The notes beneath the pieces are model-generated. The model saw nothing but the letters and a program-made list of their open reading frames with translations, ran no database searches and was not told the origin of the DNA. 64,000 nt of DNA, taken from assembly GCA_038065355.1 (NCBI GenBank), contig JBBTRC010000005.1, positions 30,530-94,529 of the forward strand, in the 5' to 3' direction. Both the position numbers and the translations under genes were made by a program. This DNA comes from Patescibacteria group bacterium. GTDB lineage: Bacteria > Patescibacteriota > Minisyncoccia > Phycocordibacterales > UBA918. Positions 1 to 64,000 of the stretch are shown one piece after another; position 1 is the first letter of the stretch, and every line of letters starts with the position of its first letter.

Positions 1-477
1 CAACTCGCTCCATTTTTCAACCTGATACTTTTCACTGATGTCAGCATCAGACAAATTGTTAAGTTGCGTGACAAATGCCCTGTAGATTTCAACTTCACGA
101 GCGAGACGCGCAACCATGACCGACTTTCGCTCGGCATAAAAATTTCCGCAACGGCCAAAGAGCCGTTCAAGCTCTGTCAATTCGGAGCGCTGCAATCCCT
201 GATCTAAGCTCCCTAAAAGTTCATCAAAGCGGGTCCTCTCTTCAAGAGCGCAGTCTCTGATTATTCGTTCCGTCACCGCGTCGGCTCCATTCCGAGCAGT
301 AGTTTCGGCTATCGTAGCTAAAATTCCGGCTTGTTCAGACACTAAAATTTCTGTTTGTAACGTGAGATCGGCTAGACGTTCCTTGATCGCAAATTGAACC
401 ACAAAATAACCGAGCACGAGCACGAGAAGTGTGATTAGCAGAAGACGACTTCTTTCTGAAAGATGTTTTTGTGCCAT
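1..477 (-). CDS. Hypothetical membrane protein, 5' portion only (start codon at 475..477, gene runs off the window start). N-terminal TM helix LLLITLLVLVLGYFVVQF; start lies 1 nt after the stop of the upstream cohesin-like gene.
   Basis: Manual minus-strand translation MAQKHLSERSRLLLITLLVLVLGYFVV...; open to the window edge; tight coupling to 479..2233. Confidence 0.5.
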   Translation of the reverse strand, partial: MAQKHLSERSRLLLITLLVLVLGYFVVQFAIKERLADLTLQTEILVSEQAGILATIAETTARNGADAVTERIIRDCALEERTRFDELLGSLDQGLQRSELTELERLFGRCGNFYAERKSVMVARLAREVEIYRAFVTQLNNLSDADISEKYQVEKWSEL

Positions 478-478
478 G

Positions 479-2233
479 TTATTTGCGACGATCGGTTAAT
501 TTTTTAACGTCCATAATTTCCTTCTCAACGGCCTGTTCGGAAGTCTGGAGAGCCTTGTCAAAATGCTCGAGCATCGCCATTTCAACTTTTGACAATTTCT
601 TAGTCTTTCTGGTCTCAGTCAGCGATGTCTCATATTCACGAAGTTTCTGCTGAAGCGCGTTGAATTCACGATGCAAAATTTCGAGCGCCTCGGTTGATTC
701 GGCTCCGACTTTGGTCCTAAACCGTCGCCAGGACAGGTAGAGTAACCAGAAACCGAGCACCAATAACGCGATGAGACCGAGGAGCGGAATAACTACCGAG
801 AGTACGTTGATGAGAAGTGATCCAATACGTATAAAGCCAGACTGTTGAACGGCAATCCTAATAACTTCAGAACGTTCGCTCTTGGCCCCATAGCTATCGG
901 TTGCGATAGCGGAAAGTTCGTAGACGCCGAGCGAAAAGCGGGCTTCGGGAATGAAAGTAAATGTACCGTGTTCGTCGCTTTGTACTGTATACAGTGAGAC
1001 GGCGTTACCAATTTTTTGCAGTGAGACTTCGACCGTTGCACCGGGTTTTGTTTTACCTTTTATGACCGGAATGACTGTTTCGCTTACTTCAGTCGGGTAT
1101 TCGGTGAATACGGGCCTAGCGAAGGCTTCAATAGTAAGCGCGTACGTAGCGATAAGGCTGTTGGCGGCACGGTCAAATGCTTCGATGATCACCGTGTGAT
1201 AGCCGGGCAAAAGCGATGGCAACGCGATGGTATTTGAGGCGTTTTTGTCTATAAATTCAAATGGTTCCGCTGCGTCAATTTTGACCAGGTAGCGGCCTAT
1301 TCCTGAGGTGACATCGACTACCTTGAGCTTCAAAGTTGGCTGTGGATTACCTAGGTCGGAATTTTCCGTCGATTCGATGGTGAAAGAGATTGGCTTTTCC
1401 GTATCAACAGCCATTTTATAGTGAGTTACTTTTCCCCAGCCATCAGCATTTCTAAATTGGATGTGAAAATAAGAAGCTCCTTCCGGCAAGTCAGGCAGTG
1501 AAATTGAAGAAATTGGCTCATCATATACTTTGGTAGGAATAGTGCTCGGAGATTGATCGAGTAGAGTTCGGACGCTCGTCACTCCGCTTGGGACATTCCA
1601 GGTTAGCTCAGCAGTCTTTTGTGCATACCAGGCGTTTGTATCTGCGTGCGTGGTTGAAACGACTTGCGGTGCGGCCGGGGTATTGGCCGGCGCTACGTAT
1701 TCGATTACTTCAGGCGTCGGCGCTATCGTGGCCGCTTGAATCGTGTAACTGCCGCCATTCATGGCAGTAAGCACATTCGTGCCTTTGCCGTCATTAGCCA
1801 GGACCGAACCACCGGTAAAGGAAACCCGGGGTGCTCCCGCACCGGCCGCTCGGAACGTGATGGTCATAATGGCACCGGCACTGCCGGTGTAGCCAGTCGG
1901 CGATCCGCCGCTAAAACTGATAGTTCCGGCACTGTTTGAAAATGTTGGCTCGGTAACCCAGAGGTTGAATATCGAACTCGACCGACTGACGGCAGTGACC
2001 GAGAGTTCTCGCGGGTTAAAGCTTAACGTACCGTCAGCGGCATTCACCGCTTGCCCGTTCGTGTTTACCATCACTCGTACAGAAAATGTACCGTTTGCTT
2101 GGTACACCCCAGTGGCTGGAGAAAGTGATAAGGTCGCGGCTTCGGCCGACGAAGCCAGCGAAAAAGTAAAAAACAGTAGCGCAAAAGCAAAAAATAATTT
2201 TTTGATGGGTAGTTGTGTAAAATAGCTAGTCAT
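479..2233 (-). CDS. Scaffoldin-like membrane protein. Signal peptide, N-terminal cohesin-like domain, Ig-like region, single TM helix, cytoplasmic coiled-coil tail. Paralog of 30818..32356.
   Basis: 584-aa ORF. Cohesin-like signature SIFNLWVTEPTFSNSAGTISFSGGSPTGYTGSAGAIMTITFRA. TM LLGLIALLVLGFWLLYL followed by a heptad-rich charged tail. Collinear similarity to the 512-aa ORF at 30818..32356. Confidence 0.75.
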   Translation of the reverse strand: MTSYFTQLPIKKLFFAFALLFFTFSLASSAEAATLSLSPATGVYQANGTFSVRVMVNTNGQAVNAADGTLSFNPRELSVTAVSRSSSIFNLWVTEPTFSNSAGTISFSGGSPTGYTGSAGAIMTITFRAAGAGAPRVSFTGGSVLANDGKGTNVLTAMNGGSYTIQAATIAPTPEVIEYVAPANTPAAPQVVSTTHADTNAWYAQKTAELTWNVPSGVTSVRTLLDQSPSTIPTKVYDEPISSISLPDLPEGASYFHIQFRNADGWGKVTHYKMAVDTEKPISFTIESTENSDLGNPQPTLKLKVVDVTSGIGRYLVKIDAAEPFEFIDKNASNTIALPSLLPGYHTVIIEAFDRAANSLIATYALTIEAFARPVFTEYPTEVSETVIPVIKGKTKPGATVEVSLQKIGNAVSLYTVQSDEHGTFTFIPEARFSLGVYELSAIATDSYGAKSERSEVIRIAVQQSGFIRIGSLLINVLSVVIPLLGLIALLVLGFWLLYLSWRRFRTKVGAESTEALEILHREFNALQQKLREYETSLTETRKTKKLSKVEMAMLEHFDKALQTSEQAVEKEIMDVKKLTDRRK

Positions 2234-3284
2234 ATAGAGAAGTGGGTGTTTCTATTTCTTTGTTCATTTCTTCCTCCTCGGGCGTAGCCAACCTCTTCCG
2301 ACGTCGGATGACATGCGTGACAACGATGCCGCCCACGACGAGCAACATGACCACCAAGAGAGCCAACACTCCGTTAAGAATCTGTACTGTAGCAATACCA
2401 CGCATGCTTGAATCCGGCACCAGGGTTGCAATGTATTCGTTCCCGGCCTTATCAAGCGCCCGTACACGGATAATGCTGTTGAGCGATTGGTCTTTGAGCA
2501 CGTAGGGACTGCGGGCAGTTATCCATGGTGCATCGGCGCGGCCCCAGATGAAGGTGCCAAATTCAGCTAGTGGCTGTTCTATTACTTGGTACTGGTCGAC
2601 GCCGGTTTGTTTGTCGGTGGTGTTAAACACAATGTAGTGTTTGCCTCCAAACGCCAACGTGTCCTTTTCGAGAGCGATACTAAACTCTTCCGGCGGCCTA
2701 ACGTCAGCCTGGACTGCTTCACGCCACGGGTCTTCCAACACCGCACCAGCTTTTTTTGTGAGCGCTATGGTCGCGCCGTAGACGGTGGGAGCCACCACAG
2801 TACCTTGCCCGTCGTTTAAATAGGCCGATGTAGCAGGATCAAAGTCAATATGAGCCACTGCGTCGTTCTCTCCACCAATAGCAAAGCCGGGTGATCTAAA
2901 AATTATGTTGATGAGATTATTGGTGAGGCGCGGGTCGCCTGAAATGCGACCGCAGTAACCATTTGGAATTCCGCCGGCAAAAGTGATAGTGCGTTTGTCC
3001 TTGTTAATGATGGGGTTTTCAACCCAGACATTAAAAATCGAATCTCCGATGGAGATATCAATCGGCACGACATTTTCGGTGTAAGTAATGACGGCGTCAA
3101 TCGCGTTCACGCATTCTTGTGCCGCCTCATCAACATCGAGCCGAACCGCGAGTGTGATGGCATCGCCGCGGTTGATCTCGCTGTGACCCGGGTCTATATA
3201 CAGAGACGCGGCAGTGGCCGAAAACGGCACAGCAACGCTACAAAAAAACAGCCCGAGGATAGCAATTCCTAACTTCCCTTTCAT
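2226..3284 (-). CDS. Secreted cohesin-like domain protein with C-terminal TM anchor and basic RRRKR tail.
   Basis: 352-aa ORF. Signal peptide. Motif IFNVWVENPIINKDKRTITFAGGIPNGYCG resembles the cohesin-like domains of 479..2233 and 30818..32356. C-terminal LALLVVMLLVVGGIVV + RRRKR. Overlaps the downstream gene by 8 nt. Confidence 0.7.
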   Translation of the reverse strand: MKGKLGIAILGLFFCSVAVPFSATAASLYIDPGHSEINRGDAITLAVRLDVDEAAQECVNAIDAVITYTENVVPIDISIGDSIFNVWVENPIINKDKRTITFAGGIPNGYCGRISGDPRLTNNLINIIFRSPGFAIGGENDAVAHIDFDPATSAYLNDGQGTVVAPTVYGATIALTKKAGAVLEDPWREAVQADVRPPEEFSIALEKDTLAFGGKHYIVFNTTDKQTGVDQYQVIEQPLAEFGTFIWGRADAPWITARSPYVLKDQSLNSIIRVRALDKAGNEYIATLVPDSSMRGIATVQILNGVLALLVVMLLVVGGIVVTHVIRRRKRLATPEEEEMNKEIETPTSLYD

Positions 3285-3335
3285 ATTCTAGATTATAGCA
3301 GTGAGACAACTCTGAAATGTAACCTGTGCACATAC

Positions 3336-3371
3336 AAAAAACCCTTCTCGTGGTGGGAGATAGGGTTTTTT
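3336..3371 (-). terminator. Stem-loop flanked by A/T runs (aaaaaaccc...gggtttttt); candidate intrinsic terminator after the 3399..4556 gene.
   Basis: Inverted repeat with T-run visible on both strands, 28-60 nt downstream of the stop codon at 3399. Confidence 0.5.
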
Positions 3372-3398
3372 GATTACTCCAAGCTTAGAGCCAATTTT

Positions 3399-4556
3399 TT
3401 AGAAAACTGGTGTTGCTACGTATGTCAACGTAGCTGTGTAGTCGCTAGCTGCTTCCTGCAAGCCGCCAATTTCTACTTTGTAACCGACACGAGTGGTTCC
3501 TTCTCCCTGTCCGGTGCCATCAGCGGGACCGGTGTGCCGAAACACTTCAACTGGTGACGTGAGAGCCGCAACAAAGCGATCCCCGCCGCTACCTACGTTG
3601 AAAGGATTGGTAAGTCCACTCGTGAGAGTGTCGTCATCTGAAGCAACGCCCCAGTGACCGTACGTATCTTCATCTCCGAGAGTCTCAGATGGCGCTTCCC
3701 AAGCAACGGCAACAGTATCTCCGTTACCGTTTCGGAACGAATCGATATCGGCACCATTGGTTGAGCTGAGTTGCTGGTCTGTGACTACCGTGACGACGAA
3801 ACCGTTGCGGGCGTTCGTTGTCACCGCGAGATCTTGAGCGGCAGTACTGGCTGTGTTGGCAGACAGTTCACCAAACGGAATTGTGGTGGCCGTTGTGGCA
3901 CCTCCGGTCGTGTCAGCTGTGTTGACTGCTTGGCCGCTTGTGACTCCACTCACTGTAAAAGTAAAGATGGTGTCGACAGAAGCGGTAACAGTCACTGAGC
4001 TAAGAATCATGACACGAGTTGAACCCGTGTCTGATGCTCCGGCTGTTGCGTTGATCTCATACGAACCAGCGGCAGGGTTGGTGAGCTGTGCGTTACCAGC
4101 ACCTCCTGAAGTGGCGTTGAGGCCAATTTCAATGGTGGTGGTACCGTTCGTTGGAATCGAGCCTCCGTCACCTGCACAAAACGTGATGGTGAGAGTCGTT
4201 CCTGAAAACGCTGCACTCGCTTGTTCCGAACCCGTACAATCAGCCGCTAACGTGAAATCTGAGGTGGTCGCAACGTCAATGTCGGTGTCATTCACTGAAC
4301 CAACGACGAATGGACCATCTGCAAAATCAAGTGTTATGGTTGACCCGTTTGCTACTCCGGTCGGAGTGGTAAACACGATGGTATGGTCTGACGCAACAGT
4401 CGGCGCTGAATCCGAAAGTGTGTCGCTAAAAGAGCTGACATTAGCAGCTTCCGCAAAGCGGAGTGACGGTAAACCTACTGACCAAAGAAAGATGGCGAGG
4501 CCCACAATCGCTGCTGTGGCTTGGAGCACGGAGAACGTTTGTGACGTTCTGTGCAT
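3399..4556 (-). CDS. Secreted Thr/Gly/Ser-rich beta-rich protein, 385 aa, monocistronic. Paralog of 36482..37636. Candidate major surface structural subunit.
   Basis: Signal peptide. Central ~170 aa near-identical to the 36482..37636 product (SDHTIVFTTPTGVANG...AADCTG...AAFSGTTLTITFCAGDGGSIP). Both end ...TLTY(V/I)ATP(V/T)F. Own hairpin downstream. Confidence 0.7.
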   Translation of the reverse strand: MHRTSQTFSVLQATAAIVGLAIFLWSVGLPSLRFAEAANVSSFSDTLSDSAPTVASDHTIVFTTPTGVANGSTITLDFADGPFVVGSVNDTDIDVATTSDFTLAADCTGSEQASAAFSGTTLTITFCAGDGGSIPTNGTTTIEIGLNATSGGAGNAQLTNPAAGSYEINATAGASDTGSTRVMILSSVTVTASVDTIFTFTVSGVTSGQAVNTADTTGGATTATTIPFGELSANTASTAAQDLAVTTNARNGFVVTVVTDQQLSSTNGADIDSFRNGNGDTVAVAWEAPSETLGDEDTYGHWGVASDDDTLTSGLTNPFNVGSGGDRFVAALTSPVEVFRHTGPADGTGQGEGTTRVGYKVEIGGLQEAASDYTATLTYVATPVF

Positions 4557-4706
4557 ATACTCTACGTTGTATTAGCTCACAGACTTATAGCACGTGGTGT
4601 GTGCTACAACCAAGAAAACTTGTGTCGACATACTGGTCTCCACTCCGGTATGCTGAAAAGACGAACTGTGAACATACGTATTTGGTAACACTCGGCTGAA
4701 GCATCC

Positions 4707-4745
4707 CCGGCACCTTCTCTCGTCACTGCCGAGAGAAGGTGCCGG
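4707..4745 (-). terminator. Perfect 16-bp GC-rich hairpin (ccggcaccttctctcg / cgagagaaggtgccgg, 7-nt loop) downstream of the dockerin gene. No U-tract. Terminator-like or regulatory structure.
   Basis: Exact inverted repeat read directly from the sequence, in the 288-nt intergenic region 4557..4844. Confidence 0.4.
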
Positions 4746-4844
4746 GCAGTAGCATTAAATTGACTACCTCCCAAATATGTACTCCTTCATTGTACGATGC
4801 ACCCCAATCTATCCCTTGCAGTTATGCACAAATCTTTATTCATT

Positions 4845-5978
4845 TTATCCGCTCCAATTAAAAAGAAGAATCGAGAAGTCCTCAAGACTCACCCGACCGT
4901 TCCCGTTAATGTCAGCCGGGGGGTCTGAGTCTCCGCCATTGGTTTGCCACCAAAAAATCAAAATTGAAAAGTCGGTAAGATTAATTTTGCCATCGCGATT
5001 CAAGTCAGAGGGTGTAGTCGCACGACCTTCTATGCCCACAAAAAGCTGCAGGGAGCTGCTGAAACTACTTTGTGACGTGAGTGGCGGCGTACCGGCCACC
5101 GTGCGGGCGCGGAGTGTGTGTTCAGCTATGGATAACTGACTGGTGTTTAGACTAATGCTCCAGCTACCGTTAGCCGCCACGCTGGTTCGCTCAATGACGG
5201 TGCTGTTGTCGACATGTAGCTCAAGGGTGGTGTTGGGAACAGACTGACCAGATACAGTGACAGCCGCTCCTGGAATCACATTTGGGTTCGTGACTCGTAT
5301 CGTAGGCGGTAACAGCACGCCGTTAATATTCGTAATGGCGCCTTGCGTCACATCAAAAGTAGTATTGAGGGTGATCGACCGCGTGCCGCTCGTGTCGGTT
5401 GACCACACTCCAAGGGTGGCAGTTCCGGGCGATGCTTCAGCAGCGAACTCAAACGCGCCGCTACTGTTTGACTGTACTGAGCCGACAGATTCAGTGTCAA
5501 TTAAAAAATTTACAGTTCGCGACGGATAGGCTCTTCCGATAACGTTAATTTGGGTGTCTCCAAGATCACGATTACTACCACCGCCGCCGCCAGAGGAGCC
5601 GCCCGAGGAGCCGCCGCCGCCCGAACCGGCCGGCTCGACTTCACAAATTGCCGAGCAGAAGTCACCGTCGGTGTTGTTACCGTCGTCACATTCTTCTTGG
5701 TGAATTGTTTGCAAAATTCCGTCGCCGCAGTAAGGTCCAAATAAACACGAAACGGTGCACTGCCTACCGGCTATGGTTTGGCTATACACTCCGGTTTCGC
5801 CCGGCACGTCACATTGCTCACCGGGATCAACAATGATATTGCCACAAACACTTAAAGTGAGAGTGGTAGTAGCGGTAAACTGTGCCGCTACCGGTGTGGG
5901 CGTAAAGACTCCTAGCGCGTAAACGCACACCAGGGCTACCACCGCAGAGAATGTACAAAAAATGCTAACCTTTCCCAT
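4845..5978 (-). CDS. Secreted dockerin-containing protein with Myxococcus-type cysteine-rich repeats, a Gly/Ser linker and Ig-like repeats. Paralogous C-terminal region to 32919..34814.
   Basis: 377-aa ORF. Signal peptide. Cys-rich repeats (CGNIIVDPGEQCD...CGDGILQ...EECDDGNNTDGDFCSAIC). Linker GGGGSSGGSSGGGGGS. C-terminal duplicated dockerin-type segment DLNRDGKINLTDFSILIFWW...DINGNGRVSLEDFSILLFNW. Confidence 0.75.
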   Translation of the reverse strand: MGKVSIFCTFSAVVALVCVYALGVFTPTPVAAQFTATTTLTLSVCGNIIVDPGEQCDVPGETGVYSQTIAGRQCTVSCLFGPYCGDGILQTIHQEECDDGNNTDGDFCSAICEVEPAGSGGGGSSGGSSGGGGGSNRDLGDTQINVIGRAYPSRTVNFLIDTESVGSVQSNSSGAFEFAAEASPGTATLGVWSTDTSGTRSITLNTTFDVTQGAITNINGVLLPPTIRVTNPNVIPGAAVTVSGQSVPNTTLELHVDNSTVIERTSVAANGSWSISLNTSQLSIAEHTLRARTVAGTPPLTSQSSFSSSLQLFVGIEGRATTPSDLNRDGKINLTDFSILIFWWQTNGGDSDPPADINGNGRVSLEDFSILLFNWSG

Positions 5979-6924
5979 GACGCTTTCGTCGGCGTATGTG
6001 TAGGAAGTAGAGAATCACAATAAGCAGTGAGAAAATCGGCAACAAGACTGAAACTTTGTGCGCGAGTGAAAGCCCAATAAAGCCGAAGCTTGCGACCTGC
6101 AGCGTACCCTCCGGCAAAATACTAAGGCTAAGGTCGCCCTCCTGTTTTATATCTTCCCCATTAAGAATTCGATATCGTGCAATGTAGCTGTCAGCGGGCA
6201 GACGAGTCGGTAATTCGGCCAATACCTCACCGGTCGCGTATGGCGCTATCGGTTTCATTTTGCCAATGTTTTTTGTCTCCTCAAGTAGTACTTTGCCAGT
6301 CCGATCATAAATACGAAAATCCACTTTCGAAGGTGCAATATCGACGTTGCCAGTGTTTTCCACTAACATTTTAAAGCGGATTTTTCCGGGGAAAAATAAC
6401 CACCCGAGCTTGTGCCCTTCGTTTAAATCATCAACGGCCACTTTTCTAATGCGAAAATCTTTTATCTGTTTATCAATGACTGACAACTCAATGTCAACGA
6501 GTGCGCCGAGAGAAATACTCACCGCGCCTATTGCCACTTGTCCGTCCTCCGGCACCGTGCGAATGCGAATCGAACCTTCGTATTCCTTAAACTCAGCATC
6601 AGACGGCACGGTGACCCGTACTGTCATAGGTACCTTTTGTTCACCTCGCGGCAAGGAAATATTTTCACCCTCAACTATTTCTATCCAGGATTCAATTTCT
6701 GGAGCGTCGATGGTGATCTCCGCTTTTTGCGCCACATCAGGGTCACCGCGTACCAGGAGAATTTGCTGTTCATACACTGAGTTGCGAGTCAGGCTGGTGT
6801 TCTTCACATACGGCGGTGTAATACCAAAACCAGCAAAAACATCAGTCACGCCGGCACTGAAAAAAAACACTGGTACCAGCATAGAGACCACACACAGCTG
6901 TCGCGCTAACCCGCCCATGGACAA
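5965..6924 (-). CDS. Tail-anchored cell-surface protein: signal peptide, beta-rich ectodomain, C-terminal TM and RRRKRHGKG tail. Paralogous architecture to 35286..36356.
   Basis: 319-aa ORF. N-terminal signal LVPVFFFSAGVTDVFA. C-terminal LLPIFSLLIVILYFLHI + RRRKR. Overlaps the dockerin gene start by 14 nt. Confidence 0.65.
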   Translation of the reverse strand: MSMGGLARQLCVVSMLVPVFFFSAGVTDVFAGFGITPPYVKNTSLTRNSVYEQQILLVRGDPDVAQKAEITIDAPEIESWIEIVEGENISLPRGEQKVPMTVRVTVPSDAEFKEYEGSIRIRTVPEDGQVAIGAVSISLGALVDIELSVIDKQIKDFRIRKVAVDDLNEGHKLGWLFFPGKIRFKMLVENTGNVDIAPSKVDFRIYDRTGKVLLEETKNIGKMKPIAPYATGEVLAELPTRLPADSYIARYRILNGEDIKQEGDLSLSILPEGTLQVASFGFIGLSLAHKVSVLLPIFSLLIVILYFLHIRRRKRHGKG

Positions 6925-7014
6925 TTCACATAATTATCGAGAAAAAAGCCATAAAAAGCAACAACCACTGCGGGATAACAGTGGTGTTGTGTACAAAGTA
7001 AAGGCGTGGATTTG

Positions 7015-8889
7015 TTACCAGTCGGTCGCTTCGGCCGTGACCGCGTAGAAAGTGTTGAGTCCTTGGTAGCTACCAGCGAGCGTGATGGAGATTGGTACGG
7101 AGATACCCCAGTAGGTCACTCCCGAACTTGGAGTTGAAGTGCTCGTTGTTTTGGCGACATCAAGTTCGACTTCTTGCACCGTTGATGAGGAAAGGATAAT
7201 AGCAAGCGGGCTGTTGTATGCCAGTGAGGTCGAGGCGAATTGTTGTTCGCTTTCAGGAATAGTTGAAGTAGCTGAGGGTGCGCATTCACTGCCAATGGCA
7301 AACGTACCGCACATTGATTCACCTTCAACTTCCTGGTCAAGCCCAGTGTTACCCACTGATAAGACAGAGGTAGTTGCGCTGAGCGTGCCGGTGTCGTCAC
7401 CTGGTTCAAGAGACCCGTACGGAATTTGAGCGGTGAGCAAATCAAGCGCAGTGAAACTAATCAGTTCAACCGGGTTGGTAGTCGTGGCCATTGAACTAGT
7501 CGCAAAGTCATCATCTGCCCCAGCTATTCCGACAGACCAGTTATCAGCCGCAAACGCCGCTGGCGTTTCGGGTGCCGCGTCGGTTGGGTCAGCTACGAAC
7601 CATAATGGGAACGTACAAGTATAGTCGAGTTGGTCGACGAATGGGCTGGTGCACTGCGTGCTCGAGGCAGTACAGCTTAAGTTCCAGGTTGTTGTTGCAA
7701 GGCCATTCGGGTAACAATAATTTGGATTATACGAACCAGCCGCGCCGGTACAGGTAGTGGTGCCGTAACTTGATCTGAACACAGATACTACGTAATCGGT
7801 AATCTCTGAACTTGAAGCGGAGGTCAGACAGCTGTTCGCATCACGAACGGTGAAGTCAAGTGTAAAGCCGGTTGTCTCGGCTCCCTCCTGAGTCAACGTA
7901 ATGTTTGAACCACTATTAAGGCTTATATCGCCGCCGAGGACAACCGGCGCAACGTTATTGACGGTGAAGTTTGATTGGTCGGGGTTAGCTAACGCTTCGT
8001 GTCCATGTTCGTCGATAATATAGCCGTAGGCTGGGTAGGGTGCGTCGCGCAAGATTGAAGCCAGCGTGTATGCCGCGTCTGCGTCAGCCGCCACACCGAC
8101 GGTGGTCGAGGCTAAGAAAGCAGATCCGCAAGAGTTGGTGGTAGGGTTGTAGCTGGTGTTGTCACTACAGACAATTAGATATATGTCATCCTCTCCCCCG
8201 ACGGAATCAGGGTCAGTTGAAGTTGAATTAAAGGTCACGATATCCCCGGGATCCTTCGGGCCGTCGTTCCAGACATTAGTCAAGACCGGGCGACTATTGA
8301 CGTTGAACGGTGACGAATTTGTCGCGCTGAAGCCCTGCACTGGCGTTGCATTACAGCGAGGATTGAATGGATCGTCGTCGCAGACCCAGGCGTACCAAGT
8401 GTTGAGTTCTGCGAAAGGTGCTACTTCTGCGGTAGTGGTAGAGACGCTGGCCAGCGCGCCGCTCGCGGCCGCCGTTGAAACTCCCCATTGTGTACCGCCA
8501 CCACAATCAGGCGGAGCGGTGCCTAGGTTGCCCGGACCAGCGGCCGCGTTGGCGGTCGGAGTGGCATTCGAACTACAAACAAGAAGGAAATACGGGGCGC
8601 CGTTACTGTCTGTGGCCACCGCCGCGAACTGGATGGCGGTACCAGAATTAGTGGGTGATGAAGTTGAGGATTCCACCACCTCATAGGCATCGGTTGTAAA
8701 GAAAGGCGGTGTGTTAAGCACCGTGAGCGTCGTCGTGGCCGACTGCGCTGACACCTTACTCAACTGCTGCGTTCCGGCATCAAATATGAAAGCCACCAAA
8801 AACACCGCCAAACCTACAACGGCGGTGAAGATGGTTATTTTTCCAGCGGTCTTTAGGTAGCGCGACTGCTCTTCTTTGTTATACAACAT
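7015..8889 (-). CDS. N-terminally anchored Thr/Ser/Cys-rich surface protein, 624 aa. Ends with the same YWGIxVP...QGxNxF motif as the 5531-aa giant protein.
   Basis: N-terminal TM ITIFTAVVGLAVFLVAFIF. Cys-rich mid region. C-terminus TSTPSSGVTYWGISVPISITLAGSYQGLNTFYAV aligns with the giant protein C-terminus. Confidence 0.65.
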   Translation of the reverse strand: MLYNKEEQSRYLKTAGKITIFTAVVGLAVFLVAFIFDAGTQQLSKVSAQSATTTLTVLNTPPFFTTDAYEVVESSTSSPTNSGTAIQFAAVATDSNGAPYFLLVCSSNATPTANAAAGPGNLGTAPPDCGGGTQWGVSTAAASGALASVSTTTAEVAPFAELNTWYAWVCDDDPFNPRCNATPVQGFSATNSSPFNVNSRPVLTNVWNDGPKDPGDIVTFNSTSTDPDSVGGEDDIYLIVCSDNTSYNPTTNSCGSAFLASTTVGVAADADAAYTLASILRDAPYPAYGYIIDEHGHEALANPDQSNFTVNNVAPVVLGGDISLNSGSNITLTQEGAETTGFTLDFTVRDANSCLTSASSSEITDYVVSVFRSSYGTTTCTGAAGSYNPNYCYPNGLATTTWNLSCTASSTQCTSPFVDQLDYTCTFPLWFVADPTDAAPETPAAFAADNWSVGIAGADDDFATSSMATTTNPVELISFTALDLLTAQIPYGSLEPGDDTGTLSATTSVLSVGNTGLDQEVEGESMCGTFAIGSECAPSATSTIPESEQQFASTSLAYNSPLAIILSSSTVQEVELDVAKTTSTSTPSSGVTYWGISVPISITLAGSYQGLNTFYAVTAEATDW

Positions 8890-8966
8890 AATAAATTTAT
8901 AATAAAAAACTAGCTTTACACATATTTTACACCGTTACTACACAGCCTATACACAAGTTATACACA

Positions 8967-10190
8967 CTATTCATACCGAATCGCGTCCAGCGGATTGAGA
9001 GATCCGGCACGGCGAGCTGGGAAAATGCCGGTGAGGTAGCCAACGGCGGCGGAGAAAAGTGCGATAAAAAGAAGAAAATCAAGCGGGAACGAAAACAGTG
9101 CCACCGCTTGACCGCCAAATTGACTGGCCAAGACGTTAAGAAAAAGGTTCACCGTCACCCCTAAGGTGACGCCGAGCACAATGCCGCTTAGCCCGCCAAG
9201 AAAACCAACAACGATCGACTCGGAAACGAACAAATTTTTTACATCGTTCGGTGACGCGCCGATGGTGCGCATGATGCCGATTTCTTTGGTACGTTCGAGC
9301 AGTGTCACCGTCATGGTGTTAAACATGCCAATCGCGGACACAACGAGCGCAATGCCACCAAACGTGGCGAGTACCACTTGTATTCCTTGAAAAATCTTGG
9401 AGGCCTGTTCGACGGTCTTTGACAACGCGGTAACGCGGTACCCCTTCTCAATCAGCCAATCTTCAACTGTTGCTAAATTTTCATTCGAATCAACGCGCAC
9501 TTGGATGCGCTCAAATTCTTCTATACCGACGTAATTGCGAAGTTCTGGTAGCATCATCATCACATTGAGTACACCTTCTTCTTTAGTAATGCCGCGTACG
9601 GTGTATTCTTTGTCGATCACAATTTCGTTCACAGCGTCGGTCCCGTCATCGGCCGGCACAAGGAGTCGAAACGACACTTTTTGTCCAATGAACGCATCCA
9701 TTTCTTCGTCAGTAATTCCGAACAATTTTAAAATTGCTGGAGACAGCATAACTGAATTCACATCCCCCGCGTCAGCGTCGGTGAACACCTCTCCGGCGAT
9801 AGCAGTCACGCCGGCGTAGCGAAGATACGGCGGTTCGACTCCCTGCACAAAGACGTTTCCAGTGAGACCCTTGTAGGTGACAAGCGCAGGAAAGCGCGCC
9901 AAGGGTGCCGCATCGAGTACCGCTTCGTTGTTTTCAAATTCGGTAATGGTTTCTGGAGTAAGTCGCAGACCTTGCGCGCCGGTTGAGGAAACGCCGAGTG
10001 AAAGCAGAGTCTCTCCAAAGACAATCTGCTCAAGAATAATTTTTTGCAGGCCGAACCCGAGCCCCACCAAGACAACGACCGCACCGGTGCCGACACCCAT
10101 ACCCAAAATCGTCAACCACGTACGCATCGGGTTGGTTTTGAACATACGCGTCGAAAGCTGTGCCAAGTCTTGCACTCTCACACCAACCAT
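8967..10190 (-). CDS. ABC transporter permease, MacB/FtsX family: N-terminal TM, large extracytoplasmic domain, C-terminal FtsX-type three-TM bundle.
   Basis: 407-aa ORF. Topology and C-terminal region (LATFGGIALVVSAIGMFNTMTVTLLERTKEIGIMRTIGASPNDV) are typical of MacB/LolE-type permeases. Confidence 0.8.
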   Translation of the reverse strand: MVGVRVQDLAQLSTRMFKTNPMRTWLTILGMGVGTGAVVVLVGLGFGLQKIILEQIVFGETLLSLGVSSTGAQGLRLTPETITEFENNEAVLDAAPLARFPALVTYKGLTGNVFVQGVEPPYLRYAGVTAIAGEVFTDADAGDVNSVMLSPAILKLFGITDEEMDAFIGQKVSFRLLVPADDGTDAVNEIVIDKEYTVRGITKEEGVLNVMMMLPELRNYVGIEEFERIQVRVDSNENLATVEDWLIEKGYRVTALSKTVEQASKIFQGIQVVLATFGGIALVVSAIGMFNTMTVTLLERTKEIGIMRTIGASPNDVKNLFVSESIVVGFLGGLSGIVLGVTLGVTVNLFLNVLASQFGGQAVALFSFPLDFLLFIALFSAAVGYLTGIFPARRAGSLNPLDAIRYE

Positions 10191-10210
10191 TATGGCACAT
10201 GCACGATACC

Positions 10211-11533
10211 TTAACTCTTGTAACTCACATCAACTCCCTGTGCGATTACTTTCTCGAAGTAGCGCGTGATATCGTCTGCCTCTTTCTCATCGAGGCCAAG
10301 ACCGCCCGCCCGTACCCCCTTCATCAATCGTTCATTAAATTCTTCATCCTCAATCACACCGGTCACCCGATCAGCAATCAGCTCGGTAAGATTTTCATCC
10401 TGCTCTTTGTTGAGCTTTACTCGGTGTTGTTGGATCAAGTGTTCGCGTAGTCGTTCTGACAATTTGTGCTGACTAAAAAAGATACCGTCGTTGTCTTTGC
10501 GCGCTCTGAATCGCTTGATATCAAGTGCATTCTCCATCATACGACCGGCGATGGTAGCCATTTTGCGCGCTTCTGCCTCCGGCACCTCGACGCCGCCTTT
10601 TTCTAAAGGCAAGACGAGACTTTTTATGTAAGCGTCGCGGTCGATTTTTCCTTTGATAAACATACCCGAAGCGCGCTCCAGCCGGATCAGCTGGTCGAAA
10701 GTGTAGTCTTGCGTCAAATAGTTGACTAAGCTCTTCACTCGGAGCGTGTCCACTGAGTCGTAGGGGTACAGTCGAGCCAGTTGTTCGAGCTCGGTGACGA
10801 TCGTCTCACCTTCCTGCACTGGCTTGATTTGCTTGCGCTGTGGGTTGACGACTTCACGAACGATGAGGCCGTCCTTGAGGTAGTAGACTCGGTGCGCATA
10901 GCTCAAGTGAGCGGCGTTGTGTGACACCATAATGATAGTACGGCGATCGAAGGTGTTGATTTCATCAATTTTATCCATCACTTGCTGTGTCGAAACAGAG
11001 TCAAGGTTGCCAGTTGGTTCGTCTGCGAGAAGAATCTTGGGGTCGTTTACCATCGAACGCGCCACCGACACGCGTTGTTGTTGACCGCCGGAGAGCATAG
11101 CGGGGATTTTATGCGAAACATGCCCCACGCCAAAACGATCGAGAAGCATCTGGGCGCGACGTTCTCTGGTAGTTTTGTCTACGTCGCAAAAAATCATCGG
11201 TAGCGCTACGTTGTCGAGCACCGAGAGCGATTGAATCAGGTTGAATGACTGAAAAATAATTCCCATCACGAAGCGCTGGAAATACACACGCTCGGCCGGC
11301 GGGTACGAATAGATATCGTCACCACGAATGAGGAGCGTGCCCTCGCCAGGCGGAAGTGAGCCTTGAATGGAATACATGAGGGTCGACTTGCCCGAGCCTG
11401 ATGCGCCGAAAAGAATGATGTACTCACCCTCAAAAATATCAGTGTTCACGCCCGTGAGCGCTTTAAATTCGTTCGACTTCCCCTTATTGTAGATAATCGA
11501 AAGATCCCGACAGACGATAAGCGGCTTGGCCAT
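10211..11533 (-). CDS. ABC transporter ATP-binding protein, MacB/LolD-like, with an unusual ~200-aa C-terminal extension of unknown function.
   Basis: Walker A GASGSGKST, ABC signature LSGGQQQRVSVARS and Walker B ILLADEPTGNLD, all within residues ~20-240. Residues ~240-440 carry no recognisable motif. Confidence 0.85.
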   Translation of the reverse strand: MAKPLIVCRDLSIIYNKGKSNEFKALTGVNTDIFEGEYIILFGASGSGKSTLMYSIQGSLPPGEGTLLIRGDDIYSYPPAERVYFQRFVMGIIFQSFNLIQSLSVLDNVALPMIFCDVDKTTRERRAQMLLDRFGVGHVSHKIPAMLSGGQQQRVSVARSMVNDPKILLADEPTGNLDSVSTQQVMDKIDEINTFDRRTIIMVSHNAAHLSYAHRVYYLKDGLIVREVVNPQRKQIKPVQEGETIVTELEQLARLYPYDSVDTLRVKSLVNYLTQDYTFDQLIRLERASGMFIKGKIDRDAYIKSLVLPLEKGGVEVPEAEARKMATIAGRMMENALDIKRFRARKDNDGIFFSQHKLSERLREHLIQQHRVKLNKEQDENLTELIADRVTGVIEDEEFNERLMKGVRAGGLGLDEKEADDITRYFEKVIAQGVDVSYKS

Positions 11534-11554
11534 TAAATGATGAAATGAGTGTAA

Positions 11555-11607
11555 CGATTATTCAGAATTTACTTCCCAATTCGCCGCCCCTAGGGCGAAT
11601 TGCTGGA
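11555..11607. promoter_or_regulatory. Copy 1 of a ~53-nt conserved non-coding element (CGATTATTCWGAATTTACKTCCCAAT - variable hairpin - ATTGCTGGA), in the leader region of the ABC operon.
   Basis: Near-identical flanks to the copy at 12518..12571. Hairpin AATTCGCC-GCCCCTAG-GGCGAATT. Confidence 0.35.
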
Positions 11608-11654
11608 GGCACTGCCACCGGGTCAATACTTCGTTACTTATAAGTACCCCGTGG

Positions 11655-11683
11655 TATTTATATTATGGCATCAATTGTTGCAA
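11655..11683 (-). promoter_or_regulatory. Possible sigma70-type promoter (TTGCAA-N17-TAAATA on the minus strand) for the ABC operon, overlapping an imperfect palindrome CAATTGTTGCAAATTG.
   Basis: Read by eye; sits between the lipoprotein terminator and the ABC ATPase start. Confidence 0.3.
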
Positions 11684-11702
11684 ATTGATCGACACCTCAT
11701 CC

Positions 11703-11743
11703 ACAGAAAAGGCCGCCGCACGACATACGTCGAGGCGGCGGCC
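11703..11743 (-). terminator. Rho-independent terminator downstream of the lipoprotein gene: GC stem ggccgccgc...gcggcggcc followed by a U-tract on the minus strand.
   Basis: Inverted repeat 11711..11719 / 11735..11743 with ttttctgt following on the minus strand, 50-90 nt after the stop at 11793. Confidence 0.6.
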
Positions 11744-11792
11744 AAAATTCAAAAGCAATAAAGATCAGTTTCAGTTCAACTCCTCGCAAGCT

Positions 11793-12323
11793 CTAAGGAC
11801 GAACGGCGAGAAGACGTTCGTTGGGCCCCCAGCCAAGCTCCCACCGGCCGAGGTGGAGCCCCCAGACGCCGTTCCAGCCACCTAATACAAGCACGTGACG
11901 CTCACCGTTGAAAGTAGCGATACTGCCGAAACAAGCCAGCCAGTACGGTGGGGGACCGAGATCAAACTGGTAACGTGCTTTGGCAATAGTCGCGCCGTAG
12001 GCGATGCATTCGGACGTGTTGGCGGGGCGCAGTCCGTAAGCTTTGATTTCCGCGACCGCATTCTCCGAAGAAATACCGCGGTTGAAGGCGACCGTTACCA
12101 GCTGGGCTTCGTAATCGGCCGTAACGGACTCGACTTTGAAGTTGGACTGGATGTCGGAATCGACAAAATCGTAGTGCCCCGCGTCAATGCGAGCCGCAAG
12201 CGATTGGTTTGCTTCGACGACAACTGGTCGGTCGGAACTGATTGTGGTCGGCTTATCCGCCGAATCACAACCCGTGAGCGACAACGCGAACATGGCGAAA
12301 GCCACCAGAAAACGACTTTTCAT
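11793..12323 (-). CDS. Lipoprotein of unknown function; signal peptide with lipobox LTGC. Start assigned to MKSRF (12323), not the upstream MYGL (12350).
   Basis: Lipobox LSLTGCDS. AAGGAGG Shine-Dalgarno 8 nt upstream of the ATG at 12321..12323. Consensus-like promoter upstream. Confidence 0.65.
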   Translation of the reverse strand: MKSRFLVAFAMFALSLTGCDSADKPTTISSDRPVVVEANQSLAARIDAGHYDFVDSDIQSNFKVESVTADYEAQLVTVAFNRGISSENAVAEIKAYGLRPANTSECIAYGATIAKARYQFDLGPPPYWLACFGSIATFNGERHVLVLGGWNGVWGLHLGRWELGWGPNERLLAVRP

Positions 12324-12382
12324 GTGAATGGCCCTCCTTAGGCCGTACAATTCTTGGCAGGATTGCCCTACTTCTATCTTTC

Positions 12383-12410
12383 ATTATACACAATCTGTAT
12401 AAAAAGTCAA
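12383..12410 (-). promoter_or_regulatory. Near-consensus sigma70-type promoter TTGACT-N16-TATAAT driving the lipoprotein gene.
   Basis: Minus-strand reading ttgactttttatacagattgtgtataat, about 55 nt upstream of the RBS/ATG. Confidence 0.55.
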
Positions 12411-12462
12411 GGTTTCGTGCCAGCCCTCTTTCTTCTTGTATTACCGTTGTACTACGAGCGAC

Positions 12463-12495
12463 TTACCCAGCGATGTTTTTTACCCAGCCGAAGGT
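12463..12495 (-). other. Remnant second copy of the 3' end of the FN3-protein gene. Encodes TFGWVKNIAG-stop, differing from the genuine end (12594..12626) only at synonymous positions.
   Basis: Minus-strand translation of 12463..12495 is T F G W V K N I A G *. The real gene ends ...ESTFGWVKNIAG*. Five nucleotide differences are all third-position and synonymous. The frame upstream of the remnant is closed by a stop. Confidence 0.45.
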
Positions 12496-12517
12496 TAAAT
12501 GAAGAAAGGAGCGGCAG

Positions 12518-12571
12518 CGATTATTCTGAATTTACGTCCCAATCTGCTTTTTCCTAAAGCAGATTGCTGGA
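12518..12571. promoter_or_regulatory. Copy 2 of the ~53-nt conserved element, immediately downstream of the FN3-protein stop codon. Hairpin core differs from copy 1 but still pairs (AATCTGCTTT-TTCCT-AAAGCAGATT).
   Basis: Flanks CGATTATTCTGAATTTACGTCCCAAT and ATTGCTGGA match copy 1. Stems covary. Confidence 0.35.
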
Positions 12572-12593
12572 CGAGAAAGCTCCGAGAGCAGAC

Positions 12594-14099
12594 TTATCCG
12601 GCAATGTTCTTAACCCAGCCGAAGGTACTCTCAAAGTTCTCGATAATGAGGTCGATGATGTTTTTTTCTTGAATCGGCGTGAAGAGTACGAAGTTTTCCG
12701 ATTGGACGTCGTTACCGGCTTCGTCGGTACAGGTGAGGTAGAACTGATAGACCGTCGCCGGTGCAAAATCTACCACCACCTCGACGTGCCGCGTGTTGTA
12801 CTCTAATTGCTCTTTCTCAATGGTAAACGGTTCGGTACCGCCGGCGACACCTTCTTGGTAGGTCATGAGACAGTTGGCTGCTTCGTCAGTGTCCCACTCA
12901 ACAATCGTTTGTATGCGCGACTCTCCGCCTGGAAAAAGAGTTGATTCGTTGGTGACGTTGGTGATGATAGGCGCGGCAATGTCGCGAACGGTAATAAATT
13001 GTATCGGTTGGCTACGGATACGGTCGCCGCTTGAATTTTCGGCCGTCACAAAGGCAACGTAGCGGGTGCCGAGCGTAAGATCAGCGAGGCGCATCTGATG
13101 CGTGGTGGCGAGCGTCGGACGTCCGACCGAGCTTTCAGCGCCGGTCGTTTGGTCTTGGTACTCAACGAGCGCCTTCGCCGGCACGGTGGTGTCCCAGGCA
13201 AGCGTGGCGGCGTTTTCTTCTACCTTTACCACTCGCAGGTTGCGGATTTCCGGAGCCGATGCTTTGGTTTTAAATGTGTAGTTGCGGCTCTCGCCGGTAA
13301 TGCCAAAACCGTCGGTCGATTTTACCTTGAAGCTATATTCGGTGAACGCATCGAGTCCGATCAGTTGTATTTCATGATCGGTAGTATCGGCACCAGTTGA
13401 GACTTGTGAAAACGCGTAGCTTGAACCGTCAAAGCCGTTGGTTGGTGAAAAAACTACTTCAGAACTGGCTTCACGGTCGGTTGTCCATTTGATGGTGGCG
13501 GTGGTAGTCTCCGGTAGCACCGTCGGCGGACCAACAATGGTCAAATCCTCAGTAATACCTTGCACAGCTTTGATGGTTTCGTTAATAATTTCCTGCAACT
13601 TTTGAGGGTCGGTAATTTCTTTTATTTGTTCGACGATCTCCTCGGTTTTAATTTCTTCCGTGGTGGCTGTTTGACTGCTCTGTCCTTGTCCTTCCGCTTG
13701 GCCGCTTCCCTCACCTTCTCCGGTTTGCGGGGTGCCTGATGTCTGCACTTTGTAGTCGGCCGAAATGCCTTGATTCCCTTCTTCGTCGGCCGACACGACA
13801 CGGAAGTAGTAGACGCGACCGGGCTCCAAAGCACCGAGCGTAATCGAGTGTGAGGTGCGTTCTGCGACCGGTATGCGCACGATGCCGTAGTCTGGTTGCA
13901 AGCCGTAGTTCACTGATGAGTCGGCATCTTCGTCGGTGTCCCAGGTAATCGTCACGCTGGTTTCGCTGACTTCTTTCACTTCCACGTTGGAAATTTCCGG
14001 AGCTTCTTGATCGCTCGACTGCGCCAAGGTCAAAAGCGGCAACAAAAATAAGAGCGTAACGAGGCGGACTGTGATTGATAAGGACATTTTTTTAATCAT
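12594..14099 (-). CDS. Secreted protein with two fibronectin type III-like domains and a Gly/Glu/Gln-rich linker. Last gene of the giant-protein transcription unit.
   Basis: 501-aa ORF. Signal peptide. FN3-like hallmarks (APEISNVEVKEVSETSVTITWDTDE..., YYFRVVSADEEGN, second module with TEYSFKVKSTDGFG). Start lies 9 nt after the giant ORF stop. Confidence 0.75.
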   Translation of the reverse strand: MIKKMSLSITVRLVTLLFLLPLLTLAQSSDQEAPEISNVEVKEVSETSVTITWDTDEDADSSVNYGLQPDYGIVRIPVAERTSHSITLGALEPGRVYYFRVVSADEEGNQGISADYKVQTSGTPQTGEGEGSGQAEGQGQSSQTATTEEIKTEEIVEQIKEITDPQKLQEIINETIKAVQGITEDLTIVGPPTVLPETTTATIKWTTDREASSEVVFSPTNGFDGSSYAFSQVSTGADTTDHEIQLIGLDAFTEYSFKVKSTDGFGITGESRNYTFKTKASAPEIRNLRVVKVEENAATLAWDTTVPAKALVEYQDQTTGAESSVGRPTLATTHQMRLADLTLGTRYVAFVTAENSSGDRIRSQPIQFITVRDIAAPIITNVTNESTLFPGGESRIQTIVEWDTDEAANCLMTYQEGVAGGTEPFTIEKEQLEYNTRHVEVVVDFAPATVYQFYLTCTDEAGNDVQSENFVLFTPIQEKNIIDLIIENFESTFGWVKNIAG

Positions 14100-14108
14100 A
14101 CCATTGGC

Positions 14109-17100
14109 TTATGGGCCAACCGGCGTAAAGACGTTCTGACCTTGGTGCGGAGCGCTGTTGACGCCAAATGGAACAGCAATGCCCCAGTACACGGTGTCTG
14201 CAACCGGCGGCGTCGTGGTTGTTGGCTTAGACAGATCGACGTTGAGAACTACCGGGGTGGTACTAGAGAGCAAGTTACAGCTGGCACCACAGCCGGAATA
14301 CGTGAAGGTTGAAGTGGCAAACTTCTGCTTTGTCGACGGGATGGTGGAGCTGTAGCCGTCGGTCATGTCGGTACCTTCAACTTCGATATTTATTTCAACG
14401 TTACCTTGGTTTTCAATCGAGGTGGTGGCATTCACCGAGCCGGTGTCTTCCGTTACGGCGACCGAGCCGTAATCTATCGCGCCGTCAATATCAATCGCGC
14501 GCAGTGTATTGAGTTCTTGTCCAATGGATGTTCCAAAATCATAACCACCGCCGGTGTCTTCCACCTCAAGGAACGCAAACCACTCCTCGCCGTCGTAGGC
14601 ACTGCCAGTATCGGTTGGGTCGGCGTGGAAGTAAATATCAGCTTGGCAAGACACGGTGCAACTGTCGCCGGCGCAATCGGTAAATGTACAAGCCGAGCCA
14701 CCGACGCTGTAACAGTTGTTGTTATCGACAGCACAGCTTGCCCCTCCTACGACGCCGCCGCGGTAGAACGTACCGGTAGCGTGAGAGAGGTCAGTGTAGC
14801 CGTTGAGATCCGTTACGGTACCGGTCGCTACGACCGCTGTGGTGGTGCCAGGAAGCAAAGAGATCGCCTCGCCGTTGTTGAGAGTAATGCTGTCAACTAT
14901 CGGGTCAAAGCGAAGGGACATTTTTGCTACTTGCAAGTATGTATCATAGAACGTACCGTTGTCAGTGACGCGGAAACAGAGATTTTCATCAATCACATTG
15001 GATGTTGGCGTGATGACATATTCGAGTTCGGTGTATTCATTTTGGTCAACATCAATGGCACTCGTGGTATTGGAAGGATCTTCGCGCACCTCGCCGGCAG
15101 TGAAGGCGCCTTCGGCATTGACGAGAAGATCGGCAACGCTTGCGCTGTCTGTCACATTATTGGAAGTCTGCATACAGACAGCCGAAGTACCACAGCTGGC
15201 TTGTGGTGGCACCGGAGCGTAGTCTGCTTCATCGACGGCTTCGCAACTCGGCGCGGTATCCTGGGACGCAAATTCAAGCCGAAATTCTTGACCGCCAATT
15301 GCCAGTCCGCTGTTTTCAACGACTACACGTAGGCGCGCCGTGTCGGTCACACTGAAGGTCGCGGCGGTGTTTTGTGCTGCGGCGAAGGATGCTCCTCCAT
15401 CAGCCTGTTCGGCTCCAAAGAGTATGGTTGGTTCGGTCGCGAGGGTCGGTCGTGAGCTAAAGCTGTCAAAGCCTCCTTGATTAAACCAGTAAGTGAAACC
15501 GATACCGCCCGACGTGTACGAGCTGTCAGTCGCCGAGGTGGTCGCGACAAGTGAATGAGAAGCGTCGTAGAGTGATAGGAAGAGTGTATCGTCGGTACCC
15601 CAATCGAGTTCAAACTCATACCAACCGGTAGTGAAAGATACATCGGCGGTCGCGAGTGTGGCGCCAGATGATTCATTTTCAGTTACATCTTCCACGACTG
15701 CGATATGGTCAGTGCCAGGCAACTCAACACAGACCGCGTAGTTGTCGTTTGGCACGTTGGTACCTTGAACGGCAAATTTTGTACATGTCTCGTCGGAAGT
15801 GCCAGCCGTGTCGACGTACTGCCAAAAGCGAATTGTTTCTCCCTGACTGACGGTTTGACCAAATCTGTAAATACCGCCGAGATTCGCTCGACCAGTGGTG
15901 TTGCCGCTGTTGTCGAGACCATAGGTGCCGTCGTAGGCAAACGAGGTGCCTGTGTTGAAAAGACTTGTCTGTCCGCTGTATTCCGAAATATCATCATCTT
16001 CAAAGTCGTCGGCCGCTATAAACACGTCGGTGCTTGAACTGGTAGTGGTAGCGGTTGGGTTGTTGTAATACATGTAGACAGTTGCGGTTTCCTCGGCCGG
16101 TAGTGTCGCAACTTGTACCCACACTTCAGCGATCGTGCTCGCGGTCGTGGAGCCGATCCAGAACGGAAGAGTGGTAGTACCGCTCTCATCGGTAAAGCGA
16201 AGATCGCCAAAATCAGCTTGCATGTCGGAGTCATATTCCACGTACAATTGCACTGCAGCGTTGGTGTAGTTCGTGGCATCAGCGTTTACGACTCGCACTT
16301 GTTTCCGTGCGTTCCAGGCCGCGTCATACCACTCGCTGTCAGGCACTCCCAGTCCGCCGTCGTCATTCCGCCAACGGTAGCCTGTCTGCTGGGTGAGGAG
16401 ACAAGCACTGTCGCTCCAGCGCACCGACCCGCAGTCATCAACTCCGTCGACATCAAAGGCTTCACCGTCGAGGTTACCGGTATGGCTGACAAACGTCCAG
16501 GCGTTGCTGGTTGAACCAGTCATAGTGATGTTCGCTCCACTAATAGCAGTGGTGGTGGCGAAGCGGTTGCCGGTGTGGACCATCGACGCGTTGGCGTTTA
16601 GTGTCGTTGAGGAAAGCGTGAGCAAGGTGCCGCCGTCTACCGCGAGTTCAAAATCTCCGTATGAAAGAGAAGTAATGGCTGGAGTGCCGGATAGTGAAAG
16701 TCCGTTGGCACCAAGATTTCGAAAGATATAACGCTGTGCATTCAGCGTACCACCCGCCACATTGACACTGTAAGTACCACTGCCTTGATTGGTGATGGTG
16801 GTTTCATTTCCACTCTCGCCAACAACTGCCAACGAACCGCTCAAAAGTGTAGTTGTAGCATTCGCTTCGTGTTGCACTGTGACCACTCGCTCGCTACCAA
16901 GAAGACTCACACCATCGAAGTCGGTGGCATAGCTCCAATATTCAGAAGTGGTACCGATAGTGAAGTCGCCATAAATATTCAACGCTCCGTCGACCGCATT
17001 GTGATCTTGAGAGTAGAGCGAGGCGTTCGCCGCGACGGTTGAAGTCGCTCTCGAGTTCCACATGCGAATGTCACTGGCGGCACCGATAGTGAGGCCGTCG

Positions 17101-20100
17101 TACACGTCGCCGCCCGTAGTTTTGGTGTTGAGCGAATAGGCGTTCGCACCATCAAGGGCTAGAGCACTGCCAGTCCAAGTCGTCGCGGCTCCGCCGACAC
17201 TGTTTAAGAACACACCTTCCACTTTTAATGTAGCTCCAGACTGTAAAGTGAAGCTACTCGCGCTCGCCAACGTAAAGTTGTTGGTAGTCGTCGCGGAAGC
17301 CGCCAGCGTGTAGCCCCCGGTCGGTGCACCAATTTGCACGTTGTAGAACGAACTCACGCCTGGATCAATGAATTCCCCACTATCGGAAGAGTTGAACAAC
17401 ACAGTATTTGAAGCGTGAGAGAAGGTGCCGCCACTCGCATCAAAACTGCCGCCGACAGACAGTGTGCCTGATGCCAGCGTGACGTTTCCGTCGGTAATAA
17501 AGACGCTGTCGAGGAAGGTAATATCTTCATCAAGCATGGTGTAAGCGCCTCCGCCAGCGAAGTTGACCGCGTAGAGGTCGGAGCTCGATGCCAAGAGTGT
17601 GGCCGTGGTGGCGTTGATGAGTTTCAAGTCAGCGGTGTTGTGGATGATAGACCCACCAGTATTTGCGAAGTCACCGCCGACAGTGAGACGGCCAGACGGT
17701 AGAGTGATGGTACCGCTTTCGACGGTAAAGACACCGGTCGTGGTGGCGTTGGTGTCGCCCCAGGTGTAGGCGGCGCCGGAAAATGTGACGCCGGCTAGAT
17801 CAGATCCCCCTTCTGTCACAATGCCTGATCCGGTAAAGAGCGCGTGGCCACCATTGGCATCAAAGGTGCCTCCAGTCTGTACCAGCGATCCGGCAAAAGT
17901 AGATGTGCCGATCGGGAACGTGAGTGCACCCGCACTTTTACGCAGATTGCCATCTACGGTGAGCGTGTTGTCCGAAATAACCCAACTTCCCGAACCAGTA
18001 AAATCAAGATGGTGAAAAGAGTGTTCATTCACGTCGATAGTTCGAGCGGCGCCGGTTGTGGTAAACGTCGTCGTGCCATTGCTACTGACAAAATCGGCGT
18101 TGTTACCAAGAATCATACTGCCGCCGACACTGAGAGTTTCTGTACCTTGTCCAGTCCAGAGCGCATCAGCGTGAAGCTCAAGTGTTCCGTCATAGTCGGC
18201 TCCGGCGCCACCGCCAGCCACCGTTACGTTTCCACTCGGCGCAAATTCTTTGGCGTCCCACACAATGAGTTTTCGATTGGCCGGCAAGATGAGTGTGTCG
18301 GTACCGGCATTGACGGCGGTGAATGGAATATCTGCGTCGTCTCCAGAGTCCCATACCGCGAGATCGGCAATGGTAATAGGGTTCACGTTTTCATGGCGCA
18401 CAATCACTCGATTTTCGTAGATATCCAAATCGCCAATGTTTGAGATTGGTTCTTTGGTCACAGTGGCACCCTCTGACGAAGTGCCGCTTATGTACACGAC
18501 AAGTGAGTCGGTGGTACCGTACGAGACATTGGAAATACTGTACGCGCCGGTCGTTGCGTTGCAACTAGCGGTGTACGACGTGATACCGGCCACTGTAAGC
18601 ACGATCACGTTGCTACTGCCGTCGCACACATTTGAAACGGTCGTTCCTTCGTCGCTGTAGACTGCGCCCGCGACCGTGATGAGTGCGGCTGAGTCATCCC
18701 ACGCCACATAACCTGGGTCTCCGCCCGGATCAACGTCATTGGCTTCTCCGTCAATGTCACCGTAGTGATTGGCAAAGCGCCACGCACTGACCGTCGTGCC
18801 GGTGGCGGTGACATTGAATGCACTGCCGACGCCATCGAGTGCAAAGCGGTTTTGTGTGAAGTTCTTGGCTGGGTTATTGGTGATGACCGAGCCGCCGACC
18901 GTTATCGCCGAACCACCGGTTTGCGATACTCCGAAATCCCCGTTTGAAAGTGTAGTCACCTGTGGCAAACCAGTGAAGATGATTCCGTCACTGCCCGTAT
19001 CGCGCACTTCGTAATAGCGAAGCGACGTTGAGGCGGTGCCGCCGATGGTGAGGGCATACGTGCCAGCACCTTGATTTTGTAAGGTCGTTGATGCCGACGA
19101 AACTCCGTAGACTGCGAGCGCGCCGCCGGTGTAGAGCGCGCTAGCTCCAGGGGCAAAGTACACATCAGTTTGGCGCTCGCTACCACTAAGATTAGTACCG
19201 TCAAAATCAGTGCTGTAACTCCAATGATCGGTACCGGTTGATTTTCGGTAAGCTCCCCAAATGTACAGATCACCATTTTGCGCCCCGTGATCTTGCGAGT
19301 AAAGCGACGCAGTGCTTTCTACATCATACGTACCAGCACTCGAGTTCCACATGCGAATTTGTGTGGTGTCGCCAATCGACAAAGTGTCGTAGGAATCGGT
19401 GGTAGTCGCGGTGTTGATACTGTAGTTACCACCGCCATAGAGACGCAAGGTGGCGCCAGTCCAGGTAGTGGCGGCTCCTCCTTCATCATTTACAAAGGTG
19501 CCACCAACCGCCAACACTTGCCCACTACCGGCGGTGAAAGTGTTGGCATTTAGCAGTCTCCAGGCGACGGTCGCAGTGGCGTGCTCGGTTATGGTAATGT
19601 CACCAGTCGTGTTTATGACGACATTGCCAAAACTACTCGTACCGGCGGCAATTATTTGCGTACCCGCGCCGTCAAATGTGAGCGTGCCATTGTTGCTCGT
19701 GAACACACCGTTATTTTCGTAATTGCCAGCCACCGTGAAGCTTGCAGTATCGCTCGCGCCGAGAGTACCATTGCTTTCGATGAAAACATCTCCATTCACA
19801 TCAAGCGCCGGATCACTGGTCGAGAGGTTAAAAGTCGTAGCGGCCGCACCGCCGATAGAAAGGTCATTGTCGACGATGATGCCAAGACCAGTGGCGGTGT
19901 AGGTAGGTGAACCAACAGCAGCGTTTAGTTCTAAATTATAGTACCGAGTTGAAAGCACGTTAGCCCCAGCGCCACTGTAGCGAATAGTGCTGGTGTCTTC
20001 TAAGAGTGTGCCGTTCTCAATAAATACTGTGCCCGTACCGGCTAAATCCCAAGCAGTACCACCGGCGTCGAGGAAGTGAGCGGGAGCGATAGTAAGTCGC

Positions 20101-23100
20101 CCACTTATGGTCGTGGTACTTGTAAATACCGGCGTAGTGGTGCCAATATCTATGCCATCACCGAGTTGTAAGTTGTAGAAAGTCCAAGGGCTCGTGCCGC
20201 CGAGAGTGTTGGTGTTGGCAATCGTCGTCGTACCAGCGCCAAAGGAAAGTATGCCGTTACCGCTTAATGAGCCGTTTTGAAGCGTAATGTCACCAGTACC
20301 GGTCACCGTGCCGGCAGTAAGCGTGAGGTCGCCATTGGTCACAATGTCTGCCCCCACATTCCAACTGCCCCCACTTCCGTTGAATTCAAGCTCGTTGAAT
20401 GCAATCGTACTGCTCGCGGTGATGCTCTTGCCGGAACTGGTAGCGTTCATATGCACCGTCGTACTGGCCGCGTCAAAGGTGGCGCCGTTTTCAAGCACGA
20501 GGCGGCCGCCAATAGTGAGGGTGCTGGTGCTATAGGCGTTCATAGTCGCATTCTCACCTAGGTACAATGTGCCGTCATAACTATTGGCGGCCGCGTTTGC
20601 TGCCAAAGTAACAACCCCATTCGGAGTAAACGTAGATGACGCAAAGACAAAAAGTTCAGTTCCAGCCAGCGTAGTGAGTGTGTTGGGGTTTGAAGTAGTG
20701 GCGGCCAAATAGCGCAGGTCGGTGTCGTTTGAAAAATCATACGTAGCCAAGTTGGCAATGGTAAGTGCTTCGGTATCTTCGTTCCGCACTATCACGCGGT
20801 TGACGTAAATATCCAAGTCGGTAATATCAGCGGTCGGTGTGCGGGTCACTACGCTACCCCGCTCATCACCAGAGGCGTCATCAAGATAGATGGTGAGCGT
20901 CGGGTCACCCACTATCACAATTCCCCCGATGCTATAGGTGCCGTCGACGTTGCTACAACTGCCAGTGTAGGATGCTCCGTTTTCGACTACCACCCGCACA
21001 ACCTGATCGACTCCGTCACAAGTGCCACCGACAAGTGGAGTGGTGCCCGCGTCGCTGTAAACCGTTCCGGCAACCGTAATGGCAAGCGAACTGTCATCAA
21101 AACGGACCGAACCAGGGTCGCCAGTGTCGTTGTCAAAATTTTCTCCATACAAATTGCCGCTTCCCTCTCTAAACCACCAGAATGAGGTTGGGGCGCCGTC
21201 AGTTTGGGCTACGTTAGTAGCAGAAATTGCCGTCGTAGTGGCAAAGTTCACATTGAAAATCTGCTTTGCCGGATTGGCATTAATGGTAGTTGAGGAGAGT
21301 GTGATCGCGGTGCCGCCACCTGCCGCGACCGTGTAGGAACCATCACGTAAATTCGACACATAGGTACCTCCAAGTAGAGATAGGCCAGAGAGACCGAGGT
21401 CAGTAAATTCGTAATATTGTGCCGTGGTGGTTCCGCCTGTCACCGCTACCGTGTAAGTACCAGTACTTTGATTTCTGATTGTGGTTGATGCGGTACTAGT
21501 ACCTGTGATGGAGAGCGTGCTATCGGTGAATGACGCAGTCGCATCAGAGGCAAAGCGTACGTCGATCGCTCGCTCGCTTCCACCTGCGAGCGAGGCGCCA
21601 TCAAAGTCGGTGGCGTAACTCCAGTGCTCAGTGCCGCTTGTCCGCGTGTAATCACCGAAAATGTAGAGGTCGCCGTCTACCGCTCCGTGATCTTGCGAGT
21701 AGAGTGCGCCGCCGCTTTGGGTAGAGTAGGTCGTTGCCGACGAGTACCACATCGCCACCTGTGTACTCGTGCCGACGGAAATGGTGTGATAGGCATCGCC
21801 GTTATCAACTTTAGAGTTGAGACTGTAGGAACCTGATCGGAGCGCGAGCGTCGCACCAGTCCAAGTAGTCGATGCGCCGCCGACGTTGTTGGTAAAAGTT
21901 GCTCCGACAGAAAGAGTTTGGCTCGGTGCGAGGGTAAAATCACTGGCGTTTGTTAAAGCAAAGCTGTTGGTAGTAGTCGCAGGCGCAGCTATCGTCCAGC
22001 CACCCGTCATACTATTGAAAGTAACGTTGTAGAGAGCAGAGTTACCAAAATCAACGATCTCGCCCGCATCGGTTGAATTAAAGAGGATGGTTCCAGAACC
22101 CGGCAACACCGAGGCGGCGTTTTGGTACGAGCCGCCAAGCGCGAGGGTGGCGCTTGGCAAAGAAAGCGTGCCTTGTGCGATGAAAAGGTCACCAGTCATG
22201 GTGGCAGTGGTGTCACTAAACGACCACGAACCAGAGCCATCAAATTGGACAGAATGATACGTCGAGCCGCCGGTTGTGAGAACTTCCGCAACGCTACTAT
22301 AAAACAAGAGAGTGCCGGTGCCGCCAGCAAAACTGCCGCCACCGTCAATGAGGGTACCGCCAATAGCAAACACGCCGGCTGGAAAGTTCAACGTCCCTTG
22401 CAAGACTCGAACGTCGTTCGTGCTGGTAGCGTTGATATCAAGTACAGTCCAACTGCCACCACCGTTGAAGGTGAGGTTGTTGGCCACATTGGTGAAGGTG
22501 CCGCCAGCAAAGGTGAGTGTCTCGGCGGCGTTTGAAGTGAAGTACAGGGTTCCGTTATTGTGTGCAAAGGTGCCGCTTGTTACTAGGAACGATCCGCCGA
22601 CGGTGGTCGTGGCAGTCGGAAGCGTAACCGTACCGGCCGTTACTTGTACATCGTTGCTCGCGTGGAGCGTCGGTTCTGTAAATGACCAACTACCGCCACT
22701 GCCATTGAAGGTAAGATCGTAGAATGCATCGCCGGCAGTGGTAATCGCGTGCGTAGAACTCGTGGCGGCAAACCTCACTTCGCCCGAGCGAGAAACGAAA
22801 TTGTTTTGGTTGTTCCATCGTCCATACACGGTGATATCGAAGTTGCTGGTTGAGGCGTCGAGCGTGTCGTTGGCACCAATTGTGATCGACTCGGCTGTTA
22901 CTGTGCCGGCCAGAGTGACTATTTTTGAAGTACCATCGACCACTACGTGACCGACATTCTGTTTCACTACATTCTGATCATTCCAAGTTGATGCTGTATT
23001 GCCGTCAAAAGTGGTGGTACCGATTCCCGTCCAAAAACCGCTAACGCCTGTGACTACGTTGCCTGCAACTGTTATCGCAGTCGTGCCACGTGCGAGGGTG

Positions 23101-26100
23101 CCTCGATTGACCGATAGGTTGCCATCAACATCAAGCGCGGTAAGCGGTGTCCAGGCACCACTACCGGTCGTCGTACCAAACGTGAGATTCGCGAAGGTGG
23201 TGTTAACGGCTCCAGTGTTGTCAATTGTTTCTGATGTGCTGGTGGCCGAAAACACAACCGTCGATCCGGTTAGTGTCGTCGTGGCGTTGTTGTCCCATGA
23301 ACCATTCACCTCGTGTGTGTACGAACCGGCGACAAAGATACCGTTATTTTCAAAATCATGAGTGACAAAGCGGCCGCCCGGTGTGTAGTACGTATCGGCA
23401 AGGATGTGGAGTTCCACATCTGTACAACCGCCACCGGCACACAATGAAAGGGTTGACCCGGAGAGGTCAAAGAAAACATCTTCGGTGTTTGTGAAATCGT
23501 AGAGACCGATATCGGCATCTGTGAGCGGAGTGGTAGTAGCATCGTTTGAACCGAGCGTGAGATGCCGCTCGTAGAGTACCATGCCATCAATATCACCTTG
23601 ACCATCGTACCTGGTCACGCCAACCGCCTCGTTTGCATCTGGCGCCGAGGTGACAAACACACTAACCACGTCGCCGGGGAAAGCGGTGACATTACTTATG
23701 CTCCAAGTGCCGCCGCCGACAGTGCCGGTCTTACCTGTCTGCAACACACCATTGACTGCAACCGCTACTGTGCCGCTCGTCACCGCTGTCGCTTGGTCAT
23801 ACTCGGCGATGGTGCCTGAAACGGTAATACCGCCCGCCCAGTCAATTTTCCAATCTGAAATGCTGGGGCAATTGCCTGACCCGTCGCAAGCAAGTTCAGC
23901 GTACGGACGAATGACATTGTAAGTATTGGTATTGAGATTACTAAGATCAAACGGCCCGGTTGTGGTACCGGCGACGTTACCCGGGAGATCTGCGTCCGGA
24001 ATAAAAGCCCAACTACCAGTCGCGGTGTAGTACTCTAGATGGTAACTGGCTACACTCGTACCTGGCGTGGCGTCATTCCACGAAAATGAGTCCCAGTAGG
24101 GGCCAGTCCCATCATTGAAATCTAGAGCCGGACTCACTACCGTCGTACCCTCACGACCGGGGTTGCGCGGAGCGAGAGAATAAGGATGGCCGAAAGGCGA
24201 AGTGTCAACTGACGCGTTTGTTTCAAGAGCTGAGAGGCTTGACCAGGTCGTGCCGTTCCAGGTGCTCGCTTGGTACGTATCAGATGGATCGTCAAAGAAG
24301 ACGCCGAGAATGGTGTTGTCGCCCGCTCGCGCCAACTGCAAAGTTGCGTTGTCACCGAGCGTGTCAACATTGCTGATCGACGACCAGGTGCTGGCGTTGT
24401 AAGTGAAGTAGCCAACTGCCGTAGTCGTACTGATGGCAGTCATGATGTAGCCGTTTCTGCCAGTGGTGTCTTCATACACGCAATCAAAACCCGGGTCTGT
24501 TTTGGCATTTCCATTGGCATCAGTCACTAACTCGGTTTGTCCGGCCCACGCCGAACCCGTCCAACGTACCACCCCCGCCGCCGTATCTTCATCCTGGTAA
24601 CAAAGAACCATCGCGTCACTGCCCACATCCCTCGACAACCGGGCCCACTCAAGATCATCACCAATGGCTTCTGTGGCGGCGGTCCCCCAAGTCGTTCCGT
24701 TCCAACTGTTCCAACGAAAACGAGCCGGATTGCCGTCTGAGGTCACAATGAGCGCTTGACCGCCGCTCTCTTCATACATAACCGCCATACCCTCATGAGC
24801 AGTGTCAACGATACTTCCCTGCGTCGTGGCATTACCCCAGCTACTGCCGCTCCAGACTTGAGCCTCATACTGGTTGCCAGCAGCATCCCGGGCCAGGAAG
24901 ACTATTTCGTCCGAAGTTGGGTCGGCCGCCAGCTGTAACCATTCACAATTGCTGGTGCTGTTGAGGTTAATCGTGCCACCGCTCGTCCATCCGGACCCGT
25001 TCCATATATAGTAGCTTGGGTCTGCGTCACCGTCACAGTACGCTACCAGGGCATCACCAGAGTTCGTTTCGTAGGCGATGTCAAAACCTTGCGCATTTAT
25101 GTTGCCGACGTTAGTTGTTAGTTCAAGCAAGTTAGCCCATTCGCCCGTCGCAAAAACTTGCACGTTCACGTCGGCGTCAGACCCGGCAGTGGCGGCCACA
25201 TATTCTTCCCTGGTGGCGCCTGCCTCTACCACTACCCTGCGGAGAGGCGCGCCGATATCAAGAAGGGTGCCTTCACTGCCCCAAAGAGAGCCGTCCCATT
25301 GCCGATAACGAGGCTGTGTCTCCGTACCCTCTCCATATACCAACATCGCCTCAGTGGCTGTGGTTGCCACCGTCACGGTATCGTTCGAAAGCGCAATAGT
25401 TCCTGAGAGAATATTAGAATCAAATTGCTCTTCTGTAGTTTGAAACCAGGTCGAAACGTCCGTGCCCGGTACCATAGTAAAACTTCTCGCTTCAGTCCAA
25501 AATGAGTAGGCATCGTCACCAGTCGTGTCTTTGGCCCGTACCCGCCACCAGTACGTTGTCGAGCCTGATAGTGCGTCTGCCGGCTGAATCGTAAATTGAA
25601 TCGTCTCGCCAGAATTAAATGGATCGGTATCCAGACCGGTGTCGATATTGGTAAATCCAGCAGCCGTGTCGGAGGTCCGGGTGGTCGAGGAAGTAAAATC
25701 GGGCGTAAGCGACCATTGAAGTTGATACGTGAGACTATCGTTTTGCGGATCGGCGGTTGTAAATTCAAATGTTGGTGTGGTGGTACCCACTTGCTCGTTG
25801 GCAAATAATTTTGTAATAGTCGGTGTCTCAACTCGATAGCCCCAATTGATGGTCCAGTCCTGGAGCGAAGGCGAACCACCTGAATTTGTAAACGTGGCGA
25901 CGATCCGCAGTACGTTGTACGTGTCGGTATCGAGCGTCAAGAGAGAGACCGGTGAGGTGTCAAAGCCGCTGCTGTTGCCGGTGAGCGCTGAATCCGGCAC
26001 CAACGACCAGGTATCGTCGGTATCCAAATATTCAATCTGGTATTTAATATCGCCGGCGGTTTCGGTGTCAGAGAAAACAAAGTTGTCCCAGGCGGTGCCC

Positions 26101-29100
26101 AAAGCACCATCGTCAAAATCAATCGCTCCACTTATCATGGTGCCAGTCGTCGAACCACTTATGAGAGATACTTGGTCACTGCCTGTCTGTACGCCGCTTA
26201 AGGCATTGGTATCAAATTGTTCGTCTTCGGTTTGAAACCAAGCGGAAGCGGTCAGTGCAGTATCGACGGTTACACTGTAAGTGGTTGACCAATTGCCCCA
26301 GTCTGCGGACCCATCGGGATCTTCAGCGCGCACTCGCCAGTAATAGGTGGTTCCATTTGTGAGTGACGAAGGAGGAATGACTCTGATTAAGTTACCTTGA
26401 ATAAACGGCGCCTTATCGGAGATGAGCACCTGGTTTTCGAAATAGTCATCTTCACTGGCGTTTTGTGTGTCGAGGTCATGAACTGGTGAAGAAAAATCGT
26501 AGTTGTTATCAATTTCAATTTCGTAATGTATCTTGTCACTCTCTGCATCAGTGGCGTAAAACTCAAACCACGGTGTGGTCGATGCGGTTTTTTCATTGTC
26601 AAACGGTGTTTCGAGCACCAGAGTACCTGGCGCGTCATTCGTGTAAATCTGCGGATAGTTTCCGTACGTTGAAAATGCCGAACCATCTCCTTCAACCAAC
26701 CGGAAACAATAATTGGTGCCAGGAACGGCGTTGTTATGTTGAAGTACGAAGTCCCATTCACCAAAGTCGCCGACTGTTATTTGGTTGGGTGTACTGGATG
26801 CGTAGCCATTTTCCTCGTATGTTTCTGCTACGGTGGACGATGCAAGAAGTTGCGACGTGAGCGTTCCGCTATCAGACACGCTGGTGTTGTTGTACCCACG
26901 CCAGAGTGCCGTCGTAGAAGAAATATCCCCCACATCACGCCAACCGCCAGCGGCGCTACAGGTAGCCGCCGCGGCGTATTGCAGTGTAAACGTCGAACCA
27001 GCACTTGAAGTCGCGTTTGAAACACTGGTGTTTAGACGCAAGCGAATACGCTCACCTTCCTTGACTGGCGTTGAAACAGCCGTTACTGGTTCGTTTTCAG
27101 CTAGATCACTAGCCCCACTTGGCCAAGGATCAGTGGGAACTTGCGCATTGTTGTTTACATACCACCGAAATGCTTGTTCTGTATAGACAGGATCAGTACC
27201 TTGCCGCTTACCAAAGACCACAGTGAGATAAGGCGGCAAGTGGCTGACTGTACTGAAGCTGTTGACATTAACCGAGTGCGTGTGGGCACCGCTCGCACCG
27301 GCGGTACCGCCTGGCTGGTTTCCGGGTGAATTGGCGCTCGGAGCACTCGAAGTGATACCGGTCACATCTGCATTTGTGTGGGTGTTTTGTCCTCCAGTTG
27401 CACTGAAGGTTGTTGATGCTTTGAGGAAACGCTGGTTGAACGGATCGCCGGAAAGCGAAGATATATCCAGCCAGCTGCCATCAACTTCTTCAGTCCACAT
27501 AGCGATGAGTCCGTTTGGCGGTGTGGTCGTCGCGTCGAGTTTACCGAGAATGACCTCGATGTAGCGCGGTTCGGTACTCGTTGAAGCTGTCGAACCGCCA
27601 ACTGTGTGCGTGTGCGTACTAAGCGCACCGGTTGCGGCGCCGCCACCACGGTTGCGGGTGCCAGTGCCGCCAGCTGTGCCGGTTGTACCACTAATTGCGT
27701 GCGTGTGAGTATTCCCGCCGCCGGTTGTACCGGGAGTATTTCCACCGTAGATGTAGTAACCGTCCTGTGCGCTGTATCTTGTCCAGCCGCTCGGAACGGT
27801 TGCGTCAAAGATACCAATGGCGCCGGTCGGAATGTCGGTCGGTTCACCAGCCGCGTCGGTGTACTGAATGACGCGCAACTCGCGATACGCCGGCAAGTTG
27901 GACGCGCTCGCGATAGTCGGCGAGTAGGTATGCGTATGAGCGACCGGAGCAATTGTGCCGGAACCGGATTCGGTGCTCGCAAGCGTGGTGGCCAAAACCG
28001 AGCCCACCGCCGTGTGCGTGTGCGTTGTCGCTCCGCCAGTCGTATTGTAGGTGGAGCTACCGTAGGCGAAGCGCTGGTAAAAAGTCCCAGACCCGCAAGA
28101 AAGACACGTCCAGCCAGTTGGAATCGCCGAACCGTTATCCCAAAATAGGATCATGTTGCCGACGGCATCGGAAGCAATTTGCCACTGCCGGTGCTCTAGG
28201 AACGAAGCGGCGGTCGGCTCCGCTGAAGTCGCTGTTGATGTTCCGCTGACAACAGTCGGTGACTGATTATCGTTTATGAGTTCGGCTGGTCCGAGGTTGT
28301 AAAGATAAGGGGACAAGTCGGGTGCATCAAAATCATACGAGACCGTTTCAGCACCCGCACCGAGAATCGAAATGTCCCAGGTCAGTATTTTTTCGTTGCC
28401 GGTTTGCGTGATGGTCGCATCGGTGTTAAATACGTCAAACTCTGCCGGAATACGTTCGGTCAGTGTACCGGTAAAAGAGCGGTTCGTTTCCACCGTGAGG
28501 TTCATCGGGTAAGGAGCGGGTGGGTAAATGCGAGTTGGACCATCGCGCAAAATTGCCAGTGGTTGATCATCAGCCACTAAAAATGTATCGGAAGTGAAGG
28601 CTAGTACATTGCCGTTTTCGTCGAGACGTTCCAAGTACAATTCGTAGGTGCCGGGAAGCGTGGTCGGTACTGCGGCACTGAAGTCAGGCACGTCTATCAC
28701 GTTGTTACCGTCACAGAAACCAGACTCGGTTACGGCAGGAACGGTAATGATGCCGGCCGGATCAGTCACGAACAAGTTGAAACTAGCTTGGCAGATAGTG
28801 TGTCCGTTTGGTGAGAGTGCTCCGATAGAGATCTCTGCTGTCTCGCCGGTTTGATACTCGCTTTGACTTGGGTTCATGCTTAAAATTCCCCACGCAAAGC
28901 TAAAGGTGTCGGTAAACACTACGCCGCCCTCATTCAGTGAGAGTTCGACTGCGTAGTTGCCTGGGCGAAGTTTTGCCAGATCCTCGTCTTCAAATTCAAC
29001 AGTGATGAGTCCCTCTTTTGTGGTAGTGATGCGAGGAGAAATACCAATCGGACCTTCGCCCTGGTGTCTAACAAGCACCGACTCTACCGTGACCACGTTG

Positions 29101-30704
29101 CCTCCAAGCAAGCTTCGCCAGCCGCGGATCAAAGCGTTACGTTGTTCGTTATACCGTAGGTTAAATACCGGACGTTCAAATCTGCCAAAGTTGAGTTGTT
29201 CACTGACAAGCGTGGTATAGATGGGAGCTTTAAGATGCGTGAGGGCGGCCGGAAGTCCGCGGGCTTTCAGATCTTCCTTGGTAATGACCCGGGTGTGAAG
29301 TTCGAGCCAGACTGCATCAAGAAACATTCCATCTAAAAACTCACTTTCACCATGGTAGCGAAGCACCACAGTGGTACTTGCGAGTGTTTGCACATTCTTT
29401 ACAACCGGTAAGGCGAACAGGAAGTAGCCGCCATTCTGCGCATTTGATACTTCGTCCTCAAGCAAGATGCCGCCGACTGATTGAAGCTGGCTGCCGTCGC
29501 CATAGAGTACTTCAATGTACGGGGCCGTCCCCGACGCAGGAGATTCAAGCTGCGCCGCAAACGATAACCTAAGCTGCATGCTGTCGATAAATTGACCGGG
29601 TTGAAGCGGCGCGGTGTCAAAACTTGAAAGCGTAATTTCATGGACTGATTGGCCGCTCTGTGTGAGTGGAGTTTCCGGTGCTTCGTCGAGAATGGTACTC
29701 GTCGTTGCAATGCTCGATGTCGCCAGGTTCGCCGTGGTTGACGAGTTGGATGACGCACCGTTTGAGTCAGTAAGCAAAGCGGGCAAAGATGAGCTTGCCT
29801 TCTCTGTGGTAGTAGTTGGTGTCGTTTCTGTTTCCGTAATCGCTATTTCCGTTTCTGTCGTGCTGTCAATCTCGGTCAGAGTGGAATCGACAACAGCCGT
29901 GCTCGCTTCCGATTCTTCGGACGTTATTGGACTGGTGCTCGTCAGTGTAAGCTCCGCCAGCGGAAACAAACCAAAAGCTTGTTCAAACACGCCCCATACG
30001 GTGCGCGCCGTTGTTCCGCTCTCCAATCGCGACACTTCTTCAATAGGAACCGACTCGGCGGGGGGAGGAGTCACCACCTCATCAACCGGTTCTGGTGCTA
30101 CCTCTGGAACGTCGACCGGTGTCGCCGCCTCTTCGCTCGCTTCGCTTTCCTCATTCGCAGTGTCGGTTGGGACTGTCTCGCTGTCAGCCTCGCTCGCCGG
30201 CAAGGATTCTTGTGAAGCTTGTTCATTGGAAGAAGCGGCCGTAGTTGATGACACAGTCGGTGATACGGACGAAGAAGATGAGCTTCCGTGTAATGCGTCA
30301 ATCTTAATTAGAGATGTCGAGCTGGCGTGAGATCTGGTAAAAGAATTTGGCAATATCAGTGCGCCTTGTGGCACGTAGGCAGAGTTTATTGCCGAGAATT
30401 CCTGGTACAAGGCATCGTCGGCCAGATCCTGTGAGAAAACATTTTCAACGCCCGCCCAGTCTGCTGTTTCAGCCTCAACGGGATAGATGTTGACCGTTTG
30501 GATTGTGCCAAAATTCAAAACTTGGTTGCGCTTCGACTCAGCGGTTTCTGAAAGCGAGACATTCACCACAATAAGGAGAAGGAGCGCGACCATTGCCTGC
30601 CACAGCAGTCGACCACTAACAAAACCCCGCATCTCACTTTCAGGCGCTTTAAATAACAGTTTTATGAAATTATGTCTTGTGTTGTGACAGCTTTTTTTCT
30701 TCAC
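14109..30704 (-). CDS. Giant multidomain surface protein, 5531 aa. Order: N-terminal TM anchor; acidic Ser/Thr/Glu-rich spacer; triple phage tail-collar-like HTHT repeats; FN3-like modules; predicted beta-propeller with six W-x-G-S-x-W repeats; long beta-helix-like Gly/Thr-rich repeats including three ~770-aa super-repeats; DUF2341-like and LamG/ConA-like lectin domains; Cys-rich region; conserved C-terminal YWGIAVPFG...QGQNVF motif.
   Basis: Uninterrupted 16.6 kb ORF. Domain calls from motifs read in the translation: TGGATTHTHT...LPAYRELRVIQY x3; DLRFTDESGTTTLPFWIG...VWVQV...YMYYNN; three WTGATL(A/R)L... units at residues ~2947, 3748 and 4509. True start may be the downstream Met at ~30632 (MRGFVSGRLLWQAMVALLLLIVV). 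Confidence 0.85.
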   Translation of the reverse strand: MKKKSCHNTRHNFIKLLFKAPESEMRGFVSGRLLWQAMVALLLLIVVNVSLSETAESKRNQVLNFGTIQTVNIYPVEAETADWAGVENVFSQDLADDALYQEFSAINSAYVPQGALILPNSFTRSHASSTSLIKIDALHGSSSSSSVSPTVSSTTAASSNEQASQESLPASEADSETVPTDTANEESEASEEAATPVDVPEVAPEPVDEVVTPPPAESVPIEEVSRLESGTTARTVWGVFEQAFGLFPLAELTLTSTSPITSEESEASTAVVDSTLTEIDSTTETEIAITETETTPTTTTEKASSSLPALLTDSNGASSNSSTTANLATSSIATTSTILDEAPETPLTQSGQSVHEITLSSFDTAPLQPGQFIDSMQLRLSFAAQLESPASGTAPYIEVLYGDGSQLQSVGGILLEDEVSNAQNGGYFLFALPVVKNVQTLASTTVVLRYHGESEFLDGMFLDAVWLELHTRVITKEDLKARGLPAALTHLKAPIYTTLVSEQLNFGRFERPVFNLRYNEQRNALIRGWRSLLGGNVVTVESVLVRHQGEGPIGISPRITTTKEGLITVEFEDEDLAKLRPGNYAVELSLNEGGVVFTDTFSFAWGILSMNPSQSEYQTGETAEISIGALSPNGHTICQASFNLFVTDPAGIITVPAVTESGFCDGNNVIDVPDFSAAVPTTLPGTYELYLERLDENGNVLAFTSDTFLVADDQPLAILRDGPTRIYPPAPYPMNLTVETNRSFTGTLTERIPAEFDVFNTDATITQTGNEKILTWDISILGAGAETVSYDFDAPDLSPYLYNLGPAELINDNQSPTVVSGTSTATSAEPTAASFLEHRQWQIASDAVGNMILFWDNGSAIPTGWTCLSCGSGTFYQRFAYGSSTYNTTGGATTHTHTAVGSVLATTLASTESGSGTIAPVAHTHTYSPTIASASNLPAYRELRVIQYTDAAGEPTDIPTGAIGIFDATVPSGWTRYSAQDGYYIYGGNTPGTTGGGNTHTHAISGTTGTAGGTGTRNRGGGAATGALSTHTHTVGGSTASTSTEPRYIEVILGKLDATTTPPNGLIAMWTEEVDGSWLDISSLSGDPFNQRFLKASTTFSATGGQNTHTNADVTGITSSAPSANSPGNQPGGTAGASGAHTHSVNVNSFSTVSHLPPYLTVVFGKRQGTDPVYTEQAFRWYVNNNAQVPTDPWPSGASDLAENEPVTAVSTPVKEGERIRLRLNTSVSNATSSAGSTFTLQYAAAATCSAAGGWRDVGDISSTTALWRGYNNTSVSDSGTLTSQLLASSTVAETYEENGYASSTPNQITVGDFGEWDFVLQHNNAVPGTNYCFRLVEGDGSAFSTYGNYPQIYTNDAPGTLVLETPFDNEKTASTTPWFEFYATDAESDKIHYEIEIDNNYDFSSPVHDLDTQNASEDDYFENQVLISDKAPFIQGNLIRVIPPSSLTNGTTYYWRVRAEDPDGSADWGNWSTTYSVTVDTALTASAWFQTEDEQFDTNALSGVQTGSDQVSLISGSTTGTMISGAIDFDDGALGTAWDNFVFSDTETAGDIKYQIEYLDTDDTWSLVPDSALTGNSSGFDTSPVSLLTLDTDTYNVLRIVATFTNSGGSPSLQDWTINWGYRVETPTITKLFANEQVGTTTPTFEFTTADPQNDSLTYQLQWSLTPDFTSSTTRTSDTAAGFTNIDTGLDTDPFNSGETIQFTIQPADALSGSTTYWWRVRAKDTTGDDAYSFWTEARSFTMVPGTDVSTWFQTTEEQFDSNILSGTIALSNDTVTVATTATEAMLVYGEGTETQPRYRQWDGSLWGSEGTLLDIGAPLRRVVVEAGATREEYVAATAGSDADVNVQVFATGEWANLLELTTNVGNINAQGFDIAYETNSGDALVAYCDGDADPSYYIWNGSGWTSGGTINLNSTSNCEWLQLAADPTSDEIVFLARDAAGNQYEAQVWSGSSWGNATTQGSIVDTAHEGMAVMYEESGGQALIVTSDGNPARFRWNSWNGTTWGTAATEAIGDDLEWARLSRDVGSDAMVLCYQDEDTAAGVVRWTGSAWAGQTELVTDANGNAKTDPGFDCVYEDTTGRNGYIMTAISTTTAVGYFTYNASTWSSISNVDTLGDNATLQLARAGDNTILGVFFDDPSDTYQASTWNGTTWSSLSALETNASVDTSPFGHPYSLAPRNPGREGTTVVSPALDFNDGTGPYWDSFSWNDATPGTSVASYHLEYYTATGSWAFIPDADLPGNVAGTTTGPFDLSNLNTNTYNVIRPYAELACDGSGNCPSISDWKIDWAGGITVSGTIAEYDQATAVTSGTVAVAVNGVLQTGKTGTVGGGTWSISNVTAFPGDVVSVFVTSAPDANEAVGVTRYDGQGDIDGMVLYERHLTLGSNDATTTPLTDADIGLYDFTNTEDVFFDLSGSTLSLCAGGGCTDVELHILADTYYTPGGRFVTHDFENNGIFVAGSYTHEVNGSWDNNATTTLTGSTVVFSATSTSETIDNTGAVNTTFANLTFGTTTGSGAWTPLTALDVDGNLSVNRGTLARGTTAITVAGNVVTGVSGFWTGIGTTTFDGNTASTWNDQNVVKQNVGHVVVDGTSKIVTLAGTVTAESITIGANDTLDASTSNFDITVYGRWNNQNNFVSRSGEVRFAATSSTHAITTAGDAFYDLTFNGSGGSWSFTEPTLHASNDVQVTAGTVTLPTATTTVGGSFLVTSGTFAHNNGTLYFTSNAAETLTFAGGTFTNVANNLTFNGGGSWTVLDINATSTNDVRVLQGTLNFPAGVFAIGGTLIDGGGSFAGGTGTLLFYSSVAEVLTTGGSTYHSVQFDGSGSWSFSDTTATMTGDLFIAQGTLSLPSATLALGGSYQNAASVLPGSGTILFNSTDAGEIVDFGNSALYNVTFNSMTGGWTIAAPATTTNSFALTNASDFTLAPSQTLSVGATFTNNVGGASTTWTGATLALRSGSYSLNSKVDNGDAYHTISVGTSTQVAMWYSSATTYSTQSGGALYSQDHGAVDGDLYIFGDYTRTSGTEHWSYATDFDGASLAGGSERAIDVRFASDATASFTDSTLSITGTSTASTTIRNQSTGTYTVAVTGGTTTAQYYEFTDLGLSGLSLLGGTYVSNLRDGSYTVAAGGGTAITLSSTTINANPAKQIFNVNFATTTAISATNVAQTDGAPTSFWWFREGSGNLYGENFDNDTGDPGSVRFDDSSLAITVAGTVYSDAGTTPLVGGTCDGVDQVVRVVVENGASYTGSCSNVDGTYSIGGIVIVGDPTLTIYLDDASGDERGSVVTRTPTADITDLDIYVNRVIVRNEDTEALTIANLATYDFSNDTDLRYLAATTSNPNTLTTLAGTELFVFASSTFTPNGVVTLAANAAANSYDGTLYLGENATMNAYSTSTLTIGGRLVLENGATFDAASTTVHMNATSSGKSITASSTIAFNELEFNGSGGSWNVGADIVTNGDLTLTAGTVTGTGDITLQNGSLSGNGILSFGAGTTTIANTNTLGGTSPWTFYNLQLGDGIDIGTTTPVFTSTTTISGRLTIAPAHFLDAGGTAWDLAGTGTVFIENGTLLEDTSTIRYSGAGANVLSTRYYNLELNAAVGSPTYTATGLGIIVDNDLSIGGAAATTFNLSTSDPALDVNGDVFIESNGTLGASDTASFTVAGNYENNGVFTSNNGTLTFDGAGTQIIAAGTSSFGNVVINTTGDITITEHATATVAWRLLNANTFTAGSGQVLAVGGTFVNDEGGAATTWTGATLRLYGGGNYSINTATTTDSYDTLSIGDTTQIRMWNSSAGTYDVESTASLYSQDHGAQNGDLYIWGAYRKSTGTDHWSYSTDFDGTNLSGSERQTDVYFAPGASALYTGGALAVYGVSSASTTLQNQGAGTYALTIGGTASTSLRYYEVRDTGSDGIIFTGLPQVTTLSNGDFGVSQTGGSAITVGGSVITNNPAKNFTQNRFALDGVGSAFNVTATGTTVSAWRFANHYGDIDGEANDVDPGGDPGYVAWDDSAALITVAGAVYSDEGTTVSNVCDGSSNVIVLTVAGITSYTASCNATTGAYSISNVSYGTTDSLVVYISGTSSEGATVTKEPISNIGDLDIYENRVIVRHENVNPITIADLAVWDSGDDADIPFTAVNAGTDTLILPANRKLIVWDAKEFAPSGNVTVAGGGAGADYDGTLELHADALWTGQGTETLSVGGSMILGNNADFVSSNGTTTFTTTGAARTIDVNEHSFHHLDFTGSGSWVISDNTLTVDGNLRKSAGALTFPIGTSTFAGSLVQTGGTFDANGGHALFTGSGIVTEGGSDLAGVTFSGAAYTWGDTNATTTGVFTVESGTITLPSGRLTVGGDFANTGGSIIHNTADLKLINATTATLLASSSDLYAVNFAGGGAYTMLDEDITFLDSVFITDGNVTLASGTLSVGGSFDASGGTFSHASNTVLFNSSDSGEFIDPGVSSFYNVQIGAPTGGYTLAASATTTNNFTLASASSFTLQSGATLKVEGVFLNSVGGAATTWTGSALALDGANAYSLNTKTTGGDVYDGLTIGAASDIRMWNSRATSTVAANASLYSQDHNAVDGALNIYGDFTIGTTSEYWSYATDFDGVSLLGSERVVTVQHEANATTTLLSGSLAVVGESGNETTITNQGSGTYSVNVAGGTLNAQRYIFRNLGANGLSLSGTPAITSLSYGDFELAVDGGTLLTLSSTTLNANASMVHTGNRFATTTAISGANITMTGSTSNAWTFVSHTGNLDGEAFDVDGVDDCGSVRWSDSACLLTQQTGYRWRNDDGGLGVPDSEWYDAAWNARKQVRVVNADATNYTNAAVQLYVEYDSDMQADFGDLRFTDESGTTTLPFWIGSTTASTIAEVWVQVATLPAEETATVYMYYNNPTATTTSSSTDVFIAADDFEDDDISEYSGQTSLFNTGTSFAYDGTYGLDNSGNTTGRANLGGIYRFGQTVSQGETIRFWQYVDTAGTSDETCTKFAVQGTNVPNDNYAVCVELPGTDHIAVVEDVTENESSGATLATADVSFTTGWYEFELDWGTDDTLFLSLYDASHSLVATTSATDSSYTSGGIGFTYWFNQGGFDSFSSRPTLATEPTILFGAEQADGGASFAAAQNTAATFSVTDTARLRVVVENSGLAIGGQEFRLEFASQDTAPSCEAVDEADYAPVPPQASCGTSAVCMQTSNNVTDSASVADLLVNAEGAFTAGEVREDPSNTTSAIDVDQNEYTELEYVITPTSNVIDENLCFRVTDNGTFYDTYLQVAKMSLRFDPIVDSITLNNGEAISLLPGTTTAVVATGTVTDLNGYTDLSHATGTFYRGGVVGGASCAVDNNNCYSVGGSACTFTDCAGDSCTVSCQADIYFHADPTDTGSAYDGEEWFAFLEVEDTGGGYDFGTSIGQELNTLRAIDIDGAIDYGSVAVTEDTGSVNATTSIENQGNVEINIEVEGTDMTDGYSSTIPSTKQKFATSTFTYSGCGASCNLLSSTTPVVLNVDLSKPTTTTPPVADTVYWGIAVPFGVNSAPHQGQNVFTPVGP

Positions 30705-30716
30705 GCGTACAAGCCC

Positions 30717-30790
30717 ACCCGTTTCAAAAGTTAGAAAACGGGCTAATTATAAGTATACCGCGCAAAGCTTTTCTCTGTGCGCGGTATTCT
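30717..30790 (-). terminator. Two hairpins (cccgttt...aaacggg and taccgcgca...tgcgcggta) between the cassette B cohesin-like gene and the giant gene. Probable terminator/attenuator region; a T-run is adjacent on the plus strand only.
   Basis: Inverted repeats read directly from the sequence. Weak U-tract on the minus strand, so the termination role is uncertain. Confidence 0.35.
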
Positions 30791-30817
30791 TACTTTTTGG
30801 GGATAGGGACTGTAGTG

Positions 30818-32356
30818 TTACTTCAAAATTGACTTTACGTCATTAATTTCTTTTTCGATCAAGGTTTCCGAAACTTCAAGCGCTTGAGCTAGACCTTCCA
30901 CTGCCTGCTTTTCATTCTTGGAAAGTCGTTTGCGTTTGGTAATAGTGTTCACTTGGTCGTAAATTTCGTCACGAAGCGCCGAAAATATTTTTTCCATTTG
31001 ATCTTGTATTTCTCTTGTCTCCCGACGAAGTTTTTCTTCTTTTTCCCTCAGCTGTTTATGCTCGTACCAGTAGTACACGATTTGAAGTAGAATTATAACA
31101 ATCAAGAACGCGATGAAGAGGTTCGTTGGAGTAAGAAAGTCGAACAACGACACCTCCTCCACCACTTCAACGGGCTTTACCCAGCCAGCCGTTATGAGTA
31201 CGGCGGTACTGCCTTCCCGCACGTTGCCGGCTTTGTCGGTCGCCACTACCTTTACGGTGTAGGTGCCATCTTCAAGTTCCTTCAGCAAATACCCAAGTCG
31301 TGCCTCATCAGGAGTGATGTGAATTGGCTCTTTATTGGCCACCGTCATATCGTAGTACTCGATACCGGAGGTAAGATCCTTCGCCTCAAAGACTATAAGT
31401 GGGAACGAGTTTGGTGTGGTACCCGCGCGTACGCTGATAGCAAACGGTTGCGGCGGCTGTGTGTCGATTTGCAACTTGCGGTTCGTGACCGCGCCCCAGC
31501 CAACTTGGTTTTGGAAGTTTACGCTCACGTACTGAACGCCCTCTTTTAGCAACTCACTGGACACCGCAAATTCTTCAACCGGCGGATCGAGGACTGCATC
31601 TTCATTCTCTTCAGGTTTGTTGTCACTGTCGCTCGCAATCTCGACCGCAACCGCCGTTATATCGAATGGGAGTGTCCAGGTGAAGACTCCCTCGGTTTTG
31701 TTGTACCACACGTCTGGATCAAGGAAAGTCTGTGAGCCAACTTCCGGAGGCCGCGGAGGATCGCCAAAGATAATGGCTTCGTCCTCGTCAGTGTTTGGCG
31801 TTGGTGTGACCGAAGAAGGAGGCGGGGTTGGTGTCGGAGTTGGTGTCGCCGCACCAGTGATTGTATAGTTTCCGCCGGTTGAGTTCTTATACACATCGGT
31901 GCCGCGTCCATCAGCGGCCAAGACAGAGGCGTTACTGAAAGTGACACTGCCGGCTCCCTGTGCCACCGTACGGAAGGTGATCGTCAGAATATTTGATGTA
32001 TTGCTAAATGGAGTCGGACTACCGCCGCCGAAGCTCACCGTACCATTGGCGTTTGAAAAAGTTGGTTCGGTCGTCCAGAGCGAAAACACCGACCCGTCCT
32101 TACTCACACTCACTACCGAAAGCGCTTTAGGATCAAATTTTAGCGTCGACTCAACCGCGTTTACGTTGTCCCCATTGGGGGCAACCTTGACTACGGTGGT
32201 GAAAGTCTGGCCTGCGGCGTACGTCCCGGTACTCGGCGTGAGGGACAAGTCGGCAGCAAACACACTCGTATGAAAGGCAAAGAAAAACAAACCGACCACT
32301 AACGGGAGTAAGTGCAGTTTGAATTTCTGTAATAATGTTGGAAGGGACTGTGACAT
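30818..32356 (-). CDS. Scaffoldin-like membrane protein, paralog of 479..2233. Signal peptide, cohesin-like domain, Pro/Thr linker, Ig-like region, TM, cytoplasmic coiled-coil tail.
   Basis: 512-aa ORF. VFSLWTTEPTFSNANGTVSFGGGSPTPFSNTSNILTITFRT aligns with the 479..2233 cohesin-like motif. TM FIAFLIVIILLQIVYYW followed by EKEEKLRRETREIQDQ... heptads. Confidence 0.75.
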   Translation of the reverse strand: MSQSLPTLLQKFKLHLLPLVVGLFFFAFHTSVFAADLSLTPSTGTYAAGQTFTTVVKVAPNGDNVNAVESTLKFDPKALSVVSVSKDGSVFSLWTTEPTFSNANGTVSFGGGSPTPFSNTSNILTITFRTVAQGAGSVTFSNASVLAADGRGTDVYKNSTGGNYTITGAATPTPTPTPPPSSVTPTPNTDEDEAIIFGDPPRPPEVGSQTFLDPDVWYNKTEGVFTWTLPFDITAVAVEIASDSDNKPEENEDAVLDPPVEEFAVSSELLKEGVQYVSVNFQNQVGWGAVTNRKLQIDTQPPQPFAISVRAGTTPNSFPLIVFEAKDLTSGIEYYDMTVANKEPIHITPDEARLGYLLKELEDGTYTVKVVATDKAGNVREGSTAVLITAGWVKPVEVVEEVSLFDFLTPTNLFIAFLIVIILLQIVYYWYEHKQLREKEEKLRRETREIQDQMEKIFSALRDEIYDQVNTITKRKRLSKNEKQAVEGLAQALEVSETLIEKEINDVKSILK

Positions 32357-32381
32357 AAGAACTGAAAGAGCTGGTCGTTGA

Positions 32382-32855
32382 TTATTCTTTTTGAGACACC
32401 GTTCCCTTGGTGCCTCGAGTGACTTTTAATTTTACTTTCTCCTTCTCACCCGGCTTCAGCAATGGAAGAATGAGGATGAGAACACCATTTTTAATTTTTG
32501 CTTCGGCTTTCTCAATGTTGACACTTTCCGGCAGAATAATGCGCCGGTAAAAATCTCCCCACACGCACTCTTCTGCAACGAACGCTCCTTTGACTTTGGT
32601 TTTGGGGAACACGATGTACTCCGGCCGCACACGCTTTCCTTCGATGAGGACAATGTCAGCGTCACCCTCAATCGAGACGTGCACATCGTTCATATCAGCA
32701 CCAGCAGATTGTGCGTACACGACAATCATGTGTTCATTTTGGAACACATCGACGTGTAGTTGCGCCACTTTATCAACCGCGGTTTCTTCCGCATCTGATT
32801 GTAGCGATTCGCCGGATCGAACTCCCCTCCCCTTAAGCCGCTGCAGAAAAGACAT
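32382..32855 (-). CDS. Small heat-shock protein, Hsp20/alpha-crystallin family.
   Basis: 157-aa ORF with alpha-crystallin domain hallmarks (HVDVFQNEHMIVVYA...GDFYRRIILPESVNIEKAEAKIKNGVLILILP). Confidence 0.8.
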   Translation of the reverse strand: MSFLQRLKGRGVRSGESLQSDAEETAVDKVAQLHVDVFQNEHMIVVYAQSAGADMNDVHVSIEGDADIVLIEGKRVRPEYIVFPKTKVKGAFVAEECVWGDFYRRIILPESVNIEKAEAKIKNGVLILILPLLKPGEKEKVKLKVTRGTKGTVSQKE

Positions 32856-32918
32856 ACTTCTACATTATATAGTGTAGTTTTTCTTTTTAACTCACTTTTA
32901 CCCACACACGGAAAGTGC

Positions 32919-34814
32919 TTAACCCGTCCAATTGAAGAGCATGATTGAAAAGTCGGTGAGGTTTACACGACCGTCGCGGTTGATATCGGCCGGTGGATCT
33001 GAATCTCCGCCGCTCCCATTCCACCAAAACAGCAAAATTGAAAAGTCGGTGAGGTTTACACGACCGTCGCGGTTGAGGTCTGCGTTCAGTGGTACCGACG
33101 CTGACTGTCCGACGCCATAGAACGTGTAGTTCGAAAAGTTCGTACTCACGCCGCTGGTTTGTACAGATTTTGCTCGTACCTGGTAGGTACCGACGGAAAA
33201 GCCGTCTGTGTTTGTGGTGGCTGTCCACTTGCCGCTAGCATCCGCTGTCGCAGTGATAGCTGTACCACCAGTATTCACTTTGCCATTCTCGAGGGTGATG
33301 TTGGAATTTGGAAGACCGTACCCAGAAAACGTGACTGTTTGCCCAGGTGAGACTGGATTCGGACTTACTTTTATTGAGGGTGCTACGTTCACATTTGAAA
33401 GCGTGGAGGTTCGGGCACCAGTGACTGTAAATGATGTACTAAATGTCGAAGAACGGACAGCGTCAGGACCCTCGGCGTAGACGCCGAAGGTGTAGGCACC
33501 ACGGGCTATTTCGTCGAGTGTGAGAGAATACACGCCGGTGCTATTACTTCTTACCGTTTGTGCAACCTTGCCATCAACTAAAGTGGTAACGGTGCTGTTT
33601 GGGTAGGCATGTCCGGAAATGATGACTCGGCCGTCACCGCTTTGGTATGGTGCATCAGTTGATTCAAAACCGCCTCCAGCCGTATCGCCATCGTCTCCAC
33701 CCGAACCTCCTCCGCCACCACCACCCGAACCACCCGAACCCTCATCTTCACCCTCTTCCGGTTCTTCGCCGTCCGAACCGCCCGTGCTGCCGCCGGCACC
33801 GCTACCGGTTCCCGAGCCTTCATTTCCCGAACCGGTACCACTACCCTCAACGTCTCCTTCGGTATTTGGATCGCCGGTTGGAGTATCGTTGACTGTAAAC
33901 GTAATTATGAAGTCGTCGGTGTTAAAGTTGCCTTCGTCGTCGATACAGCGCACATAGAAAGTCTCTGTGGTGTTCGGTGTCACCGATACCACCTGTGAAT
34001 GGAAAACGAAGCCGGTGTTCGCGAAAACTAGCGACATTGAATTGAAATCGGTACCAGCCACAGTATCGTACCGACAGACAGCCAATTCGTCAGTCTCAAG
34101 CGAGAGTTCGACGCTCAGCGTGGTACCACCAACCGTACTGGTCGGTGCTCCGTTAAAGCGGTATGGCGGCACGACCTCGGTAGTGTCTACGTTCGGCACC
34201 GACACCTTTTCGACAATCGCAATTAAGAAGCCGGCGCGGGCGACGAGACCACCGTCATAGATTTCCATACGCACCTCATGGGTGCCCACTGTAGCCGAGT
34301 TCACGATTGGCTCCACGTCGCCAGCGGTCGTAGTCGTGCCAGTCGAGGTGCTGTAAGTAACAGAAGCCGGTACTGCATTTGATGTGTGATTGCCAACTCG
34401 AAACTGAATACGCTCCCCATTGCTTAACCCCGAGTCCGGCGCTAGTGTGTACCGTAGTAAGCCAGGGGTTCCTGGAGTAATCTCCACTTGGTCTACGCCG
34501 GCGGCGGCTGTGGCCGCCGCCGGCCTCGGCGTGCCGTCCACATACATTTCAACATTTCTTATAGCAAAGGTGGAAGTGGCCAATATTTCAAACCCAGCTG
34601 GCGGAGTAATCTCGATGACGCCCCCCGGCGACACGTCCGTGTTGAGCCGAAAATCAAACGTGTGGTTGGATTGGAAATTAGGGCCGGAGTCACTAAGCGT
34701 GTCTTTGTACTCAAGAATATTAAGCGCCTCTACTCGTCCTGCAGTCAGTAAAGATAGTACTCCGAGTACGAGTACAAGTGCCAAAAACGTCCACGCTTTC
34801 TGTACGGCGCTCAT
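32919..34814 (-). CDS. Secreted dockerin-containing protein with Ig-like modules and a long Gly/Ser/Glu linker. Dockerin paralog of 4845..5978.
   Basis: 631-aa ORF. Signal peptide. Linker GSGTGSGNEGSGTGSGAGGSTGGSDGEEPEEGEDEGSGGSGGGGGGGSGG. C-terminal DLNRDGRVNLTDFSILLFWW...DINRDGRVNLTDFSIMLFNW. Confidence 0.75.
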   Translation of the reverse strand: MSAVQKAWTFLALVLVLGVLSLLTAGRVEALNILEYKDTLSDSGPNFQSNHTFDFRLNTDVSPGGVIEITPPAGFEILATSTFAIRNVEMYVDGTPRPAAATAAAGVDQVEITPGTPGLLRYTLAPDSGLSNGERIQFRVGNHTSNAVPASVTYSTSTGTTTTAGDVEPIVNSATVGTHEVRMEIYDGGLVARAGFLIAIVEKVSVPNVDTTEVVPPYRFNGAPTSTVGGTTLSVELSLETDELAVCRYDTVAGTDFNSMSLVFANTGFVFHSQVVSVTPNTTETFYVRCIDDEGNFNTDDFIITFTVNDTPTGDPNTEGDVEGSGTGSGNEGSGTGSGAGGSTGGSDGEEPEEGEDEGSGGSGGGGGGGSGGDDGDTAGGGFESTDAPYQSGDGRVIISGHAYPNSTVTTLVDGKVAQTVRSNSTGVYSLTLDEIARGAYTFGVYAEGPDAVRSSTFSTSFTVTGARTSTLSNVNVAPSIKVSPNPVSPGQTVTFSGYGLPNSNITLENGKVNTGGTAITATADASGKWTATTNTDGFSVGTYQVRAKSVQTSGVSTNFSNYTFYGVGQSASVPLNADLNRDGRVNLTDFSILLFWWNGSGGDSDPPADINRDGRVNLTDFSIMLFNWTG

Positions 34815-34858
34815 TGCCTATATATTGTACCGTTCCCGAATGGCCAAAAACGAATGTA

Positions 34859-35260
34859 TTACACAGTTACGGCGTTTCTTTCTTCGCGCGAGCGCAAGTA
34901 GTCTAGCGTATAGTTCAACAAAATGAGCACCAGCAAAATAAACAAGATACTGGCAAGGACGTAGGTTGAGTAATTTTCACTTCCCCCAGAGCCAAGCCCG
35001 ATGTTGAGCTCGCGTTCTTTGAGCGCCGCCTCGCGAGCGTCAAGTTCCCGCTTTTGCGCGGTAAGCTCGGCCGTGAGCTGATTTAATTCGGTCGGCGCAA
35101 CACTGGCACCTACCCCAATGACACTTGCCACATAAGACTGCGTACCATGAGAAAGTACGGCAGTGCGGCTAAACAGAAGTCCGCTATCAAACACGAGTAC
35201 CAGCGCCAGCACGAGCGCGCCTACACGAAGCAATTTATGATAGTGCGTGTGTTCCATCAC
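34859..35260 (-). CDS. Small two-TM membrane protein with an intervening coiled-coil segment; unknown function.
   Basis: 133-aa ORF. Hydrophobic segments LRVGALVLALVLVF and LASILFILLVLILL. Heptad-like LTAELTAQKRELDAREAALKERE. Confidence 0.5.
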   Translation of the reverse strand: MMEHTHYHKLLRVGALVLALVLVFDSGLLFSRTAVLSHGTQSYVASVIGVGASVAPTELNQLTAELTAQKRELDAREAALKERELNIGLGSGGSENYSTYVLASILFILLVLILLNYTLDYLRSREERNAVTV

Positions 35261-35285
35261 ACATATATTGTACCAAAACTTGTAG

Positions 35286-36356
35286 TTAAGCGAACAAGGT
35301 AAGGAGAATAATGAGGAAAAACGCCGTCATAAAAAGCAGTGCGACCGTAAGAAAAAGCGTAGTCGGCGGTCCTGAACGGCGGCGGCGGTGAACTATTCTC
35401 GTGCTACCCTGCGTTAAATGAGCGAGTGTTCGGCTGATGTACATGCGTACAAAGATGAACGTCACGAGAAGCAGTACCGCGAGCACACCGAGAGCCGGAC
35501 CAATAATATGGAGGGGTAAAATCCAGAACGACACCGTGCTCGACATGGTCTTTTTGGCACCGACATCGCCATACGATGCGCTAAGGACAGCCTCATACCG
35601 GCCAAAACCGATGCTGTCGCCGGTCCATTGCGATGCGAATTCTTGTGACCGATGTGGAAACACCCCTCCTTGTGATTTGTTGAAATTTACAGTGTCAACT
35701 TTCTGCCCCAGCATGTTTTCAATTTCAATCAAGCCAATTGGTCGGACGAGTACGTTACCGACGTTTTCAATTTTTGCAGAAAAATCAACATTTTGCGAAC
35801 CGTAAAAGAATTTGTTGGTGGAAAACTGTCTAATACTTGCTTCTTCTACCACCTCGCCAGTGACGCGAATGCTGATGATATTGCCGACTTGGTAGCCGAC
35901 CGCCGCGCCGCTCTTTTCGATTTCTGGCGCATCCACAGAAATAAACACACTTCCAAAGTGACTGCCGGGGGACGCGTCTTCTGGTAGGTTGAGCTGAAAG
36001 GTAATTCTTTCACTGCCGCCGGCCGGAAGTGTAATAGACGAGACCGGCAACACGATCCAGTCGCTCAACTCCATTCCGGTCTCCTCTCCTTCGTCAGCAA
36101 ACACTGGCACACTACCGTCGCGAACGTCGGAAATGTTTCGGGTGAAGAGAAAGAAGGTTTGTTCGGAGTTGTTAAGGTTTTTTATGGTGACAGTGTGTTC
36201 TTCGTGTACTCCTGGATCCAGTGTCTCTTCAATCAGTGCCGGTTCGATGCTTACGCCAACCTGTTGAGCTGCAACCGACTGTGGCTGAAGAGTCCATACA
36301 AAAATAAAACAAAAAAAGACAAGCGTCGCTCGCCAACTAGAAAAATTTCCACTCAC
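35286..36356 (-). CDS. Tail-anchored cell-surface protein: signal peptide, beta-rich ectodomain, C-terminal TM segments with RRRRS basic stretch. Paralogous architecture to 5965..6924.
   Basis: 356-aa ORF. Signal FFCFIFVWTLQPQSVAA. C-terminal hydrophobic helices plus HRRRRSGPP. Confidence 0.65.
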   Translation of the reverse strand: MSGNFSSWRATLVFFCFIFVWTLQPQSVAAQQVGVSIEPALIEETLDPGVHEEHTVTIKNLNNSEQTFFLFTRNISDVRDGSVPVFADEGEETGMELSDWIVLPVSSITLPAGGSERITFQLNLPEDASPGSHFGSVFISVDAPEIEKSGAAVGYQVGNIISIRVTGEVVEEASIRQFSTNKFFYGSQNVDFSAKIENVGNVLVRPIGLIEIENMLGQKVDTVNFNKSQGGVFPHRSQEFASQWTGDSIGFGRYEAVLSASYGDVGAKKTMSSTVSFWILPLHIIGPALGVLAVLLLVTFIFVRMYISRTLAHLTQGSTRIVHRRRRSGPPTTLFLTVALLFMTAFFLIILLTLFA

Positions 36357-36433
36357 AGTGCCATAACATTAGGTATAACCCACCCATCATACCACCGCGC
36401 CTAAAAGCACTGTCGAGTTGTTCACGGTCCAGG

Positions 36434-36465
36434 TACACAAAAACCTCCCGAGGGAGGTGTTTGTG
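36434..36465 (-). terminator. Rho-independent terminator after the 36482..37636 gene: GC stem cctcc-cgag-ggagg extended with an A/U-rich stem, followed by a U-run on the minus strand.
   Basis: Inverted repeat 20-50 nt downstream of the stop codon at 36482. Confidence 0.5.
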
Positions 36466-36481
36466 CGTAGGAACTACTACG

Positions 36482-37636
36482 TTAGAAAGTTGGAGTGGCT
36501 ATGTAGGTGAGCGTGGTGTTGTAGTCGTCAGCTGCTTCTTGGAGGGCAGTGATTTCTATTTGATACAGCACGTCAGCTTGGCCTACGTTTTGCGTCGAGC
36601 CGTCGGCAGGTCCATTGTGGTGGAACACTTCTCGCGGTGTGGTTGAGGCGGCAATGAATTCATTGGCCCCAAATTCACCGGAGTAGAATCCGCCAACAGA
36701 GTTCAAGTCTCCATCGTTTGATGTGAGGCCCCAGTGACCCCAAGTGGTCTCGTCGTTGATGTTATTTGATGGGGAGTTCCAAGCAGTGCCCGTGTCTGAC
36801 ACATCGGAAGCTTCGTCAAAGTTGTCAATGATGGCGCCGTTTGAAGATTCAAGGTCGCCGTCAGATTCTATTGTCACTACGAAGCCGTTACGGGCATTGG
36901 TTGCGACATTGAGTCTTTGAGCGAGAGACTTGATCTGGTTGGCCGTAAGTACACCGAAGTCAATGAGGGTGGGTGAAGTTGAGCCGGTGGTTGAAGTACC
37001 GTTAACTGCGGTTGTAGTAGCAAGACCAGTAATAGTGAAGTCGAAGGTGGTATTGACGACCGCCGTGACCAGCACGTTATCGATTATTGCAATTCGAGTG
37101 CGACCCGTGTCTGAAGTCCCCGCGGTGATTACAAGTTCGTATGATCCAGCCACTGGATTTGTAAGCTCGGCGTTGCCGGCTACTTGCGAAGTTGCATTAA
37201 GACCGATTTCAATGGTAGTGGTGCCGTTGGCCGGGATTGAACCACCATCTCCAGCACAAAACGTAATAGTGAGAGTGGTACCGGAGAAGGCTGCGCTGGC
37301 ATCTTCAGCACCGGTGCAGTCAGCTGCCAGAGTGAAGTCTGAAGTGGTGGCAACGTCGATATCAGTGTGATCGACAGTACCGACCACAAACGGACCGTCT
37401 GAAAAGTCGACAGTAATCGTTTCACCGTTTGCGACACCAGTTGGGGTTGTAAACACAATGGTGTGATCTGAAGCAACGCTCACATCTGAGTCAGTGAGGG
37501 TGTCACTGACTTGTACTAAGTTAGCTGCTTGAGCAGTGTTGAGGTACACTCCGGCAGAGAAGAGTACCACTGCGCAGGCAACAAGTGTCGCGACCACCCG
37601 TTGCGAAATGCCAACGTGAGTTGGATTTGCGGACAT
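36482..37636 (-). CDS. Secreted Thr/Gly/Ser-rich beta-rich protein, 384 aa. Close paralog of 3399..4556.
   Basis: Signal peptide ending AQA. Long near-identical block with 3399..4556. Same C-terminal ...NTTLTYIATPTF. Own terminator and a ~300-nt AT-rich upstream region. Confidence 0.7.
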   Translation of the reverse strand: MSANPTHVGISQRVVATLVACAVVLFSAGVYLNTAQAANLVQVSDTLTDSDVSVASDHTIVFTTPTGVANGETITVDFSDGPFVVGTVDHTDIDVATTSDFTLAADCTGAEDASAAFSGTTLTITFCAGDGGSIPANGTTTIEIGLNATSQVAGNAELTNPVAGSYELVITAGTSDTGRTRIAIIDNVLVTAVVNTTFDFTITGLATTTAVNGTSTTGSTSPTLIDFGVLTANQIKSLAQRLNVATNARNGFVVTIESDGDLESSNGAIIDNFDEASDVSDTGTAWNSPSNNINDETTWGHWGLTSNDGDLNSVGGFYSGEFGANEFIAASTTPREVFHHNGPADGSTQNVGQADVLYQIEITALQEAADDYNTTLTYIATPTF

Positions 37637-37933
37637 GTTTTATTGATTATTGAATAAATAACTAATTGCTTCTGCGCGACAACTTGCGAAGCAGCTCGAT
37701 TGACGGTGGAGATATGAGAGCTTTTTTATGAAAAGATTCAGCCTGAAAAAAGTTCTTATATGTCGTCAATCGATCTTCCTTTATTTTACTTTGTCTTTAA
37801 AGTGCTGTCCTTAGTAGTGCTGTTGATAACCTTTTATCCGTGACTTTTGTTCCTTTTAAAAATCGTTTATTTATGGCCCAGCTACACTTTTTCGAAGACA
37901 CACTTGATATAAGACTTATGGTACACGTGTCTA

Positions 37934-39178
37934 TTAGTTAGCAGACACACGCGGGAGTTGTGACCAATTAGTAGTGTATGCCGGCGAACGAGTATCGGAG
38001 CGACTGTGCCACTCGCTCATTTTTAAATGATTGCCCATGGTGATAAGCGGCTTGCCAGCTTCTTTATTGAGTTTATCAATTACCACATCAAGCTCGGTCG
38101 TAGTAGCCGCTAGGTCAGTAAATAAGGGTTGTTGGTCAAAAGATTGAGGGACGAAGTGCGAAAAGAATACACCAGCTTTTTTGTAGGGAACGTTCGGTTG
38201 GAAATTTTTTTTGAGTAATTCATGTGTCACTTGTAGCAGTTCTTTCGTTTCGTTAGTGGGCACCTCGAGGTATTTCTCACCTGAAATACCCTGCAAAACA
38301 TAGTCGCTATAGCGGCTAGGCTGTACCGATACGCGCAGATGGCCCGCTCGCATGCACATAGCTCGTAGCTCTTCGGCGGCCTGACGAACATGATACGCCA
38401 CCGCATCAGCCACCACCTCATAGTTGGTCGTTGTCGCCTGGAATGAACGTGAGCTCATAAGGCTTTTTTGCGGTGTATGGATAACTGTCTCGTGGAGATT
38501 CACGGTTCCCAAAAGTTCAGCTCGTAGCCGCACGCCAAACACGCCGAATACCTGTTCGAGTTGGGCGGGATCAATGGCTAGAAAGTCTGCCGCTGTGTGC
38601 AGTCCAAGTTTTTGAAAAACCACCGTTGTCTGTCGGCCCACGCCCCAAAGATCCCGAAGCAACGTGCGAGCGCGTTCCTCTTCCCATCCTGCGTCGGTAA
38701 ACCACGTAACGCCGGTCGTTCGTTTTGCCACGCCATTTGCTAGTTTAGCCAGTGTCTTTGATCGTCCAACTCCAATTGACACCGGGATTCCAACCACCTG
38801 CTCTACTTTGTCCTTTATAGAGGAGGCGAACTGCATTACCTCGTCACTGTCGTTTATTAGAAAGAAGGCTTCGTCAACAGAATATTGTTCTACGGTATCT
38901 AACTTATCTTTCATTACCGTGAATACACGTTGTGAAATATCGCGATACAAAGCGAAATGTGAGGAAAATACTACTACGCTGTTGTCCTTTATTGTGTCTT
39001 TTACCTTGAAATAAGGGACACCCATCGGTATTCCCATGTCCTTTACTTCTTGAGAACGTGCCACCACACACCCGTCGTTAGACGATAGTACAATAACCGG
39101 CTTATCGTGAAGGTCAGGACGAAACAACCGCTCGCACGAGACAAAAAAATTATTGCAGTCCAGTACGCCAACGTATGT
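37934..39178 (-). CDS. umuC: Y-family translesion DNA polymerase, UmuC-like.
   Basis: N-terminus MTYVGVLDCNNFFVSCERLFRPDLHDKPVIVLSSNDGCVVARSQEVKDMGIPMGVPYFK closely matches the UmuC/DinB/ImpB family N-terminal signature. ORF in the track begins 6 codons earlier at 39196. Confidence 0.8.
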   Translation of the reverse strand, partial: TYVGVLDCNNFFVSCERLFRPDLHDKPVIVLSSNDGCVVARSQEVKDMGIPMGVPYFKVKDTIKDNSVVVFSSHFALYRDISQRVFTVMKDKLDTVEQYSVDEAFFLINDSDEVMQFASSIKDKVEQVVGIPVSIGVGRSKTLAKLANGVAKRTTGVTWFTDAGWEEERARTLLRDLWGVGRQTTVVFQKLGLHTAADFLAIDPAQLEQVFGVFGVRLRAELLGTVNLHETVIHTPQKSLMSSRSFQATTTNYEVVADAVAYHVRQAAEELRAMCMRAGHLRVSVQPSRYSDYVLQGISGEKYLEVPTNETKELLQVTHELLKKNFQPNVPYKKAGVFFSHFVPQSFDQQPLFTDLAATTTELDVVIDKLNKEAGKPLITMGNHLKMSEWHSRSDTRSPAYTTNWSQLPRVSAN

Positions 39179-39294
39179 CATGATCAAGTATATCATTTTA
39201 CTACTTTATTGCTTTTTATAGTTTTTGTGATATAGTACTAACGTCTGAGCGCTCTCCATTGTGGAGGCAGGATAGACATACGAAGGAGATGACA

Positions 39295-39864
39295 ATGGGT
39301 AGAATGACCGGCCGCGACATGGTTCGCGCGATGGGTGCGGGTATGGCGCTTCTTGATCTTCTTGAAAAGGAAATTACCAGCCAGAGCGGCGACTCAATAA
39401 TCCTTGCCTGGCTTACAAAATCACGTTTCAGAAAAAATCTGAAGAAGATAGTTTCAACCATGATTGAGTGTGATTGGAGGATTCGAGCTTCAGAGATGCG
39501 CCGACTGGCCGAAAAAAGCGCCCGGCTGAACTTCGCCAACTCGTCGCAAGCCGATCTTGAGTACTTTCGCCATTTCTATTGGGTTCCGGTTTTGATCGAC
39601 CTCGGCATTCCGTTTAAACGCTTTGACGGGCCGGCCGGCGATGAAGGTGACCCGAGACTGCCAAAAATGCTTGAAGCGCAGCTACGAGAAACGACGGCGA
39701 CACACCCCATCAGACTGACCTACCGTGGGAAAACCTATGTTGTGGTCAATTTTGATTACAATTACAGGAGTACTGGTTACCTGCAAGCTGGTGAACTAAT
39801 CGATGTTTCAGAAATAGTGCACATCTCCCTCGCTGAAGCCAGTTACTTTGACTTCGACAACTGA
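39295..39864 (+). CDS. Hypothetical protein, 190 aa, divergently oriented from umuC.
   Basis: Start MGRMTG chosen 7 nt after an AAGGAG Shine-Dalgarno. No recognisable motifs. Followed by a strong terminator. Confidence 0.5.
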   Translation: MGRMTGRDMVRAMGAGMALLDLLEKEITSQSGDSIILAWLTKSRFRKNLKKIVSTMIECDWRIRASEMRRLAEKSARLNFANSSQADLEYFRHFYWVPVLIDLGIPFKRFDGPAGDEGDPRLPKMLEAQLRETTATHPIRLTYRGKTYVVVNFDYNYRSTGYLQAGELIDVSEIVHISLAEASYFDFDN

Positions 39865-39893
39865 TCTTTCGGGCTTTTGCTCACAAAATAATT

Positions 39894-39925
39894 GCCGCCG
39901 ACGGTTCCCGTCGGCGGCATTTTTT
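39894..39925. terminator. Bidirectional rho-independent terminator (gccgccgacgg-ttcc-cgtcggcggc, flanked by A-run and T-run) between convergent genes.
   Basis: Perfect GC-rich inverted repeat followed by attttttaaa. Confidence 0.6.
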
Positions 39926-39951
39926 AAAGGGTTAATGCATTTTTGATTTCG

Positions 39952-41169
39952 TCAAAACAAATCCCAAAGTTCTTCGTCTTCCTCGCCGTCAATTTTAAAG
40001 ATAGCAGTGCCGCGCAGGTTATACTTGTCAACCAATTCTACTTTATCTGCAATCGCCGCCGCGTCACTCCACGTCACAAAGCGCACTGGTAGTTCAATCT
40101 CGGCGACAGTCGCCACAAGAAGCGCTTTGGCGGCAGCCTCATAGCCAAGCGGGGTACCGGTTGGCGTTGGCAACTGGTTAAAGATTTTCCATACTGAATC
40201 TTCCGGAAAATAACTTACCACTGCTTCGCCGCCCGCCGTCCGCCCAATTGGCACGCCATACTTCTGCACGATATTTAACACATCTTCATGGTTGAGAGTC
40301 GCGACCGGCGTGTAGTCACGATACCATTCTTTGGCCACAGTGATGTCCCAGGCGCGGCCATACGTCGGCACACCCAACATGACTTTATCATTATCAAAAT
40401 CTTCTAGTGCGAGATCTAAAACCTTCTCCACCCACTCGACATCCGCCACCGGCATGTACGGCACGCCCTTCCGCTCGTCATTGAGCTTCAGGTCGGCACG
40501 TTGCTGGTCGTACGCCATAATCTCAATCCAGTCACAATGACGATTGATGGCTCGGTAGTCATTTGAGTACTCGATTCTTTTTGGCACGTCGCGCCAGAGA
40601 GATTCGGGTGGGGTTCTGGCTTCGACGGTACAAGTAAGCACCGTCTTGCGCGGCAACGCATCGGCAAGCTCTTCCAAAAAGAGCGAGTAGTCGTCAATGG
40701 TTTCGGCCAAACGTGATTCGTAGTCAATGTTGATACCGTCAAAGTCGTTATTTTTGACTAAACGGACAATATCACGAATGTGGTCGTCTCTTTTCTCGTC
40801 ATCATGGAGCACTTCATGTATCGCATCGCCATCAAACCAAGAAATGGTGGGAATTACCTTTACATCCTCATCTCTGGCCTCATTCAATAAACGGCGCCAG
40901 TGCCGGTCACGCAAGTCGACTTTATTTACAATGTCCGCATCCGTCGATACTTCGTAGACAAACGGATACAAAATATCTAGTTCATCTATGTGTTTAAGGG
41001 CGCTTTTGGCACCGGATTCTTCGGCAAACCAAGGCACCCACGCCGCCACCTCGGCGGCGTGGGTTGTTCCGGGCACATTTGCCGACAAGAAGAGTATCAC
41101 CGCGATAGTTGATCGCACTAACAAAGCGTTATTGAACCTCATATTTGTAGTGACGCTGTACTCCCCCAT
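39952..41169 (-). CDS. Secreted glycoside hydrolase family 18-like protein (chitinase / peptidoglycan-hydrolase-like TIM barrel).
   Basis: Signal peptide. Catalytic-site-like motif NNDFDGINIDYE (the GH18 DxxDxDxE pattern). Confidence 0.6.
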   Translation of the reverse strand: MGEYSVTTNMRFNNALLVRSTIAVILFLSANVPGTTHAAEVAAWVPWFAEESGAKSALKHIDELDILYPFVYEVSTDADIVNKVDLRDRHWRRLLNEARDEDVKVIPTISWFDGDAIHEVLHDDEKRDDHIRDIVRLVKNNDFDGINIDYESRLAETIDDYSLFLEELADALPRKTVLTCTVEARTPPESLWRDVPKRIEYSNDYRAINRHCDWIEIMAYDQQRADLKLNDERKGVPYMPVADVEWVEKVLDLALEDFDNDKVMLGVPTYGRAWDITVAKEWYRDYTPVATLNHEDVLNIVQKYGVPIGRTAGGEAVVSYFPEDSVWKIFNQLPTPTGTPLGYEAAAKALLVATVAEIELPVRFVTWSDAAAIADKVELVDKYNLRGTAIFKIDGEEDEELWDLF

Positions 41170-41172
41170 ATC

Positions 41173-41637
41173 TTACGAAAATATCCGAACACTACCGGTC
41201 ACCACGCCCCAAATAAACACATCGTCAGCGTCGGCCACCATGATTGGCTTGTACCCAGCTTTGGCTGACACCAATGCCATGCTTCCTTCGTGTTTGAGGA
41301 GACGCTTTACCACTAATTCACCGTACACAGCCGCCACCACGATCTTGCCAATCGCAGGGTTAATCGATCGGTCAACAATCAAAATATCTCCGTCAAAAAT
41401 ACCGGCTTCTTCCATCGAATCGCCCGCGACACGAACAAAAAACGTAGCGGCCGGATTATCTATCAGCAGATCATTCAAATCAAGCGGTCGCTCGACAAGG
41501 TCATCGCCCGGAGTGGGAAAGCCGGCCGAGGGCCTGGTGGCGTACAGTGGAATGTTAGAAAAAGGCCCGTCTTTAGTTAATTTTTTTTCTGCGAGTGGCA
41601 GGGAAGTCGCACGTTTTTTCACTTCTGTAGTGTACAA
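41173..41637 (-). CDS. umuD: UmuD-like S24 peptidase: LexA/UmuD C-terminal self-cleaving domain with no N-terminal HTH.
   Basis: 154-aa ORF with Ser-Lys dyad context: VAGDSMEEAGIFDGDILIVDRS and GELVVKRL. Confidence 0.75.
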   Translation of the reverse strand: MYTTEVKKRATSLPLAEKKLTKDGPFSNIPLYATRPSAGFPTPGDDLVERPLDLNDLLIDNPAATFFVRVAGDSMEEAGIFDGDILIVDRSINPAIGKIVVAAVYGELVVKRLLKHEGSMALVSAKAGYKPIMVADADDVFIWGVVTGSVRIFS

Positions 41638-41654
41638 AGAAACGGTGATTCAAG

Positions 41655-42731
41655 CTAGATGACAACCGCGCCGCCGGTGAGGAGTGAGTGGATAAACCAA
41701 AGCCCACCCATACCAAAAATAAGCAAGACGCCGTAGGCCGCCTGCGTAAAATGTAAACGTCGTGTTTCAACCGCCACCGAAATAACGAGTAGCAAGAACA
41801 CCAGGAGCGCTAGTCCCACATATATGCGCTGGAGTAATTTGTTTGGCTGTGTGGCAATGCCAGCTTTTGGCTTTGAGATTTCAGTGGGAGCCTCTTCTAC
41901 TACCGTCGCGACCGCCAGTCCAGAAGACGTAGCCATGAGTGCGGTTTCAACTACGATCACATCCAGAGTATCGGCTACTTCTTCACTGGCTTCGGCGGCT
42001 AAGACCGGCTCCGTGCTTGTGCTCTTAGGCTCAGTCACCGCAACGCTTTCTCCAAACGGCTCACTGTCGATGCCAGCTACGACCTCTGGCGCGGCTTCCG
42101 TTTCCGTATATACGACAGTGAGCGGTAACACTTCTGTCGGAGTAACACGAGGAGCGGTGGAAACAGCGACTGCTTCCGATACTGCTGGCAAAACGGCCGG
42201 CGTGCCAAATAGCTGTACGACGTACACCGTATCGTACCCGTCGAAGACGCCTTTGGCGGTGCCAACTCCGATTTCGGTGAATTGGCTGTTGACAATGTTT
42301 TCGCGGTGCTTTGGTGAATCCATCCACGCTTCAACGACTTCCGACGAGTCGGTAAAATGAATAGCGAGATTTTCGCCGGCATGCGCGTAGACATATCCTG
42401 CCTCATCAAACCAATGCCAAGGCGATACACCAGCTGGGCTGTAGTGCGCAAAGTATTGATGCTCTGCCATATCTTGCGCTTTTAAACGAGCGGCCTCATC
42501 TAAGACTGAATTGCGGTGCAATGGCCCCGCATGCTCGGCACTACGTTCTTCATTCGTGAGCTCAACAATGACCGCCGGTAGTACGGTCGAAACCAACCAG
42601 CGCGAAGACTGCCAGAGCTTGGCGTGAAGGTTCGCCGCCACAAACGTGAGTAGAATTAACGACACCATCAAAACCAGCGATACGCGCTGTAATGGATCGA
42701 GCGTGGTGTTTCGAAATCGAAACCATCTCAT
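41655..42731 (-). CDS. Membrane-anchored CAP/SCP (YkwD-like) domain protein with a low-complexity Ala/Thr/Glu/Val region and a C-terminal TM.
   Basis: CAP domain motifs LTNEERSAEHAGPLHRNSVLDEAARLKAQDMAEHQYFAHYSP...GENLA...WMDSPKHRENIVNSQFTEIGVG. Confidence 0.7.
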   Translation of the reverse strand: MRWFRFRNTTLDPLQRVSLVLMVSLILLTFVAANLHAKLWQSSRWLVSTVLPAVIVELTNEERSAEHAGPLHRNSVLDEAARLKAQDMAEHQYFAHYSPAGVSPWHWFDEAGYVYAHAGENLAIHFTDSSEVVEAWMDSPKHRENIVNSQFTEIGVGTAKGVFDGYDTVYVVQLFGTPAVLPAVSEAVAVSTAPRVTPTEVLPLTVVYTETEAAPEVVAGIDSEPFGESVAVTEPKSTSTEPVLAAEASEEVADTLDVIVVETALMATSSGLAVATVVEEAPTEISKPKAGIATQPNKLLQRIYVGLALLVFLLLVISVAVETRRLHFTQAAYGVLLIFGMGGLWFIHSLLTGGAVVI

Positions 42732-42803
42732 ATGATATATTTTATAATGTAATTGATATTTGTCAACATTAGCGAGGGGAATGTGTTCGGCGAGACCTCC
42801 CCC

Positions 42804-43442
42804 TTACTCCCCTGCCACAAGACGAGCGTAGACGACTCGATTGTGGCTGTAGCGGTCAGCGCTCCGGCTATATTGGCCGGAGCAAGTAATCAGGCGCAGG
42901 CCCGCATACTCAATATCACCATACACTTCAGCAGTCGGAAATGCCGACTGTGGATATACTTCTGACTTTTCTACCACAAACCGCGCTTCCCGACCGCCGC
43001 TTAATGTAATGAAAACTTCGTCACCCTCGGTCAGCTGACCAAGCGAGTAGAATACGGCCGGACCTCGATACGAATCCACGTGTCCCAGCACCACCGCCGG
43101 GCCGATGCTTCCCGGCACCGGACCATGCTGATACCAACCAACTGTGTCGAACATTTTTGGTACTTCAATTTCACCGTTGCTTCTAAGTCCGAGTGGTTCT
43201 TCAAACGCCGCCTCGACGCTAATTTTTGGAATACGAAGGCTGACTGGGAAAAGGTTCGGGTCAGTTTGGAGAGATGTGACCGTGCTACTAGCCGCAACCG
43301 GCAGTGGCGCCGGCACCGAGTTGGTTCCCCGCGGCCAAAAGTTGGCAATGAGAACCAGAGTCCCCATGACGGCAAAAACCACTCCGAGTTTGAAGTGGTC
43401 TTTGCGTAGATTTTTTGTAATGGTTTCTGCGAGATTAGGCAT
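42804..43442 (-). CDS. Sortase-family transpeptidase.
   Basis: 212-aa ORF. N-terminal TM. His-containing VVLGHVD and active-site LRLITCSG (TLxTC motif) with downstream Arg. Overlaps the upstream adhesin gene by 8 nt. Confidence 0.8.
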   Translation of the reverse strand: MPNLAETITKNLRKDHFKLGVVFAVMGTLVLIANFWPRGTNSVPAPLPVAASSTVTSLQTDPNLFPVSLRIPKISVEAAFEEPLGLRSNGEIEVPKMFDTVGWYQHGPVPGSIGPAVVLGHVDSYRGPAVFYSLGQLTEGDEVFITLSGGREARFVVEKSEVYPQSAFPTAEVYGDIEYAGLRLITCSGQYSRSADRYSHNRVVYARLVAGE

Positions 43443-46400
43443 TCTCTGTACGAGTTCGTACGGTGAGCGCGGCCAGCAAGATTACGAGAAGGGTAAACAC
43501 GGCGGCAGTGTCATCGCTGCCAGTACCGGTATTGGCTCCGCCAAAGGGCACGAGGCTAACTTGCTCGCCCAAGACCAGCGGAGTTGGTGCTGGCGTATCA
43601 TTTCCGTCATTATCACCACCCGAAGAGCCGTGTGAACGACGGCCACCTCCGCCACCGGATTGAGTGCCAGGAGTTTCTGGTTCTTCATCGATGATACTTT
43701 CATCAAAGAAGTTGTAGAAGTCGCATTGGTAGTCATCTGATTCTGATTCGCTTGAAATTTCGAAGAGACAGTATAGTTCGTCGCTATCAAGTTCGACTGA
43801 ACTTCCGTTTTGCTGTACGTCGTCTTGGAACCAGTGCTCAGGTAGTGCTTCGTACACTTTCCAGTCGCCAGCCGTGACTTCAAATGAGTAGTGGCCGGTT
43901 TGGTCGGTGGTAGTTGAGAGAACTTCTTCGCCATCGGTCGCATAGATTGTCCAACCGGCTACTGGAGTTGGGTCAGCGTCGGTTACCACTTCGTACTTAT
44001 AGCCATCAAGTAGGTAGGTTTCGTTCTCGGGTTCTGGTGCTGTGGTCACTTCGCAACCGACTTCGCCGGTCACATCAAGACGGAAAAGAAGTCCGGCTGG
44101 ATTTTGAACCTGGTTGGCACCATCGACACCTAAGTTGGTAACTTCAATGCGTAAGGTATTCTCGGCGTTCTCAAATAAAAACGGTAGAATGTCGACATCA
44201 TCCTTTTGCGTGTGGGCTTGGAAGTTGTTTTCGACATCAGAACGGTCAAGCGCCAAGCTGTCGTTTACATACACTCGGTAACTATTGTCGGCAGCCACAT
44301 CGAGCAAAGCAACCAGCGGATCGTTCACGGTGAATGTTTCAATGAAGTTGAAAGTCGTGTCAACTTCAGGATCTTCAATATATTCTGTCGGCCAGATCCA
44401 AGTGGCATCGGTAATATCGGCCGTCCAAGCTTCGTGTTCATTGGCGTGCACAGGGAAACCATTGGTTTCAAATACCAAGGTGGTTTCGTCGCTTACAATT
44501 TCGAGCGTACAGCGATCTACTTCCGGTTCTATTGGTACGTTCCAGGCGACGCAGTGATACGTTTGGTCGTCAGAAATACCGTCGACACGGTCAAAGTTGT
44601 CGTAGTTTTTGCCGTCGGTGTGACAATACAGTTCTGCCGTCACATCGTCGTCGTTGGTAAGATTGCCAGGACCGTAGGTGAACGGAATGTAGCCATCTTT
44701 CAATACTTCGCGCACCCATAGGTGACCAGCTTCGCCAAGCTGGGCAAGACTGATTTCTGTGGTTGTTCGGCCATCGGCGTTCGTCTCACCAAAGAGGTGC
44801 CAGTTGCCTGAGGCTGTGCCATAAAATGGCGAGTCGGGCAGATTGCTGTCGGGATTGGTGTTATCAGGCAACGCCCACTCAAATTCCCAGCCTGCTGCCA
44901 AACGGCAAGACTCGTGTTCAGCGACCCAGTCGGCGGCGGTTTCGTTCGTGATGTCGGGCGCGCCGTCGGCATTATTGTTCCAGTCTGGCAAATCTTCTTC
45001 ATCTGAACAGACGATCTTGTCAGCTACTAAATTAAAAGTTGGTGCTTCGGTAATATTGCGATTGACTACTTTGAATCGCTTGTGCGGTTCGTTAACGTTC
45101 ACTTGTTTCAAACCAGATACGTTCTCCCAGCCGTCTTGCAGAATTTCATTCACGCGATACTCACCGTACGGTACGTTGTTGAAGGTGACACAGCCGTTTT
45201 CACCAGTCACGCCAGTGTAGCCCTCGAAGAGGTCAACACCAATGACGCCGGTGTTGTCGTTGTACCAGTCGGGTTGCGGAGTCGTACCACTGCCGTCAAA
45301 AATACGGAAGTTGGCTGAGCCAGTCGTACTAGGAACAAAGCCCTGCATGTAGCGATGGAGGCTGTTGTACGGACCCCAGTTTGAGTTTGGATCGAAAGCT
45401 TGATTGATCTGAAGTTCAAGGATGTCGGTTTGGAAGCCGATGAAGCCGTCCATGTGAGTCGACCAACCGTCTTCAGTTGAGTATTCGGCATCCACCGTGT
45501 TGAGCGGAGTGCGGTTGTTATTCCACGTTCCTTGAGCTTTCGCGACATACGACTGCCCAGCTTGAAGAATGGTGGTCGTATCCAAGCCAGCCACAAGATT
45601 GGCTGGCACATTTATGTCTTCGAGTTTCTGGCCAAGCAGAGAGAGTTGCCAGCCTGAGAGTGGGTGTTGGTCAGGATCAAATTTACAAATGGTCACTTCG
45701 GCTTTGGGATGCGGTTCTTCACACACCCCTTCGGTAATCACAACCGCATCAAGGTCAAAACCGTCAGCAAGGGCGACGTGAAGCGCCGGGTTCGTGGTGT
45801 CGGTGAGGCGCACGTACTTGATCCAGGTAAGGCCGGTGCCTGCAAAGTCGATAAAACTAATGCGGTTAGGGGCTGGGTTGTTCGCAACACCGGCTACAAA
45901 CCAGGTCGTGCCGTCTTGACTCACTTCGACGGTGGCTTGTTCAACTGGGTACGTAGTGCCATTGGTCGCTTCGTAAATAGTAATGTCGGTGCCGGGTACT
46001 TCAAGCGCAAACTGCGTGAAGGCGAGCGTAATCGAGCCGCCGAAGCCAATCGAAAAGAAACCGGTGCCGCCGCCCGATACCCAGTCGGGCTGGCCAAGCG
46101 CCGCCGCTGGATCGATGCGTTCAGCTTGCGTAATTGGGTTGCCGTTTTTAAGGGTGCCTTGATTGGCTTCCAACACCGTCGCGGCGCCAATGTGTTCGCC
46201 TGCTTCACACTGTTCGACTTCGACTTCACGGTTTATGAATACACAGCGATATTCTGGTTCTTCAATCACTACGTCTGAAATCGAAAGAATTTGATTTTCT
46301 GGTATTTCGGTTATTTCTTCGTTAAAGAAAGTACAGATTTCAGCCTGTTCATACTCTTCGACATCGCCAAAGGTAGCCGAAACATCGACTTGGTACCAAT

Positions 46401-47478
46401 TGTCACGCACCTCTTCGATAACCTTCCAAGGGCCATTTTCCGGGTCAACCGCCACATCAGCACAGCCGAGCGGCCCGGTTTCTTTGATATAACTTTCGTC
46501 TCCGTTCGTGAAGGTAATGTGCCAGCCAGCGATTGGGTTTTCTTGTCCGTCATATTTACAGGCCGTGATTACTTCTTTGTCAGTGCCAATCGGTTCGCAA
46601 GCTGGATACTCTCCAACCGTGCCTTCCGGACATACTTCTACCGGCGGTACACAGTCTGGGAAAGTACCGGTGTACCCAAGTGGACATTCTTCAACTACTG
46701 GTTCACCGTCACAACCTCCTTGATTGTAGATTTGTTCCCCAGTTAGGCCGTTGCTGTAAAGGGTAGTCCAGTTTTTTCCGTCGTAATGCTCAATCGCACC
46801 ACCGTCGAAATTGTAGTCAAAGGGTGGAATGATATCTCCAAGGTCGTCCAAACCACCATCAATGTGGTCATCATGTCCGTTTGGCAGATTTACGATACTT
46901 TTTGCGTCAACAGTATTAACGATATAGGGGTTAGCATCCGCTTCCGTTGCATGACAGAGAGTGATGTTTGGATTTAGTTCTTCTGCCGGTGGTTCAGCCA
47001 CGTCGCCTGTGACTTGGTAGTTAGTGATGGAAACCTCGTCGTCTTCCGCATTGGCTGTCATTTCAAAATAAATTTGCAAATCAGCCGCTTGTGCTTCTAG
47101 AGGCAAATTGATCAAGATCGAGCCGGTTTCATCTGTGGCTGGATTTTGGCCTGTCTCGTTCTTACCATTCACGAAACCAAGTTCATTATCAACACTGACA
47201 GATCGCCAGCCATACGTGAATTTGTCTCCCGAATCAATCAACTCGGCATTGTAATCAAAAGACAGCACTAAGTTCGTATGGCTCGCCGCGTCCACTGAAC
47301 TCGAGTCATGTCGCGGTGAGGCTTGCGTTAAAGCCGCATTAGCTGGACCTAAAATACTGGTCGCCGCAAACGCGACAAAAAAAGACGCCGGGAAGGCGCT
47401 TAATACTAAAGACAGAACGGTCACAGCTGCAAAAAAGCGCGCAGTGAAGCGTTGCTTTGTGAAAGTAATGATATTCAT
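43435..47478 (-). CDS. Large secreted adhesin/pilin-like protein (~1347 aa from Met MNIITF; 1381 aa from the first ATG) with multiple CnaB/SpaA-type domains, a Gly-rich linker, and a C-terminal sorting-signal-like tail (motif region + hydrophobic helix + RTRTENA). Probable sortase substrate.
   Basis: Signal peptide FAAVTVLSLVLSAFPASFFVAFAA. Repeated G(E/D/P)(Y/W)(K/R)V.E....(G/N/H)W..D motifs. C-terminus ...SLVPFGGANTGTGSDDTAAVFTLLVILLAALTVRTRTENA lacks a canonical LPXTG. Confidence 0.7.
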   Translation of the reverse strand: MNIITFTKQRFTARFFAAVTVLSLVLSAFPASFFVAFAATSILGPANAALTQASPRHDSSSVDAASHTNLVLSFDYNAELIDSGDKFTYGWRSVSVDNELGFVNGKNETGQNPATDETGSILINLPLEAQAADLQIYFEMTANAEDDEVSITNYQVTGDVAEPPAEELNPNITLCHATEADANPYIVNTVDAKSIVNLPNGHDDHIDGGLDDLGDIIPPFDYNFDGGAIEHYDGKNWTTLYSNGLTGEQIYNQGGCDGEPVVEECPLGYTGTFPDCVPPVEVCPEGTVGEYPACEPIGTDKEVITACKYDGQENPIAGWHITFTNGDESYIKETGPLGCADVAVDPENGPWKVIEEVRDNWYQVDVSATFGDVEEYEQAEICTFFNEEITEIPENQILSISDVVIEEPEYRCVFINREVEVEQCEAGEHIGAATVLEANQGTLKNGNPITQAERIDPAAALGQPDWVSGGGTGFFSIGFGGSITLAFTQFALEVPGTDITIYEATNGTTYPVEQATVEVSQDGTTWFVAGVANNPAPNRISFIDFAGTGLTWIKYVRLTDTTNPALHVALADGFDLDAVVITEGVCEEPHPKAEVTICKFDPDQHPLSGWQLSLLGQKLEDINVPANLVAGLDTTTILQAGQSYVAKAQGTWNNNRTPLNTVDAEYSTEDGWSTHMDGFIGFQTDILELQINQAFDPNSNWGPYNSLHRYMQGFVPSTTGSANFRIFDGSGTTPQPDWYNDNTGVIGVDLFEGYTGVTGENGCVTFNNVPYGEYRVNEILQDGWENVSGLKQVNVNEPHKRFKVVNRNITEAPTFNLVADKIVCSDEEDLPDWNNNADGAPDITNETAADWVAEHESCRLAAGWEFEWALPDNTNPDSNLPDSPFYGTASGNWHLFGETNADGRTTTEISLAQLGEAGHLWVREVLKDGYIPFTYGPGNLTNDDDVTAELYCHTDGKNYDNFDRVDGISDDQTYHCVAWNVPIEPEVDRCTLEIVSDETTLVFETNGFPVHANEHEAWTADITDATWIWPTEYIEDPEVDTTFNFIETFTVNDPLVALLDVAADNSYRVYVNDSLALDRSDVENNFQAHTQKDDVDILPFLFENAENTLRIEVTNLGVDGANQVQNPAGLLFRLDVTGEVGCEVTTAPEPENETYLLDGYKYEVVTDADPTPVAGWTIYATDGEEVLSTTTDQTGHYSFEVTAGDWKVYEALPEHWFQDDVQQNGSSVELDSDELYCLFEISSESESDDYQCDFYNFFDESIIDEEPETPGTQSGGGGGRRSHGSSGGDNDGNDTPAPTPLVLGEQVSLVPFGGANTGTGSDDTAAVFTLLVILLAALTVRTRTENA

Positions 47479-47607
47479 AAATTTTACCCTGACTAACGAA
47501 GTAATCACACGGCAGAAAGAGATTTGTCGTGTTACGGTTACTTTACTCCTTTCTTTCAAAAAAGCAAGTCTAGAACACAAGAGTCCAAATTTGGCAATAG
47601 ACAGGGG

Positions 47608-48576
47608 CTAGAAGCTATGGCACGCGACTTGCTCACACCTGATTCCCAATTTGCGCATAATGGCCAGATTAGCACATATGCCAACCGGTACAGCGGTGGT
47701 AGTCGCAACACCAGCGAACGCTTCCTTCTCGAGCATGAGGAGACGCTCGTCAGCTCGGTGCATATGTTCATAAGCTCGCTCCAGAAACGCCCGCCGCTCT
47801 GCGCTTAGTTCTCGGGAAGAAAAATTGTCGTCAAGTAACCACGGAAACGCTCCGCAGGTATGAAAATTTTTATTGCCTTCGTCTGTGATGGTGCCGATGA
47901 GCCGGACGGTTTTTTGGCTACGCAAAAGTTCCAGGTCGCGAGGCAATAGTTCGGTCACGTTCGTCACCCAGCGGTTGCCAGAAATATCCTCAAACACGAT
48001 TGTCGTGGCCGGCGCGTCTGTCTCCTCGAGTACCCGACGACCAATAAGTCGCCCTTCCGCTGGCACCTGCCAGAGTTTTTGCTCCAGCTTTTCCTGTGAC
48101 ATGTAAATGGCCAGTTGTTGCCCGAGCGTGTGGTCGATGAGATAACCAAAACCAAACGCCTGCAAGAGCGCGCCGCCAGCAAAACTAAACATGACACTGC
48201 TCGAGACCAAAAGCCAGAGCGGGTGTCGGTAGCCTCGTTTGGTCTGCCGCAAGTTGTAGACTCCCATGAGCACCATGCCCGCCAACACCGCAAACCAGAG
48301 GTATGGCAAAAATTCTACAAAAAAAGTAGTGAAGTTTTCGTGGGTTGCCTCGTAGAGCGCATACTGGCGGTGGGTCACGACAAATAGCGTGACCGCGATC
48401 GCTACCGCCCCTATGAACACGGCGACCGCCCACAAGAACCAAATAAAACTATCCTGGCACCAGAAAAACCAGCGAGACTTGGGGCAGACCCGCTCCTCTT
48501 CGATGCGTTCCAAAACCGCCTGTTTGAGTTCTTGTGGTGGTTGCTCGGCCATATCACTATATACGTATTGCTTCAT
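47608..48576 (-). CDS. Putative anti-sigma factor: cytoplasmic N-terminus, single TM, large extracytoplasmic domain. Co-transcribed with the ECF sigma factor.
   Basis: Overlaps the sigma gene by 20 nt. N-terminal ~35 cytoplasmic residues then TM FIWFLWAVAVFIGAVAIAVTLFVV. Confidence 0.55.
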   Translation of the reverse strand: MKQYVYSDMAEQPPQELKQAVLERIEEERVCPKSRWFFWCQDSFIWFLWAVAVFIGAVAIAVTLFVVTHRQYALYEATHENFTTFFVEFLPYLWFAVLAGMVLMGVYNLRQTKRGYRHPLWLLVSSSVMFSFAGGALLQAFGFGYLIDHTLGQQLAIYMSQEKLEQKLWQVPAEGRLIGRRVLEETDAPATTIVFEDISGNRWVTNVTELLPRDLELLRSQKTVRLIGTITDEGNKNFHTCGAFPWLLDDNFSSRELSAERRAFLERAYEHMHRADERLLMLEKEAFAGVATTTAVPVGICANLAIMRKLGIRCEQVACHSF

Positions 48577-49141
48577 GATTTAATGCAGCTTTTAGCTGTT
48601 TTTTGCCCCTATGAATAAGTGTTCCTACCGAACCTATTGGTATCTGCAAAATATCTGATATTTCATCATACTCTTTGTGTTCAAAAAAGCGTAAGACGAG
48701 TACTTGCCGGTATTTGTCGTGGAGTGAAAAGAGCGCTTTGTTCAATTCTGCCACATTGATAGTTTTATCAAACTGCACATCAGCTCGAATATCCTTGCTC
48801 GCCAAAAGCGAAAAAATTTCATCGCTGTCTGACACCAGATGCCCCTCGGGTCGGACCGATGATTTCCGGTACCAGCTAACCGCCTCATTGTGGGCGATGC
48901 GGTAAATCCACGACGAAAATGAGAGCGTGGTATCAAAGCCGTTTAGGTTTTTATACACCTTGATAAATATTTCTTGCAAGACATCCCGCTGATCTTCCGC
49001 ATTGCGGATACCGAGCCGGGCGATGTAGCGTGTGAGTTTCGCTTCGTACCGATCAATCAACTCGCCGAACTGCTCCTTGTCTACCAAGGTTTTTTTAACC
49101 AATTCCTCATCACTCGGTGGCAAAGCGTAAGGTTGTTCCAT
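48557..49141 (-). CDS. ECF-type RNA polymerase sigma-70 factor.
   Basis: Region 2 (VLQEIFIKVYKNLNGFD...FSSWIYRIAHNEAVSWYRK) and region 4 (YRQVLVLRFFEHKEYDEISDILQIPIGSVGTLIHRGKKQL). Confidence 0.85.
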   Translation of the reverse strand: MEQPYALPPSDEELVKKTLVDKEQFGELIDRYEAKLTRYIARLGIRNAEDQRDVLQEIFIKVYKNLNGFDTTLSFSSWIYRIAHNEAVSWYRKSSVRPEGHLVSDSDEIFSLLASKDIRADVQFDKTINVAELNKALFSLHDKYRQVLVLRFFEHKEYDEISDILQIPIGSVGTLIHRGKKQLKAALNHEAIRI

Positions 49142-49409
49142 AAAGCGCGTGCTGTCAATAGTGACACGAAAACGAATAATTTGAAACTCGCTACTGTCAG
49201 AATTGGTAGGAATAGGTGGGATATCGAAACCCGCCCCTCATTGCCTATTTTGAACGTCCGCGGGGGTACAGTGCTTGTAGTGGTGTCCAAACATCGGAGC
49301 GTGTGAAAAATAGGCAACGAGGGGACAACTCCCGGAATATCCACACATTCTTATGTCACCGAACTGTTATAAAAGTTGCATTTCGCTCGCACTGTGACAT
49401 AGTGTCGAA

Positions 49410-50117
49410 ATGAAATTTCCCATTCGAATTAATAAATACCTGGCCGAAATGGGCGTCGCCTCTCGGCGCGAGGCCGATGTGCGTATCGCCGCCGGTCACG
49501 TGTTGGTGAATGGAAAACCGGCTGTGATTGGGCAGATGGTAAGTGAGACTGACCAGATAAAAGTAACAGGAACGACCAAAGACAAAAGTTACTACGCTTA
49601 CTACAAAGGCCGGGGCGTCGTGACTCACGGCGGTGACGATGAAGAGCGTGACGTCCTCACGCGTATTCAAAAAGAGCACGGCCTCGCTCACGTCGCGCCA
49701 ATTGGCCGGTTGCCGAAGGGTGCCGAAGGGTTGCTCATTTTAAGCGACGACGGCCGCGTCACTGCCCCACTGCTCGACCCTGAAGCCGGACACGAGAAAG
49801 AATACGACGTCACGGTCGACAAAAACATTTCGCCGATGTTTCAAAGAGTGATGGCGAGCGGCGTCGACATCGAAGGCTATCGTACAAAACCAGCCCGTCT
49901 CATCCCTCACGAAGCAAACGAGAAACGTTTTCGTATCATTCTCACCGAAGGCAAAAAACACCAACTCGACCGCATGTGCGCGGCCCTCGGATACCAAGTA
50001 GAGACGTTGAAGCGCGTCCGTGTGCTCAACATCGAGCTTGGGAAATTAAAGCCAAATCAGTACCGAAAAATAACCGGCGAGGAACTCAAAGTATTTTTAA
50101 AGACTCTCGGCATCTAG
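49410..50117 (+). CDS. RsuA/RluB-family rRNA pseudouridine synthase with N-terminal S4 RNA-binding domain.
   Basis: S4 motif IRINKYLAEMGVASRREADVRIAAGHVLVNG. Catalytic-region motif GRLPKGAEGLLILSDDG. Confidence 0.8.
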   Translation: MKFPIRINKYLAEMGVASRREADVRIAAGHVLVNGKPAVIGQMVSETDQIKVTGTTKDKSYYAYYKGRGVVTHGGDDEERDVLTRIQKEHGLAHVAPIGRLPKGAEGLLILSDDGRVTAPLLDPEAGHEKEYDVTVDKNISPMFQRVMASGVDIEGYRTKPARLIPHEANEKRFRIILTEGKKHQLDRMCAALGYQVETLKRVRVLNIELGKLKPNQYRKITGEELKVFLKTLGI

Positions 50118-50128
50118 CGGAACGATTA

Positions 50129-51139
50129 CTATGGAAGGTTGAGGATGATTACACTGCGCTTCATCATCGTCTCGCGAGTTTTTTCGTCGTAGACACCTTT
50201 CTCGAACGCTATCACCTGATCTTCCTGATATTCGGTGAGTGCCGCAACCGTCACATTTCCAAAATAGCCAGTCGGACCAACCGACGCCAACGCGTCCCGC
50301 GCTGGACCGTCGGAAGCGTAGATCAAATAGAGTTGGAGTAGCGCCACCGTACTTCCCTGGTCTCCTCGTGTCAGTCCAGAAGCCACCGCTTTTGGTATGC
50401 TGGCAACGAGAGCAGAGAGTTCTTGGAGCGCGGTTCTTTGACTTACAATTCCCTTTTCCGCCAAGGTTTCTTCGACTACCGGTGGTACATTAAGGCCGGC
50501 TTGGACGGCCGTTTCTAAATCGGTGGCAAAATTCGCAACCAAAAATTCTGCATACTCTTCGTCATTTCTAATATTGCTAAAAATACCCCGGAGGAACGAC
50601 ATTTTTTCTTTGAGCGTGAAGCTGTCGGTCAGGCGCGGATAAGGATCAGTTGCTTGGTCGTCTTCGTCTCGAATTTCAAAATGTAGGTGATACACGCCAG
50701 GAGGAGCATTTCCGGTGTCTCCGACCGTGCCGATAAAATCTCCCGGTTCAAGCTCGTCTCCCGAGTTAAGGTTGGCGATCGTGTCGAGGTGCAAGTAGCG
50801 GAATGTCTCGCCGCCCGGGTTGGCTGTGTAGACGTACTTGCCAGCACTTTTTTCCTCGCCGGTTTTAAGTACGATCGCGGCCGTCGGCGAAACCACTGGA
50901 GCGCCTTGGGGCGCCAGTAAATCTTCTCCTTCATGTGAGCGCTCACCATCATCGCGCGCTTCACCAAAGTCAGGATCAATGTCCGCAAAAGAAACACCGA
51001 ATAAGATCGGTATCGGAATTGACGCTACTGTATCCGAATCAAGCCTGCTTCGGTCAACCGGATATGAACCGTATTCCGCTAGTGTAAGGTGTGGCGAAAT
51101 AAGCAATATTGCCACGAGTGAAATGTATAGAATTTTCAT
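50129..51139 (-). CDS. Secreted M23-family metallopeptidase with a C-terminal peptidoglycan-binding-like domain.
   Basis: HEGEDL...DTGNAPPGVYHLHFE (HxxxD / HxH motifs). C-terminal PG_binding_1-like segment GDQGSTVALLQLYLIYAS... Confidence 0.8.
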   Translation of the reverse strand: MKILYISLVAILLISPHLTLAEYGSYPVDRSRLDSDTVASIPIPILFGVSFADIDPDFGEARDDGERSHEGEDLLAPQGAPVVSPTAAIVLKTGEEKSAGKYVYTANPGGETFRYLHLDTIANLNSGDELEPGDFIGTVGDTGNAPPGVYHLHFEIRDEDDQATDPYPRLTDSFTLKEKMSFLRGIFSNIRNDEEYAEFLVANFATDLETAVQAGLNVPPVVEETLAEKGIVSQRTALQELSALVASIPKAVASGLTRGDQGSTVALLQLYLIYASDGPARDALASVGPTGYFGNVTVAALTEYQEDQVIAFEKGVYDEKTRETMMKRSVIILNLP

Positions 51140-51159
51140 ATATTTACATTATGCCATAG

Positions 51160-51189
51160 AAAAACGAGGTCTCGCAGACCTCGTTTTTC
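51160..51189 (-). terminator. Rho-independent terminator (aaaaacgaggtct-cgcag-agacctcgttttt) after the 51199..51747 gene; usable on either strand.
   Basis: Perfect inverted repeat flanked by A-run and T-run. Confidence 0.55.
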
Positions 51190-51198
51190 CCCTAAGCA

Positions 51199-51747
51199 TC
51201 ATTGAATGTAGTGTTTGACCAAATTGCCAAACTTGCTCGTTATAAGATTGTGGTATTCCCAGTCACCCCAGACTGCCCAGTCAGGGTTGCCGGTGTAGCG
51301 CGGGTCGTCCTTATGGACAATCAGGTAGTTGTACTGATTGTTATCGTCGTAGCCGGAGCAGTTGATAAGATTGAGAATGGAACCGGTGTTCATGAACTCA
51401 TCGTTACCAAAATCCGCCCGATAGTTGATCACATAGTCACAGACAGTAAGAAATTCGGGATCGAGGTATTCAATACCCGGCACCGTACCCTGCACGCGAC
51501 CGTCACCCAGATCCCAATACCAGTTGGCGTCGTCGTAGGCATACACAGAAGTGTAGTGACCGTTGACGAACTGTCCGGCATCTGGATGGCCATTGTGATC
51601 TGCATCGAAGCGCTCGTGTCCCGGCACGACTGTAGTACTGGCTTCGGTGACGCTGGTGGCCACCAGAAGTAAGAGCGTCGCTATGGCCGCATATAGGTAT
51701 AGTTTGATAATTGTTGAAGCTATTTGATGAGTTGTCATAGACATCAA
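51199..51747 (-). CDS. Hypothetical secreted/anchored protein, Trp/Tyr/Asp-rich.
   Basis: 182-aa ORF with N-terminal hydrophobic segment LYLYAAIATLLLLVATSV. No recognisable motifs. Confidence 0.45.
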   Translation of the reverse strand: MMSMTTHQIASTIIKLYLYAAIATLLLLVATSVTEASTTVVPGHERFDADHNGHPDAGQFVNGHYTSVYAYDDANWYWDLGDGRVQGTVPGIEYLDPEFLTVCDYVINYRADFGNDEFMNTGSILNLINCSGYDDNNQYNYLIVHKDDPRYTGNPDWAVWGDWEYHNLITSKFGNLVKHYIQ

Positions 51748-51784
51748 ATTAGTCGAATAATCTCTACCTTACTATTGTAGCAAA

Positions 51785-51814
51785 AGAAAAGGCCGTCCGC
51801 GCGGACGGCCTTTT
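51785..51814 (-). terminator. Rho-independent terminator (aaaaggccgtccgc / gcggacggcctttt).
   Basis: Perfect GC-rich inverted repeat with flanking A/T runs, just downstream of the 51823..52173 ORF. Confidence 0.55.
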
Positions 51815-51822
51815 AAAGTTTT

Positions 51823-52173
51823 CTAGTTAAGGTAACGAGGTGTGGGCTGATACTCAAGCGCGGCGTGTAAAAAGTGCGAGTTCACCACCCAAAATTCGCG
51901 CCGCACCGCATCAACTGAATTGTAGTCGGTAGTTCTTAGTACCGCACGCAAAAGTAGCATTTGCTTGATTACCGCTTCGAGATTTTCGCCAAGTTTTGTC
52001 ATTCCGGGCGGTAGCGGCACTTTGCCCTCAAGAAGAGCTTCCGCGTAATTGTAAAATGCAACAATCTCCGGCCCAGACATGGGTTCAAGTTCCATCGTAT
52101 GTTCCTTTCCAAACGAAGGATACGATGGTAAACGACGGTATGTCAATACTACTTCCCTAGCCAGTACTTCCAT
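51823..52173 (-). CDS. Hypothetical protein, 116 aa; start codon uncertain.
   Basis: ORF only. Overlaps 52149..52778 by 25 nt. No motifs recognised. Confidence 0.35.
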   Translation of the reverse strand: MEVLAREVVLTYRRLPSYPSFGKEHTMELEPMSGPEIVAFYNYAEALLEGKVPLPPGMTKLGENLEAVIKQMLLLRAVLRTTDYNSVDAVRREFWVVNSHFLHAALEYQPTPRYLN

Positions 52174-52778
52174 TCAGACAGCTTCACTTCAATGAGGAAC
52201 GCCATGTCTTTAAGTTCGTCGGTCAAGCGTTGCACCCAGTCAGCTTTCGGCACTTCATACACGGCCGGTTCCTGTTCTTCTTCACTGTCTTCTAGCGCCT
52301 TCAAGAGTTTCTTCGCAATATCAGAACCGGCCTGATGAACGTTCACGACCGTTGGTAGGTCAAAAACGCTGACGGGGATGTTGATCACATATATGTTTTC
52401 CGTACCAATTTGCGGCGGTTCCCCGGCGCAAAGATAATTCCAAGTGTCATTTCGTTCAAAGTAAACCCATTGACCATCTGGAGCGGTACCTTTGTGTGCT
52501 GTGTTGATGTCCAAAAACTGTGCTGTGTACCCGCTGTCGTACAGACCTTCCATGTCGGCTTTCTTTTTGACATGTTCACGATTTTCTTTCGGCGTGGCAG
52601 TGACAATGAGGTAGTTTGGTTCCTTTACGCTGTACCCCACCATTCCCTCCGGATCGATACAGCTAAGTGCCTGTCCGACACTTGGAAAACTTATAAAAAA
52701 GACTCCTGCCACTAAAAGGTATATGTATTTCATATATAGATTATGACTTCTCAGTTGGATTTTTCTTACAACAGCCAA
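52149..52778 (-). CDS. Hypothetical secreted protein, 209 aa.
   Basis: N-terminal signal-like YIYLLVAGVFFISFPSVGQA. No motifs recognised. Confidence 0.45.
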   Translation of the reverse strand: MAVVRKIQLRSHNLYMKYIYLLVAGVFFISFPSVGQALSCIDPEGMVGYSVKEPNYLIVTATPKENREHVKKKADMEGLYDSGYTAQFLDINTAHKGTAPDGQWVYFERNDTWNYLCAGEPPQIGTENIYVINIPVSVFDLPTVVNVHQAGSDIAKKLLKALEDSEEEQEPAVYEVPKADWVQRLTDELKDMAFLIEVKLSEWKYWLGK

Positions 52779-52787
52779 ATATTTTCC

Positions 52788-53324
52788 TCAATCTACGAGA
52801 ATTTGCGTAGAATTAGGTAGGTTTTTTCTAATTATTTCAAGATCGAAGGTTGAATAGTCAGTACCTCGTAAGTCGAGCACTCTGAGCTTTTGCAAATTTC
52901 CCAATTCTTGCGGAAGGCCGGTGAGAGGATTGTGAGACAAGTTAAGAATTTCGAGCTGTGATAGTTGTCCGACCTCAGCTGGTAGTCCGGTGAAGTTGTT
53001 GCGACTAAGGTTAAGCTCCTGGAGTGAAGACAGGTGACGAATCTCCGCTTTCAGTGAACCAGAGAGACCGCGGCCTGATAGATCGAGGGTGGTCGTGTCG
53101 GTGGGCACATTGAAACCGTCATACACCACAACCATAGTGTTCGAACGAGCTGCCGAACCACCAAGCAAATCAGCGGCTTCCTTGGCGGCGTCAATTGACT
53201 CTTGGTAGGTTGATTCTGTCGCCTCGCTATCGCGAGGCGACACCGAAAGCGGCCCGCTACTCGTCAGCCACCACGCCGCTAAAGCCATCGTGACGAGCAG
53301 TCCGATGAGTCCAAAAAACTGCAT
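52788..53324 (-). CDS. Membrane-anchored leucine-rich-repeat protein. Start assigned to the internal Met MQFFGLIGLL.
   Basis: LRR units LQELNLSRNNFTGLPAEVGQLSQLEILNLSHNPLTGLPQELGNLQKLRVLDL. The chosen start removes the 67-nt overlap with the upstream gene. Confidence 0.6.
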   Translation of the reverse strand: MQFFGLIGLLVTMALAAWWLTSSGPLSVSPRDSEATESTYQESIDAAKEAADLLGGSAARSNTMVVVYDGFNVPTDTTTLDLSGRGLSGSLKAEIRHLSSLQELNLSRNNFTGLPAEVGQLSQLEILNLSHNPLTGLPQELGNLQKLRVLDLRGTDYSTFDLEIIRKNLPNSTQILVD

Positions 53325-53326
53325 GT

Positions 53327-53713
53327 TTACAAAACCGCGTGCGTCAAGATCATGATGAGTGCCATCACGAGGATGTAGCTTGCGTCTACCCAAATTGCGT
53401 ACTTACTCTTCTGTGAGAAAAGTCCGGCCGCTTTCACAAGTACTGCGAAAGTAATCGCGATTAAAATGGCGAGCGCAATGTTGCTGGTTGTTTCGGTGAC
53501 ACCGATGACCCAAGCGAATAAAAACGTGCCGACTGCTTGTGCGAGCATTGGCGCCATAGGCATCTGCTTGGTGCCGCTCATCGTAATTTTTGAGCCGCTG
53601 GCCCATTTGGTGCCAAATACTTTCGGTGAGTACCATACCCACCCGGCAATAAACGCTAACACTGCACCGACAACAACCGCGGTCCAGTTCACATCCAACA
53701 TGATTGATTCCAT
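53327..53713 (-). CDS. Small polytopic membrane protein (DUF1761-like).
   Basis: 128-aa ORF with 3-4 hydrophobic helices. Resembles the DUF1761 family by length and hydrophobicity pattern only. Confidence 0.5.
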   Translation of the reverse strand: MESIMLDVNWTAVVVGAVLAFIAGWVWYSPKVFGTKWASGSKITMSGTKQMPMAPMLAQAVGTFLFAWVIGVTETTSNIALAILIAITFAVLVKAAGLFSQKSKYAIWVDASYILVMALIMILTHAVL

Positions 53714-53760
53714 ATATATAAGGTTACTTTGTAACTTTTTTATTATACTCCGGTTTTAGA

Positions 53761-53796
53761 AAAAGTGGCGGGTGCATACGCACCCGCTACTTTTTC
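53761..53796. terminator. Bidirectional terminator hairpin (12-bp stem agtggcgggtgc / gcacccgctact) flanked by aaa and tttt, downstream of bipA.
   Basis: Inverted repeat read directly from the sequence. A second smaller hairpin lies at ~53806..53830. Confidence 0.5.
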
Positions 53797-53835
53797 TACC
53801 CTTAGCCTGCGCCTTAAGACGCAGGAATATATAAA

Positions 53836-55623
53836 TCATCTAGGTGTCCTTTTCCGGTCTCCTTCTTTGAGTTTTTGCTTGCGGAGGCGGATGGATTTTG
53901 GACAGACTTCGAGGTACTCGTCCTCTTGCATGATTTCAAGACCAATCTCAATCGTGAGCGGACGGTGCGGCGTCAGCGTGATGGCGTCGTCGCTGCCGGA
54001 CGCGCGAACGTTGGTGAGCTGTTTGCCTTTGGTTGGATTGACCACCATCTCTTCGCCTTTTGACGTATTGCCAACCACCATACCCTCATACACTTCGGTA
54101 CCAGGACCGATGTACAATTCGCCGCGGTCTTGGAGATTCCAGAGCGCAAAGCCGAGCGCTTTGCCGCTCTCCATTGAGATCATACTGCCAACCTGGCGTT
54201 TCTTGATCTCCCCGATGTATGGACGGAACTCAATAAAGCGCGAAGCTAGAATTCCCTCTCCTTTAGTATCAATCACAAACTGATTCTTGTAACCGAGAAG
54301 CCCCCGCGTTGGGCCTTCAAAGAGGAGGCGAACTTGGTTTTCATGGATAAACATGTTTTGCATGATGAAGCCGCGGTTCGAGAGCCGCTCGATGACCGCT
54401 CCTTGGTATTCATTTGGCACATCAACAGTGACTTCTTCAAACGGTTCAAGTTTTTCGCCGTTTTCTTCTTTGATGATGACCTTTGGCTGTGAGACTGAGA
54501 GCTCGTAACCTTCTCGGCGCATGTTCTCAAGGAGAATCGCAATGTGCATTTCACCGCGACCAAAGACACTATAGGCATCGCCGCCAGCCGCTTCGACGTG
54601 GAGGCCGACGTTGATTTCTTTTTCCTTCATCAGCCGCTCGCCGATTTGGCGAGAGGTGACATATTTACCTTCGCGGCCGGCGAGCGGCGATGAGTTAACC
54701 AAAAACTGCAGACCGACGGTCGGCTCGTCGATGGAAATGGCAGGTAAAATATCCGCTCCCTCCTGGTCGGTGATGGTTTCGCCGATGTTAATGTCTTCAA
54801 GACCGGCAATGAGCACAATGTCGCCCGCTCCGGCCTCTTGAATTTCTACCTGCCGGACACCTTGGTAGCCAGAGAGTTTCACAATCTTTCCCTTTTTTAT
54901 CGGCTGCCCGTCGGCCTTGATAAAGACCGGCATGCCCTTTGCTATCTTCCCATCATACACGCGTGCAACGGCCAGGCGGCCAAGGAAATTGTCGTAGCCA
55001 AGGTTGAACACCTGAGCGCGAAGCGCTTCGCCTTCTACGTAACTTTTTGCCGCCGGCACTTTTTCGAGCACCACGTCGAGCACGGGCGAAAGATCTTTGA
55101 GTTCGTCGTCCATTTTTCGTTTGGCGACTTTATTGCGGCCAATCGCGTACACCACTGGGAAATTTGACTGTTCGTCAGATGCACCGAGTTCGAGAAAGAG
55201 TTCAAGCACCTGCTCCTCAGTGCGGTGCGGGTCAGCCGCTGGCTTGTCGATTTTGTTGATAACTACAATTGGTTTGAGACCGAGTTCGAGGGATTTTTTG
55301 AGCACAAAGCGAGTCTGTGGCATCGGCCCTTCCTGGGCATCGACAACCAAAAGCACAGAGTCGATAGACCGGAGCACGCGTTCCACTTCCGAACCAAAGT
55401 CAGCGTGGCCGGGGGTATCGACAATGTTGATTTTGGTGCCCTTGTAGGTCACTGAGGTGTTTTTCGCGTAAATCGTAATGCCACGCTCCTGCTCGAGCGC
55501 GTTGCTGTCCATCGACTGCCCCTCCTCGCGCGCGCCGGTAAATTCCATGAGACCATCGGTGAGCGTGGTCTTGCCATGGTCGACGTGAGCGATGATGGCG
55601 ATATTGCGAATTTCTTGTGACAT
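53836..55623 (-). CDS. typA: Translational GTPase BipA/TypA.
   Basis: G1 [21 protein letters not shown] and NKIDK motifs. ~595 aa, typical length. Start at [13 protein letters not shown]. Confidence 0.9.
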
Positions 55624-55784
55624 AAAGGATAAAAATAAATGAGAAAGGGGCGCCCGCTTGCGGGCGCCCCTCAAGCGGAGCTAGTATGCCCCGAAACTAC
55701 TATTTCGTCAATTACAACTGGCCGAGAAAGGCTAGATTCGCAAAATACATCAAAACCAGACCGGCGATGAAGATGACCAAAAAT

Positions 55785-56432
55785 TTAAGCCACATGAGCA
55801 ATCTGTTTACGTCGTCGCCAAGTAATGTACAACCCGGCCAACACAATGATGATGCCGACTGGGTAATACACATACGATGAAGCAAAAATGTGTAGCCACG
55901 AAAGTTTGAAATTTTGCTGTGTTTCAAAGATATTGCCGAGCATAGCGAAGTATCCGGCTTTCGTCGGCATCTCGCCAAACACCAACATATACTCGCCACC
56001 GTTGTCGGGCGTGCTGATTTCGACTCGGTACGTACCGGCCTCGACTGGTACTTGTAGCGGCTCGCTCACCAAAAACTTCATTCCCATGACGCTATCACTC
56101 ACCTGGCGCCATTCTTCGATTGGCTGTTTCAAGCGAGCAATTTCCGTGACACCAGTGCCGTCTTCGTTGACTCGTACCGCGATCAGCGCAAATTCATACG
56201 GCTCTCCTTGGTCACGCTGTCGAATTTCAACCGTGAGTGTAAACGGCTCGGCTGAAGAAAGTTCCATCATTTCTGGGAAATCATCGAGCTGACCGAGGTA
56301 TTCTCGCGCGACGGAAGGTTCACCATTAAAAACTTCTACTGGTTCATACGGTTCGGACGGATCAATAGTGGTCGGATTGTAAGCGAGCGTGGGCGCTGCG
56401 AAAAAGATAAGCAGGAGGAGCGTTTTTTTCAT
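55785..56432 (-). CDS. Secreted protein with C-terminal TM anchor and RRRK tail; unknown function.
   Basis: Signal MKKTLLLLIFFAAPTLA. C-terminal VGIIIVLAGLYITW + RRRKQ. Confidence 0.5.
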   Translation of the reverse strand: MKKTLLLLIFFAAPTLAYNPTTIDPSEPYEPVEVFNGEPSVAREYLGQLDDFPEMMELSSAEPFTLTVEIRQRDQGEPYEFALIAVRVNEDGTGVTEIARLKQPIEEWRQVSDSVMGMKFLVSEPLQVPVEAGTYRVEISTPDNGGEYMLVFGEMPTKAGYFAMLGNIFETQQNFKLSWLHIFASSYVYYPVGIIIVLAGLYITWRRRKQIAHVA

Positions 56433-56490
56433 CGCTCAATCATAACAAAAGAAGTGCCTGGTCGCACTTCTTTTGCAAGAAATAGAAATG

Positions 56491-57099
56491 TTAACGGTGC
56501 CAGTGCGGACCCCGATCGACTCCAGCCTCTTCCAAGATCGCTTGGACGGCTTCTCGGTCGTTGGCTTGTTTCGCAACAGAAAGCGCATCTCTCTGCTCAC
56601 TGGTCAACTCGCTTCCCTGGTGCCAAAAGAAGTGTCCGTGCGGATGCAGCGACGGCTGAATGCCTAAGTCATCAAGCACACTTTGCGCTTCGTCTAATTT
56701 GCCGGCGTTTTTGAGTTCGTGCGCCTCAACAAAGGCTTGGAAGTCTGCTTCAGTGGTGATTAAGTCTTCAAGTGGCGTGTCGACAATGGCACGTTTGAAC
56801 GCCGCAAAATCTCCTGCCAGAACTGCCATATGCATTTCTTGACGAGCGTCTCGGGCCGCCTTCCTAATTGCCTCTAGAGTTTCCTCGGTCACTCCTGCTT
56901 CTTCAAGCACGCCGCGCGCCGCCGTATAGTCTCCGTCTTCTCGTAGTTGGCGCGCTTCTTCAAATGCCACCTGCTCTGCCTCACTCAAACCCGCTCTTCG
57001 GAGTAGGTCTTTGCCACCATAGGCCTGCACGCCGGTTGCGGTTAGTGCGAGCGCCGCAATGGCGATCAACAATGATTTAGATTGCATAGGTACGTTCAA
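56491..57099 (-). CDS. Secreted helical-repeat protein with a His-rich C-terminus; unknown function.
   Basis: Signal peptide. Repeated EEAG(V/V)...E...A(I/L) units. HPHGHFFWH and GPHWH. Confidence 0.45.
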   Translation of the reverse strand: MNVPMQSKSLLIAIAALALTATGVQAYGGKDLLRRAGLSEAEQVAFEEARQLREDGDYTAARGVLEEAGVTEETLEAIRKAARDARQEMHMAVLAGDFAAFKRAIVDTPLEDLITTEADFQAFVEAHELKNAGKLDEAQSVLDDLGIQPSLHPHGHFFWHQGSELTSEQRDALSVAKQANDREAVQAILEEAGVDRGPHWHR

Positions 57100-57173
57100 A
57101 TTCCGTTAAGAACAAAGTGCAGGATAGCTACCCCTGCACTTTTTCATACGTGAGACTTTTTTAGAACTTTCAC

Positions 57174-57683
57174 CTAAATGCGGTTTTCAAAATAATTCCA
57201 AATTTTGGCAAGGCTGGTCCAGAGCGGACTGTCAGCCAAGGTGGCGGTACCGCATGAATTTAAGATAAATTCGTCTCCATTTTGCGTGATAGTGTAGCGC
57301 ACATCAATACCGTCAGTATATGAATTACACACCGCCGGCTGAATTTTTTTAGACTGTGCAATAAGTTCAAGGCGGGTGATGTTTTTTTTCAGCTCAGATT
57401 GGAGAGTAAGCGGCAAAATACCCTCGCGAACGACTTGATCCAACCCTACGCCTGGGGTGTAGAGGTAGCGGTATTCGCCGTTGTGTTCGAGCTTAAACGA
57501 CGGGCAGAGGTTGCGACAGCCGCCGTAGGCCTCTCCGACGATGGTAAAGGTATCGACTTCCTCGGCGGTAGCCACCACATCAGGATTATAGAGAGTGGCA
57601 AACTGCGTCACATAGAGGTACGCGCCACCCAAAAATCCGACCACGAAAGTAACGAGGAGGCTTAAGAGGTCAGATTTTTTCAT
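57174..57683 (-). CDS. Hypothetical N-terminally anchored protein. Start assigned to MKKSDLLSLLVTFVVGFLGG.
   Basis: ORF with N-terminal TM. No motifs recognised. Confidence 0.45.
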   Translation of the reverse strand: MKKSDLLSLLVTFVVGFLGGAYLYVTQFATLYNPDVVATAEEVDTFTIVGEAYGGCRNLCPSFKLEHNGEYRYLYTPGVGLDQVVREGILPLTLQSELKKNITRLELIAQSKKIQPAVCNSYTDGIDVRYTITQNGDEFILNSCGTATLADSPLWTSLAKIWNYFENRI

Positions 57684-57762
57684 GGCACCATTATACCTAG
57701 AAAAACAAGAAACCGCCGCCAAGCAAAAGCAAGGCGGCGGTGTGTACTTCAGCTTGCGCATT

Positions 57763-57939
57763 TCAGCGCAAACCATTGGTGCGGTTGCGGCGGGTGAAGA
57801 TCATTATGATCGAAATCACCAGCAGAGGCATGATCAGGTTGCCGCTGAGATACCATGGAAATTTATCAAGGCAGTGGGCAGCTCGATATTGAATAAAACC
57901 ATAGGCAACGCACAAAAGCACGGCAATGAGGCTGTACAT
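57763..57939 (-). CDS. Small membrane protein (58 aa) not in the supplied ORF track.
   Basis: Manual translation MYSLIAVLLCVAYGFIQYRAAHCLDKFPWYLSGNLIMPLLVISIIMIFTRRNRTNGLR, preceded by GGAGG 7 nt upstream of the ATG. Confidence 0.4.
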   Translation of the reverse strand: MYSLIAVLLCVAYGFIQYRAAHCLDKFPWYLSGNLIMPLLVISIIMIFTRRNRTNGLR

Positions 57940-58012
57940 AGCACGTCCTCCTGTTGCAAAAAAGAACCGAGTCGTCGTCTTTATACGTCAATGCCCGCAA
58001 TCTGTCAAAAAT

Positions 58013-59098
58013 TTAACGAGGGTGATTGAACTGCTTTTCCACGTCCTCAATCAAGTAGAGCACGTGGAGGAGAGGCACAGCGATTGTTCTGGTATAGTCG
58101 GACACCTCGCTGTCGGTCAGCCTCCCCACACTGCGGCCAAGCCTAATTTTATTATCCGGATACAGCAGGTACACCTGATTACCGATGAACGAGATGCGAA
58201 TGTTCGCTTTCCTCCCTTGCCACCAGTTGTGCAAGTCGCTCATGAAATCGGTAGAAAGCACATACCGCGCCTCAATAGGATCGGTTGTAGCCACGTGTAG
58301 TAATTTTTCAAAATCATTCCACTCAAGCTCGGTCGTGAGAGCGCCAGCCCCGGCCAACGATTTCCAAAATGACCGGTGGCCAAAGCCGTGCTTATCACCT
58401 TCGGTTGAGACAAAGGTTTTGCCTACCAGCGTTCGATCAAGCTCGAATGAAGCAAAATAGCCTTTGAAAATATGTTTGACATGACGATTTTTGCCGCTAC
58501 CAGTCTGGTGCGAGAGATCAAGTTCTGTTACCTGAAAGTGCTTGCCGCCAATTCTTGTTTCATACGCGTCATCAACTGTGTTGGTGTTATGCGGCTCAGT
58601 CACGAGCTCCGAAGCGGCAAGCACGTTCAATACTATCTCCTTTTTCGCTTGGTCGTCGGTGAGAGAAATATCAGCCAGGGTCGATGCGGCTGTAATTTCA
58701 ACCGCACTACCGACTGTCTCGCTCTTTAGGTCAAACAGTGAGAAAACCAACGGGAACAGCAGTGCGTTTAATTTTTTGTTGAACTTAGCGATGAAGGTAC
58801 CAGCTTTGAAAATCCACCAGCCGCCCGTGCCCGCGAGCAAGCATGAGAGGAATAAGAGTGAAAAAAACAGCGGTGGCGACGAATCGTACACACCAAATGA
58901 TCCATCGGTAAAAAATGTAAATAAAATAAAACCAGCGACGGCGAAAACTATTCCCAAAACAAACTTCCCTTTCTGCCGTATATATTCGGCCTCGTCGCTC
59001 TCAAGCGCCTGTCTAAGACTTTGTAACAGTTCCGGTACCCGCCGGTCGATCTCACCGACCAGCGTCTCTTCATTTGGGTAGCGCGCTTTTATTTGCAT
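58013..59098 (-). CDS. Membrane protein with two N-terminal TM helices and a ~250-aa cytoplasmic domain (DUF3137-like).
   Basis: TM pair FVLGIVFAVAGFILFTFF / LFFSLLFLSCLLAGTGGWWIF. Family assignment tentative. Confidence 0.45.
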   Translation of the reverse strand: MQIKARYPNEETLVGEIDRRVPELLQSLRQALESDEAEYIRQKGKFVLGIVFAVAGFILFTFFTDGSFGVYDSSPPLFFSLLFLSCLLAGTGGWWIFKAGTFIAKFNKKLNALLFPLVFSLFDLKSETVGSAVEITAASTLADISLTDDQAKKEIVLNVLAASELVTEPHNTNTVDDAYETRIGGKHFQVTELDLSHQTGSGKNRHVKHIFKGYFASFELDRTLVGKTFVSTEGDKHGFGHRSFWKSLAGAGALTTELEWNDFEKLLHVATTDPIEARYVLSTDFMSDLHNWWQGRKANIRISFIGNQVYLLYPDNKIRLGRSVGRLTDSEVSDYTRTIAVPLLHVLYLIEDVEKQFNHPR

Positions 59099-59127
59099 AG
59101 GTAATATTATAAAAATAGTGACTGCTC

Positions 59128-59454
59128 TTACCTACTCGCATTAATGGCCGTCGCAACCCACTCCTTCAACTCGTCACGGTTTTCATAGACCGCCTCTCCG
59201 ACCAACCAATAATTCATCGTGTACGTTTTCCCGTCTCGTTTGCTGTAGGCAAATGGGTGGCTGGCACGTTCCAAGAAAAATTTCTTTGTGCTTTCGTTTG
59301 CTTTGAAATACAGTTCACCATCCACAATGATGGCAAATATCTTCCCTTGCTGATATACACCATGTCCGCCAAACATCGCTCGGCTTGTGATGTCTGAGAT
59401 GTCGCGAAGCACATCATACACAATATAGTCGTGAAATGAGGTGTCTTTCGCCAT
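59128..59454 (-). CDS. TfoX/Sxy N-terminal-domain protein.
   Basis: 108-aa ORF. RAMFGGHGVYQQGKIFAIIVDGELYFKA matches the TfoX_N pattern. Confidence 0.6.
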   Translation of the reverse strand: MAKDTSFHDYIVYDVLRDISDITSRAMFGGHGVYQQGKIFAIIVDGELYFKANESTKKFFLERASHPFAYSKRDGKTYTMNYWLVGEAVYENRDELKEWVATAINASR

Positions 59455-59483
59455 CGCTTTTATTCTAGCAAAAACGCTGTTCG

Positions 59484-59933
59484 CTAGTTACTGCCTTGAG
59501 CTAGAGCACTCGACTTCTCAATCTCCTTCACTGCTTCTTCCTTTCCTAAAAAATTTCCCACCCTCGTATTTCGGTTCGGTTGATCTTGGTAGTATCGAGC
59601 GTTAAAATCCAGCAGTTTTGTTTTAACCTCAGCATCAACCTTAAAATCCTCTCCCTTTAAGGAGATCAGTATTTTATGGTCCGGTTGATCATCTTCGAAA
59701 TACTCAACCATTCCTATTGGTTCACCTTCAATTATTGAGCACGCCTCCAGCTTTTTGTTTGTGATAACGTAACAATCTAATTCGCCGCCGTCTGAAGCGA
59801 GGGTACCTAAGATGTACCCGTATGCATAGGGGTACGTGACATGAAAATCCACAGTCCGTTCATACACTCCTGTTTCTTTATTAAAAATGTTCCGCTTGCG
59901 TTTTTCTCCTGATTGCTCAATAAAAATTCTCAT
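59484..59933 (-). CDS. ppa: Family I inorganic pyrophosphatase, short form.
   Basis: YPYAYGYILGTLASDGGELDCYVIT...IGMVEYFEDDQPDHKIL matches the PPase YPxNYGFIP...DGDPLDVLV...D.GE.D.K signature. Confidence 0.6.
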   Translation of the reverse strand: MRIFIEQSGEKRKRNIFNKETGVYERTVDFHVTYPYAYGYILGTLASDGGELDCYVITNKKLEACSIIEGEPIGMVEYFEDDQPDHKILISLKGEDFKVDAEVKTKLLDFNARYYQDQPNRNTRVGNFLGKEEAVKEIEKSSALAQGSN

Positions 59934-60152
59934 ATAGACAGTGTAGCAGTACTATGTGGGTCTGTCCTATTAAGTTCTTGGTGCGGGAACGATTGTCGGA
60001 ACTTTGAACCAAAGATACGGTACGGTTCACATTCGAGAATCTTGATAAAAGTGTACAAAAACTAAAAGGTGTTCACAAAATTCACCTTCAACGGTTCAAG
60101 GTTGCCCAAGCCAAAGTCAAATAAAAGGTAAGGGTGCGGTGGATTACTCAAA

Positions 60153-61124
60153 TTAGTACGCCGTAGTCCTTGTCCGATGGAAGGGCGTGTCTGCATTTCC
60201 TCCGACAGACCATAAATAATCGTTAATGTTCAAAGCAGAAACTTCTATATTTTGAACTTCAAGTGTTTTTCGTATCAATTCAATCGCCCAAATTGTACAA
60301 GACCTTATCTCAACTTCTTCAGGACTGCCTTTCGGTAGCAATTCTTCATTATCAATTTTTTTGCTCAACTCTGCCGAATACTCAAGTACTCCAAGTTTTC
60401 GCAATAGATTAGGAATTATATAATCGGCTAAGGCAGTAAGAGCTCCTATATTTTTTAACTCGCCATATCCTTTGCCTTGAAAGATTGAATAAATACCTTC
60501 AACAAGTGCTTGCGCTCTTTTCTGAAAAAATACTTTTTCTGATTTGTACAATGCAAAATCCTGAAAAGAAGGAAACGTTTCAAGGATAAGGTCTACCAAA
60601 ACAATTGCGTCATTCTTTGATTCGCGTATTAAGGATGAAAATTGTCCATCAAATTTTTGTACTAAGATTGTACCTACTTCATTAAGGATTTTTACCCTTT
60701 CTTCCAATAGTGGGATTTCCACATTGCCCCTTAAAATTTTGGACAATTCTTCTTTAGAGACAGTTGCAAGAAACACAGGATTCAAAATATCCGCACCTTC
60801 TTCTATTGCTCTGAAAATACTTGCGACCAAACTCCACGAACCTCTCGTATAAAGTTTTCCTTTGTATTCAACATTCCAGTATGGATTTCCCCAATATGAA
60901 AAACTAATTACATTAAATACCACAATAAACATCAACTTTTGATTTGTGCTTAATTGTTCAATATCAAACGGCGAATCCCTCAGCCAATAATGATTCGCAT
61001 GCTTTTCAAAACCGCCTGAAAATTCTGTTATTTTGGTGTGGTTGATTTTTACAAAATTTGCATTTTGCACAACATGCCAAGTTGACTCTAAGATTTGGTT
61101 ATTTTTTGCTTTCATAGATAGCAA
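60153..61124 (-). CDS. Hypothetical protein, 323 aa (possibly queuosine-salvage DUF2419-like), in an AT-rich segment.
   Basis: ORF only. Family suggestion from length and general composition; not verifiable here. Confidence 0.35.
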   Translation of the reverse strand: MLSMKAKNNQILESTWHVVQNANFVKINHTKITEFSGGFEKHANHYWLRDSPFDIEQLSTNQKLMFIVVFNVISFSYWGNPYWNVEYKGKLYTRGSWSLVASIFRAIEEGADILNPVFLATVSKEELSKILRGNVEIPLLEERVKILNEVGTILVQKFDGQFSSLIRESKNDAIVLVDLILETFPSFQDFALYKSEKVFFQKRAQALVEGIYSIFQGKGYGELKNIGALTALADYIIPNLLRKLGVLEYSAELSKKIDNEELLPKGSPEEVEIRSCTIWAIELIRKTLEVQNIEVSALNINDYLWSVGGNADTPFHRTRTTAY

Positions 61125-61839
61125 TATTGTGTGTTATTTTCTCGGAACTTATTTTTGCGGCTATTTCATCTCCCCAAATAATCTTAAAAACACCCTTTGC
61201 AGTTTCTAAATTTCTAAATTCAAAAAATGTTTCAAAAGATTGTGCTTTTCTAAATCCCGATTTTTCTAACCATTCCTGCTTAATGCGTGTCTTTCCATTT
61301 CCAGCTTCGCCTTCAATAATGTTTTTAAATTCTCCACTGACATCGTTCTCTACGAGATAAATTGAGCCATCTAGTTTGAGGATTCTTCTAAGCTCTGTGA
61401 TTGTTCTGGCTCTCAAGTCTAGGTTGTGAATTGACCCAATCACCCAACTTGCGAAAATTACATCGACCGAATCTGATTCCAGCGATATAGTATTCTCGTC
61501 GTTTTTTAAAAATTTTACATTATGAAATGCTCCGGCTTTCTTTCGAGCAATCGCCAATTGATTTTCTGAAATATCAACTGCCCAATATGTTTTTGCCAAG
61601 GGGGCAAATTCGGAGATAAATTTACCCGTACCACATCCAAAATCTAAAACTACTTTTCCTTCCATTTTTGATGCCAAAAAACCAACTACTTTTTTAGGAG
61701 CGTCTTCTGCTTGGCTAAACTCTTCATACACACTGGCTTTGCCATTGTAAAATTCAGAACCAGCGCCCAGTTTGTCATTTTCCCAAAGTGGATGGTCTTT
61801 CATAAATTTATTTAAAAGCTCGTCGTTTGAAACCTTCAA
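61099..61839 (-). CDS. Class I SAM-dependent methyltransferase.
   Basis: Motif I VVLDFGCGTGKF and downstream acidic/aromatic motifs. Confidence 0.75.
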   Translation of the reverse strand: MKVSNDELLNKFMKDHPLWENDKLGAGSEFYNGKASVYEEFSQAEDAPKKVVGFLASKMEGKVVLDFGCGTGKFISEFAPLAKTYWAVDISENQLAIARKKAGAFHNVKFLKNDENTISLESDSVDVIFASWVIGSIHNLDLRARTITELRRILKLDGSIYLVENDVSGEFKNIIEGEAGNGKTRIKQEWLEKSGFRKAQSFETFFEFRNLETAKGVFKIIWGDEIAAKISSEKITHNIAIYESKK

Positions 61840-61887
61840 CGCTCTAGGAATTTCCTGATAGTGGCTAGGGTTGGGTTTTCATTTTTT

Positions 61888-61975
61888 TGGCGGAAGAGAC
61901 AGGATTTGAACCTGCGAAGGGTTGCCCCTTACACGCTTTCCAAGCGTGCGCCTTAAACCGCTCGGCCACTCTTCC
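61888..61975 (-). tRNA. tRNA-Ser (anticodon GGA), 88 nt, long variable arm, CCA encoded.
   Basis: Reverse complement folds as a cloverleaf: acceptor GGAAGAG/CTCTTCC, D-arm GCC...GGC, anticodon stem CACGC/GCGTG with loop TTGGAAA, 18-nt variable arm, T-arm GCAGG-TTCAAAT-CCTGT, then GCCA. Confidence 0.85.
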
Positions 61976-62001
61976 GTGACAAATGTTATATCACATTTGT
62001 C

Positions 62002-62904
62002 TTAACCCATGTCGCGCAGGCGCTTGATGCGTTCGGCGGCGGGTGGATGGGTTTGGAAGAGGCTAGAAATCTTTTGCGTCATGCTGCGTTTGTCGCCGCC
62101 AAACGGATCGGCGATGAAGAGGTGCGCGGTGGCGTTGTTGGCCCGGCGCATGGGGCGGCCGTAGGCATGGATCTTTTCAAGTGCAGAGGCGAGCCCTTCT
62201 GGATAGCGGGTCAAGAGCGCGCCCGAAGCATCAGCCAAGTATTCGCGCCGGCGCGAGATGGCGAGCTGTATGAGCTGGGCGGCAAGCGGCGCGAGGATGA
62301 TGCCGATAATTCCCAGCACAAAGAATACCGCGCCGGCGCGATTGTCGTCACGATTGCCTCCGCCGCCAAACATCATGGCGCGCATAAAGAAGTCGGACAA
62401 AATGGCGATGAAGCCCGCGAGCACAACGGCCACCGTCGACACCAGCATGTCGCGATTGCCGATATGCGAAAGCTCGTGTGCCATCACGCCTTCAAGCTCG
62501 GTTTGATTAAGAATTTGCAGTATGCCGGTTGTAGCCGCGACCGCCGCATGCTCTGGGTCACGACCGGTCGCAAAGGCGTTCGGTGCCGGATCTTCTACTA
62601 CATACACTTTCGGCATGGGTAAACCGGCGGTGATGGAAAGGTTTTCGACGGTATTCCAAAGCACCGGGTAGGCTTCACGAGTGGCTGGCTTGGCACCAGT
62701 CATGGCTATTACCAATTTATCTGAATACCAGTAGCTACCGACATTCATCACGAGAGCAAACACAATGGCGCCATACAGTATGGTGGAGTCACCGAGAAGG
62801 TAGGCCGCTATGTACCCAATTAAAATGACCAACACAAAAAACCCAACCATCAAAAACCAGGTCTTCCGAATATTCGCACCTTGCTGTGTGTAGAGGGTGG
62901 CCAT
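62002..62904 (-). CDS. htpX: Membrane zinc metalloprotease HtpX (M48 family).
   Basis: Four TM segments. HELSHIGNRD (HExxH) motif. Typical HtpX N-terminus. Confidence 0.85.
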   Translation of the reverse strand: MATLYTQQGANIRKTWFLMVGFFVLVILIGYIAAYLLGDSTILYGAIVFALVMNVGSYWYSDKLVIAMTGAKPATREAYPVLWNTVENLSITAGLPMPKVYVVEDPAPNAFATGRDPEHAAVAATTGILQILNQTELEGVMAHELSHIGNRDMLVSTVAVVLAGFIAILSDFFMRAMMFGGGGNRDDNRAGAVFFVLGIIGIILAPLAAQLIQLAISRRREYLADASGALLTRYPEGLASALEKIHAYGRPMRRANNATAHLFIADPFGGDKRSMTQKISSLFQTHPPAAERIKRLRDMG

Positions 62905-63099
62905 GAATGAGAAAACGAGCGCGTAGCGCGACTATTTCGAATAACCTAGAAATTAAAGAGAGTTTACTCGACTATAATTTCGGAAATACTCTTGTGGTGT
63001 TATACAGGCGCCTCGGCAGATTCGACCTACCGAGGGAGAATCTGCCGGCGGCGAGCTGTAGAGTTATTCTAACTTACTGCGTAGTAAAGTAAACTTTTA

Positions 63100-63483
63100 T
63101 TACAAAGGGATTCCTTGCGGCGTTTCGTCGGATTTATAGTCGACATCGGCTGACCACTGAAGAAAGTAGCCGTGCTTATACGCGCCCTTTTTTAGTAGGT
63201 TGGCTTTACGTGCTTCCATAATCTCGTCCTTGGGAATTTCCAGCTGACTGATGAGTGTTTCAAGCACCACCATAAGGTCGCTGTACTCTTCCAGAAAAAC
63301 GTCTTTGGTTCGTGCCATTGAAAGCGACTGGGCCTCTTCGCGGATTTTTTTGAAGAGCTCTTGCTGGAGCTCCTGCACATCGCACACCTTGCGAACCTCA
63401 CAGGCTTCATGTTTCGCTTCTATTTTCGCCGGTACGTTATCCCGGATCAGCTTGTTGTAGTAAACGCGAGTAACTTCAGACAT
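63100..63483 (-). CDS. MazG-like / HisE-like all-alpha nucleotide pyrophosphohydrolase.
   Basis: 127-aa ORF. N-terminal YNKLIRDNVP and metal-binding EEYSDLMVVLETL (EExxD/E pattern). Confidence 0.55.
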   Translation of the reverse strand: MSEVTRVYYNKLIRDNVPAKIEAKHEACEVRKVCDVQELQQELFKKIREEAQSLSMARTKDVFLEEYSDLMVVLETLISQLEIPKDEIMEARKANLLKKGAYKHGYFLQWSADVDYKSDETPQGIPL

Positions 63484-63486
63484 ATC

Positions 63487-64000
63487 TTAGAAACTCACCT
63501 TTACCGGTTCGCGCTCTACGCCGTTTTCTGGCAGTTCGAAAAATTGCGTTGATTTGAAATTGAAAGCGTTGCCAATGAGATTTGATGGGAATGACTGTAG
63601 GGCGATATTGAGGTCACGGACGTTGCCGTTGTAGAAGCGGCGGGCGGCTTGAATTTTATTCTCGGTGTCAGAGAGCTCACGCTGGAGTTCCAAGAAGTTG
63701 GTGTTGGCTTTAAGGTCTGGGTAATTTTCAGCAATCGCCAAAAGACGTCCCAGTGCGCCGGTAAGCGCTGCTTCGGCACCAGCCATGGCCGCCACTTGCT
63801 CCGCCGTCACTTTACCCGCATCAACATGAATTTGTGTGGCTTTGGCACGCGCTTGCGTTACGTTATCAAGCGTCTCGCGCTCATGCGCCGCATACCCTTT
63901 TACCGTCTCAATCAAGTTAGGGATGAGGTCGTAGCGACGCTTCAACTGTACATCGATATCTGCCCAGGCTTCTTTGGCGCGTTGAATGAGTTTGATGAAC
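63487..64000 (-). CDS. lemA: LemA-family protein; N-terminus lies beyond the window end.
   Basis: KRRYDLIPNLIETVKGYAAHE...YPDLKANTNFLELQRELSDTENKIQAARRFYN is the LemA signature. The reading frame stays open through 64000. Confidence 0.75.
   Translation of the reverse strand, partial: FIKLIQRAKEAWADIDVQLKRRYDLIPNLIETVKGYAAHERETLDNVTQARAKATQIHVDAGKVTAEQVAAMAGAEAALTGALGRLLAIAENYPDLKANTNFLELQRELSDTENKIQAARRFYNGNVRDLNIALQSFPSNLIGNAFNFKSTQFFELPENGVEREPVKVSF

What the first reader, a model, noticed from the sequence alone, without database searches (positions are those of the whole stretch)
27207..28142. Three tandem phage tail-collar-like modules (HTHT motifs) inside the giant protein
Residues ~855-1166 contain three ~100-aa units. 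Each has a Gly/Thr-rich stretch containing T-H-T-H-T (or HTHS/HTHTY) and each ends in a hydrophobic L-P-(A/P)-Y-x-x-(L/V)-x-V-I/V motif. The unit boundaries are GSGTFYQRFAYGSSTYNTTGGATTHTHT...PVAHTHTY...LPAYRELRVIQY, then YYIYGGNTPGTTGGGNTHTHA...STHTHTVGG...PRYIEVILGK, then FNQRFLKASTTFSATGGQNTHTN...GAHTHSV...LPPYLTVVFGK. This is the signature of the phage tail-collar/MdpB fibre-tip fold, in which HxH motifs coordinate metal in trimeric fibres. Its presence implies the giant protein may trimerise into a fibre and bind a receptor the way a phage tail fibre does. That suggests a phage-derived module recruited into a cellular adhesin.
Basis: partly seen in the sequence, partly recalled or inferred. 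Interest (0 to 1): 0.7.

Follow-up and report, generated by a model that had tools for sequence, protein, structure and literature searches.

The report
Phage fibre tip fused threefold in-chain
Three tandem ~105-residue units inside a 5,531-residue surface protein of an ultrasmall (Patescibacteria) bacterium are each related to one subunit of the metal-binding tip of a three-chain phage tail fibre, and they most likely fold together as a one-chain imitation of that trimer, so the giant protein does not need to trimerise.

Summary
Residues 848-1170 of the 5,531-aa ORF (window 14109-30704, minus strand) hold three homologous ~105-aa units. Together they carry all five HxH motifs of the protein, plus one degenerate H-T-N.

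Remote homology still supports the link. The three window units match a family of single-unit phage fibre tips and 'microcystin-dependent' proteins (hhalign probability 99.0%, E 2e-18). That family matches solved homotrimeric fibre tips: 9QGO, Pa223 gp60, JUB59 RBP, T4 gp37 and T4 gp12.

The inference that the giant protein trimerises is not supported.
- Among 196 relatives, units come in threes (160), sixes (24) or nines (1). The apparent exceptions are fragments or triplets with a domain inserted in unit 2.
- Each unit position is its own orthologous lineage (456 of 471 units).
- AlphaFold2 folds the triplet as a single chain into one rigid body (pLDDT 89.5, pTM 0.85). A lone unit loses its HxH region (pTM 0.47).

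Best reading: a single-chain pseudo-trimer with two likely His6 metal sites, which can be spliced into a monomeric surface protein. The family is large (6,649 cluster representatives) and none of the members I scanned has a Pfam or NCBIfam hit over the triplet. It also occurs in phage tail proteins (phiAsp2 Pas28 and Pas29). The metal-site geometry and any adhesive role are inferred, not shown.

The parts
14109..30704 (-). Giant ORF (5,531 aa) that carries the module. It has an N-terminal hydrophobic signal/anchor segment, and a possible alternative start at Met25 (codon 30630-30632).
   Evidence: ORF list and translation. Pfam finds Ig_Rha78A_N at residues 1638-1744 and DUF2341 at about residues 4831-4906. 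Full-length orthologues exist in Patescibacteria MAGs: P0090, from Ca. Paceibacterota, is 46% identical over 5,237 aa.
27855..28163 (-). Unit 1 (residues 848-950): VGNMILFWDNGSAIPTGW...THTHT...AHTHTY...LPAYRELRVIQYTD
   Evidence: Unit HMM envelope E 1.6e-44; translation checked; pLDDT 90-98 in the triplet model, apart from the tip loop.
27528..27833 (-). Unit 2 (residues 958-1059): IPTGAIGIFDATVPSGW...THTHA...THTHTV...EPRYIEVILGK
   Evidence: Unit HMM envelope E 8.2e-43; translation checked.
27195..27521 (-). Unit 3 (residues 1062-1170): PPNGLIAMWTEEVDGSW...THTN...AHTHSV...LPPYLTVVFGK
   Evidence: Unit HMM envelope E 1.5e-49; translation checked.
28014..28022 (-). U1 first HxH (H895-T-H897), on the ascending limb; a putative ligand pair of metal site 1
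   Evidence: His at these columns is conserved in 92-94% of 157 triplets.
27930..27938 (-). U1 second HxH (H923-T-H925), on the descending limb; a putative ligand pair of metal site 2
   Evidence: His is conserved in 98-99% of triplets.
27699..27707 (-). U2 first HxH (H1000-T-H1002)
   Evidence: His is conserved in 96-97% of triplets.
27606..27614 (-). U2 second HxH (H1031-T-H1033)
   Evidence: His is conserved in 98-99% of triplets.
27372..27380 (-). U3 first motif, degenerate (H1109-T-N1111); site 1 would therefore have five His plus one Asn
   Evidence: At this position the family has HTH/HSH/HNH in 128 of 157 triplets and HTN in only 2. Close relatives lose one His in a different unit.
27276..27284 (-). 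U3 second HxH (H1141-T-H1143)
   Evidence: His is conserved in 98-99% of triplets.

Best explanation
Residues 848-1170 most likely form a single-chain pseudo-trimer of the metal-binding tip fold of phage tail fibres.

Each ~105-residue unit corresponds to one protomer of a homotrimeric fibre tip. It has three parts:
- a truncated 'short collar': an N-terminal strand and a P-x-G-W turn that pair with the C-terminal L-P-P-Y strand;
- a Gly/Thr-rich hairpin arm;
- one HxH on the ascending limb of that arm and one on the descending limb.

Inferred by homology with T4 gp37, T4 gp12, JUB59 RBP and SU10 gp16: the three arms of one polypeptide knit around a pseudo-threefold axis. This would bring 3 x HxH together at each of two levels, giving two octahedral His6 sites for Fe2+ or Zn2+. 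In this protein, site 1 would be His5 plus Asn.

The result would be a rigid, metal-clamped knob with three variable Gly/Ser/Thr tip loops pointing away from the point where the chain enters and leaves. Because each unit begins and ends in its collar part, the triplet can be spliced into a monomeric multidomain protein. It would need no trimerisation and no fibre chaperone.

The host protein is a signal-anchored giant surface protein of a Patescibacteria (CPR) cell. The knob most likely acts as a stable projecting display or binding element for attachment to a host cell or a surface glycan.

What is shown and what is inferred:
- Shown: the units are homologous; they are related to trimeric fibre tips; copy number follows the multiples-of-three rule; each position evolves separately; the triplet is predicted as a compact single chain.
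- Inferred: the pseudo-threefold geometry, metal binding and the adhesive role.
For: 1. The units are real paralogues.
2. They are homologous to fibre-tip protomers.
   - hhalign of the window units against the single-unit family gives probability 99.0-99.4%, E 2e-18 to 1e-21.
   - That family hits 9qgo_A (1.8e-25), 9nxk_A (2.9e-22), 6ov6_A (1.1e-20), 2xgf T4 gp37 (1.9e-5) and 1ocy T4 gp12 (6e-4). Papers describe Pa223 gp60 and SU10 gp16 as trimers.
3. Copy number follows a multiples-of-three rule. Of 196 relatives, 160 have 3 units, 24 have 6 units as two separate triplets, and 1 has 9. Proteins with 1-2 units look truncated: most are short proteins whose match starts at or runs to a protein end. 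All six proteins with 4-5 detected units are triplets in which a unit is split or too diverged to be found. In four of them the split unit was scanned and holds a Gly_rich_2 domain between its two HxH motifs in three, P0065, P0067 and P0075.
4. For 456 of 471 units, the best match in another protein is a unit at the same position.
5. His at both motifs is conserved at 91-99% in all three positions.
6. One ligand can be lost in a single unit only: HTN in the window's U3, HAP in U3 of L001, HTP in U1 of L002. A homotrimer cannot be asymmetric in this way.
7. AlphaFold2 folds the triplet as a monomer with pLDDT 89.5 and pTM 0.85, and the strand order is the same in all three units. U1 alone, with a 43-unit alignment, gives pLDDT 75 and pTM 0.47. 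It keeps only the N- and C-terminal strands, and residues 30-95 lose all strands.
8. Foldseek matches the whole triplet to phage phiAsp2 Pas28 and Pas29 (E 5e-15 and 2e-14, TMq 0.59 and 0.66). Each of those has exactly three units.
9. Published work reports that HxH pairs in T4 gp37, JUB59 and SU10 gp16 bind or may bind Fe2+.
10. The gene sits among cellular and surface-protein genes, not phage genes.
Against: - Both rest on homology plus confidence scores.
- Pfam Collar does not match the window sequence.
- The link to solved structures is transitive: window units to the single-unit family to PDB.
- AlphaFold2 can be overconfident on repeats.
- The triplet is no more variable than the rest of the protein among orthologues (48-50% identity against 43-53% overall), so there is no sign of receptor-driven diversification.
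- It lies internally, at residues 848-1170 of 5,531, not at a fibre end.
- No experimental data on metals or ligands exist.
Confidence: 0.68

Rival explanations
1. The giant protein homotrimerises. Each unit assembles with its two copies from the other chains, giving three successive trimeric HxH segments along a phage-like fibre.
For: Every solved relative that the cited papers discuss is a homotrimer. HxH sites in those fibres are built from three chains. Phage fibres often carry several HxH levels in series.
Against: Serial segments in a homotrimer have no reason to come only in threes, yet copy number is 3, 6 or 9 and the exceptions resolve to triplets. Position-specific orthology holds for 97% of units. 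One-unit ligand losses and a domain inserted in unit 2 only show that the three units are not interchangeable. The monomer model is compact with pTM 0.85. The other ~5,200 residues carry Ig-like, DUF2341 and long repeat regions, with no coiled coil or other trimerisation element detected.
Confidence: 0.08
2. Beads on a string. The three units are independent small beta domains, and their His pairs each bind metal or a ligand separately, for example for metal capture or a catalytic role. There would be no common axis.
For: Tandem Ig-like and fn3-like domains are common in this protein and its neighbours. There are weak hits to the HxH-containing YmaF family. A lone unit still reaches pLDDT 75.
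Against: A pTM of 0.85 for the triplet means the relative placement of the units is confident. In the lone unit the whole HxH region loses its secondary structure. Independent domains would vary freely in number, but the triplet rule holds. Inter-unit linkers are only 2-7 residues. The homologous protomers in phages are obligate trimers.
Confidence: 0.1
3. A compositional artefact. The region is a Gly/Thr/Ser-rich low-complexity stretch in which the HxH motifs and the apparent repeats arise by chance.
For: The region is Gly/Thr/Ser-rich. The U1/U2 BLASTP E-value is 2.0 after composition adjustment.
Against: The other pairwise E-values are 9e-9 and 4e-11. None of 2,000 shuffles reaches five HxH. 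There are 2,177 cluster representatives at E<=1e-10. The motifs are conserved and the model is confident.
Confidence: 0.01

Closest known systems
Receptor-binding tips of homotrimeric phage tail fibres: T4 gp12 (1OCY, 1PDI), T4 gp37 (2XGF), JUB59 RBP/C24 (6OV6), Pa223 gp60 (9NXK), SU10 gp16 (7Z47) and the 9QGO tail fibre
   Same: The unit has the same order of elements. An N-terminal strand with P-x-G-W comes first, then G-G and the first HxH, then a variable tip, then the second HxH, and finally a terminal PP(Y/F)-x-x-hydrophobic strand. Homology is detectable by profile comparison. SU10 gp16 likewise has exactly two His pairs per chain, proposed to bind Fe2+.
   Different: Those proteins have one unit per chain and need three identical chains. 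Here three diverged units (about 31-37% identical) lie in one chain. The module sits inside a cellular 5,531-aa protein rather than at the C-terminus of a virion fibre. There is no elaborated head domain at the tip.
Pfam PF07484 Collar / 'microcystin-dependent protein' (MdpB)-type small proteins, and PF21939 Gp10_C
   Same: These are the single-unit relatives reached with the phage-like unit profile. Several pass the Collar threshold or carry the MdpB name. The G-x-I-x-x-W...IP-x-GW start and the N-x-PPYY-x-(L/V)-x-(F/Y)-I-(M/I)-K end are shared.
   Different: The window units do not match either Pfam model. Even in the short-collar relatives, only positions 1-22 of the 57-position Collar profile are matched. 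The helix and 'PDLRG' part of Collar is absent from the window units (alignment).
Actinoplanes phage phiAsp2 Pas28 and Pas29, and an SU10-like podophage protein (P0039)
   Same: They share the tandem-triplet architecture in one polypeptide, with exactly three units. Foldseek matches the whole triplet at E 5e-15 and 2e-14, TMq 0.59-0.66. The depositors annotated Pas29 as a possible receptor-recognising protein with HXHY motifs. P0039 is encoded next to portal, capsid and adaptor genes.
   Different: The phage units are longer (about 130-138 aa). phiAsp2 Pas28 and Pas29 carry four HxH per unit, three of them 7 residues apart, so about four metal levels would be expected instead of two. They are virion or tail proteins, not cellular surface proteins. 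Identity to the window triplet is only about 22%.
PAAR-repeat spike tips (for example 4JIW and 6P22), as an analogy only
   Different: No sequence relationship was detected, and the repeat and metal-site organisation differ. This is a conceptual parallel, not family membership.

Membership tests
Pfam PF07484 Collar (Phage Tail Collar Domain) | A match to the family HMM at or above the gathering score (24 bits) | tested here: not met
   No family is reported at E<=10 for residues 801-1267. None of the three window units hits it. Among 43 units from relatives, only 2 reach E 0.011, which is below threshold.
Pfam PF07484 Collar (Phage Tail Collar Domain) | N-terminal strand plus the P-x-G-W(-x-x-C-D-G) turn (profile positions about 1-22) | tested here: met
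   IPTGWTCLSCG, VPSGWTRYS and VDGSWLDIS align to the IPsGW-LCDG columns of short-collar relatives (hhalign probability 99.0-99.4%). Those relatives match Collar positions 1-22 at 22-28 bits.
Pfam PF07484 Collar (Phage Tail Collar Domain) | The middle part of the domain (profile positions about 23-57, ending in the PDLRG-type motif) | tested here: not met
   In the hhalign alignment the window units have a gap or a short unrelated linker where the relatives have GnNGTPdLr. Only P0225 among the relatives checked covers positions 5-57.
Trimeric metal-binding phage fibre tip (T4 gp12/gp37, JUB59 RBP, Pa223 gp60, SU10 gp16) | Sequence homology of the protomer | tested here: met
   The unit profile against PDB gives 9nxk_A at E 0.01 and 7z47_I at E 0.078. 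The transitive link is window units to the single-unit family (E 2e-18), and that family to 9qgo, 9nxk, 6ov6, 2xgf and 1ocy (1.8e-25 to 6e-4).
Trimeric metal-binding phage fibre tip (T4 gp12/gp37, JUB59 RBP, Pa223 gp60, SU10 gp16) | Paired histidines (HxH) on the fibre-forming strands | tested here: met
   There are two motifs per unit (one is degenerate, HTN). His is conserved at 91-99% across 157 triplets.
Trimeric metal-binding phage fibre tip (T4 gp12/gp37, JUB59 RBP, Pa223 gp60, SU10 gp16) | Assembly from three identical polypeptide chains | tested here: not met
   Three non-identical units lie in one chain. Supporting results are the multiples-of-three rule, position-specific orthology, and a compact monomer model with pTM 0.85. 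The oligomeric state itself has not been measured.
Trimeric metal-binding phage fibre tip (T4 gp12/gp37, JUB59 RBP, Pa223 gp60, SU10 gp16) | An Fe2+ or Zn2+ ion coordinated octahedrally by six His on the (pseudo-)threefold axis | not testable with these tools
The feature is inferred from the papers read.
Trimeric metal-binding phage fibre tip (T4 gp12/gp37, JUB59 RBP, Pa223 gp60, SU10 gp16) | Being part of a virion or tail gene module | tested here: not met
   The neighbouring genes encode fn3, cohesin and dockerin proteins, HSP20, an ABC/FtsX transporter, TypA/BipA, a Y-family polymerase and an M48 peptidase. No phage genes are present.
Tandem-triplet HxH module (unnamed; phiAsp2 Pas28/Pas29 and giant proteins of Patescibacteria and DPANN) | Exactly three contiguous units per module, with position-specific signatures | tested here: met
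   The giant protein has units at 848-950, 958-1059 and 1062-1170 and nowhere else. Pas28 and Pas29 are covered.

The most novel reading that the evidence does not exclude
A natural tandem-triplicated, single-chain version of the intertwined, metal-clamped trimeric tip of phage tail fibres. It would be a very large domain family with no Pfam or NCBIfam model over the triplet. It is shared between phage tail proteins and the giant surface proteins of ultrasmall episymbionts: Patescibacteria, and a MAG labelled as a DPANN Woesearchaeota archaeon. In those cells it would serve as a chaperone-independent, insertable host-attachment knob, with an asymmetric tip that can accept an extra domain in one unit only.
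Probability: 0.45. Interest if true: 0.75.

Novelty: new variant of a known kind. Interest (0 to 1): 0.6.

Why it matters
- **Fold evolution.** Intertwined phage fibre tips are classic obligate homotrimers that often need dedicated chaperones. A natural single-chain fusion would show how such a fold can be freed from oligomerisation, made asymmetric (loss of one ligand, a domain inserted in one arm) and used as an ordinary insertable domain. This matters for understanding fold evolution and for engineering single-chain receptor-binding proteins.
- **Annotation.** It puts a name and a testable structure on a recurrent segment with no Pfam or NCBIfam hit in the giant proteins of Patescibacteria. 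At E<=0.001 the library holds 6,649 cluster representatives, and the best 150 of them carry 3, 6 or 9 units. Published work only infers adhesion or host-interaction roles for large DUF2341/FhaB-bearing Patescibacteria proteins as a class (PMC11809585).
- **Biology.** It points to exchange of attachment hardware between phages and episymbiotic cells.

Tried and rejected
- Pfam on residues 801-1267 at E<=10 gave nothing. NCBIfam on the triplet and on each unit gave nothing.
- PHROGs gave only phrog_2097 'tail fiber protein' at E 6.6e-4. This is too weak and too composition-prone to rely on by itself.
- The triplet profile A2 against PDB sequences gave 0 hits at E<=10.
- tblastn of the triplet against 50,697 phage records gave no match at E<=0.01.
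- The afdb50 fold library was not available.
- The search for related loci with alignment A2 failed because no stretch was conserved enough. Only the single-sequence scan of genome contigs worked.
- Self-BLAST of the whole protein returned only the identity hit, so I replaced it with a chunked comparison.
- Literature searches found no paper describing the tandem triplet or a pseudo-trimeric fibre tip.
- I rejected a prophage or phage origin for the locus on the basis of its neighbours.
- I rejected hypervariability of the module as a whole.
Full report
**1. What is there**

The finding lies in one ORF at window 14109..30704 (minus strand), which encodes 5,531 aa.

An HMM built from the three proposed units finds exactly three envelopes in the giant protein and none elsewhere. 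They are U1 848-950, U2 958-1059 and U3 1062-1170.
- The units are 31-37% identical.
- BLASTP gives 9e-9 for U1/U3 and 4e-11 for U2/U3. U1/U2 gives only 2.0 after composition correction.

All five HxH motifs of the protein fall here. Shuffles of the protein give a mean of 0.75 HxH, and none of 2,000 reaches five. The sixth expected motif is H1109-T-N1111.

**2. Where the window comes from**

The neighbouring genes encode fn3, cohesin and dockerin proteins, HSP20, an ABC/FtsX transporter, TypA/BipA, a Y-family polymerase, an M48 peptidase and a queuosine salvage protein. None are phage genes.

The closest genomic relatives of the module are a Candidatus Parcubacteria MAG (75% identity) and a MAG labelled Candidatus Saccharibacteria (68%). 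Full-length orthologues of the giant protein exist. One example is P0090, from Ca. Paceibacterota, annotated only as a 'DUF2341 domain-containing protein' and 46% identical over 5,237 aa.

The host is therefore a Patescibacteria (CPR) cell, and the protein is a giant surface protein. In the literature, large DUF2341/FhaB-bearing Patescibacteria proteins of this kind are only inferred to mediate adhesion or host interaction (PMC11809585).

**3. Is it a Collar / fibre-tip module?**

- Pfam reports nothing at E<=10 on residues 801-1267.
- NCBIfam reports nothing.
- PHROGs gives only a weak 'tail fiber protein' hit (E 6.6e-4).

More sensitive comparisons nevertheless connect the units to phage fibre tips.
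- A profile of longer, phage-type units (A4) retrieves 63 small single-unit proteins. Several are labelled PF07484 or PF21939, or are named 'microcystin-dependent protein' by JGI.
- On re-scanning, those proteins pass the Collar threshold, but only over profile positions 1-22 of 57. They carry a 'short collar'.
- hhalign of the three window units against an alignment of that single-unit family (A5) gives probability 99.0%, E 2.2e-18, end to end. With 43 units it gives 99.4%, E 9.7e-22.
- A5 in turn matches solved fibre tips: 9qgo_A (1.8e-25), 9nxk_A (2.9e-22), 6ov6_A, the RBP of prophage JUB59 (1.1e-20), T4 gp37 2xgf (1.9e-5) and T4 gp12 1ocy (6e-4).

The SU10 paper states that its trimeric short fibre has two His pairs that may bind Fe2+, 'as occurs in T4 and JUB59' (PMC9509320). 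The seven Fe ions held by HxH pairs in T4 gp37 are summarised in PMC11705849.

Each unit is therefore a remote but well-supported homologue of one protomer of a trimeric, metal-binding fibre tip. It is not a member of Pfam Collar as that family is defined.

**4. One chain or three?**

*Copy number.* A search of 1.84 billion representatives with the unit profile finds 6,649 proteins at E<=1e-3, 2,177 at E<=1e-10 and 609 at E<=1e-30.
- 160 have three units;
- 24 have six, as two separate triplets;
- 1 has nine;
- those with one or two units look truncated, being mostly short proteins whose match starts at or runs to a protein end.

*The exceptions.* The six proteins with 4-5 detected units are triplets in which a unit is split between its two HxH motifs or is too diverged to be found. 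Four of them were scanned, and in three (P0065, P0067, P0075) the gap holds a Pfam Gly_rich_2 domain.

*Position-specific evolution.* For 456 of 471 units, the best match in any other protein is the unit at the same position. The triplication is therefore old and the three positions evolve as distinct lineages. His conservation is 91-99% at all twelve positions.

*Asymmetry.* A ligand can be lost in one unit only: HTN in the window's U3, HAP in U3 of L001, and HTP in U1 of L002. A homotrimer cannot show this.

*Structure prediction.* AlphaFold2 folds residues 840-1175 as a single chain with pLDDT 89.5 and pTM 0.85. The model is all-beta, with the same order of strands in each unit. As a control I predicted U1 alone with the 43-unit alignment. 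It drops to pLDDT 75 and pTM 0.47 and keeps only its N- and C-terminal strands. Residues 30-95, which carry the HxH motifs, lose all secondary structure.

*Phage counterparts.* Foldseek against predicted viral structures matches the whole triplet to Actinoplanes phage phiAsp2 Pas28 and Pas29 (E 5e-15 and 2e-14, TMq 0.59 and 0.66).
- Each has exactly three ~135-aa units with four HxH apiece.
- The depositors annotated Pas29 as a possible receptor-recognising protein with HXHY motifs.
- A further three-unit protein, P0039, is encoded next to portal, SU10-type capsid and adaptor genes in a podophage contig.

**5. Best explanation**

The three units most likely knit together within one chain into a pseudo-trimeric copy of the fibre tip. 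Each unit would supply a small short-collar part, made from its N- and C-terminal strands, and one hairpin arm. The arms would bring 3 x HxH together at two levels, forming two His6 metal sites. In this protein the first would be His5 plus Asn.

Because each unit starts and ends in its collar part, only 2-7-residue linkers are needed between units. The whole module enters and leaves at one end. That would explain how it can sit inside a monomeric 5,531-residue protein.

The Gly/Ser/Thr-rich loops between the two HxH motifs show no consensus across the family. This is also where relatives carry an inserted domain. That position corresponds to the distal, receptor-facing end of phage fibres.

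The pseudo-threefold geometry, metal binding and an adhesive role are inferences. I could not read the model coordinates. Chain-wise PDB fold searches are uninformative here.

Among orthologues the module is about as conserved as the rest of the protein (48-50% against 43-53% overall). So there is no evidence of an arms-race-type receptor binder.

**6. Rivals**

- Independent bead-like domains are disfavoured by the high pTM, the collapse of the lone unit and the fixed copy number.
- A compositional artefact is excluded by the statistics above.

**7. Novelty**

- The fold family (fibre tip, Collar, gp10_C, gp12, gp37) is known.
- The tandem-triplet, single-chain form seems undescribed. None of the scanned members, in the window or among relatives, has a Pfam or NCBIfam hit over the triplet.
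- I found no paper on it. That search covers only the held library.
- The triplet also occurs twice in a 5,808-aa protein from a MAG labelled Candidatus Woesearchaeota, at 42% identity to the window's module. The two proteins otherwise share only a 35%-identical stretch of about 95 residues at the window protein's DUF2341 domain. This suggests exchange between episymbiont lineages, or mis-binning.

I classify the finding as a new variant of a known kind, of moderate to high interest.

Noticed in passing
window 16392-22922 (-), residues ~2595-4771 of the giant protein: There are three copies of a super-repeat of about 800 residues, 38-48% identical (for example 2756-3190 against 4317-4750, E 6e-98). 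They have no Pfam match and are rich in T/G/S/N, possibly beta-helix-like.
   Followed up: partly
window ~23837-26615 (-), residues 1364-1504/1625-1768 and 1522-1621/2188-2289: Two further pairs of internal repeats lie downstream of the triplet; 1625-1768 overlaps the Ig_Rha78A_N match (1638-1744). In relatives, Ig_Rha78A_N arrays and DUF2341 flank the triplet directly, for example in P0127, P0065 and P0067.
   Followed up: partly
window 30818-32356 (-) and 32919-34814 (-): Immediately upstream of the giant gene are a cohesin-domain protein (also carrying Big_13) and a protein with a C-terminal type I dockerin, separated by an HSP20 gene. This is a possible cohesin-dockerin surface-assembly pair in a Patescibacteria genome.
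   Followed up: no
window 12594-14099 (-): Directly downstream of the giant gene is a 501-aa protein made of fn3 / purple-acid-phosphatase-N-type domains. It may belong to the same surface-protein operon.
   Followed up: no
window 60001-62000: GC content drops to 0.37, against about 0.50 elsewhere. The dip covers a queuosine-salvage gene (60153-61124) and a class I methyltransferase (61099-61839), next to tRNA-Ser(GGA) at 61888-61975. It could be a small acquired island.
   Followed up: no
relatives P0065 (328-513), P0067 (764-974), P0075 (618-800): A Pfam Gly_rich_2 (PF21722) domain is inserted between the two HxH motifs of unit 2 only. This is the predicted distal tip of one arm, an asymmetric elaboration of the triplet.
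   Followed up: yes
P0059 (MBN2422330.1, 5,808 aa) and P0074 (RJQ31340.1, 5,472 aa): Giant proteins from MAGs labelled Ca. Woesearchaeota (archaeon) and Actinobacteria each carry two triplets, 41-42% identical to the window's. Beyond the triplets, P0074 shares nothing more with the window protein, and P0059 shares only a 35%-identical stretch of about 95 residues at the window protein's DUF2341 domain. This points to cross-lineage sharing of the module, or to mis-binning.
   Followed up: partly
L001:3001-4020 and L002:3001-4020: In the two closest relatives, the single missing His of the first metal level sits in a different unit from the window's. L001 has HAP in U3, L002 has HTP in U1, and the window has HTN in U3. 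The second level is intact in all three.
   Followed up: yes
window 30630-30704 (-): The listed ORF starts at GTG (30704). The first Met is residue 25 (codon 30630-30632), just before the hydrophobic segment LLWQAMVALLLLIVVNVSL, so the true start may be there.
   Followed up: no
window 43435-47580 (-): A second large surface-type protein (1,381 aa) carries SpaA, SdrD_B and CarboxypepD_reg-like domains. A GH18 chitinase-like gene lies at 39952-41169.
   Followed up: no

Follow-up and report, generated by a model that had tools for sequence, protein, structure and literature searches.

A class F sortase gene adjoins the gene of a large adhesin with a predicted Leu-less sorting signal in a groundwater Patescibacteria genome

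Background

SrtF of Cutibacterium (Propionibacterium) acnes is the only class F sortase that has been studied biochemically (Di Girolamo et al. 2019, as cited in other papers), and a review attributes LPXTG specificity and a housekeeping role to this enzyme. Reviews identify class F with LPXTG and describe its role and physiological substrates as unknown; a quadruple knockout of the class F sortases of Actinoplanes was reported to have no phenotype. A sorting tail of actinobacteria is catalogued as the NCBIfam model GVDTG_CTERM (NF058571), whose core, G-[VAP]-x-T-G, precedes a hydrophobic segment and a basic C-terminus. A literature search on the GVDTG signal returned unrelated peptides only; no paper in the literature covered describes the signal, which is known solely as a database model. 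A sortase is encoded in over half of CPR/Patescibacteria genomes (Méheust 2019); a search of the literature on sortase together with CPR or Saccharibacteria found no substrate information, and the "Pam pilus" of a 2026 preprint is a chaperone-usher-like system, not a sortase system.

The genome considered here is that of a groundwater Patescibacteria (CPR) bacterium in which the gene of a large surface adhesin adjoins that of a class F sortase. The locus was analyzed within a 64-kb stretch of DNA (the window) and against a comparison set of about 100 related loci.

Results and discussion

Organization of the adhesin-sortase locus

The preliminary description had a 212-aa sortase overlapping by 8 nt the 3' end of the gene of a large secreted protein, and a reading of both ORFs and of their junction confirms this, with positions unchanged. 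The class F sortase (42804-43442, minus strand, 212 aa) begins within the end of the adhesin-like surface protein (43435-47478, minus strand, 1347 aa, MEK7638681.1), its predicted substrate, where the adhesin frame reads GAG AAT GCC TAA and the other frame ATG CCT AAT (overlap ATGCCTAA). The stop-to-stop ORF of the adhesin extends over 43435-47580 with TTG at its start, and the start codon is likely the ATG at 47478, which gives 1347 aa; independent gene callers arrived at the same 1347-aa and 212-aa products on three other assemblies. A strong sigma-70-like promoter (11/12 matches) is found only in the gap between the sortase gene and the following CAP gene. The adhesin and sortase genes are considered a two-gene unit because of the 8-nt overlap and because the strong promoter appears only after the sortase.

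Directly upstream of the adhesin is a putative anti-sigma factor (47608-48576, minus strand), and an ECF sigma factor (48557-49141, minus strand) completes the arrangement upstream of the adhesin-sortase unit. The order sigma, anti-sigma, adhesin is kept in six related loci (L012, L014, L015, L016, L087 and L088). A putative ECF-promoter-like element (TGAAAGAAAGGAGTAAAGTAACCGTA, 47533..47558, minus strand) precedes the adhesin start, is kept in five related loci and occurs once in the window; a second such element was looked for upstream of the sigma gene and none was found. The ECF sigma and anti-sigma factors are likely the regulators of the adhesin-sortase unit.

The sortase and its class

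The sortase matches the Pfam Sortase family (PF04203) over all 125 profile positions (1-125; 72.4 bits, cut-off 26.6, E=3.5e-20), and contains the TLxTC-like motif LRLITCSG noted from the sequence at the outset. It scores 164.7 bits (E=1.1e-48) against the class_F_sortase model NF033748, 1.3 bits under the curated cut-off of 166, and the second-best class, class E, reaches 18.7 bits only; in NCBI the identical protein, like the named relatives, is called "class F sortase". By this profile comparison the enzyme is assignable to class F. Among 21 homologues, His121 (43080-43082) and Cys187 (42882-42884) are invariant and Arg197 (42852-42854) is conserved in at least 90%, which identifies the predicted catalytic residues (minus strand). 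They lie in a catalytic domain (residues 69-209, 42816..43238, minus strand) recognized from conserved residues and the sortase beta-barrel fold. A putative N-terminal membrane anchor (LGVVFAVMGTLVLIANFW, residues 19-36, 43335..43388, minus strand) coincides with a helix at residues 4-35 of the AF2 model.

The AF2 model (pLDDT 84.5) has the eight-stranded beta-barrel fold of sortases. Foldseek pairs it with solved sortases of classes C, E, A and D at E of about 1e-8, the hits for C, E and A being of about the same strength (identity at most 25%) and not discriminating between classes. A search of the PDB with the single sortase sequence gave nothing at E<=0.01, and a profile search gave weak class D and class E matches only, no class F structure being among those available. 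The fold is like that of class E enzymes (Foldseek E of about 4e-8 to Thermobifida fusca SrtE), but the class E profile gives the window sortase the 18.7 bits already mentioned. GTDB genomes contain 573 relatives, and the best 80 of the 573 belong to Patescibacteria and Actinomycetota (37-62% identity). The class F enzymes of Actinomycetota (such as Streptomyces, Actinoplanes and Amycolatopsis) are 45-50% identical to the window enzyme and, as here, have their substrate gene immediately upstream. The C. acnes enzyme is of the same nominal class and is likewise a membrane-anchored cysteine transpeptidase, but it is reported as a housekeeping enzyme for LPXTG proteins, whereas the window enzyme appears to be dedicated to a single neighbor that has no LPXTG.

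Domain composition of the adhesin

The adhesin begins with a signal-peptide-like sequence (MNIITFTKQRFTARFFAAVTVLSLVLSAFPASFFVAFA, followed by A), a predicted Sec signal peptide (residues 1-38, 47365..47478, minus strand) that ends in AFA before the next A, a cleavage site suggested by the -3/-1 rule; its LSAFPxxFFVAxA core is kept in many homologues. The preliminary view of the protein as built from CnaB/SpaA modules holds in part. The module motif G-x-[WY]-[KR]-V-x-E...[GN][WY] occurs in four copies (residues 349, 772, 918 and 1204), and only two modules are backed by Pfam: SpaA/prealbumin (PF17802, residues 745-801, 38.7 bits, cut-off 23.1) and SdrD_B (residues 1166-1234, 32.9 bits, cut-off 29.7), with CarboxypepD_reg over about the same span (1165-1234). 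There is also a weak F5/8 type C match near residues 497-562, but most of the sequence is without family assignment, and the protein carries the NCBI name "hypothetical protein".

SpaA/prealbumin and SdrD_B-like modules are typical of Gram-positive pilins, the best Foldseek matches of the sortase include pilus-specific class C enzymes, and some actinobacterial class F loci (L072, L074) contain arrays of four to six small tail-bearing proteins. The sortase might, on these grounds, polymerize the adhesin into a covalent pilus or fiber in the manner of class C, instead of or besides attaching it to the wall. This is unlikely: the locus has a single substrate gene, the adhesin sequence contains no YPK and hence no pilin motif (WxxxVxVYPK, YPKN-like) for sortase-mediated polymerization, classes C, E and A are about equally strong in Foldseek (E of about 1e-8), and the replacement of the tail by a peptidoglycan-binding domain in the same slot, described below, points to wall attachment.

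The C-terminal tail of the adhesin

The adhesin ends in VLGEQVSLVPFGGANTGTGSDDT-AAVFTLLVILLAALTV-RTRTENA, the stretch that spans the candidate sorting signal being LVPFGGANTGTGSDD. A linker box, VLGEQV (residues 1302-1307, 43558..43575), lies upstream of the signal and is specific to Patescibacteria. It is followed by the putative core sorting motif P-F-G-G-A-N-T-G-T-G (residues 1311-1320, 43519..43548), which fits P-x-G-[AG]-[PAV]-x-[TA]-G-x-G and within which G-A-N-T-G (residues 1314-1318, 43525..43539) occupies the LPXTG position of classical signals. After six residues come a 16-residue hydrophobic stop-transfer segment (residues 1325-1340, 43459..43506) and, starting with RTR, the basic tail RTRTENA (residues 1341-1347, 43438..43458); all of these features are on the minus strand. 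The tripartite layout of motif, hydrophobic segment and basic RTRTENA suggested in the preliminary description is therefore present in the sequence, and its statement that LPXTG, LAXTG and NPQTN are absent stands: regular expressions over the whole adhesin found no L[PA]xTG, NPxT[NGS] or xPxTG, and there is no match to Pfam Gram_pos_anchor. The equivalent of the LPXTG pentapeptide would be G-A-N-T-G, directly after VPFG, and cleavage is proposed between T1317 and G1318 by analogy with the cut between Thr and Gly of LPXTG. In having Ala for Pro at position 2, G-A-N-T-G resembles the LAXTG signal of class E sortases (Streptomyces SrtE1 and SrtE2, Thermobifida SrtE), but its first residue is Gly/Ala rather than Leu, and the conserved motif spans about 11 residues.

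The window tail has the GVDTG_CTERM core, hydrophobic segment and basic C-terminus, and is encoded next to a class F sortase as in the GVDTG_CTERM arrangement (52/77 loci). It scores 9.8 to 10.8 bits (E=0.46-0.99) against NF058571 and does not reach the curated cut-off of 29; the tail of its closest relative (L005, VPFGGADTGAGG) scores 25.5 bits. At E<=1e-6 (about the cut-off) the model recognizes 18 of the 28 actinobacterial tails, and at E<=1 it recognizes 15 of the 25 tails from Patescibacteria. The window tail is a divergent form of the catalogued kind; the motif is not wholly unprecedented, since an NCBIfam model exists for the actinobacterial form. Patescibacteria and Actinomycetota share the core P-x-G-[AG]-[PAV]-x-T-G-x-G with the hydrophobic segment and R/K tail, but in Patescibacteria the VLGEQV box is added, either T or A precedes the invariant G and the hydrophobic segment is often very short, and the passenger in the window is a 1347-aa mosaic adhesin, whereas those of Actinomycetota are mostly of 130-430 aa.

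The giant protein of the window (14109-30704, minus strand, 5531 aa) has, as first described, the sequence YWGIAVPFG at 20 residues from its end; a connection with the adhesin signal did not hold up. VPFG stands near the C-terminus of both proteins, and its P and G are invariant in the tail family, so that VPFG(G) might be the recognized element and the giant protein a second substrate. The giant protein, however, stops 17 residues after VPFG (at VNSAPHQGQNVFTPVGP) and lacks a hydrophobic or basic tail as well as a following [AG][PAV]x[TA]GxGG; the common VPFG is attributed to chance because this tail is lacking. The Phe position is variable, the residue between the invariant P and G of P-x-G being V8, A6, L3, F2 or E2 in the 25 Patescibacteria tails, and a tail HMM (see below) picks only the adhesin in the window. 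By these three observations a role for VPFG is largely refuted, and it is extremely improbable.

Four other proteins of the window have hydrophobic and basic tails (2226-3284, 5965-6924, 34859-35326 and 55785-56432). The tail HMM gave a best E of 0.53 among them, and they have no LPXTG-type motif either; they were rejected as sortase substrates and are regarded as ordinary membrane anchors. The 64-kb window contains no LPXTG-tailed ORF. As the analysis covered these 64 kb of the genome, further substrates or a second sortase may be encoded elsewhere in it.

Conservation of the tail across class F sortase loci

The HMM was built from seven Patescibacteria tails, and a set of 9011 ORF tails, drawn from 80 class F sortase loci, was searched with it. 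The ORF that ends immediately upstream of the sortase was recovered in almost all Patescibacteria loci (E of 1e-24 to 1e-9) as well as in many of those from Actinomycetota. The tail pattern consists of P-x-G-[AG]-[PAV]-x-[TA]-G-x-G-G, a hydrophobic stretch and R/K, in this order, and the PFGGANTGTG of the window fits it; most Actinomycetota class F loci have it in the gene just upstream of the sortase. A strict regular expression matched the upstream neighbor in 52/77 loci (24/25 in Patescibacteria) versus 25/8393 other ORF tails (Fisher p=7e-97), and profile-profile comparison (hhalign) of Patescibacteria with Actinomycetota tails gave a probability of 96.9% (E=1.7e-10), two tests that have selection criteria in common and are not fully independent. 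Position +9, outside the regular expression, is G in 25/25 Patescibacteria and 24/28 Actinomycetota tails, and in the VLGEQV box V (20/25), L (18/25), G (19/25) and Q (20/25) are conserved among the Patescibacteria tails. When the 25-tail profile was run against a database of 5.8 billion proteins, nothing was found at E<=1e-3, the query being too short for a database of that size. From the alignments, the signal appears to be [AG]-[PAV]-x-[TA]-G between an invariant P-x-G and a downstream x-G-G. Passenger domains vary (LTD, SdrD_B, choice-of-anchor C, CHRD or none) and the tail is common to all, as would be expected of a modular anchor.

The presumed P1 residue is Thr in the window, and Ala in about half of the Patescibacteria tails. 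Since Ala for Thr at P1 is poorly tolerated by classical sortases, the real cut may lie elsewhere within the tail motif.

Exchange of the tail and sortase for a peptidoglycan-binding domain

The locus lies in a syntenic block of RluA-like, sigma, anti-sigma, adhesin, [sortase], CAP, S24, GH18 and UmuC genes. Among 26 homologues of the adhesin, 11 have the tail and 12 to 14 have a C-terminal PG_binding_1 domain (PF01471) instead, which in homologues is also preceded by the VLGEQV box. A tail-type adhesin is followed by the sortase in the window and in L012, L014, L015, L084 (where the overlap is also 8 nt) and L085; in the three loci examined with PG_binding_1-type adhesins (L087, L088 and L089), the CAP gene is directly next and there is no sortase gene. 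For one tail-type adhesin (P0132, L086) the contig ends 350 nt further on, with no sortase start in that stretch, and the case is either uninformative or an exception; the tail of a second adhesin copy, in L016, is hidden by masked N bases. As in "choice-of-anchor" proteins, homologous passengers bear either a sortase tail or PG_binding_1, and one related substrate matches choice-of-anchor C at 40.7 bits, below the cut-off of 120; here a covalent signal and a non-covalent peptidoglycan-binding domain alternate at one syntenic locus, with the sortase gained or lost together with the tail. This natural swap is the strongest piece of evidence. Because tail and sortase are replaced by a non-covalent peptidoglycan-binding domain in the same slot, both alternatives probably serve wall attachment, a clean evolutionary argument. 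Peptidoglycan is expected in the organism, since among the products of the window is an M23 peptidase that bears a PG_binding_1 domain.

The preliminary description left a choice between an unconventional sortase signal and a plain membrane anchor, and the first is favored by the conservation of the tail across phyla, the gain and loss of the sortase with the tail, and the sub-threshold match to GVDTG_CTERM (NF058571). The tail thus appears to be a conserved Leu-less relative of the LPXTG sorting signal. That it is only a C-terminal membrane anchor, with the sortase acting on LPXTG-type proteins elsewhere in the genome, would agree with the LPXTG specificity published for class F, and the 16-residue hydrophobic segment and basic residues could anchor the protein alone; the analysis covered 64 kb of the genome. 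It is nevertheless very unlikely. The motif is far better conserved than the hydrophobic segment, across two phyla, and several relatives have hydrophobic runs of only 7 to 12 residues, which could not span a bilayer. It is precisely where PG_binding_1 replaces the tail that the sortase gene is lost. The adjacency of tail and sortase genes across the loci has the p value given above, and the window is devoid of LPXTG tails.

Predicted anchoring of the adhesin

The adhesin and the class F sortase are best explained as a dedicated substrate/enzyme pair, with predicted covalent anchoring of the adhesin to the wall (probability about 0.75). The adhesin would be exported via Sec by its N-terminal signal peptide and stay in the membrane through the hydrophobic segment and basic residues at its C-terminus. 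The sortase (His121, Cys187, Arg197), itself anchored in the membrane, would then recognize P-F-G-G-A-N-T-G-T-G and cut after Thr1317, as in LPXTG proteins, to form a thioacyl intermediate, from which the adhesin would be transferred to the cell wall (peptidoglycan precursor) for covalent display.

The envelopes of Patescibacteria are poorly characterized, the peptidoglycan acceptor is a predicted one, and both the alternation of Thr with Ala at the presumed P1 and the extended motif hint at non-classical chemistry. The sortase could be mainly a processing or shedding protease that frees the adhesin from its membrane anchor, either into the medium or onto an acceptor other than peptidoglycan, such as a lipid or a surface-layer component. 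This is quite improbable, as the interchange with a peptidoglycan-binding domain suggests a wall-associated end state, and all characterized sortases are transpeptidases according to a review.

Implications for class F sortases and Patescibacteria

A class F enzyme is apparently paired, here and in the related loci, with a distinct conserved tail. Tentatively, and with less than even confidence, an extended Leu-less signal, P-x-G-[AG]-[PAV]-x-[TA]-G-x-G-G, may serve the class F sortases of Actinomycetota and Patescibacteria, and the Patescibacteria branch may have relaxed both the Thr at P1 and the full-length membrane segment. If so, the mode of recognition or cleavage would differ from the LPXTG paradigm, and the natural swap locus would be a direct handle on the host-contacting surface of ultra-small CPR bacteria. 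Current annotation misses the tail, the protein being "hypothetical" and its score below the NF058571 threshold. Recognition of the tail would provide a defined peptide and enzyme pair for class F specificity, possibly a new ligation tool, and would allow a retrained, more sensitive sorting-domain model; the surface proteins that episymbiotic CPR bacteria display covalently would become predictable across whole genomes.

The adhesin and its class F sortase

In the genome of this Patescibacteria (CPR) bacterium from Hainich groundwater well H41, the two overlapping minus-strand genes reported in the preliminary description are present: a sortase of 212 aa (42804-43442) and a surface adhesin of 1347 aa (43435-47478), with ATGCCTAA shared between them as an 8-nt overlap of the adhesin stop and the sortase start. 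The adhesin open reading frame runs from stop to stop over 43435-47580 (first codon TTG), and the likely start codon is the ATG at 47478, for a product of 1347 aa. Gene calling done independently on three other assemblies of the same organism yielded identical 1347-aa and 212-aa proteins. The adhesin, a "hypothetical protein" in the NCBI annotation (MEK7638681.1), begins with a typical Sec signal (MNIITFTKQRFTARFF-AAVTVLSLVLSAFPASFFVAFA/A) and ends, as first described, in a motif region, a hydrophobic segment and a basic end (...PLVLGEQVSLVPFGGANTGTGSDDT-AAVFTLLVILLAALTV-RTRTENA). Regular-expression searches of its whole length likewise bore out the absence of a canonical sorting motif (L[PA]xTG, xPxTG and NPxT[NGS]). 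The suggestion that it is built from CnaB/SpaA modules stands for two prealbumin/CnaB-type modules with Pfam support (SpaA, residues 745-801; SdrD_B/CarboxypepD_reg, residues 1165-1234), but overstates the SpaA-like share of the protein. The module motif G-x-[WY]-[KR]-V-x-E occurs four times (residues 349, 772, 918 and 1204), and a Pfam match to F5/8 type C is sub-threshold; outside these stretches, the adhesin has no assigned family. The signal peptide core, LSAFP[AV]xFFVAxA (47365-47478 in the adhesin gene; also in homologues P0125-P0150 and relative loci L012-L016), is unusually well kept whichever C-terminal anchor is present, and recalls specialised signal peptides of Gram-positive surface proteins such as YSIRK.

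The sortase (Pfam Sortase, E = 3.5e-20) is assigned to class F by its NCBIfam scores (164.7 bits to class_F_sortase, against a curated cut-off of 166; next best class E, 18.7 bits) and by the NCBI name of an identical protein. Neither His121 nor Cys187 (the latter in LRLITCSG) varies among 21 homologues, and Arg197 hardly does. The AlphaFold2 model (pLDDT 84.5) shows a membrane helix at the N-terminus, then a disordered linker and a sortase beta-barrel. Foldseek matched the model with about equal strength to solved sortases of classes C, E, A and D (E about 1e-8, identity at most 25%); PDB sequence, profile and Foldseek searches found no class F structure for comparison.

A conserved, probable sorting signal in the adhesin tail

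The sortase has 573 relatives in GTDB species genomes, and the best 80 of these 573 loci were kept (26 from Patescibacteria, including one whose record bears the label Woesearchaeota, and 54 from Actinomycetota). Among their open reading frames with hydrophobic and basic ends, the one ending just upstream of the sortase repeatedly has a tail like that of the adhesin (e.g., VLGEQVSIVPAGAPNTGFGG... in L009, VLGDQVSVVPFGGADTGAGG... in L005, and VPVGGVETGDG... in the Actinoplanes locus L077). A hidden Markov model built from seven tails was searched against the 9011 tails of the best 80 loci and the window. In Patescibacteria it picked out the upstream neighbour at almost every locus (E 1e-24 to 1e-9), and it did so at many actinobacterial loci too; in the window, the adhesin was its only match. 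A strict regular expression matched the upstream neighbour in 52 of 77 usable loci (24 of 25 in Patescibacteria) versus 25 of 8393 other tails (Fisher p = 7e-97), many of the "negatives" being visible near-misses and several of the "background" matches being extra substrates in arrays.

The consensus is P-x-V-L-G-E-Q-V-[ST]-x-V-P-x-G-[AG]-[PAV]-x-[TA]-G-x-G-G in Patescibacteria and (Q-V-x-x-V)-P-x-G-[GA]-[VAP]-[ED]-T-G-[GT]-G in Actinomycetota. Columns outside the regular expression are also kept, for example G at +9 (25 of 25 Patescibacteria and 24 of 28 actinobacterial tails). The adhesin sequence PFGGANTGTG (within SLVPFGGANTGTGSDD) agrees with the family at every conserved position. Judged from these sequences, the putative equivalent of LPXTG is G-A-N-T-G, in which a small residue replaces Leu, six residues before the hydrophobic segment; its counterparts in relatives are A-P-N-T-G, G-V-E-T-G and A-A-D-A-G. 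The unconventional sortase signal proposed at the outset is supported in substance, with GANTG within P-x-G-[AG]-[PAV]-x-[TA]-G-x-G-G as its motif rather than VPFG. The F of VPFG is variable (V8, A6, L3, F2, E2), and the link once drawn through VPFG to the giant protein (5531 aa; 14109-30704, minus strand; N-terminal hydrophobic segment and Thr/Gly-rich repeats) was rejected: that protein is unrelated and ends in ...YWGIAVPFGVNSAPHQGQNVFTPVGP at its stop codon, with no anchor-like tail.

At the presumed P1 position, before the invariant Gly, about half of the Patescibacteria tails carry Ala in place of Thr, and in six loci (L004, L007, L011, L012, L014 and L016) hydrophobic runs of only 7-12 residues precede the basic cluster (e.g., LEFFHVVPVALLRRKA), too short to span a bilayer, unlike those of classical LPXTG signals. 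Neither feature is usual in a classical sortase signal, and the two may reflect a different recognition or cleavage register. Substrates encoded next to class F sortases carry diverse passengers (LTD, SdrD_B, choice-of-anchor C below its cut-off, CHRD, or none), which is what one would expect if the sorting domain is modular. Two Amycolatopsis loci (L072 and L074) have, upstream of their class F sortase, arrays of four to six small open reading frames, each with VPxGAPQTGG, some of which stop directly after the GGG run without a hydrophobic segment.

Interchange of the tail with a peptidoglycan-binding domain

A search with the whole adhesin gave 26 homologues, of which 11 end in VLG[ED]Q..VPxG[AG][AP]x[TA]GxGG, a short hydrophobic stretch and RR, whereas 12-14 have a similar P-x-V-[LA]-G box followed by a C-terminal PG_binding_1 domain (PF01471; CPFL..YMQIG...EVxKLQxFLN...). 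The conserved block order is RluA-like gene, ECF sigma factor, anti-sigma factor, adhesin, (sortase), CAP, S24 peptidase, GH18 and UmuC. A sortase gene follows the tail-type adhesin in the window and in L012, L014, L015, L084 (with the same 8-nt overlap) and L085; no sortase follows the PG_binding_1-type adhesin in the three loci examined (L087, L088 and L089), where the CAP gene is directly next. In L086, no sortase start was found in the 350 nt between the tail-type adhesin (P0132) and the contig end, a case that is either uninformative or an exception. The contig-end open reading frame there (8260-8346) starts with MNRKLIMSIGMLVFMAAVVAGGTGAFFSD, which resembles a SipW-dependent (TasA/camelysin-type) signal peptide and not a sortase.

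This co-variation ties the sortase to the tail. The exchange of the tail for a domain that binds peptidoglycan non-covalently is an argument for wall attachment as the function of both solutions. That the tail is a plain membrane anchor is strongly disfavoured by its pattern of conservation and by the loss of the sortase together with it. Polymerisation of the adhesin into a pilus by the sortase is possible but disfavoured, since there is only one substrate, the YPK pilin motif is absent from the adhesin, and the domain swap points elsewhere. The role of the sortase may also be in shedding only. For wall attachment, the adhesin would be exported via Sec, and its hydrophobic and basic C-terminus would retain it as a stop-transfer segment; the class F sortase, anchored in the membrane, would recognise P1311-G1320, its Cys187 would, by analogy, attack after Thr1317, and the adhesin would be transferred to an amine of a peptidoglycan precursor. 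Because an M23 peptidase carrying a PG_binding_1 domain is encoded in the window, this organism is expected to have peptidoglycan. The window also encodes a cohesin-domain protein and two dockerin-domain proteins with Big_13/Big_6 Ig-like domains (30818-32356, 4845-5978 and 32919-34814, minus strand), which hint at a cohesin-dockerin surface assembly system beside the sortase route.

Regulation and neighbouring genes

Directly upstream of the adhesin lie genes for an ECF sigma factor and a putative anti-sigma factor (47608-49141, minus strand), syntenic in relatives. The intergenic region upstream of the adhesin start contains an element, TGAAAGAAAGGAGTA-N7-CGTA (47533-47558, minus strand), that is kept in five loci and resembles ECF promoters in having a -35 GAAA/GAAC-like box, 16 nt and then CGT. 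The only strong sigma-70-like promoter, a near-consensus TTGACA-16-TAAAAT (42739-42766, minus strand), falls within the 72 nt that separate the sortase stop from the CAP-domain gene. The sigma and anti-sigma pair and the conserved element suggest signal-responsive control of surface adhesin display, and it is reasonable to propose that the adjacent ECF sigma factor may control the adhesin-sortase unit. In many relatives, synteny with the adhesin locus extends to the downstream CAP, S24 peptidase, GH18 and UmuC genes.

Relation to known sorting systems

NCBIfam release 20 contains a "GVDTG sorting domain-containing protein" entry (NF058571; cut-off 29 bits), against which the Actinoplanes tail scores 34.6 bits but the adhesin tail only 9.8-10.8 bits. 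Of the actinobacterial tails, 18 of 28 match the entry at E<=1e-6; of those from Patescibacteria, 15 of 25 do so at E<=1. Profile-profile comparison related the Patescibacteria and actinobacterial tails (probability 96.9%, E = 1.7e-10), a test not fully independent because one regular expression picked both sets. The adhesin-sortase system is a divergent Patescibacteria variant of a class F/GVDTG-type pairing that is catalogued in NCBIfam; no publication in the literature searched mentions a GVDTG-type signal. Reviews and a 2026 mBio paper name C. acnes, with LPXTG, as the only case in which class F has been characterised; they describe the physiological role of the class as unknown and report no phenotype for a quadruple class F deletion in Actinoplanes. 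Méheust et al. 2019 say of CPR sortases only that over half of the genomes encode one.

Class F sortases of Patescibacteria and Actinomycetota (L008-L048, Saccharibacteria; L025-L083) are 40-50% identical and share the same substrate tail. Since cultivated Saccharibacteria live as episymbionts of Actinomycetota, horizontal transfer of the enzyme and substrate pair between Patescibacteria and Actinomycetota is plausible. The locus is not a new kind of system; it provides unusually clean comparative evidence on a poorly understood class of sortases in CPR bacteria, on both its substrate specificity and its role.
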